Origin: Candidatus Benthicola azotiphorus
GTDB lineage: Bacteria; Gemmatimonadota; Gemmatimonadetes; Palauibacterales; Palauibacteraceae
DNA: 33,863 nucleotides
Assembly: GCA_947581745.1 (NCBI GenBank)
Contig: CANPVW010000258.1
Span: 1-33,863, forward strand
Direction: 5' to 3'
A model generated the notes under the pieces. The model saw nothing but the letters and a program-made list of their open reading frames with translations, was not told where the DNA came from and ran no database searches. The translations under genes and the position numbers were made by a program. Below are positions 1 to 33,863 of the stretch, piece by piece (position 1 is the stretch's first letter; each line of letters starts with the position of its first letter).

Positions 1-1
1 C

Positions 2-184
2 TCGGACTTCGACGGAGGCGGGGGCGTGATCGGGTGGAGAGACGCATCCGAGACCTTCAACGTCACGCTCGAGCTCGTGCGGCGCGGCTACTCGGAAGAG
101 GACATCCGCAAGCTGTGGGGCGGCAACCTGCTTCGCGTATGGCGAGAGGTGGAGGACGTGGCGGCGGATATCCAGAGCGGCTGA
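2..184 (+). CDS. Membrane dipeptidase (peptidase M19 family), C-terminal fragment; the 5' end lies outside the window
   Basis: Frame 2 is open from the window edge to TGA at 182-184: SDFDGGGGVIGWRDASETFNVTLELVRRGYSEEDIRKLWGGNLLRVWREVEDVAADIQSG. The DFDG ... SEE.I.K..GGN.LRV...V pattern matches the conserved C-terminus of renal-dipeptidase-type M19 enzymes. It is absent from the ORF track because it has no start codon in the window. Confidence 0.6.
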   Translation, partial: SDFDGGGGVIGWRDASETFNVTLELVRRGYSEEDIRKLWGGNLLRVWREVEDVAADIQSG

Positions 185-194
185 GACAGGCCGC

Positions 195-218
195 CGGGCT
201 TCGAGGTCCGGAAGCCCG
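195..218. terminator. Hairpin between convergent gene ends (8-bp stem cgggcttc/gaagcccg, 8-nt loop)
   Basis: cgggcttc (195-202) and gaagcccg (211-218) are exact reverse complements. The hairpin lies in the 48-nt gap between the dipeptidase stop (184) and the permease stop (233). There is no clear U-tract on either side. Confidence 0.35.
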
Positions 219-232
219 ATGATTCGGCGAGT

Positions 233-1552
233 TCAGGCATGGCTCTGAGCGGCCGGTCGACTCCCGGCAGCGGTGCGCCACCCGTAGTGGGCGATCACGA
301 CAAAGCAGATCACGACGAGCACGAAGGACGCCCGGACCGCGGGAAAGGTGACGCCGCCCAGGCTTACGGTATCGAGGTCGATGATGGCTCCCTGCAGAGG
401 CGGCATGACCGAGCCGCCCAGGATGGCCATGATCAGGCCCGCGGCCCCGAGCTTCGCGTCCTCCCCCACCCCCGTCAGGGCGATCCCGTAGATGGTCGGG
501 AACATCAGCGACATGCACGCCGAGATACCGACCAGACAATACAGTCCCGCCATTCCCGGGATGAGGATCGCGCCGAGAGTCAGTCCGGCGCCCGCGAGCG
601 CCAGCCTCAGGAGGAGGCCGCCGGGACTCACGTACTTGAGCAGGAACGTACAGATGAACCGGCTGCTCACGAAGATCACCATCGCGATCATGTTGTAGCC
701 CTGTGCCTGCACCTCGCTCAGTCCCAGCTCCATCGTCCCGTAGTGGATGATGAAGGTCCAGCACATGATCTGGGCGCCCACGTAGAAGAACTGGGCGACG
801 ACCCCTTCCACGTAGCGTCGATTCCCGGCCAGCCGGCGGAGTGTGGGCCTGACGTCGAGAGATCGGTCTTCTTCTCCGGCGGCCGGCATCCGTGCGGCGG
901 CGAGGGCGACGAAGACCACCACGAGGACGAGAGCGATTCCGAGGTAGGGAGTCCGGATCACCGCCAGGTCACTGGCCGTGAGAGCGGCCAGCCGGTCGGC
1001 AGGCATGGCCGCCCGCTCCGCGGCGGTCGCCGGGTCGAGACGGGCGAGGATGAGCTGCTGCGCCACGAACATGCCCAGCAGCGATCCCATGGGGTTGAAG
1101 GACTGGGCCAGGTTGAGGCGCCGGGTCGCCGTCTCCTCGGAGCCCATCGACAGGATGTACGGGTTGGCGCTGGTCTCGAGGAACGACAGACCGCAGGTGA
1201 GGATGAAGTAGGCAGCGAGGAAGGGCCAGAACACCATCATCAGGCTGCCCGGAATGAACAGAAGGGCTCCTGTGGCGTAGAGCCCGAGGCCGACCAGGAT
1301 GCCCGCCTTGTACGAGTAGCGCTTGATGAACAGCGCCGCCGGGAAGGCCATGGCGAAGTAGCCACCGTAGAAGGCGAACTGCACCAGTGATCCCTGGAAG
1401 TTGCTCATCTGGAGGATGCGGGAGAACGCCTTCACCATCGGGTTCGTGATGTCGTTGGCGAATCCCCATAGCGGGAACAGGATGGTGACCAGGACGAAGG
1501 GGATGAGAACCGGGGACGGAACGACCCTGCCGGAGACCTTCGCCTTCTCCAT
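233..1552 (-). CDS. fucP: L-fucose:H+ symporter-type MFS permease (FucP family)
   Basis: The 439-aa product starts at MEKAKVSGRVV (ATG 1552-1550). It aligns by eye with E. coli FucP along its length: PLWGFANDITNPMV, FQGSLVQFAFYGGYF, KRYSYKAGILVGLGLYATGALLF, LETSANPY (conserved Glu), RLNLAQSFNPMGS, QFFYVGAQ. The longer 568-aa track ORF is an Arg/Gly-rich extension that runs antisense-in-frame over the upstream gene. The ATG overlaps the upstream stop by 1 nt (TGATG). Confidence 0.88.
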   Translation of the reverse strand: MEKAKVSGRVVPSPVLIPFVLVTILFPLWGFANDITNPMVKAFSRILQMSNFQGSLVQFAFYGGYFAMAFPAALFIKRYSYKAGILVGLGLYATGALLFIPGSLMMVFWPFLAAYFILTCGLSFLETSANPYILSMGSEETATRRLNLAQSFNPMGSLLGMFVAQQLILARLDPATAAERAAMPADRLAALTASDLAVIRTPYLGIALVLVVVFVALAAARMPAAGEEDRSLDVRPTLRRLAGNRRYVEGVVAQFFYVGAQIMCWTFIIHYGTMELGLSEVQAQGYNMIAMVIFVSSRFICTFLLKYVSPGGLLLRLALAGAGLTLGAILIPGMAGLYCLVGISACMSLMFPTIYGIALTGVGEDAKLGAAGLIMAILGGSVMPPLQGAIIDLDTVSLGGVTFPAVRASFVLVVICFVVIAHYGWRTAAGSRPAAQSHA

Positions 1553-2289
1553 CAGAACCCCCTGAAATCCGTGCTCCGCCTGGCCGGGAGCCCCGCCCGG
1601 GGCAGCCGTCGGAGGACCCGGTACTCGATGCCGCGCGCCTCGCAGAACTCGCGCTTCTCGGGTCGATCGCCGTCTTCGTTCACCGCGTAGATGTCCGGCT
1701 GGAGGAGATCGATCTCCGGCTCGGCGTCCAGCCAGCCCCAGCCCGTGGCGACCACGGCCTTCTTCACGTGACGAATCGAGCCGACCATGTAGCGTCGCTC
1801 TTCTTCTGGAAACAGGGGGTGACCCTCTCCCTTCAGAAAGCGGATGTTCCGATCGCTTCCGACGGTTACGTAGAGGTCGGCGAGCTCCGCGACTTCTTCG
1901 AAGAAGCGCACGTGTCCGGAGTGAAGCCAGTCGTAGCATCCGGTCACGATGGCCTTCCTGCGGCCGCCGGATCCCGCAGGCATCTCCTCTCCCTCGGGCC
2001 CGGGAAAGCCTGTCAGGTCCGAGTCCGGGACGGTCAGGTACTCCAGGCCCGCGGTCGGCCCCTCGACCAGCCTGACGCTGGAAACGAAGCGGATGGCCTC
2101 GAGGACGTAACGCCGCTCGTCCTCCGGGAAGGCGGGCGGGCTGCCTGTGATTCTCGCGACGGCCTCGTCCGAGAGGAGCGAGACGTCGACGGCACCCAGC
2201 CGCGCGGCTTCCTGCAGGAACCGGACTTCCCTGGACCGCAGATCGTCGAAACTGCCCAGGACCTGGATCGTGCCGGTCTGATCAGGCAT
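1552..2289 (-). CDS. Tandem cytidylyltransferase-like (HxGH) nucleotidyltransferase; N-terminal domain degenerate, C-terminal domain intact
   Basis: The protein has two CT-like halves. Residues ~8-75 read VLGSFDDLRSREVRFLQEAARLG...EDERRYVLEAIRFV, with HxGH replaced by LRSRE. Residues ~115-245 read VTGCYDWLHSGHVRFFEEVAELAD...EEERRYMVGSIRHV, with an intact HSGH and a C-terminal RRSTD resembling the RTxGxST motif. The start overlaps the kinase stop by 8 nt. Confidence 0.8.
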   Translation of the reverse strand: MPDQTGTIQVLGSFDDLRSREVRFLQEAARLGAVDVSLLSDEAVARITGSPPAFPEDERRYVLEAIRFVSSVRLVEGPTAGLEYLTVPDSDLTGFPGPEGEEMPAGSGGRRKAIVTGCYDWLHSGHVRFFEEVAELADLYVTVGSDRNIRFLKGEGHPLFPEEERRYMVGSIRHVKKAVVATGWGWLDAEPEIDLLQPDIYAVNEDGDRPEKREFCEARGIEYRVLRRLPRAGLPARRSTDFRGF

Positions 2290-3088
2290 GCGGGGCGAGG
2301 CGGATGGTGACGTTGAATGCCCCGGGCACGGGTTTCCCGGAGATCACGTAAAGGTAGCCGCCGCCGCACCCGGAATACACCGCTCCCGGGTACCCGTCCT
2401 GGTACCTGCGAAGGATGGCAGGGAGGTCCACCGTGATCGTCGGGTGCCGGAAGCTGTGCGGAACGAGGACGTCCCAGCACGTCATGGTCTCGTTCATGGC
2501 CGCACCGAGCGCCGCCACATCTCGCGCCAGGATGGCCTCGTAACAGTCCTTGCCGCTCTGACCGAGACGCCGGACCCAGACCGGATCGAAGACGACTCCC
2601 TCGAGCGGATCGTAGCCGGCGGGACGCTGGTTGACGGGGAGGATGTGAATGACTCGCTGCAACCAGGCGGCGATCTCGGGATCGTTGGTGGACTCGACCC
2701 GACGCGGGAACACGCCTCCCTCGTGTTCGAAGTCGTAGTCCAACCGCGAGATCCCGGGATAGACGATCCCGGCCATGTCCTGCGACCCGGAGGGATCCGT
2801 CCTGTCACGATTCTCGGCGACGTAGAGTTCCCTGACCAGGTCCTCCGGCGGCCGGCTCGGAAGCTCGCCCCGCCAGATCTCCATTGCCGTGTTTCGGGTG
2901 CTGGTGGCGAGTCCCGCCCGCTCCATGAACCAGAACGTGGGCTCCACGCTCACCACGACCATGGATCCGAAAGAATCCGGGTTGTGGCGGGACATGAAGG
3001 GCTGGTCGATCCAACCTCCCGCCAGAGCGAGCCGATAGGGGATCGCGCCGATCGGGTCCGTGAAATCGAGGGGTCGACCGCTCGTCAT
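2282..3088 (-). CDS. GHMP-family sugar kinase, fucokinase/HddA-like (anomeric C1 kinase clade)
   Basis: Three GHMP motifs are visible: motif I-like YRLALAGGWIDQPF, a degenerate motif II ERAGLATSTRNTA followed by SGSQD (compare G(G/K)QDQ of fucokinase/heptose kinases), and motif III YSGCGGGYLYV. The product is 268 aa and begins 4 nt downstream of the RbsD/FucU stop. Confidence 0.7.
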   Translation of the reverse strand: MTSGRPLDFTDPIGAIPYRLALAGGWIDQPFMSRHNPDSFGSMVVVSVEPTFWFMERAGLATSTRNTAMEIWRGELPSRPPEDLVRELYVAENRDRTDPSGSQDMAGIVYPGISRLDYDFEHEGGVFPRRVESTNDPEIAAWLQRVIHILPVNQRPAGYDPLEGVVFDPVWVRRLGQSGKDCYEAILARDVAALGAAMNETMTCWDVLVPHSFRHPTITVDLPAILRRYQDGYPGAVYSGCGGGYLYVISGKPVPGAFNVTIRLAPHA

Positions 3089-3092
3089 CGCG

Positions 3093-3482
3093 TCAGGCCG
3101 ACTCGATGATGACGTTGCCGTATTGGGTCGTGTCCGCGGTACGGATCAGGCCCACCGCCTGCGGCACGCGTTTCTTGAACTCCACGTGAGGTTCGAACAC
3201 GATCTCGACCGGGGCGAGCGACTGGCGGAACGCCTCGCGGACGCTCTCGTCGTTCTCGGTCAGGAATTCCTCCGCCATGTAAGCCGCGCCGATCGAGAAG
3301 CCGTCCCGCAGCGCCGCCAGCACCTGTCGCACGGTCGGAACGTCATCGACGAGAGAGATGTCGACCGTCTCCATCCGCGGCCAGAAGGGGAAGCCCCGAT
3401 CCGCGATGACCAGGGTGTTGGTATGCCGGACCCTGCCGATCAGGCCGAGAATCTCGGGATTGAGGATTCCACGCTGAAGCAC
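3093..3482 (-). CDS. RbsD/FucU family sugar mutarotase/pyranase
   Basis: The 129-aa product opens with MLQRGILNPEILGLIGRVRHTNTLVIADRGFPF, matching the RbsD/FucU N-terminal signature (LN..i..li..lGHtD.lvi.DaglP). Size is typical of the family. Confidence 0.85.
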   Translation of the reverse strand: MLQRGILNPEILGLIGRVRHTNTLVIADRGFPFWPRMETVDISLVDDVPTVRQVLAALRDGFSIGAAYMAEEFLTENDESVREAFRQSLAPVEIVFEPHVEFKKRVPQAVGLIRTADTTQYGNVIIESA

Positions 3483-3497
3483 TGGCCATTCCTGCCG

Positions 3498-4526
3498 CTA
3501 GCTGACGGTCCGTTTGCCGGCCTTCCGATCCGCGTACTGTTGCTCGATCCAGGCGTACGTCTTCTCCATGCCCTCTCTCAGCGGGATGCTCGGTTCCCAC
3601 CCGAGAACCCGCTTGATCATCGTGTTGTCGCTGTTGCGGCCTCCGACCCCGAGCGGCCCATCGACGTAGTCCCGCTCGAGCTTCACGCCGGCGATTTCCT
3701 CCACCATGGTCGCCAGCCCGTCCACGGAGACCAGTTCGGCCGATCCCAGATTGATCGGCGTCGCGATCAGGTCGTCGCAGTGCACGATCCTGTCGATGCC
3801 CTGCACGCAGTCGTCCACGTACATGAAGGTGCGCTGCCTGGAGCCATCACCCCAGATCTCGATGCGGCCCGTGCCCAGGTCCCTGGCCTCGATGACTTTG
3901 CGGCAGAAGGCGGCGGGGACCTTCTCCCTGCCTCCGTCCCAGGTGCCGAAGGGACCGTACACGGCGTGAAAGCGGGCGATGAAGGTCTTCATGCCACGCT
4001 CGGCCCAGTACTCCTGGCAGAACATCTCCGACATGAGCTTCTCCCAGCCGTATCCTCGCTCGGCCATGGCCGGGTAGGCATCGGATTCCTTCAAAGCGCG
4101 GGAGTCGGGGTCCAACTGAAGCTGCGTGTTGTAGGCACAGGCGGAGGATGAGAAAAAATACCGCCGGACGCCGGCCCGGTAGGCCGCTTCGAGCATGTGC
4201 GTCGTGATCAGAATGCTGCGCATGCACTCGATCCGATGGTGCTCGATGAAGCCCATGCCACCCATGTCCGCGGCCAGGTTGTACACCTCAACCGCGCCTT
4301 CGCAGGCACGCCTGCAGTTCCCGGGTTCGCTCAGGTCGAGGCACAGGCGTTCGACACCGGGAACGGGCTGGTACCATTCCGAGACGGGCTTCTTGTCCAC
4401 CGCCCTGATCCGTGTGAAGCCCTTGTCCTTGAAGTAGCGGGTGAGGTGGCCCGCTATGAACCCTCCGGCTCCGGCGATGACGATCAGGTCGTCCGGATGG
4501 GTCTCGGCGCTGACTGTGTCGCTCAC
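3498..4526 (-). CDS. GDP-mannose 3,5-epimerase (extended SDR, GME family)
   Basis: The product begins with a GTG start (GGAG lies 7 nt upstream) and a Rossmann motif IAGAGGFIAGHL. Blocks nearly identical to plant GME are LAADMGGMGFI, FFSSSACAY (catalytic Cys), GYGWEKL (Tyr/Lys), ARFHAVYGPFGTWDGGREKVPAAFCRK (catalytic Lys) and GRNSDN. Confidence 0.88.
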   Translation of the reverse strand: MSDTVSAETHPDDLIVIAGAGGFIAGHLTRYFKDKGFTRIRAVDKKPVSEWYQPVPGVERLCLDLSEPGNCRRACEGAVEVYNLAADMGGMGFIEHHRIECMRSILITTHMLEAAYRAGVRRYFFSSSACAYNTQLQLDPDSRALKESDAYPAMAERGYGWEKLMSEMFCQEYWAERGMKTFIARFHAVYGPFGTWDGGREKVPAAFCRKVIEARDLGTGRIEIWGDGSRQRTFMYVDDCVQGIDRIVHCDDLIATPINLGSAELVSVDGLATMVEEIAGVKLERDYVDGPLGVGGRNSDNTMIKRVLGWEPSIPLREGMEKTYAWIEQQYADRKAGKRTVS

Positions 4527-4817
4527 GGTGTGCTCCGCTGTGGCTCGTTAATACCCGGGCCATCGATTCTATCCACTGGCCATGCGTCGAGCCAGAATCC
4601 GAGCCCTCATTCTACCACAAGTCAGCTGCCCGGCATCATCGGGCGGGAACCGCTCTTCCCACGATCCGGCAGATCCGCGATCTTGGCGCATGACGACTCC
4701 GGGTTATAAGCGCTTCTTCACGAGCTCAAGCGCCGGCGCGTGTTTCGCGTCATGGCCGTGTACGGCGCGACCCGCGCTACGCGGCCTGCTCGACCGCATG
4801 AACCTTCCCGACAGCCC

Positions 4818-5252
4818 ATGAAAGCAGCCAGAGGAGAGGGACCCAGCAGGGTCATGTGCGGCCACCGATACCGGGATGCGCCCGCTGCCATTGACTGGCT
4901 GTGCGGGGTATTCGGGTTCGAGCGACACGCGGTACATTGTGACGAGGACGGCAACGTCCTTCACGCCCAGCTCGTCCTCGGCGGCGGGATGATCTTCGTG
5001 GCCTCTGCGCTCGATACGCCTTTCGCTTCCCTCATCAAGCAGCCCGAGGAGATCGACCGGTGGGAGACGCGAAACGTCTACCTGCTCGTCGAGGATGCCG
5101 ACGCCGTCCACGCGACCGCTGTTGCTGAAGGCGCGGAGATCGTGATTCCGATCGCGGATGTGCCGTACGGAGGGCGCGTGTTCACGTGCCGCGACCTGGA
5201 GGGCCACCTGTGGAGCGTCGGGACCTACGACCCGTGGTCGGATCCGGGATGA
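4818..5252 (+). CDS. VOC (glyoxalase/bleomycin-resistance/PhnB-like) family protein
   Basis: HRYRDAPAAIDWLCGVFGFE...HAQLVLGGGMIF...VYLLVEDADAVHATAVAEGAEIV.P..D.PYGGRVFTCRDLEGHLWSVGTYDPW is a typical PhnB-like VOC pattern. The start is ambiguous: ATG 4818 is chosen because it keeps the first beta-strand, and ATG 4854 is the alternative. Confidence 0.75.
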   Translation: MKAARGEGPSRVMCGHRYRDAPAAIDWLCGVFGFERHAVHCDEDGNVLHAQLVLGGGMIFVASALDTPFASLIKQPEEIDRWETRNVYLLVEDADAVHATAVAEGAEIVIPIADVPYGGRVFTCRDLEGHLWSVGTYDPWSDPG

Positions 5253-5274
5253 ACACGGCCTGTGTGACCGAGCC

Positions 5275-7053
5275 GTGAGCGCGCGGTCCGACTACGACGT
5301 CATCGTCGTGGGGTCGGGCGCTGCCGGGGGGATGTCCGCGCTGGTCCTGGCCGTGCACGGCCTCAAGGTGCTGATGCTGGAGGCCGGGAGGAACTACGAT
5401 CCGCTCGTCGAGACGCCGATGTTCCAGCTCCCCTCCGAGGCTCCGCTCAGGGGAGCGGGCACGCCGGAGAAGCCGTTCGGCTTCTACGATGCCACGGTGG
5501 ACGGCGGCTGGCAGGTACCCGGCGAACCGTACGCGAGCGCGGACGGCGCCGGCTTCATGTGGTGGCGCGCCCGCATGCTGGGCGGCCGAACCAACCACTG
5601 GGGACGCATCTCGCTCCGCATGGGCGAGTACGACTTCAGGCCATACTCGCGGGACGGCCTCGGCTTCGACTGGCCGCTGACCTACGACGACCTCGCCCCA
5701 TACTATGATCGCACCGAGGCGCTGATCGGCGTGTACGGCTCGAACGAGGGCCTGGAGAACACCCCGAGCTCGTCACCCGACGTGCTGCTTCCGCCTCCCG
5801 CTCCCCGGGTGCACGAGCTGCTCACGCGGAAGACGTGTGCTGATCAGCTGGACATACCGGTCATCCCGGCCCACCTGGCGATCCTCTCGACGCGGCAGGA
5901 CGCGGAACGGTGGCCGGCCGAGCTGTTTCCGGACAATCCACTCGCGCGCCGGGTGGTGGGTCAGTCGATGCGCTCGCGAGCGGCCTGCTTCTGGGCCACG
6001 CCGTGCGGCCGTGGATGCTCGATCAGGGCGAACTTCCAGTCTACCACCGTGCTGCTGCCGCCGGCGCTCGCCACCGGCAACCTCGAGGTCCGCACCGACG
6101 CCATGGTGCGGGAAGTGACGGTCGACTCGAGCGGCCGAGCCACGGGCGTGCACTACGTCGACAAGACGACGCGCCTCGACGAACACGCGAGCGCCAGCGT
6201 CGTGATCCTCGCCGCGAGCGCCTGCGAATCGGTCCGCATCCTCCTGAACTCGAAGTCCGGTGCGTTTCCCCAGGGCCTCGCGAATGGGAGCGGCCTGGTC
6301 GGCAAGTACCTGATGGACACGGTGGGAGCGAGCCTCGGGGGTCAGATCCCGGTCCTGGAGGGAATGCCGCCGCACAACCAGGACGGCGCGAGCGCCATGC
6401 ACCTCTACATGCCGTGGTGGCTGTACGGTCAGCAGGCCGCCGGGCGGCTCGACTTCGCGCGCGGTTACCACATCGAGTTCGGCGGTGGGCGGCGCATGCC
6501 GGGCCCAGGGGTGTTCTCCGGCCTCGAGCAATTCACCGGCGGGGTCTACGGCCGTCGTTTCAAGGAAGCCGCCCGGCGGTACTACGGATCGTTCCTGTAT
6601 TTCGACGGCCGCGGCGAGATGATCCCGAACGAGGACTGCTACTGCGAGATCGATCCGGAGCGGGTCGACCGATGGGGCATCCCGACGCTGAAATTCCACT
6701 GGAAGTGGTCGAAGCACGAGCTGAACCAGGCCCGCCACATGCAGCGCACGTTCCGCGACATCATCGAGGCCATGGGAGGCCGCGTGATGGGTACGGTGCA
6801 CGAGGACGGGGCCGACTCGATCGCCCGGCCCGGCGAGATCATTCACGAGGTAGGGGGCGCGATCATGGGGGATGATCCGGACCGCTCCGTCCTGAACCAG
6901 TACTGTCAGTCGTGGGAGGTCCCCAACCTGTTCGTCACGGATGGCGCCGGATTCGTGTCGAACGCGGACAAGAACCCGACCCTCAGCATCATGGCGATCG
7001 CCTGGCGGGCCTGCGACTACCTGATGGACCGGATGCGGGGAGGGGCGCTGTGA
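5275..7053 (+). CDS. GMC-family FAD-dependent oxidoreductase (gluconate 2-dehydrogenase flavoprotein-like large subunit)
   Basis: YDVIVVGSGAAGGMSALVLAVHGLKVLMLEAG is the FAD-binding GxGxxG fold. The GGRTNHWG block and the C-terminal NLFVTDGAGFVSNADKNPTLSIMA block are GMC signatures. A GTG at 5275 is the only start between the VOC stop and the dinucleotide fold. No signal peptide is present. Confidence 0.85.
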   Translation: MSARSDYDVIVVGSGAAGGMSALVLAVHGLKVLMLEAGRNYDPLVETPMFQLPSEAPLRGAGTPEKPFGFYDATVDGGWQVPGEPYASADGAGFMWWRARMLGGRTNHWGRISLRMGEYDFRPYSRDGLGFDWPLTYDDLAPYYDRTEALIGVYGSNEGLENTPSSSPDVLLPPPAPRVHELLTRKTCADQLDIPVIPAHLAILSTRQDAERWPAELFPDNPLARRVVGQSMRSRAACFWATPCGRGCSIRANFQSTTVLLPPALATGNLEVRTDAMVREVTVDSSGRATGVHYVDKTTRLDEHASASVVILAASACESVRILLNSKSGAFPQGLANGSGLVGKYLMDTVGASLGGQIPVLEGMPPHNQDGASAMHLYMPWWLYGQQAAGRLDFARGYHIEFGGGRRMPGPGVFSGLEQFTGGVYGRRFKEAARRYYGSFLYFDGRGEMIPNEDCYCEIDPERVDRWGIPTLKFHWKWSKHELNQARHMQRTFRDIIEAMGGRVMGTVHEDGADSIARPGEIIHEVGGAIMGDDPDRSVLNQYCQSWEVPNLFVTDGAGFVSNADKNPTLSIMAIAWRACDYLMDRMRGGAL

Positions 7054-7718
7054 TGGACGAGTGGCCGAGGCGGATGGATCGGCGGACGGCCGTGAAGCTC
7101 ATCACCGCCGCGGCGGCGGCGCCGGCCGTGCTCGGCGCCTGCGGAACCGGCGCAACCGAGTCCGCAGCTTCCCGGTCGCGCTCCGGCAACCCCCTCGCCG
7201 CGGGGACGCCCTCCGACCCGAACCTCCTCGAGCCCGTGGTCCCGTGGGACCTGACGCTGAGCGAGGACGAGCTCGCGACGCTCGCGTCACTGTGTGACAC
7301 CATCATCCCGGCCGACGATCGATCGCCGGCGGCGAGCGCGGTCGGCGCCCACGAGTTCATCGATGAATGGGTGAGCGCGCCGTACGACGCGATGCGGGAG
7401 GACGGAGTGCTCGTGCGAGGAGGGCTCGTGTGGCTCGACGAAGAATCGGAGCGACGCTTCGGGGCCCGCTTCCGCGAGCTCTCCGGTGAAAGTCGAACGG
7501 AGATCTGCGACGACATCTGCTACGCGCCGGATGCGGCTCCCGAGTTCCAGGCGGCGGCACGGTTCTTCGACAAGGTGCGCGATCTGACGGCCACCGCCTT
7601 CTACACGACTCGGGTCGGCCTGGACGACCTCGGTTACGTGGGGAACGTTCCCCTGGCCAGTTGGGACCCGCCGCCCGAGGCCGCCCTGCGCCACGCCGGT
7701 CTCAAGCCAGGTGACTGA
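7053..7718 (+). CDS. Gluconate 2-dehydrogenase subunit 3-family small subunit with twin-arginine signal (possible lipoprotein)
   Basis: The ATG overlaps the GMC stop (TGATG). The N-terminus MDEWPRRMDRRTAVKLITAAAAAPAVLGAC has a TAT-type RR motif and a lipobox-like LGAC. The core LASLCDTIIPADDRSPAASAVGAHEFID...TAFYTT matches the small subunit usually paired with this GMC clade. Confidence 0.8.
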   Translation: MDEWPRRMDRRTAVKLITAAAAAPAVLGACGTGATESAASRSRSGNPLAAGTPSDPNLLEPVVPWDLTLSEDELATLASLCDTIIPADDRSPAASAVGAHEFIDEWVSAPYDAMREDGVLVRGGLVWLDEESERRFGARFRELSGESRTEICDDICYAPDAAPEFQAAARFFDKVRDLTATAFYTTRVGLDDLGYVGNVPLASWDPPPEAALRHAGLKPGD

Positions 7719-7734
7719 CTGACCCGCTCTCCGC

Positions 7735-8250
7735 CTACTTCGCGCTCGGTGGCAACATTCCGTTCAAGCGCATGTAGTTGGCGACCTGACTGTAGTGGTC
7801 CGCGAGGTCCTCGACGTAGACGAACATCGCGAAGGCCCGGGTGCCGTTCATGAAACCCAACGACACCTCCTCGCCCAGGCTGGAATCGTCCGTGTGCTCG
7901 AAGGCCTGGTCACAGAAGGCGAACGACGCCTTGAGCTCCTTCACCAGCGTGTCCTTCGGCTCGGTGCCGTCGCGCTCGGGGAGGGACGGCGCTTCCATGC
8001 CTCCGATGCCCGCGCAGATCCCGTAGTTGGCTCCCGCCAGGTGCGCCCAGATCCCGCCGAGCGTCATCTGCGCCTCGGTCGGCTTGTACGACAGCTTGTC
8101 GGCCGGAACCTGGTCCGCCGCGGCCATCAGGTACCCTCCGAGCCGCGACCCCAGGCGACGGGCGGCATCCGTAGTCGGGTTGGCGGACTGGGCGGCCAGC
8201 GCGCCGGGGACCAGCAGGGCAGCGAGGCCGAAAAGAAGTGCACGCTTCAT
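7735..8250 (-). CDS. DinB-family (DinB_2-like) protein with N-terminal signal peptide
   Basis: The 171-aa product starts at MKRALLFGLAALLVPGALAAQS (ATG 8250, GGAG 8 nt upstream). A four-helix-bundle-type pattern carries spaced His residues (WAHLAGANY ... FEH ... LADHYSQVANYMRLNG). The rest of the 547-aa track ORF is out-of-frame overlap of cydB. Confidence 0.7.
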   Translation of the reverse strand: MKRALLFGLAALLVPGALAAQSANPTTDAARRLGSRLGGYLMAAADQVPADKLSYKPTEAQMTLGGIWAHLAGANYGICAGIGGMEAPSLPERDGTEPKDTLVKELKASFAFCDQAFEHTDDSSLGEEVSLGFMNGTRAFAMFVYVEDLADHYSQVANYMRLNGMLPPSAK

Positions 8251-8348
8251 GTCGAGTCTCCGGTCGGGGGTGGCCGAAACGGTACGTGCACCATCTTGGC
8301 CAGCCGCGTCGGCGCTGACAAGCTGAAGCAGGCAGCCGACCGGCCTCC

Positions 8349-9392
<1,044 letters not shown>

Positions 9393-9402
9393 GTGACCTC
9401 CG

Positions 9403-10764
9403 TTAAGCGGTGACGGTGTCCGGCGTCGTCGCCTCACGATCCGTGTCAGGCCCTGACTCCGGGCAGTGTGCGATGATCCGTGTCGTGACGAAGAAGAAGA
9501 GCACCGACAGCAGCGCGTACAATCCCATGAAGCCGAGCAGCGTGAACAGCGAATTCCCCGCTGAGACGTTCGCGGAGGAGCCCTCCGCCGTGCGCAACAG
9601 CCCGTGGATGATCCAGGGCTGACGTCCGAGCTCCGCCGTCAGCCAGCCGGCCGTGTTGGCGATGAAGGGAAACGGCAGGGCCAGCATGAAGATCCACATG
9701 AGCCACCGCTGCCGGAACAGCTGCTTTCTCCACAGGAGGACCGCCCCCAGGCCCATGATCAGGATGAACAGCGTCCCCAGCCCCGCCATGATGTGATACG
9801 CGTAGTAGAGCAGCGGGATGTTGTCGGGCCAGAGATCGCGCTCATAGTCACTGAGCCCCGTCACCGTCGAGTCCCACCGGTAGTGCGTCAGGAGAGAGAG
9901 AACGCGAGGCAGCACGACCGGATTGTCCAGCGCGAGCCTCTCCATGTCGGGCTGTCCGATGAGGACCAGCGGGGCGCCCACCTCGGTATGGAAGTGGCCC
10001 TCCATTGCCGCGAACGTGACGGGTTGCCTGGAGTGCACCAGCTTCGCCTGGATGTCGCCCGTCGGCACGGCCGCAGCTGCGCTGGCAATGAACCCCGCGA
10101 CCACCGCCACCGAAGTCCATCTGCGAGCCACTTCCAGGTGTTCGCCGCGAAGCACGTAGTACGCACCGATCCCCGTCATCACGAAGCTGCCAGTGATCAC
10201 CGCCCCGGTCATCGTGTGTACCCAGGCGGCGAAGGCCCACGGGTTCGTGAGCAGCGCAGCCAGGCTCTCGAGTCGGATCGAACCGTCTGCCAGCACCGAA
10301 TAGCCGACCGGATGCTGCATCCACGCGTTCGTACACACGATGAAGAAGCCGGAGAGCCAGGTCCCAACGAAGAGGAGCAGCGAGGCGATCCAATGACCGC
10401 GCTGGCCGATTCGTTTCTCGCCGAACAGGAGCACGTAGAGGAAGGACGATTCGAGAAAGAAAGCGAAGACCCCCTCCATCGCGAGCGTCTGCCCGATCAC
10501 TCCTCCGGCGGCTGCCGAGAATCGGGCCCAATTCGTCCCGAACTGGAATTCCATCGGAATTCCGGTCACGACGCCCATCACGAACGTGACCCCGAAGATC
10601 TTCAGCCAGAACCGCACGGCCTGGTTGGCGGAGGGAACGCCCCGCAAGGCCATGGTCTTGAGCAGGAATATGAGCAACGCCAGGCCCATCGTGACCTGAG
10701 GGAAGAGGTAGTGGTAGGTGATCGTGAAGGCGAACTGGAGTCTATGCAGCGCGAGGGCTTCCAT
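9403..10764 (-). CDS. cydA: Cytochrome bd ubiquinol oxidase subunit I (short Q-loop type)
   Basis: MEALALHRLQFAFTITYHYLFPQVTMGL...GIPMEFQFGTNW...GRQPWIIHGLLRT are hallmark CydA motifs. At 453 aa it is in the short Q-loop size class. Confidence 0.93.
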   Translation of the reverse strand: MEALALHRLQFAFTITYHYLFPQVTMGLALLIFLLKTMALRGVPSANQAVRFWLKIFGVTFVMGVVTGIPMEFQFGTNWARFSAAAGGVIGQTLAMEGVFAFFLESSFLYVLLFGEKRIGQRGHWIASLLLFVGTWLSGFFIVCTNAWMQHPVGYSVLADGSIRLESLAALLTNPWAFAAWVHTMTGAVITGSFVMTGIGAYYVLRGEHLEVARRWTSVAVVAGFIASAAAAVPTGDIQAKLVHSRQPVTFAAMEGHFHTEVGAPLVLIGQPDMERLALDNPVVLPRVLSLLTHYRWDSTVTGLSDYERDLWPDNIPLLYYAYHIMAGLGTLFILIMGLGAVLLWRKQLFRQRWLMWIFMLALPFPFIANTAGWLTAELGRQPWIIHGLLRTAEGSSANVSAGNSLFTLLGFMGLYALLSVLFFFVTTRIIAHCPESGPDTDREATTPDTVTA

Positions 10765-10956
10765 CGTCGCTCGATCCTGTTAATGGGACTGCGCGGAACG
10801 GAATCATAATGGTCCCGGGTCTCCCGAGTCGATGCCGGCGCTCGAGCGTGCCAACCGCAAGGGACTGAGCCGATGCCTCGCCGCAAACAGTGACGGTGTT
10901 CGGCGTGAGCATCCCCCCAGGAGCGGCTGCCGCGAGATAGGCGCGCATGCCGGTCC

Positions 10957-11913
10957 CTAGGGTATCGACGCGGAATGGTCCCCGTCGGTGCACGTCCAGA
11001 AGGCCTCACCCCGGTACAGGCGCCGTCGGGCGCCGGGTTGCGCGGCCAGGATCGCCAGGATGCGCCCGACTCGTCTCGGCCACCCGCCCTCGAGAGCCGC
11101 GATGAGATCTCGCTCCCGCAGAGGATGACGGGCGATGATGTCCAGGACGGCCTCGACGGGCTGGGCGTCTGGTCGCAGTACCAGCTCGCCGCCATCGGGC
11201 GGTACCACGCTCGCCACCTGTCCGAGGATGGCCATCGCCCGGATCAGACCTTCCTCGTCCGCTCCCACGACCCACTCCTCCGCCGGCGGTCGGACGGGCA
11301 CGTTGAGATGCAGCTGGTCGGGCCGGATTCGGTCCAGTGCCCACGCGAGCTCACTCAGCGCCGATTCGGTGTCGTTGAGGTCCCTGATGAGCATCACCTC
11401 GATCCATAGCTCCGCCCGGAATACCTTCCGAAACGTCGCCAGGCCGTCGATGATGTCCGCGACTTTCAGCCGGGGCCAGGGCCGGTTGATCCGGCGAAAC
11501 GTCTCCTGGTCGGCCGCGTCGAGCGACGGGATTACGACGTCCGCTTCGACCAGGTCATCTCTCACCTCGGGGAGAAACATCAGCGAGCCGTTCGTGATCA
11601 CGGCGAGCGGCAGGTTCGTGAGCTTCCTCGCCTCCCGGATGAGGCGGCCAAGCTTCGCGTACAGGAGCGGTTCGCCCTCTCCGACGATCGTTACGTAGTC
11701 GACGGCCCCCGACCCCGATTCCGCGATCGCGTGGCCCAGCTGCGCGAGGATCTCATCGCAGGGAACGTACTCCTTTCGCTCGTTCGTCAACGGCGTGGTC
11801 CGTCCGAGTTGACAGTAGACACAGTTGTAGTTGCACGTCTTGAAAGGGACCGGATCGACTCCGAGCGATTGACCCAGACGGCGAGATGGCGCGGGGCCAT
11901 AGACACAGTTCAT
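10957..11913 (-). CDS. Radical SAM protein (COG0731-like, function unknown)
   Basis: The N-terminus YGPAPSRRLGQSLGVDPVPFKTCNYNCVYCQLG carries the CxxxCxxC radical SAM cluster motif in the GP.pSRRLG.SLGi context of this small subfamily. It is followed by VTIVGEGEPLL and ITNGSL (SAM-binding-type blocks). The last ~70 aa form a helical, possibly winged-helix-like tail. Confidence 0.85.
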   Translation of the reverse strand: MNCVYGPAPSRRLGQSLGVDPVPFKTCNYNCVYCQLGRTTPLTNERKEYVPCDEILAQLGHAIAESGSGAVDYVTIVGEGEPLLYAKLGRLIREARKLTNLPLAVITNGSLMFLPEVRDDLVEADVVIPSLDAADQETFRRINRPWPRLKVADIIDGLATFRKVFRAELWIEVMLIRDLNDTESALSELAWALDRIRPDQLHLNVPVRPPAEEWVVGADEEGLIRAMAILGQVASVVPPDGGELVLRPDAQPVEAVLDIIARHPLRERDLIAALEGGWPRRVGRILAILAAQPGARRRLYRGEAFWTCTDGDHSASIP

Positions 11914-12044
11914 GATACCCCCTCATCCGCGGCAACGACGCCCAACAGCATAGTGCCGGCAACGTCGGATCGAGTTCCATCCGGTGTGGCCTTCAGGAGT
12001 CTGGATCCGCCCGGGCCCGCTCCCTTGACGGAACGTCAACTCGG

Positions 12045-12074
12045 GATATATTATGTGCATATGCACAATATATC
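12045..12074. promoter_or_regulatory. AT-rich palindromic operator/promoter candidate in the radical SAM / DUF134 divergent region
   Basis: The element reads gatatattaTGTGCATATGCACAatatatc. The core TGTGCATATGCACA (12054-12067) is a perfect 14-bp palindrome with 5-4-5 geometry. Its flanks gatatat/atatatc are also inverted, with a 2-nt bulge. TATATT (12047-12052) lies 37 nt upstream of the DUF134 ATG. This is the most AT-rich stretch I noticed in the window. Confidence 0.5.
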
Positions 12075-12088
12075 GTACAGGAGAGCAG

Positions 12089-12400
12089 ATGCCTCGTCCG
12101 AAGAAGCCTCGTCATTGTCGTCAATACGACGGAGACCTGATCTTCAAGCCCCGCAGCATTCCGATGTCCCGACTCGAGACAATCGCCCTGGAGTTGGACG
12201 AGCTCGAGGCGATGAGGCTTTGCGACCACGACGGCCTGGATCAGACCGAGACCGGGCGCCGAATGGGTGTATCACGAGGCACGGTGCAGCGCCTCCTTCG
12301 CTCGGGGCGATCGAAGGTTCTGGCCGCGCTCCTCAGCAACGCGGCGCTCATCATCGGTCAAGGAGAGAATCGTGCAACTGTGCATTCCGACAGAGGATGA
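12089..12400 (+). CDS. DUF134 (UPF0251) family predicted DNA-binding protein
   Basis: MPRPKKPRHCRQ...FKPRSIPMSRLETIALELDELEAMRLCDHDGLDQTETGRRMGVSRGTVQRLLRSGRSKVLAAL is the family consensus (MPRP.K.R...FKP.G.P...L..v.L.lDElEA.RL.D.egl.Q.eaa..MgVSR.T..R.l..AR.Kva.AL). The second half is a sigma-70 region-4-like HTH. GGAGAG lies 5-10 nt upstream of ATG 12089. Confidence 0.85.
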   Translation: MPRPKKPRHCRQYDGDLIFKPRSIPMSRLETIALELDELEAMRLCDHDGLDQTETGRRMGVSRGTVQRLLRSGRSKVLAALLSNAALIIGQGENRATVHSDRG

Positions 12401-12761
12401 TACGGGGCTGACCGGGCGGATCAGCGCTCACTTCGGCAGCGCCCGCTGGTTCACGCTCGTCGACACGGAGTCCGGCACCGCGCGCTCGGTGGCCAACCGG
12501 GACTTTGGACACCGACCTGGCACCTGCGACGGGGCTGAGAGCATCTCGGGTCTGGGCGTGGAGGCCGTGGTATGCTCCGGCTTCGGACGCAGGGCCTTCC
12601 GGTCCATGCGCTCGGCCGGGATCCCCGTGTACCTGACGCGAAGCTCGACGGTGCGGGAGGCGGTGGCGGAATTCAACATGGATCTACTGCCGCTACTCAT
12701 CGAGGAAGAGGCCTGTTCGGGCGGACGCGGCCTCGGCAGGCACCATGGACACGGACAGTAG
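12372..12761 (+). CDS. NifB/NifX-type 'dinitrogenase iron-molybdenum cofactor biosynthesis' domain protein (Nitro_FeMo-Co family), His-rich tail
   Basis: RISAHFGSARWFTLVDTESG...GVEAVVCSGFGRRAFRSMRSAGIPVY...TVREAVAEF matches the small stand-alone NifX/NifB-C domain (HFG.a..f.i.d...; G.d.vi....G..a...L...GI.vy). The C-terminus reads GRHHGHGQ. A GTG at 12372 follows AAGGAGAG. The gene overlaps the DUF134 3' end by 29 nt. Confidence 0.8.
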   Translation: MQLCIPTEDDTGLTGRISAHFGSARWFTLVDTESGTARSVANRDFGHRPGTCDGAESISGLGVEAVVCSGFGRRAFRSMRSAGIPVYLTRSSTVREAVAEFNMDLLPLLIEEEACSGGRGLGRHHGHGQ

Positions 12762-12771
12762 AGGAGGCCGA

Positions 12772-13218
12772 GTGAGCGACACGACGAAGATCGGCATCGT
12801 CATCTGTGACCGATACCGGCGTTGCGCGGGAGGCAAGTGCTTGCGGGCGATGAGGAACAGAGAGGGCGCGTTCAGCCGGTACGAGGGAGTGGAGCTCGAG
12901 CTGATCGGCTACACAACTTGCGACGGGTGTCCGGGCGGCAACATCGAGTACCTCGGTGAGGAAATGACGAAGAACGGGGCCGAGGCGATTCATCTGGCTA
13001 CGGGACTCGTGGTCGGCTATCCCCCCTGTCCGTACATCGAGACGTTCAAGACCTTTCTCGAGTCCCGCTGCGCCGTGGAAGTGGTGATCGGGACCCACCC
13101 CATTCCGGCCAGATACCTGGAGACGCACACACGCCTCGGAACGTGGGACGACCCTTCGTGGGAGCCGCTTCTCGCACCCATCATGGCGGACGCCGGGACT
13201 CGCGATGCCTACAACTAG
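12772..13218 (+). CDS. CGGC-domain protein
   Basis: KIGIVICDRYRRCAGGKCLRA...IGYTTCDGCPGGNIEY...AIHLATGLVVGYPPCPY matches the Cys pattern of the CGGC family (C..C.GG, multiple conserved Cys). A GTG at 12772 sits 4 nt after GAGGAGG, which directly follows the previous TAG. ATG 12745 is the alternative start. Confidence 0.8.
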   Translation: MSDTTKIGIVICDRYRRCAGGKCLRAMRNREGAFSRYEGVELELIGYTTCDGCPGGNIEYLGEEMTKNGAEAIHLATGLVVGYPPCPYIETFKTFLESRCAVEVVIGTHPIPARYLETHTRLGTWDDPSWEPLLAPIMADAGTRDAYN

Positions 13219-13285
13219 CTACGCTGGATCGCGCCTCGAAAGCGCGGGTTCGGTCCGGGTGACCAGAAAGGGCGAAAGCCCGACC

Positions 13286-14077
13286 ATGGAACCGGCGGAG
13301 GTGGCGATCCCGAGGCTTCTCGAGAAGCACGGAGATCGTATTTACGCGTTGGGCTTGCACCTGTGCGAGACCCCCCAGGATGCAGAAGATATGGTGCAGG
13401 AGACCTTCGTCCGTGCGTACAGGAGCTGGGATCGGTTCGAGGGTCGATCCGCGCCTTCGACGTGGCTGTACACGATCGCCAGCCGGGTCGCCAAGCGGCA
13501 GTATCGGCGGCGGGAAGGCGAGCCCAGAAGACTGGAGTCTCTGTCTCGCCTTCGGTCCGGAGAGGAGGCGATGGTGGAGCTTCCGGCTTCAGCCGAGTCC
13601 TCCCTGGATAGAGTTGAACGCAAGGAGGCGGAGGAACGGGTCCAGATGGCGGCAGGCTCTCTTCCTCTTCGTTTCCGCCTCCCGCTCGTCCTCAAGGATC
13701 TCGCAGATTTCTCGATAGCGGAAATCTCCCAGATCCTCGAACTGAAGGTGAACACGGTCAAGACCCGCATCCATCGAGCGCGAATGGCGATACGGAAGGA
13801 ACTCGTGGAGGGGTTGTCGAAGCGAGCGGATCCGGGAACGGATCATTCGAAGCAGGTTTGCCTGGATCTGCTCTACGCAAAGCAGGAGGCGCTCGACCGC
13901 GGCGTGCCGTTCCCCCTGCCCCAGGAGCAGTTCTGCGCTCGTTGTCACGCGGTCTTCTCGACCTTTGATTTGACACAGGAAGTGTTCCGGCAGCTACATC
14001 AGGGAGCCGTTCCCGACGCCGTGCGGGTCGCTTTGAAGAGGGAGCTGGGGGCCGAGTCTGCCGGATCCTCAGTCTAG
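13286..14077 (+). CDS. ECF (group IV) sigma-70 factor with ~85-aa Cys/His-containing C-terminal extension
   Basis: Region 2 reads DAEDMVQETFVRAYRSWDRFEGRSAPSTWLYTIASRVA. Region 4 reads LPLRFRLPLVLKDLADFSIAEISQILELKVNTVKTRIHRARMAIRKEL. An additional soluble tail follows, with H187, C192, C217-x2-C220-H221 (numbering from ATG 13286). Confidence 0.82.
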   Translation: MEPAEVAIPRLLEKHGDRIYALGLHLCETPQDAEDMVQETFVRAYRSWDRFEGRSAPSTWLYTIASRVAKRQYRRREGEPRRLESLSRLRSGEEAMVELPASAESSLDRVERKEAEERVQMAAGSLPLRFRLPLVLKDLADFSIAEISQILELKVNTVKTRIHRARMAIRKELVEGLSKRADPGTDHSKQVCLDLLYAKQEALDRGVPFPLPQEQFCARCHAVFSTFDLTQEVFRQLHQGAVPDAVRVALKRELGAESAGSSV

Positions 14078-14078
14078 C

Positions 14079-15374
14079 TCACGCCCGTGCCGGTTTCCTC
14101 CACGCCCCGATGGCCACTGGCGTCGAAGCCCACAGCAGGAGCGTCATTAGCACGGCCGACGTGACGCACCACATGCAGGTCGCCCCGATCACGAAGGGCT
14201 CGAGAACCGTGAGGTAGATCGAGAAGAGGGTTCCGAGGAGCGCTCCGAGCCACAGACCGGTGGCTACGAACCTGTTCCACCGGACCGAACCGCGGTCGTG
14301 GAGCATCCAGCCGAGACCGAGGACCGTGTATCCGTACACACCCATTACGCCGATCGGCAGGACCCCGAACAACCGGGCATAGGAGCTCTGCTGAACCGTG
14401 TTGCAGTCCCCCACGGGGCCGCAGATGGCCTCAGCGTAGGTAACCTCGACGTAGCTCAGATAGGCTGCGACCAACAGGCCGGCGACGATCATCGCGGCCA
14501 CGATCGAGCCCGGCCAGCGAGGTGTATCAGAGCGCCGGATCGCCGCGACCAGAACAGCCAGAACGGAGATTATCATGCCGATCAGGACGATGAGGGCGAT
14601 CGAGTTGCCCGTTCGATCCTGGTCGAACTTCTGCCACGGACTCAGGTCGGCCGTTCGAGACTCCGCGCCGCTGAGATCCATGATCGTCCCCCGGGGATCG
14701 ACGCCCGGAATGGCGAGTGTCGTTTCTGCCTCCGTGAGCTCCGGCGCCCTCACCTGATCGGTAACGGAAGATGGAGCTGCGACCTCGATTCGCCTCGGTG
14801 GTTCGACGACCGACCCGGCATCCGGACCGCCGGGCACAGCACCGGAGGACTCCTCAATCGCGACATTCGGCGAAGGTGGCATCTCTTCCGCCGCTACCCG
14901 TTGTTCCTCCGAGGCCGGCTGTCCCGGCCCGGGCGGTTCAGCGACCTCGATTCCGGAGGCGACCAGCGCCTCAATGAGGCCGTCGATCTCGGGCCACGGA
15001 ATGCCTCCGGCCGCGAGTCCCTCCTCCACGATTCCCGGCAGCTGATCGGGGATGTCGAAGGACCCGACGAGGGCTCGATCCGCAACCGCCAGCAGGGGCA
15101 CTCCCAGTCGCTCCGGCGGAATACCATAGCGGCTTCCCGCAGCTCGGAAGAGCCGCTGTCCCTCGAGCGTCTGAACATTGATCGCCAGTATGACCAGCGA
15201 TTCGCCGAATCTGGCTACGATCGGCGGCAGCCCCTCCGAGATGACCACGTGGCAGTGAGGGCACGACGGGGAGAAGAAGAGCACCGCCTCGACTCTGGGC
15301 GTGGCCTGCGGCTGGGAGGCCGGCCCGAGCAGTGGGATCATCAACAGAGCGAGCAAAGCCGGGAAGCGGGTCAT
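14079..15374 (-). CDS. Thioredoxin/DsbA-like domain fused to vitamin K epoxide reductase (VKOR) membrane domain
   Basis: The product has a signal/TM segment MTRFPALLALLMIPLL, then a thioredoxin motif FFSPSCPHCH. A ~150-aa Pro/Glu/Ala-rich linker follows. The C-terminal multi-TM domain has the VKOR loop Cys pair (AICGPVGDCNTVQQSSYA) and the active-site CMWC. Confidence 0.8.
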   Translation of the reverse strand: MTRFPALLALLMIPLLGPASQPQATPRVEAVLFFSPSCPHCHVVISEGLPPIVARFGESLVILAINVQTLEGQRLFRAAGSRYGIPPERLGVPLLAVADRALVGSFDIPDQLPGIVEEGLAAGGIPWPEIDGLIEALVASGIEVAEPPGPGQPASEEQRVAAEEMPPSPNVAIEESSGAVPGGPDAGSVVEPPRRIEVAAPSSVTDQVRAPELTEAETTLAIPGVDPRGTIMDLSGAESRTADLSPWQKFDQDRTGNSIALIVLIGMIISVLAVLVAAIRRSDTPRWPGSIVAAMIVAGLLVAAYLSYVEVTYAEAICGPVGDCNTVQQSSYARLFGVLPIGVMGVYGYTVLGLGWMLHDRGSVRWNRFVATGLWLGALLGTLFSIYLTVLEPFVIGATCMWCVTSAVLMTLLLWASTPVAIGAWRKPARA

Positions 15375-15485
15375 GGGCGGCGAGTCCTGCGGCGTCTGGT
15401 AGTCGTTTGCCGGAGCGGCCGGCACCGCCGGCCAGCTTCCCGAAAGATAGCGCGCCCGCGCCCGTCCGGAACCCCCGTGTGACCA

Positions 15486-15938
15486 TCAGCCGACGAGTGA
15501 TCTGACGATCCTTCCGGGGATACTGCGCGTCCGGCCGTCACGATCCGTGCACACCACTGCGGCATGCCCCCGCGCGAGCAGTCCGCCATCGACTGCACGT
15601 CGCACCTCGTGCGAGAAGGTCAGGGTGCAACTCCTCACCTCTCCGAGGTCAGTCCAGACGCGCACCTCCTCGTCGTAGCCTGCGGACTGCCGATGTTCGA
15701 TCCCGACGCTGGTGACCCGTAGCTGTACGCCGGCCCGCTCGAGTTCCGCGTACGAGATTCCATTGGCTCGCAGGAGTTCCGACCGACCGCACTCGAGCCA
15801 TGACAGGTAGTTCATGTGGTGCGCTTTTCCCATCTGGTCCGTTTCGGCGTACCGGATACGAAGATCAACAGTGCTCCTCCGTACGGGCGAGCCCCTGGAA
15901 ACCGGTTCGACCATTTCAAGACCGCCTGGACTCTCCAT
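15486..15938 (-). CDS. Acyl-CoA thioesterase, 4HBT/YbgC hot-dog family
   Basis: LRIRYAETDQMGKAHHMNYLSWLECGRSELLRANGISYAELERAGVQLRV...EVRVWT is the classic YbgC/4HBT pattern (vrYeDTD..G.vyh.nYl.yfe.aR.e.lr..G.sy.ele..G). GGGGGAGG lies 8 nt upstream of ATG 15938. Confidence 0.82.
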   Translation of the reverse strand: MESPGGLEMVEPVSRGSPVRRSTVDLRIRYAETDQMGKAHHMNYLSWLECGRSELLRANGISYAELERAGVQLRVTSVGIEHRQSAGYDEEVRVWTDLGEVRSCTLTFSHEVRRAVDGGLLARGHAAVVCTDRDGRTRSIPGRIVRSLVG

Positions 15939-16094
15939 ACTGTCCGCCTCCCCCTTACTGGTGGGCTCCCTGTACGGATGAGTGCAGAATCGGGGCGTCG
16001 AAGTTCCGCACCGGGAACCGATCGCGTCTGACCAGGTACTAATGCTGTGACGGTCGCCCCCCTCGCCGCACCCTTCACCGATGCGAGGCAGTTG

Positions 16095-17117
16095 ATGATC
16101 ATGACCGCGCCTTCCGGCAGGCCTCGGCCCTGGTGCATCATACTGGCGGGTGGGGGAGGCTCACGGCTGCACGGTTGCACCGTCGACAGCACCGGCCACC
16201 ACGTACCGAAACAGTACTGCGTTGTCGATGCAGGGAGGACGCTCCTGCAGCTGGCGATCGCGCGCGCGGAGCTTTTCGTCGATCTGGATCACGTGGTGGT
16301 CGTGGTCTCGAGCCAGCATCGAAGGTGGTGGAAGCCGCAACTCGCGGGCGTCCTTCCACGTGAGAACGTTGTAGTCCAGCCTCTGTCGAGGGGAACCGCC
16401 GTGGGTGTTCTGCTCCCTCTACTCCGCGTGCTGGCGCGCGATCCCGCCGCCCACGTGGTTCTGCTCCCGGCGGACCACCACTTCCGCCATGAGGACCGCC
16501 TCGCCCGCGTGATTCGTGTCTGTCTCGATCACACCGATCATGAGCCGTCCACGCTCGTCTTCGTGGGAGTCGAGGCCAACTCAGCAACGTCAGATTTCGG
16601 ATACATCGTGCCCCGCACGAGCGGAGGCACGGGTCCGAGTCCGGTGGCGTCCTTTCACGAGAAGCCGCGGCCTGAGCTGGCCCAGCATCTCGTCGGTCGC
16701 GGGGCTCTCTGGAACACGCTCATCTTCGCGGCCCGCGGCCGATACCTGCTGCAGGTGATCAGGGAGCGGTTTCCCCATACGGTTGCAGCGTTGCGCGTGG
16801 CCGTATCACCGGAAATCGACCTGGACCGCCAGGCACTGGCGCTTGCGGCCATCTATCCCGGTCTTACGAACATCGACCTGTCGGCAGACGTGCTGCAGCA
16901 CGTGACCGGCTCAATGGCGGTAACGCCGGCGATCGACGTGGGGTGGTCGGAGCTGGGTACTCCGGATCGCGTGTGCGCCTTCTGGGATGAGATTCGTCCA
17001 GCACGCATCGGTCGGAAGCCGTCTGGATCTCCCGCGAGCCGACCGGCGGCCGCTTCCGCGCTCTTCAGTGCAAGCGCAGCAGGCGGAGGAGGGATCTCGC
17101 TCCGTCCACCGGAGTGA
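16095..17117 (+). CDS. Sugar-phosphate nucleotidyltransferase (mannose-1-phosphate guanylyltransferase-like, NTP_transferase fold)
   Basis: WCIILAGGGGSRLHG...PKQYC is the G-rich NTP-binding loop (ILAGG.G.RL). LLPADHHF and VFVGVEANSATSDFGYIV match the catalytic core of ManC-like enzymes. No cupin/isomerase domain is present, and the C-terminal tail is Ala/Ser/Gly-rich. The start is uncertain: ATG 16095 has GAGG 8 nt upstream, and GTG 16047 is possible. Confidence 0.7.
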   Translation: MIMTAPSGRPRPWCIILAGGGGSRLHGCTVDSTGHHVPKQYCVVDAGRTLLQLAIARAELFVDLDHVVVVVSSQHRRWWKPQLAGVLPRENVVVQPLSRGTAVGVLLPLLRVLARDPAAHVVLLPADHHFRHEDRLARVIRVCLDHTDHEPSTLVFVGVEANSATSDFGYIVPRTSGGTGPSPVASFHEKPRPELAQHLVGRGALWNTLIFAARGRYLLQVIRERFPHTVAALRVAVSPEIDLDRQALALAAIYPGLTNIDLSADVLQHVTGSMAVTPAIDVGWSELGTPDRVCAFWDEIRPARIGRKPSGSPASRPAAASALFSASAAGGGGISLRPPE

Positions 17118-17258
17118 AGTGTCAGCAAGGTCGATCGAGGAGGCGGATGCAGATGCGCTGGTCGCGGCTCTCGAAACGGCCGCTCAAGCCGTGGCGCAGC
17201 CCACGGCGTGACCCGCCCTGCTACGACCGAGCCGACGTGTGCAACTCGACAGGCATCG

Positions 17259-19499
17259 CTACGCGGGCTTCAGCCCCATCCGGTCCAGGATTTCGTTGAA
17301 GCCCGGGACCGCACGCAGCTGCGCGCCCAGCGGTGTGCAGAATCCGTTGAACGCCAGATAAGGGTCCTTCTCATCCGCTGCCCGATGCGCCAGTCGCAGC
17401 GCCTCCTCCGGCTCGCCGATCGATGCCGCGACCAGCGCCAGGACCATCGGCTGCACGTAGCCTTGCCCGGATCTGGCTTGCAGCTCCGTGTACACCGATC
17501 GGGCCAACTCGAGTCGCCCACAGTCCGCGTGCAGCTGCCCCAGGGCGCCGAGCGCCCAGGAGTGACGCCCCGAAACGGCCAGAGCTCGTTCGTAGGACTC
17601 CTGCGCCTCTTCGTATCGCGATGAGAAGTGGTAACAGAATCCCAGGGCGCAGTGGCCCCAGTAGGAGTCCGTGTCGAGCTCGACTCCACGACGTCCTTCC
17701 TCGATGGCCTCCTCGGGCTGGCCCGCGTTGGACAGAACGTCCGCGAGCATCGTGTGCGTGTAGGCCGACAGCGGATCGAGTTCGACCGCCCGTCGCGCCT
17801 GACGGATCGCCTCGTCGTGCCGCGCCCGAACCATCTGCAGGTAGATCAAGGCGTACCAGGTCCTCGCCTGGATGAAACCCGGGTTCAGCTCCAGGGCTCG
17901 CTCGAAGGCGCGTTCGGTCGCGTCCCAGTCCCAGTCACGCATGGAGATGAGAGCCCTGGCGTTGTGCGCCTCCGCCAGCTCGGGCCCCAGTTCGACGGCC
18001 CGTTCCGCTGCCACGCGAGCTTGCGGCCAGGCCTCTTCCGGCGGAAGCATGCCGTAGTAGCCGAGTATGCCATACGCATCGGAGAGGCCCGCGTATGCCA
18101 GCGCATACCCGGGGTCGAGTTGCAGCGCCTCCCGGAAGCACCCGACGGACCACTTCATGGCCGATCCTCGCTGATAAAGCAGCGCCCGGCCCTTCAGATA
18201 CAACTGATATGCCTCGACGTTCTCCGTTTGTGGCCTCACGCTGCGGGGCGCGCGCTGACCGGCCAGCGTCACCTGCAGGCGCTCGGCGATACTGGCCGCG
18301 ATCTCGTCCTGGATCGCGAACACGTCGCCCATGTTCCGGTCGAAACGCTCCGACCACAGGTGATAGCCGTCGGCCACGTCGATCAGCTGGGCCGTGATTC
18401 GAATGCGATCTCCCGCCTTGCGCACGCTGCCTTCGAGGACGGTGGCCACGCTCAACTTCTCACCGACGGATCGGAGATCTTCGTTGTTTCCCTTGAACGA
18501 GAATGCCGATGTCCGTCCGGCCACCTTGAGCTCCGAGAGCTGGGCCAACGCGTTGATGATCTCCTCGGTGATCCCGTCACAGAAGTACTCGTTCTCCGGA
18601 TCGGCGCTCATGTTCGCGAAGGGCAGCACGGCAACCGACTTTTCCGGCGGTGGCGCGACCGATTCCGAGGGCGCGGTCTCCAACGCCTCCGCGAACAGGC
18701 CGGCCGTCGGGAAGCGGTCCATCGGCGTCTTCTCGAGCGCTCTCGCGACGGCTCGGCTGATGCCGATCGGTACCGATGTCCGGAGGGTCGAGACGTCGGT
18801 AGGCCTCCTCGTGAGCCTCTTTACCATCACGGCGCGGGGGTTGATTCCCGAGAAAGGCGGCTCACCCGTCAGTAACTCGTACAGCACGCAGCCGAGCGAG
18901 TAGATGTCGCTCCGCTCGTCCGCTTCCTCGCCCGCAGCCTGCTCGGGACTCATGTAGGCCGGCGTTCCGACCGCCATTCCGGTCACGGTGATCTTCTCCC
19001 CGTTCGCCGTCGTGGCCATCCGCGCCACCCCGAAGTCGGCTAGAAGCGCCCTTCCGTCCGAGAGGAGGATGTTCGCGGGCTTCACGTCGCGGTGCACGAT
19101 TCCCTCGCGGTGAGCATGATCCAGCGCGCCCGCCACCTCCCGTGCGATCCGGATCGCCTCGTCCACCGGAAGCTGCTTCTCCCTCTCCAGGCGCTGCCGC
19201 AGGCTCTCCCCCTTCACGTAGGGCATCACGTAGTACAGAAGCCCGTCGGCCTCGCCGGAGTCGTGGAGCGGAAGGATGTGCGGATGGGTCAAGCCCGCCA
19301 CGGTCTCGATCTCGCGTTGGAAGCGATCCGGACCGACGGAGGCTGCCAGCTCCGGGTGAAGGACCTTGATGGCGACCTGACGCTTGTGCCTCAAGTCTTC
19401 GGCCACCAACACCGTGGCCATGCCGCCCCGGCCGATCTCCGACTCGACCGAGTAGCGGCCTGCGAGCGCTGACTTGAGACGTGCCAAGAGGTCAGGCAC
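17259..19499 (-). CDS. Ser/Thr protein kinase with cytoplasmic 'LPF' (TolB-N/FlgO-like) module and C-terminal TPR repeats; no TM segment seen
   Basis: Hanks kinase motifs are present: GRGGMATV, AIKVL, HRDVKPANILL, DFGVA, GTPAYMSPEQ. They are followed by SVAVLPFANMSADPENEYFCDGITEEIINAL and multiple TPR-like A..Y..AL.L.P repeats. The start is GTG at 19499 with GGAGG upstream. Confidence 0.9.
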   Translation of the reverse strand: MPDLLARLKSALAGRYSVESEIGRGGMATVLVAEDLRHKRQVAIKVLHPELAASVGPDRFQREIETVAGLTHPHILPLHDSGEADGLLYYVMPYVKGESLRQRLEREKQLPVDEAIRIAREVAGALDHAHREGIVHRDVKPANILLSDGRALLADFGVARMATTANGEKITVTGMAVGTPAYMSPEQAAGEEADERSDIYSLGCVLYELLTGEPPFSGINPRAVMVKRLTRRPTDVSTLRTSVPIGISRAVARALEKTPMDRFPTAGLFAEALETAPSESVAPPPEKSVAVLPFANMSADPENEYFCDGITEEIINALAQLSELKVAGRTSAFSFKGNNEDLRSVGEKLSVATVLEGSVRKAGDRIRITAQLIDVADGYHLWSERFDRNMGDVFAIQDEIAASIAERLQVTLAGQRAPRSVRPQTENVEAYQLYLKGRALLYQRGSAMKWSVGCFREALQLDPGYALAYAGLSDAYGILGYYGMLPPEEAWPQARVAAERAVELGPELAEAHNARALISMRDWDWDATERAFERALELNPGFIQARTWYALIYLQMVRARHDEAIRQARRAVELDPLSAYTHTMLADVLSNAGQPEEAIEEGRRGVELDTDSYWGHCALGFCYHFSSRYEEAQESYERALAVSGRHSWALGALGQLHADCGRLELARSVYTELQARSGQGYVQPMVLALVAASIGEPEEALRLAHRAADEKDPYLAFNGFCTPLGAQLRAVPGFNEILDRMGLKPA

Positions 19500-19833
19500 A
19501 ACAGCCTCCGGTGAAACGAACAGACAAGATCAATATATGGAACGAGTCTTGGACTGCGTAGCTGCAGACCCTGGGGAAGCGGAGGAGTTGGGCCGACGCC
19601 GGCTGAACTCGCTAGATGCCCCGACCGAAGCAGAGTGGACCCAGGAGTGTCAGGAAGGCCAGCGCGATGAGAATGAACCAGAACCGGCTATCGGTGCGCG
19701 ACGGGAACCTGTCTCTCGCGATCAGCCAGGTGTGCCGGTGATGACGAGGAAGAGGATACCCAGCCCGATCGCGACTGCCTGGTCGAAGCTCATGGCCGAA
19801 GTATACGGTGACGTCTATCCGGAACATATCCGA

Positions 19834-19851
19834 TGACCCCGGCTGGACTCG
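19834..19851. repeat. 18-bp direct repeat of the tRNA-Arg 3' end (att-like)
   Basis: tgaccccggctggactcg occurs at 19834-19851 and again at 19902-19919. The second copy is the discriminator, 3' acceptor strand, T-stem and part of the T-loop of the tRNA. A 50-bp spacer separates the copies. Confidence 0.65.
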
Positions 19852-19901
19852 CTGTCAGACGTCGTTCCGGCTGACATTGAGCAATGCGGCTGGAAGTTCA
19901 G

Positions 19902-19975
19902 TGACCCCGGCTGGACTCGAACCAGCGGCCTTCGGATTAGGAATCCGACGCTCTATCCTCCTGAGCTACGGGGCC
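19902..19975 (-). tRNA. tRNA-Arg (anticodon CCT)
   Basis: The reverse complement folds as a 74-nt cloverleaf. The acceptor is GGCCCCG/CGGGGTC (one G-U pair), the D arm is GCTC-AGGAGGATA-GAGC and the anticodon arm is TCGGA-TTCCTAA-TCCGA (anticodon CCT). The variable loop is AGGCC, the T arm is GCTGG-TTCGAGT-CCAGC and the discriminator is A. CCA is not encoded. Confidence 0.92.
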
Positions 19976-20284
19976 CTTCGCAGCGACCGATAATATAGTC
20001 CGGCGTCCCGGCCTCGCTACCGAGTTGCCCCCGATCCGGAATCGACCGCTGTCCTTCTGCCGTTTTGACAACCAGCCCGATCAACTTGACGCACCCGATG
20101 CACGCAGAACGCCATTCTTGCAGAGATTCGGGCCGGATTTCAGGCATGTCTGTTGCGTTTTCACCGGGCGAGATCAGTGCTCGTCCGACCTCACGGTCGA
20201 GCGGGCAGACCAGACGAACAGACGGCCGGGTTCCGCGATACTACCGGCCGGAGTACCTGAAGAGGACAACCGAAGGAGGAAAAC

Positions 20285-20728
20285 ATGACACTCCCGACCC
20301 GACGCTCGACCGCCATCTTCCGCCCGTTCCCCGAGCTTCGCTGGGACGCGGATCGCCTGTTCGAGGATTTGTTCAGCCGCCCGCAGTTTCACGTCGCCCC
20401 GGGTGGTCCGGAAGCTGACTTCTACGAGACGGAGAACGAGTTCGTACTCGAGATGGATCTGCCCGGATTCACGAACGAGGACGTGGACGTGACGGTGGAG
20501 AAGGGCGTCCTGACGATCCACGGCGAGCGCACAGTCGAGCGCGAAGACGCGGCGGGCACGTACCACCTGCGCGAGCGCTCGTGGGGCAAGTTCTCCCGCA
20601 GTTTCTCGATCCCTCACACGATCGAGGCGGATGGTGTGGACGCATCGTTCAACAAGGGCGTGCTGACGGTGAAGCTGCCGAAGGCGGCCGAGGCACTGGC
20701 CCGCAAGATCCAGGTCAAGGGCGAGTAA
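20285..20728 (+). CDS. Hsp20/alpha-crystallin family small heat-shock protein
   Basis: The alpha-crystallin domain reads ADFYETENEFVLEMDLPGFTNEDVDVTVEKGVLTIHGERT...RERSWGKFSRSFSIPHTIEADGVDASFNKGVLTVKLPK. AAGGAGG lies 6 nt upstream of the ATG. Confidence 0.93.
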   Translation: MTLPTRRSTAIFRPFPELRWDADRLFEDLFSRPQFHVAPGGPEADFYETENEFVLEMDLPGFTNEDVDVTVEKGVLTIHGERTVEREDAAGTYHLRERSWGKFSRSFSIPHTIEADGVDASFNKGVLTVKLPKAAEALARKIQVKGE

Positions 20729-20782
20729 GCTCTTCCGGAAGACCAGGAGCCGGGCGCACGGAGCTGGACGCCCGGAGACGGA

Positions 20783-20810
20783 GGGGTCGGCTGATGCCGG
20801 CCCCTTCGTG
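20783..20810 (+). terminator. Candidate intrinsic terminator downstream of hsp20
   Basis: ggggtcggc-tgat-gccggcccc forms a 9-bp stem (one G-U pair) with a 4-nt loop. It is followed by ttcgtg, about 55 nt after the hsp20 stop. The U-tract is short. Confidence 0.4.
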
Positions 20811-21004
20811 CATCGAGGCCCGGTCCGGACTTCACATCTCCTGACGATTTGTTTAGGCTGGAGCGACCGAGGCTGGGAGCGCGGGCCCCCGGACCCTCCT
20901 CCGGCGGCCCGCGCGAAGGGACCGTCCCGCACCCACCACTATTCGAAGACCCGCAGACAGGGTGTCACTTCGAGACTCTTCCGTCCTTCAATCAGGAGAT
21001 TGCC

Positions 21005-21784
21005 ATGCGCAGGATTCTGGGTTCGCTGTTCGCTTCGTCGGTGCTGTGCGCTCTCACTCCGGTCACCAGCCTCCAGGCCCAGGAGTATGAGCCAGGGGAC
21101 CTCGGAATGGTCATGCACACCGAGGTGGCCCCGAAGTACCGCCAGGCCTATCGCGAAGCGGTGGAGAAGCTCAACGAGGCGGCCGCAGCCGCCGGGATCA
21201 CCGACCGCGAGTGGCACTTCTGGGGCACCGACACCGGGTACATGCTCTATTACCCGGTGGCGAACTTCGCCTACTTCGACGACCCGATGCAGCTGTGGCG
21301 GCAGTTCGATGGCACGGATGGGGAGGCCCTCCGCAACGAGTTCTTCGCTGCCATGCAGTCGATTCCGCAGCACACGTCCACCGAGATCGTCGAGACCATT
21401 CCGGGCCTCGAGTACTGGCCGGAGGGCTACGATGACATCAAGGTCGCTCACTTCCACTTCGAGTGGCTGGCGGACGGAGCATCCGAAGAGGCCTGGATGG
21501 ATCTTTCCCGAGACTTCATCGCGTTCCTCCAGCGCATCGGCTACCCCTACGGGGTGCGCGCCTACCGGACCCGGATCGGCGACGAGCGCATGATCTGGGT
21601 CATGTTCGCGCCAGGCCTGTCCGAGTTTCACTCGGATGCGGCCTGGGATGACCTGGTCGAAGCGGCCGGCGCCCAGGAAGAACAGGAAGCCCTCAACGAC
21701 AGGTTCCGCGACATCGTCGGGCGCTGGGAGCACTCCGATGCTCGCTACATCGAGAACATGAGCTACGTGCCGGACGGAATGTAG
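21005..21784 (+). CDS. Secreted hypothetical protein with internal two-domain duplication (possibly dimeric alpha/beta-barrel-like)
   Basis: The signal peptide is MRRILGSLFASSVLCALTPVTSLQA|QE, with AGGAG 7 nt upstream of ATG 21005. The two halves share a pattern: ...WHFWGTDTGYMLYYPVANFAYFDD...GEALRNEFF versus ...YRTRIGDERMIWVMFAPGLSEFHSD...QEALNDRFR. I recognise no family motif. Confidence 0.7.
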   Translation: MRRILGSLFASSVLCALTPVTSLQAQEYEPGDLGMVMHTEVAPKYRQAYREAVEKLNEAAAAAGITDREWHFWGTDTGYMLYYPVANFAYFDDPMQLWRQFDGTDGEALRNEFFAAMQSIPQHTSTEIVETIPGLEYWPEGYDDIKVAHFHFEWLADGASEEAWMDLSRDFIAFLQRIGYPYGVRAYRTRIGDERMIWVMFAPGLSEFHSDAAWDDLVEAAGAQEEQEALNDRFRDIVGRWEHSDARYIENMSYVPDGM

Positions 21785-21829
21785 TCGCGGGCGCGTCTCA
21801 CGACGCGTTCAAGGGAAGGCAGGAAGAAA

Positions 21830-21859
21830 GAGGGGGCAGCCATTCCAGGCTGCCCCCTC
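21830..21859. terminator. Bidirectional intrinsic terminator between convergent genes
   Basis: A perfect 12-bp GC-rich stem is formed by gagggggcagcc (21830-21841) and ggctgccccctc (21848-21859), with a 6-nt loop. On the minus-strand transcript it is followed by TTTCTTCC. It lies between stops at 21784 and 21913. Confidence 0.75.
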
Positions 21860-21912
21860 GCTCGTTCAGGTCGCGGCACCGCGATCGTGCCGACGATCGG
21901 ATTGAGCTTGCC

Positions 21913-22665
21913 TTACATCTCGTCGGACGACGACGCGGTCGCGCCGAATTCGTAGAAACCGTCTTTGTGCTCGGTGCAGTAATCCGTGAGGTTCGGGGCA
22001 TCGTCGTCCATGGACGCGATGTAGGCCTCCCAACCGGCCAGGATCCCCGGAATGTCGTCGGCCATGTAGTAGAAGTTCACGTTCCACTCGCCTGCCCACG
22101 CGTGGTAGAACACGCCCGCCTCGTTCCATACGCCGGAATCGACCACGGCCTGGGCCTTGGCCAGGGCATAGTTCTCCCAGTCGTCGTTCACGGCGCCCAC
22201 GTCCGTGCACTTCCACGAGCTGATGGCCATCGCCGGCCCCGGAGCAGGGGGATTGCCAGCCTGCTTGCCGAGCCAGTAGAAGCCGTCCTTGTGCTCGCTG
22301 CAGTTGTCCCAGAGGTTCGTGCCTTCGTCGCCGTACATCTCATCGTACGCCGCGTTGCTCGCCTCCTGGCCCTCGAGCAGGTCAGGAATGTCATCCGCGA
22401 CCGCCCAGTAGTTCACGTTCCATTCGTCGGCCCACGAATGGTAGAAGATACCAGCTGCGTTCCACGTGCTGTTGTCGACCGCGCTCTGGGCGGCGTTGAG
22501 CGCGCGCATGTCCCAGTCTTGGGCGATCGTCCCCATGTTGCCGAAGTCACACTTCCACGAGCTGATCACCAGCATCGGCGGGGTTCCCTCGTCTTCCTGC
22601 GCATTGACGGCGGCAGGCCAGATGAAGGCGGCCGCGAGGGCCACTGCCACTACACGACGAAGCAT
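21913..22665 (-). CDS. Secreted hypothetical protein made of two ~105-aa tandem repeats (Trp-rich, one Cys pair each)
   Basis: The signal peptide is MLRRVVAVALAAAFIWPAAVNA|QE, with AAGGAGG 5 nt upstream of ATG 22665. Repeat 1 reads LVISSWKCDFG...GIFYHSWADEWNVNYWAVADDIPDL...CSEHKDGFYWLG. Repeat 2 reads MAISSWKCTDVG...GVFYHAWAGEWNVNFYYMADDIPGI...CTEHKDGFYEFG. Confidence 0.75.
   Translation of the reverse strand: MLRRVVAVALAAAFIWPAAVNAQEDEGTPPMLVISSWKCDFGNMGTIAQDWDMRALNAAQSAVDNSTWNAAGIFYHSWADEWNVNYWAVADDIPDLLEGQEASNAAYDEMYGDEGTNLWDNCSEHKDGFYWLGKQAGNPPAPGPAMAISSWKCTDVGAVNDDWENYALAKAQAVVDSGVWNEAGVFYHAWAGEWNVNFYYMADDIPGILAGWEAYIASMDDDAPNLTDYCTEHKDGFYEFGATASSSDEM
21937..22581 (-). repeat. In-frame tandem duplication (2 x ~105 codons) inside CDS 21913-22665
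   Basis: The repeats also match at DNA level, for example gttcacgttccactcgcctgcccacgcgtggtagaa (~22074) and gttcacgttccattcgtcggcccacgaatggtagaa (~22412), offset by ~338 nt. The protein repeats are roughly half identical by eye. Confidence 0.7.
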
Positions 22666-23019
22666 CCATTCCTCCTTGCGGATATGCATCCGCCGGCGAC
22701 GCCAACCCGAGTGGTCACGGCAGCGCCGGCAGTAAGTCAGGCACCGGATCGGTCCGATGCCCGGGACAACGTATGTCTATGGGGTGTCGGTGCCTCGGAG
22801 CACCGATATCACCGAAAGCGGCTGAAATGCGGCCTCCACCGCCCCGTGAAGATCGCCCCCGAGGCTACGTAAAACCGCTGGATGCTGTCAATGGCAAGGC
22901 CCTGGGACACATGACGAGCGGTGGTGAAGCGGGTACCGGCCGTCAGCGTGTGACCGAATGCCCACATGCCCACTTTTGGACAAGGGCACGGATGGCCCCA
23001 TCGTCAAAGGAAGGTGACC

Positions 23020-25887
23020 TCAGTCCGCCGCCTCGATCCTCACCGCGCAGAACTTGAATCCAGGGATCTTCCCGTACGGATCGAGCGCGTCGTACGTCAG
23101 GACGTTGGCCGCGGCTTCACGGAAGTGGAACGGAATGAACACGCTGCCGGGCAGCAGGTTCTTCGAGGCCTGCGCCGTCAGCGTGATCGCTCCCCGTCTC
23201 GAGGCGACCCGCACCGCGCCCCCCTTCCGGACTCCAATGGCGGCCAGGTCGTCCGGGTGGATCTCGACTCTCGCCTCGGGCGCGATCGCGTGAAGCGCCC
23301 GAGATCGCCGGGTCATCGTGCCCGTGTGCCAGTGCTCCAGCAGACGACCCGTGTTCAGAACGAACGGGTACTCGTCGTCCGGCGGCTCCGCGGCCGGCGT
23401 GAACTCGGCGGGCACGAAGCGGCCAAGCCCGTCCGGCGTAGGGAAGGCATCGCCGAACAGGACCTGCACGCCGTCCGATTCGAGATCGGGACACGGCCAC
23501 AGCTTGCCGGTGAGTCCAAGGTTCTCGTGTGTCAGGCCGGCGTACGACGGAGCCAGCGAGGTCATCTCGTCGAACACCTCGGCCGGCGACCCGTACCGCA
23601 TCGGATACCCGAACGCGGTCGAGAGCTCGGACACGATCTTCCAGTCCTCCCGGGCCGAGCCGGGCGGCTGCAGCGCCTTCCGACCCACCTGCACACGGCG
23701 ATCGGAATTCGTGTACGTGCCCACCTTCTCCAGGTGAGTGGTGGCCGGGAGAATGACGTCGGCGAACTCCGCCGTCTCGGTGAGAAAGATGTCCTGCACG
23801 ACCAGGAAATCGAGGTTGGCCAGAGCCTTCCGGACCTTGTTCACGTTTGGGTCCGAGAGGAAGGGGTTCTCGCCCATCATGTACATCGCCTTGATGTCGC
23901 CGGCCAGCGCGGCCCCCATGATCTCGACGACCGTCAGGCCCGGGTCCGGATCGAGATCGACGCCCCAGGCGGCCTCGAACTTCGCCCGCACGTCCGGGTC
24001 CTTCACGCTCTGGTAGTCCGGATACACGATCGGGATGAGCCCCGCGTCCGACGCCCCCTGTACGTTGTTCTGGCCGCGCAGCGGGTGGAGTCCGGTCCCC
24101 GGTTTCCCGATGTTGCCCGTCATCATCATCAGCGCGATGAGGCAGCGCGCGTTGTCCGTCCCGTGCACGCTCTGGGCGATCCCCATTCCCCAGAACACCA
24201 TCGCCGTCCTCGCCTCGCCGAACAGGCGGGCCACCCGGCGGATGTCTTCCGCCGGCACGCCGCAGATCTCCGCGGAGACCTCGGGATCGTATTTCTCGAC
24301 CAGTGCCTTCAGGGCCTCGAAGTCCTTCGTGCGCGTGCGGATGAACTCGTGATCGACCAGATCCTCCGCGATCAGGACGTTCATCACCGCGTTGTAGAAC
24401 GCGACGTCCGTTCCGGGGCGGATCTGGATGAACAGCTCGGCGTGATCGGCCATGTCGATGCGGCGAGGCTCGACCACGATGATCTTCGTCTTCCCTTCCC
24501 GGGCCGCCTGTTTCATGAACGTGGCGGCCACCGGGTGATTGACGGTCGTGTTCGAGCCGGTGATCAGCGCCACTTCCGCGTTCGCCACGTCGCCGAACAC
24601 GTTAGTCACGGCCCCCGAACCGATGCCCTCCAGAAGCGCCGAGACCGACGAGGCGTGGCACAGCCGCGTGCAGTGGTCGATGTTGTTCGTTCCGAATCCG
24701 GCCCGGATCAGCTTCTGGAACAGGTAGGCTTCCTCGTTGCTGCACTTCGCGCTCCCGAAGCCCGCCATCGCCGCGGACCCGTGCTCTTCCTTGATCTCGC
24801 GCAGGCGACGGCCCGCCAGCTCCAGGGCCTCCTCCCACGTCGCTTCTCGGAAGTGGGGCAGCACGTGCTCGTAGTCGACGAGCCCGCCGGGGCGCCGCCG
24901 CCTCTTCTGGTCGGACTCCTCGACCTCGGGCGACAGCGGCCCCTTGGGATAGGCCGAATCACGACGGATCAACGGTACGGTGAGGCGCTGCGGGTGGTGC
25001 GCGTAGTCGAATCCGTACCGGCCTTTCACGCACAGGCGCTCGTCGTTGACGGGGCTGGCCCGCCCGTCCGCGTACACGACCCGGTTCTGCTCCTCATCGA
25101 CGTGGTAGGTGATGGCGCAGCCCACTCCGCAATAGGGACAGACCGAGTCCACCTGCGTGAGCTCGGAGCGGGGCTTCGGCTCCGGCGTCATCCACGCATC
25201 GACGATCTGCACGAGGGAGAGAGCGCCGGTGGGGCACACCTTCTCGCACTCGCCGCACGAGACGCAGGTGCTGGCGCCCATCGGGTCATCGAGGTCGAAC
25301 CCGATGCGAGTGGAATAGCCCTTCCCGGTGCGTCCGATGACCGCGTTCACCTGCACGTCGTCGCATGCCCGGATGCAGCGGTCGCACAGGATGCAGGACT
25401 GATGGTCTACCCGGATGACCGGCGAGGATCGATCGATCGGGCGTCCGTTGCCGGATGGGATGCCGGCCACCGCGCCGGTCCGATCCCCGGACGCCGCGGC
25501 CGGCGGCCAGTCGACGCCGTACTGCGCCGCGAGCGCCAGCAGCTCGTCGCTCCGGGTCTTGCCGTCGGACTCCGCGTCGGTCGGGTAGTCTGCCAGCAGC
25601 AGCTCGGTCAGACCCTTCCGGCACGCGTCTATCTTCTCGTTGCGCGTGGTGACGACCATCCCGTCCGTCGCCTCGCGCATGCAGGAGGCGGTGAGCTTCT
25701 TCTCGCCCACGTCCACGAGGCAGACTCTGCAGACGCCCACCGGCGGCAGCCGAGGGTCGTGGCACAGCACCGGAATCTCGACTCCGGCCGTCCGGGCGGC
25801 TTCCCAGATCGTCGATCCCGCCGGGACCTGGACCTCGGCGCCATCGATCGTGAGACGGAGCGTGGTCTCCACCGCTTGCTCGCTCAT
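23020..25887 (-). CDS. fdsA: Formate dehydrogenase alpha subunit, NAD-linked FdsA type (N-terminal NuoG-like 2Fe-2S/4Fe-4S domains plus Mo/W-bis-MGD domain), Cys form
   Basis: The product starts at MSEQAVETTLRLTIDGAEVQVPAGSTIWEAA...PVLCHDPRLPPVGVCRVCLV (2Fe-2S). Ferredoxin motifs follow (CILCDRCIRAC, CVSCGECEKVCPTGA), then CPYCGVGC, LCVKGRYGFDY and the active-site region HCTRLCHASSV. There is no in-frame stop. ATG 25887 has GGAGGAGAG upstream. Confidence 0.93.
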   Translation of the reverse strand: MSEQAVETTLRLTIDGAEVQVPAGSTIWEAARTAGVEIPVLCHDPRLPPVGVCRVCLVDVGEKKLTASCMREATDGMVVTTRNEKIDACRKGLTELLLADYPTDAESDGKTRSDELLALAAQYGVDWPPAAASGDRTGAVAGIPSGNGRPIDRSSPVIRVDHQSCILCDRCIRACDDVQVNAVIGRTGKGYSTRIGFDLDDPMGASTCVSCGECEKVCPTGALSLVQIVDAWMTPEPKPRSELTQVDSVCPYCGVGCAITYHVDEEQNRVVYADGRASPVNDERLCVKGRYGFDYAHHPQRLTVPLIRRDSAYPKGPLSPEVEESDQKRRRRPGGLVDYEHVLPHFREATWEEALELAGRRLREIKEEHGSAAMAGFGSAKCSNEEAYLFQKLIRAGFGTNNIDHCTRLCHASSVSALLEGIGSGAVTNVFGDVANAEVALITGSNTTVNHPVAATFMKQAAREGKTKIIVVEPRRIDMADHAELFIQIRPGTDVAFYNAVMNVLIAEDLVDHEFIRTRTKDFEALKALVEKYDPEVSAEICGVPAEDIRRVARLFGEARTAMVFWGMGIAQSVHGTDNARCLIALMMMTGNIGKPGTGLHPLRGQNNVQGASDAGLIPIVYPDYQSVKDPDVRAKFEAAWGVDLDPDPGLTVVEIMGAALAGDIKAMYMMGENPFLSDPNVNKVRKALANLDFLVVQDIFLTETAEFADVILPATTHLEKVGTYTNSDRRVQVGRKALQPPGSAREDWKIVSELSTAFGYPMRYGSPAEVFDEMTSLAPSYAGLTHENLGLTGKLWPCPDLESDGVQVLFGDAFPTPDGLGRFVPAEFTPAAEPPDDEYPFVLNTGRLLEHWHTGTMTRRSRALHAIAPEARVEIHPDDLAAIGVRKGGAVRVASRRGAITLTAQASKNLLPGSVFIPFHFREAAANVLTYDALDPYGKIPGFKFCAVRIEAAD

Positions 25888-26276
25888 GCCTCTCTCCTCC
25901 GGGGCCACAACGACCACACGATGAAGCCGCCGAATCCCACCGTGATCAGTCCCGCGATGCGGAGGGCGATCGGCCGCAGGCCCGCTCCCCACTCGGCGAT
26001 CGCCTGTATGCTGCCCAGGCCGACAATCGGTATGGCGACGCCCGACACGAAGATCAGCGCTCCGAGCGCTCTAAGGGTGCGCGGCATCCGGGAGACCGGT
26101 GCGGCGATCCACATGAAAACGCCGACGGCCAGACGAATCGCGACCACGAGCCACAGTCGCTCGGGCCTCAGGAATACCTCCGCGAGATCCACCAGGCCGT
26201 CGGGCTGCACGATCACCCAGCCACCGAACCCGGCGACGAGCCAGCCGAACGCGAGGACGATCTGCCGGGCTATCAC
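25884..26276 (-). CDS. Small integral membrane protein (about 4 TM helices), unknown family, embedded in the fds operon
   Basis: The 130-aa product has four hydrophobic spans: IVLAFGWLVAGFGGWVIV, LWLVVAIRLAVGVFMWIAA, LGALIFVSGVAIPIVGL and IAGLITVGFGGFIVWSLW. Its GTG start overlaps the upstream stop (GTGA) and its stop overlaps the fdsA ATG (ATGA). Confidence 0.65.
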   Translation of the reverse strand: MIARQIVLAFGWLVAGFGGWVIVQPDGLVDLAEVFLRPERLWLVVAIRLAVGVFMWIAAPVSRMPRTLRALGALIFVSGVAIPIVGLGSIQAIAEWGAGLRPIALRIAGLITVGFGGFIVWSLWPRRREA

Positions 26277-27904
26277 GTCGCCCCTCCATTTCCTGTCGCT
26301 CCCGGCACCTCTTCCGGCCAGTGCCGGGCCACCGAGAGCAGGGGATTCAGCGCCACGTATCCGAGCCCGCAGATCGACGTCTCGGTGAGCAGAAGGTTGA
26401 GCTTCTCGATCACCTGCATGTCGACCGGCTCACCCGTGCTGACCGCCCGCTCCAGGAGCCCGGTGGCCTTCTCGGTGCCGTCCCGGCACGGGACGCACTT
26501 GCCGCACGACTCGTTGCGGAAGAAGCGCACGATGTTCGTGGCGAGCGGCAGGAGCGGGGTGCCCTCCGCCACGACCACCAGGGCTCCCGAGCCCATCATG
26601 CTGCCCGCCTCGGCGAGCGCGGCGAAGTCCACCGGCGTCTCGATCCGGTCCGGCGGGAGGAAGTGCGACGATGCACCGCCCGGCGCGAACGCCTTGAGCG
26701 CCCGTCCTCCACTCACGCCGCCCGCGATCTCGATCAGCTCGGCCACCGTGGTGCCCATCGGAATCTCGTACACGCCGGGCTTCTCGACGTGACCCGAGAC
26801 GGCCACGAACTTGAGGCCCGCGCACCCGTTCACCCCGCGTCCCATCCACCAGTCGGCTCCCTCCGCGGCGATGGCGGCCGCGTGCGCGAAGGTCTCCACG
26901 TTGTTCATCAGGGTCGGGAGTCCGTACAGGCCCTTCTGCCCCGGGAACGGCGGCTTGTTGCGCGGCTCGCCACGCCGGTCCTCGAGCGCCTCGAGCAGGG
27001 CGGTTTCCTCACCGAGGATGTAGCCGCCGGGGGAGATGAACACCTCCACGTCGAAATCGAAGCCGCTTCCGAGGATGTCCGGACCGAGCCAGCCGATGTC
27101 CCGGGCGCGCGCGATCTCCTCCTCGAGGCAGGCGCGCGCCTCCTCGTACTCGTGGCGCAGATAGATGATGCCGCGTGAAGCGCCGATCGCGAGGCCGGCC
27201 AGCATCATCCCTTCGATGACCAGATACGGCAGGTCCTCCAGGATGACCCGGTCCTTGAAGGTGCCCGGCTCGCTCTCGTCCGCGTTGCACACGACGTACT
27301 TCGGCGTGGCCGCCTCTGCGCGCACCAGCTTCCACTTGAGGCCCGTCGGGAAGCCGGCGCCTCCCATTCCGCGCAGGCCGCTCTTCTCGAGCTCGCCGAT
27401 CAGTCGCACGGCGGCTTCGCCCGGATCATCCTGCGCCAGGGCCATGCGGACTCCTTCGTACGCGCCCTCCGCATCGCCATAGGGGTCGGTCTTCCAGGCG
27501 CGGTGTGGCTTCAGCTCCCGTTTCGGACCGCCGCCGCGAATCACTTCGACCACGGCCGCAAGGTCCGCCGCCCGGACGGGGACTCCGTTGATCCGGATTC
27601 CCGGCGCCCTCTCGCAGCACCCGAGGCAGGAGGCTTCCGCTATCTCCACTTCCGCCTGGTCCGACAGCGCTGCTCGCAGATGGTCCGCCAGTCCATCGGC
27701 CCCCGCCAGGTGACAGCTCATGTCCCGGCAAACGGATACGGTGATCGGCGCGGGCGCCGTGGTGCGGAAGTGCGGGTAGAAGGAGACCAGTTCCTGCAGT
27801 CGGTACAGGGGCACGGACAGGCGCTCGGCCAGCTCGCGCAGATCGTCCTTCTCCAGGTGCCCCCGCTCGGCCTGCAGCGCTTCGAGTTCGTGGATCAGGT
27901 GCAT
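26273..27904 (-). CDS. fdsB: Formate dehydrogenase beta subunit: NuoE-like (2Fe-2S) fused to NuoF-like (FMN/NAD, 4Fe-4S) diaphorase
   Basis: The N-terminal thioredoxin-like 2Fe-2S domain reads VSVCRDMSCHLAG...ASCLGCCERAP. NuoF motifs follow: GLRGMGGAGFPTGLKWK, YVVCNADESEPGTFKDR and ESCGKCVPCRDG. Confidence 0.9.
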   Translation of the reverse strand: MHLIHELEALQAERGHLEKDDLRELAERLSVPLYRLQELVSFYPHFRTTAPAPITVSVCRDMSCHLAGADGLADHLRAALSDQAEVEIAEASCLGCCERAPGIRINGVPVRAADLAAVVEVIRGGGPKRELKPHRAWKTDPYGDAEGAYEGVRMALAQDDPGEAAVRLIGELEKSGLRGMGGAGFPTGLKWKLVRAEAATPKYVVCNADESEPGTFKDRVILEDLPYLVIEGMMLAGLAIGASRGIIYLRHEYEEARACLEEEIARARDIGWLGPDILGSGFDFDVEVFISPGGYILGEETALLEALEDRRGEPRNKPPFPGQKGLYGLPTLMNNVETFAHAAAIAAEGADWWMGRGVNGCAGLKFVAVSGHVEKPGVYEIPMGTTVAELIEIAGGVSGGRALKAFAPGGASSHFLPPDRIETPVDFAALAEAGSMMGSGALVVVAEGTPLLPLATNIVRFFRNESCGKCVPCRDGTEKATGLLERAVSTGEPVDMQVIEKLNLLLTETSICGLGYVALNPLLSVARHWPEEVPGATGNGGAT

Positions 27905-28061
27905 CCGAAACCCATCCGTGATCGAGGAAGATCCCGCGCCATGATCGGGTCGGCTGAAAAGTAGGTCGCACGGCCGGGCCCTGCCACGGACCGCAGCCTG
28001 ATCCTATACTGGCTAACACAGCGAGCGCGGCAAAGGGAGCAAGTGAGAGGAGCCGGAGCAC

Positions 28062-30662
28062 TTGGGTTCGCTGATCGAGCAGATACGGGCCGGACTCCGC
28101 GGTCGGTACGAGGTGGAGGCCGAGATCGGCCGCGGAGGGATGGCGACCGTGTTTGTGGCTACCGACGCCCGCCACGAGCGTCGCGTGGCCATCAAGGTTC
28201 TCGATCCAGAGGTCGGCACGGCCGCCGGAAAGGAACGCTTCGACCGCGAGATCAAGCTGACCGCCGGGCTCTCGCATCCACACATCCTCTCGGTGATCGA
28301 CTCGGGTGAGTTGCCCGGTCCGCCGGTTCGAGCCTGGTACGCGATGCCGTACATCGAGGGCGACTCGCTTCGCGCGAGACTCGACCGAGAGGGGCAGCTG
28401 CCGGTCCCCGACGCCATCCGCATAGCCACGCAAGTACTTGATGCGCTGGACCATGCGCATCGGAAAGGTATCGTCCACCGGGACATCAAACCGGAGAACA
28501 TCCTCCTGCAGGAAGGCCACGCCCTGATCGCCGATTTCGGCGTCGCGCGGCTCGGGCGGCCCGAAGCCGGCCAAGCTCTCACGGCCACGGGAATGACGGT
28601 CGGGACACCCAGCTACATGAGCCCCGAGCAGCTCACTGCCGCCGGGAGCCTCGATCACCGGGCCGACATCTACTCGGTGGGCTGCGTCCTGTACGAGATG
28701 CTGTGCGGAGTGACTCCCTACGCCGGACCGTCCCCGATGGCGATCGTCGCGCAGGCGATGACGGGTGACGTGCCGGCGGTGGCGAGCCAGCGTCCTTCGG
28801 CCGCGGCACTGCAGCCGGTGCTCGATCGGGCGCTGGCGCGGCTGCCCGCCGACCGGTACGGGACGGCGCCCGAGATGATGTCTGATCTCGAGGCCCTGGC
28901 CAACCGCGGGACGGCCGCGTTGTCTCCTCCGGTTTCGCCGGCGCGCCACCGCCGCTACTGGTTGCTCGCCTCGCTGCTCGTGCTGCTCGTCCCGGCGATC
29001 TGGTGGCTGTGGCCGCGAGGCGCGGTTCGACCTTCCGGGAACGCGACGATCGCCGTGCTCCCGTTCCGTCCGGTCGGGGGGGGCGCGGACGAAATCGCCT
29101 CCGGAATCACCATCAGCGTGCGCGATCGTCTCGCCGTCGTCGACGGCATCGACGTGGTCGGGGAGACTTCGAGCGGCGCGGAAGAGCTCAACTCGCTTCC
29201 CGCGCCTGCGCTCGCCCGTCGGCTGGGTGCGGATTACCTCCTGCGGGCCGTCGTGGAAAAGGACATCGCCGGCGACCGGATCGAGGTTCGCCCGGAGCTG
29301 TTCGGCGCCAACGGGACCCGGATCGGCTTCTGGGACCAGAGGCCTATCGTGGTCGACGCCGCCACGCTGTCAGACGTGGAGCGGACGATCGCGGGGGACG
29401 TAGTCAGCGCGCTCGACCTGACGATCGGCGAGGCGGCCCGGGCCAACCTGGCCCCGCCGCAGAGCAATCCCGCGGCCTATGAGGCGTACCTGAGGGCCCA
29501 GCACCTCACGGGCGAAGCCCGCACGGCCCGTCTTCTCGAAGCGATCGCCCTCGATTCCACCTTCGCCCTGGCCTATGCCGATCTGGCGCTGTCAGCGGCG
29601 GTGCAATTCAACTTCGGAGCCCGGACCGCCGCCGACAGCGCCCGCATCGGGGAGCTGGCCGACGCGGCGCTCAGGCACGGCCCGGAGCTGGCCGCGAGCT
29701 TCCTGGCGGAGGGGCTGTACCACCGCACCGTCACGCAGAATCTGGACTCGGCGCTCTACTATCTGGACCGTGCCCGCGCCCTGGCTCCGGGGCGGGTGGG
29801 CATCATGCACTTCCGGGCATCGGCTCTTTGGTCTGCCGGCTTCCTGGACAGCGCACTGGTCGAAGCGCAGCGTGCGGCCGGCCTCGATCCTCTGAGCGCA
29901 TCGGCCGTGTCGCGTGTATCACGGAATCTGCTGTGGCAGCATCGCCTCGGCGAAGCCTGGGCGCGCCACGAAGAGGCGCGTCCCCTGGGGGTGCGGGAGC
30001 GAGCCGACTTCGTGCTGGCCGACGGCGCGTTCATCCAGGCGGCGATGGGGTCGCTCGATTCCGCGCGGGCCGCCGTGTCGACGATCTCGGATCCGGAGCT
30101 CCGCGGCGCGGTCGCCGGAAACTTGCTGACCAGCAGTCTCCAGGGATGGCTGGTCGACGATTCGCTGGCCCTGCGCGTCTGCCGGGCGCCGCAGAACGCG
30201 GGGTTCGTACGCCAGTGGCCCGAGGATCGCCTGATCGGGTGCGCCCTGGAGGCACGCTCGCGGGGTGATACGGCACGCGCCCGGGCGATGGCCGACTCGG
30301 CCCGCTCTGTCTTGCGCTCTCTGGTGGACGAACGTCCTGGAGACGAGCTGTACAGGATGCGCCTCGCCTACGCGGACTTCCTGGCCGGCGACAGGGAAGC
30401 CGCCCTCGCCCAGGCGGATTCCAGCATCGCCATCCGCAATGCCTACTGGGACTTCTATCCCGGGGCGGTGAACGCGATATGCTACGCCCGGCTCGTCGCC
30501 ATGGCCGGTGACGCGGACCGGGCCGTCCGGGAGCTCGGCCCCATGCTATCAGGATACTCCCCCCTCACCGTGGACTGGCTGCGGATCGATCCCGCCTTCG
30601 ACGAAATCCGCGGTCGACCCGAGTTCCAGGCCGTGCTCCGCACCGGCGGCCTCACTGAATAG
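28062..30662 (+). CDS. Ser/Thr protein kinase, single-pass membrane, with extracytoplasmic 'LPF' module and TPR-like region
   Basis: Kinase motifs are GRGGMATV, AIKVL, HRDIKPENILL, DFGVA and GTPSYMSPEQ. A TM segment YWLLASLLVLLVPAIWWLW follows, then IAVLPFRPVGGGADEIASGITISVRDRL and an Ala/Leu-rich TPR-like tail. The start is TTG at 28062 (GAGAGGAG ~11 nt upstream). The N-terminus is parallel to the paralog at 17259-19499. Confidence 0.88.
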   Translation: MGSLIEQIRAGLRGRYEVEAEIGRGGMATVFVATDARHERRVAIKVLDPEVGTAAGKERFDREIKLTAGLSHPHILSVIDSGELPGPPVRAWYAMPYIEGDSLRARLDREGQLPVPDAIRIATQVLDALDHAHRKGIVHRDIKPENILLQEGHALIADFGVARLGRPEAGQALTATGMTVGTPSYMSPEQLTAAGSLDHRADIYSVGCVLYEMLCGVTPYAGPSPMAIVAQAMTGDVPAVASQRPSAAALQPVLDRALARLPADRYGTAPEMMSDLEALANRGTAALSPPVSPARHRRYWLLASLLVLLVPAIWWLWPRGAVRPSGNATIAVLPFRPVGGGADEIASGITISVRDRLAVVDGIDVVGETSSGAEELNSLPAPALARRLGADYLLRAVVEKDIAGDRIEVRPELFGANGTRIGFWDQRPIVVDAATLSDVERTIAGDVVSALDLTIGEAARANLAPPQSNPAAYEAYLRAQHLTGEARTARLLEAIALDSTFALAYADLALSAAVQFNFGARTAADSARIGELADAALRHGPELAASFLAEGLYHRTVTQNLDSALYYLDRARALAPGRVGIMHFRASALWSAGFLDSALVEAQRAAGLDPLSASAVSRVSRNLLWQHRLGEAWARHEEARPLGVRERADFVLADGAFIQAAMGSLDSARAAVSTISDPELRGAVAGNLLTSSLQGWLVDDSLALRVCRAPQNAGFVRQWPEDRLIGCALEARSRGDTARARAMADSARSVLRSLVDERPGDELYRMRLAYADFLAGDREAALAQADSSIAIRNAYWDFYPGAVNAICYARLVAMAGDADRAVRELGPMLSGYSPLTVDWLRIDPAFDEIRGRPEFQAVLRTGGLTE

Positions 30663-30817
30663 AGTGCGGCGGGTCCGGCTGCCTGCCCGCGTGGGAGGGT
30701 GCCAAGCTCGGGCCAATCCACGCAACGGTTTCCCCCCAGGCCGTGTCCGATCGGTTGAAGGCGCCGGGAGAGGCCCGGCCTGAGCCGACGAGGCGACGAC
30801 AGGAAGAGCTCGAGCGA

Positions 30818-31360
30818 GTGGACGACTCACAGCTTCTGGCGAAGGTGCGGGCGGGAGATCCCGAAGCTGAGCGCGCCCTGTACGACGCACACGTGGACCG
30901 GGTGTTCCGCCTGGCCTATCGGATGACGGGAGACGAGGCGCTGGCCCAGGACTTCACGCAGGAGGCCTTCATTCGCGCCTTCAACAAGTTGCACACGTTT
31001 CGGGGCGATTCGGCCCTCTCCACGTGGCTGCACACGGTAACGACCTCAGTGGTCCTCAACGGATTGAGAAAAGTGAAGAAGTTCCGGACGTCGGAAATCG
31101 ATCTCGAGCAGGCCAGGGCCGTGGCGGGCGGAAGGCGCCGCGCGGAGCCCGACCTCAAGGATCGACTCACGCAGGCCATCGACGGCCTGCCCGACGGATA
31201 TCGGACTGTCTTCGTGATGCACGACATCGAGGGATACACGCACGAAGAAATAGCCGGCGCGCTGGGTGTCGCGACCGGCACTTCGAAAGCCCAGCTGTCG
31301 CGCGCCAGGGCGAAGCTCCGCGTCGAACTTGCGGACTTCGCGGAGGAAGTGGTGGCATGA
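30818..31360 (+). CDS. ECF (RpoE-like) sigma-70 factor
   Basis: The sequence reads DSQLLAKVRAGDPEAERALYDAHVDRVFRLAYRMTGDEALAQDFTQEAFIRAF...DSALSTWLHTV (regions 2.1-2.4) and LPDGYRTVFVMHDIEGYTHEEIAGALGVATGTSKAQLSRARAKLR (region 4). The start is ambiguous. GTG 30818 (AGGAAGAG 9 nt upstream) gives a typical 180 aa. GTG 30743 would add 25 Arg/Glu-rich residues. Confidence 0.85.
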   Translation: MDDSQLLAKVRAGDPEAERALYDAHVDRVFRLAYRMTGDEALAQDFTQEAFIRAFNKLHTFRGDSALSTWLHTVTTSVVLNGLRKVKKFRTSEIDLEQARAVAGGRRRAEPDLKDRLTQAIDGLPDGYRTVFVMHDIEGYTHEEIAGALGVATGTSKAQLSRARAKLRVELADFAEEVVA

Positions 31361-32076
31361 ACGACCAGAACCGCATGGACGAAGACCTCGGCGAGACCGA
31401 GAGGGACCGGTTCGACGCCGGCGTGGCGAACGCGGCGCGAGACAGCTACCGCGCGCCGCCGGAGACTCCGCGCGACGAAATGTGGACGGTGATCCAGGCG
31501 GCCCGCGCGGCCGCGGCGCCGGGAGTCGTCCCGATCCGACGCTTCCGTCCGCAGCCCTGGTGGGCAGCGGTCGCGGCGGCGCTCGTGGTGGGCGTCGTTC
31601 TCGGCCGAGGCTCCTTCGGCGGCGGTCCGGATGCGGGGGTCGGACTGTCCGACGCCGGAACCGGGACGCCTGCCGTCGTGGGCGTTGCTCCGCCCAAGGG
31701 GACGCCGAGTGCGGCGGGCACCGTGGTACCGCGCTCGTACAGGGTGGCTGCGGCCCGACATCTCAACCGCACGGCGGATTTCCTGACGATGTTCCGGGTC
31801 GACGCCCGTTCCGACCGCCTCGACGCAACGGACCTCGGAACGTGGGCGCGGCGGCTCCTGACGGACACGCGGCTCCTGATCGACTCCCCGGCGGGCGACG
31901 ATCCCGAGCTCCGGAACCTGCTCGGCGACCTGGAGCTCGTGCTGGCGCAGATCGTTCAGCTGAGAGCGGACGATCCGAACGAGGTGGAGATCATCGATGA
32001 AGGTCTGGAATCCAGTCAGTTGCTGTTCCGGCTCAAGGCCGCGGAAGCGACCGCGCCGGCGATGGTGGGACTGTAA
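31357..32076 (+). CDS. Putative anti-sigma factor (single TM), cognate to the upstream ECF sigma
   Basis: The ATG overlaps the sigma stop (ATGA). There is one TM segment, WWAAVAAALVVGVVLG, after a ~65-aa cytoplasmic N-terminus. The extracytoplasmic C-terminal part is ~150 aa. No zf-HC2 motif is seen, so the call rests on position and topology. Confidence 0.6.
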   Translation: MNDQNRMDEDLGETERDRFDAGVANAARDSYRAPPETPRDEMWTVIQAARAAAAPGVVPIRRFRPQPWWAAVAAALVVGVVLGRGSFGGGPDAGVGLSDAGTGTPAVVGVAPPKGTPSAAGTVVPRSYRVAAARHLNRTADFLTMFRVDARSDRLDATDLGTWARRLLTDTRLLIDSPAGDDPELRNLLGDLELVLAQIVQLRADDPNEVEIIDEGLESSQLLFRLKAAEATAPAMVGL

Positions 32077-32104
32077 TAGAGTCAACGGGAAGAGGAGACG
32101 AACG

Positions 32105-33568
32105 ATGTCGAAGATGATGAAGAGGGGTTCGGGGGCTCTGCTCTGCCTGGCAGCCCTGCTGTCGCCGGGACGCGCGAACGGGCAGGACGAGCAGGCGCGG
32201 GCGGCGCTGGAGCTGGAGCGCCAGGCGCAGGTGCTGGCCTCGGCGATGTCGGCCCAGAGAGCGGCCGCGCAGTACCAGGTCGCCGCGATGCAGGACGTCA
32301 GCGCGCTGGCCTTTCGGGCGCAGGTGATGGCCGACACGATCTACCGCGCGGCCCGCAGGGCGCTCAACGAGTCCGAATACCGGCGGGCGATCGAGCTGTT
32401 CGAGCAGTCGCTCTCGCAGGAGCCCCAGTACTCCGCCGAGGCGCTGTACTACCAGGCGCTCGCCTACTACAGGATCGGTGGACGCAGCAACTACGATCGG
32501 GCGATGCAGAAGCTCCAGGAGCAGATGAGGCGCTATCCCGATGCGGCCTCGCGCGGTGACGCGGAGGAGTTGGCAGTCCGGATCGAAGGCGAACTGGCGC
32601 GACGGGGCGATTCGCAGGCGGCCGAGCGCCTGGCCCGCGAGGCGGACCGCCTGGACCGGGAGATCTCGCAGGAGGTCGACGTCGAGGCGCAGCGAGAAGC
32701 CGAGATCAAGGCGATGGCGCTCCAGGCCCTGATCCAGGCGGATCCGGACAGGGCGATTCCGTACCTCACGAAGGTCCTGAAGAACCGGACACCGGAGACC
32801 GCCGATCTCCGGGCCCAGGCGATCTTCATCCTCGGGCAGCACGAGTCCGACCAGACGCTGGACCTGATGCTGGACGTGGTGCGGAACGACCCGGATCCGG
32901 AGGTGAAGGCGCAGGCGGCCTTCTGGCTCACCCAGGTCGACGATCCGCGAGCGATCGACGCCACGATCTCGATTCTCGAGGACCCGAACATCGACGAGGA
33001 CTTGAAGGGGCAGGCGGTATTCGCGCTCGGACAGACCAACGATCCCCGGGCGGGGAAGATCCTGCGGGACTACGCCTCGCGCTCCGATGTCGATCCCGAG
33101 GTGCGGGGGATGGCGGTCCACGGACTCGCGCAGCACCCGTCGCCCGAGAACGCGGCGCTTTTGAAGCAGATGTTCCGGCAGATCGATGATCCGGAAGTGC
33201 GCGACCAGATCCTGTTCGCGCTCACGCAGATGCCCGAAGCGGTGGACGGCGACTGGCTGCTCGCGATCTTCAGCGATCCGAAGGAGGACGACGAAGTCCG
33301 CCAGATGGCGCTGTTCATGGCGGGGCAGACGGGCAACGTGGACGCGGGCGTGCTGAGTCAGATGTACGACAGTGCCGGCAACCGGGAGATGAAGGAGCAG
33401 ATCCTGTTCACGCTGACGCAGATCGACGGCGAGGCGGCGTTCGACAAGATGCTGCAGATCGCCCGCACCGAAGAGGACCCGGAGCTCCGTCAGAACGCCG
33501 TGTTCTGGATCGGTCAGTCCGGCGATCCACGGGCGCAGGAAGTGCTGCTCGAGATCCTGGAGCAGTAG
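32105..33568 (+). CDS. Secreted HEAT-repeat (PBS-lyase HEAT-like) protein with N-terminal coiled-coil/TPR-like region
   Basis: The signal peptide is MSKMMKRGSGALLCLAALLSPGRANG, with GAGGAG upstream of ATG 32105. Eight to nine ~31-aa repeats carry the motif D(P)E(V/L)(R/K).QA.F.L(G/T)Q, for example DPEVKAQAAFWLTQV, DEDLKGQAVFALGQT, DPEVRDQILFALTQM and DPELRQNAVFWIGQS. Confidence 0.8.
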   Translation: MSKMMKRGSGALLCLAALLSPGRANGQDEQARAALELERQAQVLASAMSAQRAAAQYQVAAMQDVSALAFRAQVMADTIYRAARRALNESEYRRAIELFEQSLSQEPQYSAEALYYQALAYYRIGGRSNYDRAMQKLQEQMRRYPDAASRGDAEELAVRIEGELARRGDSQAAERLAREADRLDREISQEVDVEAQREAEIKAMALQALIQADPDRAIPYLTKVLKNRTPETADLRAQAIFILGQHESDQTLDLMLDVVRNDPDPEVKAQAAFWLTQVDDPRAIDATISILEDPNIDEDLKGQAVFALGQTNDPRAGKILRDYASRSDVDPEVRGMAVHGLAQHPSPENAALLKQMFRQIDDPEVRDQILFALTQMPEAVDGDWLLAIFSDPKEDDEVRQMALFMAGQTGNVDAGVLSQMYDSAGNREMKEQILFTLTQIDGEAAFDKMLQIARTEEDPELRQNAVFWIGQSGDPRAQEVLLEILEQ

Positions 33569-33597
33569 CCACCGACCGCGGACGAGGTGAGGCGAGG

Positions 33598-33863
33598 ATG
33601 AGGCTGAGGACAGCAGGGCGGATGATGCGGGGTGGTGCGGGTCCGGTGGCGGCGCTCTTCTCGAGCGTCGCCGCCGTCTCCTTGCTGGCCACCGCCTCGC
33701 CGATCGGCGCGCAGGAAACAGGGAGCCTGGCCCGGCTGATCGCCGCGGCCCCGGACGGCACGGTGCGGTTCCACTACCCCGCGCGGGAAGGGATCTGCGG
33801 TGACGGCCACGGGATCAACATCCACCGCGAGACGGACGACGTCGACGGCCGGCGGTGCGAGGA
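33598..33863 (+). CDS. Hypothetical secreted protein, N-terminal fragment (continues beyond the window)
   Basis: ATG 33598 (GAGG 5 nt upstream) opens a frame that runs to the window end: MRLRTAGRMMRGGAGPVAALFSSVAAVSLLATASPIGA|QETGSLARLIAAAPDGTVRFHYPAREGICGDGHGINIH... It has a signal-peptide-like N-terminus and lies 29 nt after the HEAT gene stop. It is absent from the ORF track because no stop occurs in the window. Confidence 0.55.
   Translation, partial: MRLRTAGRMMRGGAGPVAALFSSVAAVSLLATASPIGAQETGSLARLIAAAPDGTVRFHYPAREGICGDGHGINIHRETDDVDGRRCE

Follow-up and report, generated by a model that had tools for sequence, protein, structure and literature searches.

The window (the whole stretch of DNA analysed, 33,863 nucleotides) carries five open reading frames at 233-4526, all on the minus strand and tightly packed, exactly as the original prediction described. 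The junctions also are as it gave them, with gaps of 15 and 4 nt followed by overlaps of 8 and 1 nt. Genes called independently on a longer version of this contig (L001) agree with the five-gene layout. The features are:

4527-4739, no strand: intergenic region upstream of GME, presumed promoter/operator by position only
3498-4526, minus strand: GME (GDP-mannose 3,5-epimerase, GM35E), 342 aa, first gene of the operon
3093-3482, minus strand: RbsD/FucU-family mutarotase/pyranase, 129 aa
2282-3088, minus strand: compact GHMP-fold kinase-like protein, 268 aa
1552-2289, minus strand: nucleotidyltransferase (NTase), tandem cytidylyltransferase (CT) fold, 245 aa
233-1552, minus strand: FucP-type MFS L-fucose/L-galactose:H+ symporter, 439 aa, last gene of the operon

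The intergenic region is common to GME and a divergently transcribed glyoxalase-family gene, and a simple scan found no sigma-70 consensus in it. Just outside the window, a GH29 "alpha-L-fucosidase" adjoins the operon on the same contig. Within the window, the only NTP_transferase gene lies 12 kb off (16047-17117) and gives a weak GMP_PMI match (95 bits). A scan of 25 ORFs in the window turned up no glycosyltransferase, in line with what had been claimed; some small ORFs, and those lacking a Pfam match, received no assignment.

Judged by its sequence, the 342-aa protein is a genuine GDP-mannose 3,5-epimerase with the full catalytic set. Its match to Arabidopsis GME (PDB 2c59) has an E-value of 5e-85 and spans 316 aa at 46% identity, whereas the next-best SDR family reaches only E=3e-20. 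The catalytic motifs that had been read by eye are all present: SSSACAY (C130), YGWEK (Y159/K163), GGREK (K202), and GRNSDN (R297). These five residues correspond to C145, Y174, K178, K217, and R306 of the Arabidopsis enzyme, belong to the residues that define GME (PMC8787198), and are invariant across 73 GME ORFs from the neighbourhoods described below, except for one row gapped at R297. The GME reaction is reversible, with its equilibrium on the GDP-mannose side (PMC8787198, PMC6678494).

No Pfam or NCBIfam model matches the 268-aa protein, and no sequence model calls it a GHMP kinase. Its best PDB sequence match, the fucokinase of FKP, is non-significant (E=0.77; 0.14 with a profile) and is the only GHMP protein reached by sequence. 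However, the best Foldseek matches of its AlphaFold model (pLDDT 78.8, pTM 0.83) are GHMP sugar-1-kinases (4n3o, WcbL 4usk, 3k85, and FKP 9iip; E 2e-6 to 6e-5), and the family has the invariant motifs AGGWIDQPF, PSGSQDM, and GCGGGY. The GHMP kinase call of the original prediction therefore stands at the level of fold and motif but not in sequence models. By predicted fold and motifs, the protein appears to group with the C1-phosphorylating kinases (fucokinase, HddA, WcbL); to our knowledge, every GHMP sugar kinase characterised so far transfers phosphate to the anomeric hydroxyl. We propose it as a candidate L-galactose (L-fucose-type) 1-kinase. Its P-loop motif II (PSGSQDM) is atypical, which counts against a catabolic route. 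It has more than 7000 homologues, and all among the matches listed are named "hypothetical" or unnamed. Some relatives are Rosetta-stone fusions of NTase and kinase, or of mutarotase, NTase, and kinase.

The predicted NTase family is borne out by PF01467 and an HSGH motif. Motifs seen in the alignment indicate that the N-terminal half-domain is degenerate and that the C-terminal domain, with HSGH, is catalytic. The best NCBIfam match, rfaE_dom_II (heptose-1-P adenylyltransferase domain), scores 70 bits, below its cut-off of 181.5. Modelled at full length with AlphaFold, the protein looks like the tandem-CT pseudo-dimer human ECT (TMq 0.72), and the single domain is structurally similar to 3glv, HldC, and TagD. 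We propose that the protein is a candidate L-Gal-1-P guanylyltransferase, and we infer its use of GTP. All characterised CT-fold NTases that we know of use CTP or ATP, and this lack of a known GTP-using member counts against the proposed route through GDP-L-galactose.

The original prediction had asked how often these genes co-occur. We surveyed 84 loci around kinase homologues from about 10 phyla. GME lies upstream of the kinase in 68/78 loci whose flanks were long enough, the NTase follows immediately downstream in 59/76, and the full trio is present in 52/71. The three-gene core is found in more than 500 bacterial species, and because the order GME-kinase-NTase recurs across phyla (Gemmatimonadota, Planctomycetota, Verrucomicrobiota, Chloroflexota, Acidobacteriota, and others), the operon arrangement is far from chance. 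In about 16 loci GME and kinase are present and the NTase does not adjoin them, which counts against the catabolic reading.

FucP is confirmed (TIGR00885, 557 bits against a cut-off of 280), as is the RbsD/FucU family of the mutarotase (PF05025, E=4e-26), which falls under both equivalog cut-offs (RbsD, 83.6 vs 93 bits; FucU, 16.7 vs 141 bits). RbsD/FucU genes occur near the core in 21/84 loci at varying positions, and other lineages have CUT2-ABC, CUT1-ABC, or SSF importers in place of FucP; four non-orthologous importer families (MFS, SSF, CUT1, CUT2) are thus joined to one core. The five functions had been presented as a set: GME, kinase, and NTase hold up as its conserved core, but FucP and the mutarotase are exchangeable accessories.

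Around the core we find LacI or AraC regulators, importers, enzymes of the GH29 fucosidase/L-galactosidase family (15 loci), GH95, sulfatases, and FucI/FucK. Alpha-galactosidase activity is on record for BT2192 and BpGH29, both of GH29 (PMC10154630), which counts in favour of the catabolic reading. Some operons of catabolic type are complete; one such order is LacI, GME, kinase, NTase, ManC, ABC importer, FucU, FucI, FGGY kinase (e.g., L030, L044, L045, L085). Embedding in exopolysaccharide or O-antigen loci had been named as evidence for a purely biosynthetic role; the context is catabolic instead, and neither a scan of 224 neighbouring ORFs nor the top 45 neighbourhood clusters showed a recurring glycosyltransferase family. 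A gene that the original prediction did not anticipate, encoding a ManC-type GDP-mannose pyrophosphorylase, follows the NTase in 20/70 loci. Phosphomannomutase (PMM) was seen once, after ManC (L036), and phosphomannose isomerase (PMI) once, between NTase and ManC (L051). These three enzymes would drain GDP-mannose into glycolysis. They fit GDP-L-galactose synthesis equally well, which counts against the catabolic reading, as does the lack of ManC in the window's own operon.

Gene order, family and fold assignments, the GME catalytic residues, and the conservation and genomic setting of the module form the observed basis for the reading that we favour, with a probability of roughly 0.55: a Leloir-like breakdown from L-galactose through L-Gal-1-P, GDP-L-Gal, and GDP-D-Man to Man-1-P. 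We infer the substrates and the direction of flux, the latter (catabolic or towards GDP-L-sugar supply) from genomic context only. L-galactose would be freed outside the cell, with the GH29 enzyme encoded beside the window as a candidate, and imported by FucP; the mutarotase would provide the beta anomer for the kinase, which would use ATP to form beta-L-Gal-1-phosphate. The tandem CT-fold NTase would then convert this with GTP to GDP-beta-L-galactose and PPi, and GME would turn the product into GDP-alpha-D-mannose in the thermodynamically favoured direction. A ManC-type pyrophosphorylase, encoded in the operon in many relatives and presumably elsewhere in this genome, would consume PPi to give Man-1-P and regenerate GTP, and phosphomannomutase followed by phosphomannose isomerase would yield fructose-6-P. 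The net outlay would be one ATP per hexose. The catabolic interpretation in the original prediction is supported, every computational test that it proposed having come out in favour. Leloir-like is a better description than its "reversed Smirnoff-Wheeler-type funnel." Of its two substrates, "L-galactose, possibly L-fucose," L-galactose is favoured: where operons also encode FucI/FucK, a further route for L-fucose would be superfluous, which suggests another sugar.

The main rival, which we regard as unlikely but worth weighing, is that the module supplies GDP-L-sugars for glycan synthesis. Mutarotase, kinase, and NTase would salvage scavenged L-Fuc or L-Gal to GDP-L-Fuc or GDP-L-Gal, like FKP in Bacteroides, and in a second, joined branch PMI, PMM, ManC, and GME would make GDP-L-Gal de novo from fructose-6-P, for fucosyl- or L-galactosyl-transferases encoded elsewhere. 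PMI, PMM, ManC, and GME are indeed the biosynthetic half of the plant route, found in line, and published work takes bacterial GME to be biosynthetic (PMC8787198, PMC6678494). One relative (L089) has a fused mutarotase-NTase-kinase with FucP and GH29 and no GME; this resembles plain salvage, which the kinase/NTase pair alone therefore also serves, counting against our main reading. In remoter kinase relatives (P0183, P0207), a GT2 or TcdA/TcdB-type glycosyltransferase domain forms part of the same protein. However, the neighbouring ORFs scanned and the top neighbourhood clusters show no recurring glycosyltransferase family, the modules sit behind LacI/AraC sugar regulators in operons shared with importers, FucI/FucK, sulfatases, and glycoside hydrolases, and co-inducing a de novo branch with uptake of the sugar it replaces would make little regulatory sense.

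A further alternative, improbable in our view, has L-fucose or a different L-6-deoxyhexose or L-hexose as the substrate. Kinase and NTase would then produce GDP-L-fucose, and the GME homologue would turn it into GDP-6-deoxy-D-mannose (GDP-D-rhamnose) or a related product, for either a catabolic or a biosynthetic purpose. In nature, L-fucose is much more common than L-galactose, and the window's transporter (a FucP equivalog) and the glycosidase beside it are of L-fucose-type families, which counts against L-galactose; the sequence link to FKP fucokinase and an additional NDP-sugar SDR after the module in about 6 loci point the same way. Yet PMM requires O6, so that ManC, PMM, and PMI in line imply a hexose with a 6-hydroxyl; FucI/FucK already handle L-fucose; and GME is still 46% identical to the plant GDP-Man/GDP-L-Gal enzyme and has lost none of its catalytic residues. 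We know of no catabolic exit for GDP-D-rhamnose, and by our own pathway reasoning reversal of GMD is thermodynamically implausible. We consider it very improbable that GME is a mere neighbour and that the kinase-like protein and the CT-fold enzyme activate another compound. This could be a non-sugar phosphate, activated with CTP as by TagD and ECT, or a heptose, activated with ATP as by HldE. The NTase's structural neighbours (ECT, TagD), its sub-threshold heptose match, and the nucleotides used by its fold would fit, but strict GME-kinase-NTase adjacency over about 10 phyla, overlapping reading frames, mutarotase fusions, and a setting of sugar importers and glycosidases with no heptose or teichoic-acid context argue against it.

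The ADP-heptose pathway (HldE, HldD) and HddA/HddC similarly couple, and sometimes fuse, a sugar-1-kinase to a CT-fold sugar-1-P nucleotidyltransferase, with an SDR epimerase acting on the NDP-sugar, and the closest structural matches of the operon's proteins include HldC, 3glv, HddA, and WcbL. These systems differ in being biosynthetic (LPS), with a heptose substrate carried on ADP or GDP; the kinase of HldE is of the PfkB fold, and the NTase here stays under the rfaE_dom_II cut-off. L-fucose salvage (FucU/FUOM, fucokinase, GDP-fucose pyrophosphorylase; FKP) shares the order of steps (mutarotase, GHMP kinase making the beta-L-sugar-1-phosphate, guanylylation), and FKP fucokinase is the kinase's nearest sequence and fold relative, with relatives fused as in bifunctional FKP. 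FKP of Bacteroides also takes L-galactose (PMC6678494, PMC8787198). In contrast to FKP, with its PF07959 fucose-pyrophosphorylase domain and role in glycan synthesis, the NTase here is of the HxGH cytidylyltransferase fold, the kinase is smaller by about 100 residues, and the module is coupled to GME in catabolic operons.

With the plant Smirnoff-Wheeler (D-mannose/L-galactose) pathway, the proposed route shares the intermediates Man-1-P, GDP-Man, GDP-L-Gal, L-Gal-1-P, and L-Gal and the enzyme GME. Its direction would be reversed, with nucleotidyltransferase and kinase where plants have VTC2 (GDP-L-Gal phosphorylase) and VTC4 (L-Gal-1-P phosphatase), and ascorbate-forming genes are absent. Known bacterial L-galactose catabolism (Phocaeicola vulgatus; the lgu genes of Luteolibacter LG18) shares the presumed substrate and ecological role. 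Those routes are oxidative, running through L-galactose dehydrogenase, lactonase, and L-galactonate dehydrogenase to D-tagaturonate, whereas ours would be phosphorylative, via nucleotide sugars. A 2025 paper on the topic nowhere mentions GDP-sugars (PMC12632266). Our literature search found oxidative L-galactose routes and no paper describing this one. If true, it would be an undescribed sugar-breakdown route, at the nucleotide-sugar level, for a rare L-hexose.

The closest analogy in logic and order of chemistry is the Leloir pathway (GalM mutarotase, GalK GHMP kinase, GalT, GalE SDR epimerase). Like it, the proposed route would begin with a mutarotase and a GHMP kinase for the anomeric carbon, go on to nucleotide activation, and then have an SDR epimerase convert a rare epimer to a mainstream nucleotide sugar, with the nucleotide only catalytic. 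It would depart from the Leloir pathway in using GDP instead of UDP as the carrier and a 3,5-double epimerase (L to D series) where that pathway has a 4-epimerase. Its kinase falls into a GHMP subfamily of its own that sequence models do not cover; in place of HIT-type GalT exchange, two pyrophosphorylases would act, the CT-fold NTase forwards and ManC in reverse.

ORF calling placed the five genes of the operon at the coordinates and on the strand that the original prediction had assigned to them, and a separate gene prediction on a longer version of this contig (L001) returned the same boundaries.

3498-4526, minus strand, GDP-mannose 3,5-epimerase (GME, 342 aa)
3093-3482, minus strand, RbsD/FucU-family mutarotase (129 aa)
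2282-3088, minus strand, kinase-like protein (268 aa)
1552-2289, minus strand, tandem cytidylyltransferase-fold nucleotidyltransferase (NTase, 245 aa)
233-1552, minus strand, FucP-type transporter (439 aa)

From GME to FucP, the first two junctions are gaps of 15 and 4 nt and the last two are overlaps of 8 and 1 nt. Upstream of GME, a simple scan for promoters gave no sigma-70 site, and the terminator-like matches were disregarded since every one lies inside coding sequence. The window, with a G+C content of about 65%, is most closely related to a Gemmatimonadota MAG; compared with the rest of the window, the base composition of the operon shows no sign of foreign origin.

Comparison with Pfam, NCBIfam and the PDB confirmed the families of GME, FucP, the mutarotase and the NTase. 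GME matches the extended-SDR model PF01370 (E=2e-35), and its NAD-binding glycine motif GAGGFIAG (residues 19-26) is kept in all 73 neighbourhood GME ORFs. GM35E enzymes have been set apart from GMER and GalE by a catalytic Cys, a Tyr-x3-Lys pair, a Lys rather than His base and a Cys-acidifying Arg; in GMER the base is His, and a Lys occupies the position of the GM35E Arg (PMC8787198). In the window protein, C130, Y159/K163 and K202 align with C145, Y174/K178 and K217 of Arabidopsis GME, and R297 lies in a GRNSDN motif aligned to the Arabidopsis one, with Arg in 73 of 74 rows (the window protein plus the 73 ORFs). The complete plant-type catalytic set claimed earlier is therefore present, and all catalytic residues are kept in the neighbourhood GMEs. 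The window protein is 46% identical to Arabidopsis GME over 316 residues; in the PDB its best matches are 2c59 and 8sg0 (both E=5e-85), and the next family, GDP-fucose synthase, follows at E=3e-20. Fold, catalytic residues, Arg and nearest relatives all being those of GM35E, we predict GM35E activity for it. FucP scores 557 bits against a TIGR00885 equivalog cut-off of 280. The mutarotase matches PF05025 (92 bits) and falls under both equivalog cut-offs, for RbsD (83.6 vs 93 bits) and for FucU (16.7 vs 141 bits).

The kinase-like protein was harder to place. It matched neither GHMP_kinases_N, GHMP_kinases_C nor any other Pfam or NCBIfam model, and neither phmmer nor profile hmmsearch found anything significant in the PDB; a non-significant match was the fucokinase half of FKP, the bifunctional fucokinase/GDP-fucose pyrophosphorylase of Bacteroides, at AGGW.D.P and GGGGYLY. 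P0233, a more remote family member (E=1e-29 to the query), does match GHMP_kinases_C, at E=1.3e-6. Because classification by sequence failed, the class was settled by structure prediction and Foldseek only. With an AlphaFold model of pLDDT 78.8 and pTM 0.83, every Foldseek match at E<=0.001 was a GHMP protein, and the top matches were sugar-1-kinases (E 2e-6 to 6e-5, TMq 0.5-0.62): 4n3o (a sugar kinase from Campylobacter), 4usk (heptokinase WcbL), 3k85 (HddA-type) and 9iip (FKP fucokinase). GHMP proteins are recognized by motif I (sugar site, Arg...GG..D), motif II (phosphate loop, PxGSGLGSS) and motif III (GxGGG). Here motifs I and III, PYRLALAGGWIDQP and GCGGGY respectively, show no variation and align with FKP, and motif II is an invariant but atypical PSGSQDM. 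The modeled protein thus appears to have the two-domain GHMP fold and to be closest to sugar-1-kinases, and, its phosphate loop being atypical, we infer its kinase activity. The GHMP kinase assignment originally made stands as far as the fold and motifs I and III are concerned, and is weakened by motif II and by the failure of sequence models to recognize the protein. AGGWIDQPF, PSGSQDM and GCGGGY are invariant in a family of more than 7000 homologous clusters at 90% identity, which are 'hypothetical' or nameless among those listed.

The NTase matches PF01467 (E=4e-13). In an alignment of 30 homologues, its HSGH signature (H123-S-G-H126) is invariant; the N-terminal half-domain is degenerate and has no HxGH, and the C-terminal domain is the catalytic one, with TGCYDWxHSGH and an ending RxSTxLRGF. 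The window protein and its two closest relatives in the alignment (~244-247 aa) have no counterpart of ~38 residues of the degenerate half (columns ~79-116); since this segment is present in the ~273-aa NTases of other phyla, it seems dispensable. Of the curated models, the one for the RfaE heptose-1-phosphate adenylyltransferase domain scores highest, well under cut-off (rfaE_dom_II, 70.4 vs 181.5 bits), and the g3p_cytidyltrns score is also below its cut-off (48.7 vs 165.4 bits). The full-length AlphaFold model (pLDDT 85.9) superposes on the tandem-domain pseudo-dimer of human ethanolamine-phosphate cytidylyltransferase (ECT), and the single domain superposes on 3glv, HldC, Fom1 and TagD. 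As ECT, TagD, HldC and Fom1 score alike, neither sequence nor fold fixes the NTase substrate. To our knowledge, the HxGH-fold NTases characterized so far use CTP or ATP.

We scanned one genome per GTDB species with two invariant kinase peptides and found a kinase relative in at least 537 species genomes. The best 80 of these, all MAGs, come from Gemmatimonadota, Planctomycetota, Verrucomicrobiota, Chloroflexota and Acidobacteriota, with Latescibacteria, Hydrogenedentes, Lentisphaerae and Spirochaetales also represented. Together with four metagenomic loci they gave 84 loci, whose six-frame ORFs were clustered and whose families were labelled with seed proteins and Pfam. Counting only loci with enough flanking sequence, GME lies on the same strand within three genes upstream of the kinase in 68 of 78, the NTase directly follows the kinase in 59 of 76, and the full trio occurs in 52 of 71. 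The association of GME, kinase and NTase thus recurs, in line with the original prediction. Of the five-gene unit it described, this core is conserved and widely distributed; FucP and the mutarotase are exchangeable accessories.

The accessory genes vary by lineage, and their functional class is constant. LacI regulators accompany the core in 22 loci, and 23 have a divergent AraC regulator; importers are CUT2 or CUT1 ABC systems, FucP-type MFS proteins or SSF symporters; RbsD/FucU proteins are found in 21 loci, GH29 enzymes in 15, L-fucose isomerase in 5 and FGGY kinases in 3, alongside sulfatases, GH95, Melibiase-family and GH43 enzymes. A typical Anaerolineae operon (L030, L044, L045, L085) reads LacI, GME, kinase, NTase, ManC (GDP-mannose pyrophosphorylase), ABC importer, FucU, FucI and FGGY kinase, and a typical Planctomycetota locus has AraC divergent from GME, kinase and NTase, followed by GH29, sulfatase or ManC. 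The three core proteins are unusually conserved: neighbourhood GMEs have a median identity of 73% to the window GME, and identity between phyla is ~62% (60-65%) for the kinase and ~55-60% for the NTase. Such conservation suggests that the module is under strong constraint, has spread laterally, or both.

Several loci carry further genes. After the module, about 6-7 loci encode a second NDP-sugar SDR (~306 aa; L007 11687-12607, also L011, L015, L032, L040, L014 and L062) with partial similarity to GalE and dTDP-glucose dehydratase, which may add a step towards another epimer or a deoxy sugar. Seven loci (L011, L015, L016, L023, L039, L063, L081) have a nearby GFO/IDH/MocA oxidoreductase resembling the Bacteroides BT_2158 'glycoside 3-dehydrogenase' family (306 bits, under cut-off). 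In two Verrucomicrobia loci (L021 11893-12741 and L024 11904-12947), TIR-domain and DUF4365 proteins between NTase and ManC look like defence-type insertions into a sugar operon.

The surroundings of the operon in Candidatus Benthicola azotiphorus are as follows.

L001 14331-17170, just outside the window on the position 1 side, 604-aa enzyme of the GH29 alpha-L-fucosidase family carrying PA14/GLEYA domains, then a 342-aa protein that no Pfam or NCBIfam model matches; between FucP and this pair lies a Peptidase_M19 gene
4740-7718, plus strand, divergent from the operon, glyoxalase-family gene, GMC-family FAD oxidoreductase (631-aa ORF) and 'gluconate 2-dehydrogenase subunit 3' protein
10957-13200, small conserved cluster in which a radical-SAM protein and a dinitrogenase FeMo-cofactor-binding-domain protein lie close together; the longer contig adds DUF134 and CGGC-domain proteins here
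23020-27904, minus strand, molybdopterin oxidoreductase (990 aa; N-terminal 2Fe-2S and 4Fe-4S domains) adjoining a fused NuoE/NuoF-like flavoprotein (543 aa)
8349-10764, minus strand; 17259-19499, minus strand; 28062-30662, plus strand, subunits I and II of cytochrome bd oxidase and a pair of large Ser/Thr protein kinases, one of which has TPR repeats, with flanking ECF sigma factors; ordinary for the lineage

The GMC oxidoreductase and its 'gluconate 2-dehydrogenase subunit 3' neighbour are a pair of the type found in membrane-associated sugar dehydrogenases; the adjacency of these divergent genes to the module is not kept in other phyla. The molybdopterin oxidoreductase pair looks, from its sequence, like an NAD-linked formate dehydrogenase.

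When cluster representatives were searched exhaustively with the kinase, 655 related clusters were found, several of them gene fusions.

P0130, P0143, P0160 and P0174, cytidylyltransferase-fold NTase fused to kinase
P0173, L-rhamnose-mutarotase-family domain fused to NTase and kinase
P0233, PNP/UDP phosphorylase fused to NTase and kinase
P0183 and P0207, more distant, GT2 or TcdA/TcdB-type glycosyltransferase domain fused to kinase

The NTase-kinase and mutarotase-NTase-kinase fusions argue for successive steps on a free sugar. P0130 adjoins a GME 57% identical to that of the window. P0173 (locus L089) has a GH29 enzyme and an MFS transporter resembling FucP as neighbours and no GME, an arrangement to be expected of plain L-fucose-type salvage. 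The kinase domain's fusions to GT2, TcdA/TcdB-type and PNP/UDP phosphorylase domains indicate that the wider family has other, probably biosynthetic, roles.

A link to mannose metabolism comes from ManC-type mannose-1-phosphate guanylyltransferases (NTP_transferase plus ManC beta-helix domain; GMP_PMI 246 bits), which in 20 of 70 loci are encoded no more than four genes downstream of the kinase, most often directly behind the NTase. One locus (L036) has phosphomannomutase (PMM) after ManC, and another (L051) has a class I phosphomannose isomerase (PMI) between NTase and ManC. Pooled across loci, the full set of predicted enzymes leading from a free L-hexose to fructose-6-phosphate via GDP-L-galactose and GDP-mannose is present. 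ManC is absent from the window operon; the only window candidate for this step is an unlinked 356-aa NTP_transferase protein 12 kb away (16047-17117, plus strand), with a weak GMP_PMI match (95 bits, cut-off 373).

The GME reaction is reversible (PMC8787198), and 100 g/L GDP-mannose yielded ~15 g/L GDP-L-galactose and 5 g/L GDP-L-gulose (PMC6678494). With this equilibrium on the GDP-mannose side, the catabolic direction would run downhill. Pyrophosphate released by the NTase would be used by ManC, freeing mannose-1-phosphate and regenerating GTP; by this reuse the nucleotide would be catalytic, like UDP in the Leloir pathway, at a net cost of one ATP. The best-supported mechanism is thus a Leloir-like catabolic funnel from L-galactose through GDP-mannose to mannose-1-phosphate, to which, judging from sequences and models, we assign a probability of roughly 55%. 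All the computational checks proposed for the original idea of a nucleotide-sugar-level L-hexose route to GDP-D-mannose support it. The fuller proposal, of a widespread Leloir-type L-galactose catabolism that runs GME 'backwards' with an unmodelled compact GHMP L-galactokinase and the first GTP-dependent HxGH-fold guanylyltransferase, falls a little short of even odds.

Would L-fucose, leading to GDP-D-rhamnose, be a better substrate? It is far commoner in nature than L-galactose, both the transporter in the window and the glycosidase close by are fucose-type proteins, and the window operon has no ManC. Yet GDP-D-rhamnose, the expected product of GDP-L-fucose, has no known catabolic exit, and ManC, PMM and PMI imply a 6-hydroxy hexose, the 6-hydroxyl being needed by PMM and PMI. 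Moreover, FucI and FGGY kinase in the same operons would provide the classical L-fucose route, making a second one redundant. E. coli FucP carries L-galactose besides L-fucose. Among the glycosidases, alpha-galactosidase activity is known for the GH29 members BT2192 and BpGH29, and GH95 includes some L-galactosidases (PMC10154630). The adjacent sulfatases fit sulfated L-galactans such as porphyran. We therefore down-weight L-fucose in favour of L-galactose.

The same genes could instead form a combined de novo and salvage operon supplying GDP-L-sugars to glycosyltransferases encoded elsewhere, since ManC, PMM, PMI and GME are also a biosynthetic route to GDP-L-galactose, and the L089 kinase/NTase pair without GME resembles salvage. 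We consider this less likely than the catabolic funnel. The modules stand behind sugar-responsive regulators and are co-transcribed with importers, glycosidases and FucI/FucK, and inducing a de novo branch alongside uptake of the very sugar it replaces would make little sense. Two Pfam censuses, of 108 contiguous same-strand neighbours and of 116 randomly chosen further neighbours within 6 kb, contained no recurrent glycosyltransferase family, so the consistent embedding in exopolysaccharide or O-antigen loci that would have spoken against catabolism was not seen. On their genomic context, heptose (HldE-like) and teichoic-acid or phospholipid (TagD/ECT-like) readings were also rejected.

If the catabolic funnel is correct, it would be a third, mechanistically distinct route for L-galactose. 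The published catabolism that we found, in Phocaeicola vulgatus and Luteolibacter LG18, is oxidative, and a 2025 paper on it does not mention GDP (PMC12632266); our literature search for a kinase/NTase/GME route, an L-galactokinase, an L-galactose-1-phosphate guanylyltransferase or GDP-L-galactose in bacterial operons found only plant ascorbate and oxidative pathways. It would also be the first catabolic role for GME, otherwise known from plant vitamin C and cell-wall synthesis, and most bacterial GMEs, assigned to LPS or antibiotic biosynthesis (PMC8787198, PMC6678494), would be reassigned to catabolism. Two activities without a characterized representative, an L-galactokinase family and an HxGH-fold sugar-1-phosphate guanylyltransferase, would give functions to a highly conserved 'hypothetical' kinase family and a large, generically annotated nucleotidyltransferase family. 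The module is also relevant to the processing of L-sugar-bearing glycans of plants, algae and animals, such as RG-II, porphyran and sulfated L-galactans, by Planctomycetota, Verrucomicrobiota, Chloroflexota and Gemmatimonadota. Glyco-engineers at present depend on FKP or costly substrates to interconvert L-galactose, GDP-L-galactose and GDP-mannose, for which kinase, NTase and GME could offer a one-pot enzymatic route.

The module belongs to none of the Leloir, L-fucose salvage and Smirnoff-Wheeler pathways, and is built partly from families without a characterized member: unlike all three, it has an HxGH-fold NTase and a kinase from an unmodelled GHMP subfamily. It shares the logic of the Leloir pathway, in that mutarotase, anomeric GHMP kinase, nucleotide activation and SDR epimerase stand together in a sugar-regulated catabolic setting, both in the window gene order and across the 84 loci with their LacI/AraC regulators and importers; the GalT-type HIT transferase of that pathway is absent here. 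The module's first three steps have counterparts in L-fucose salvage (FucU/FUOM, fucokinase and GDP-fucose pyrophosphorylase, or FKP), but the PF07959 pyrophosphorylase domain of FKP-type salvage occurs in none of the five window proteins, and of the 108 neighbouring ORFs in related loci just 2 carry it. With the plant Smirnoff-Wheeler pathway the module would share its intermediates, passed through in the reverse direction.
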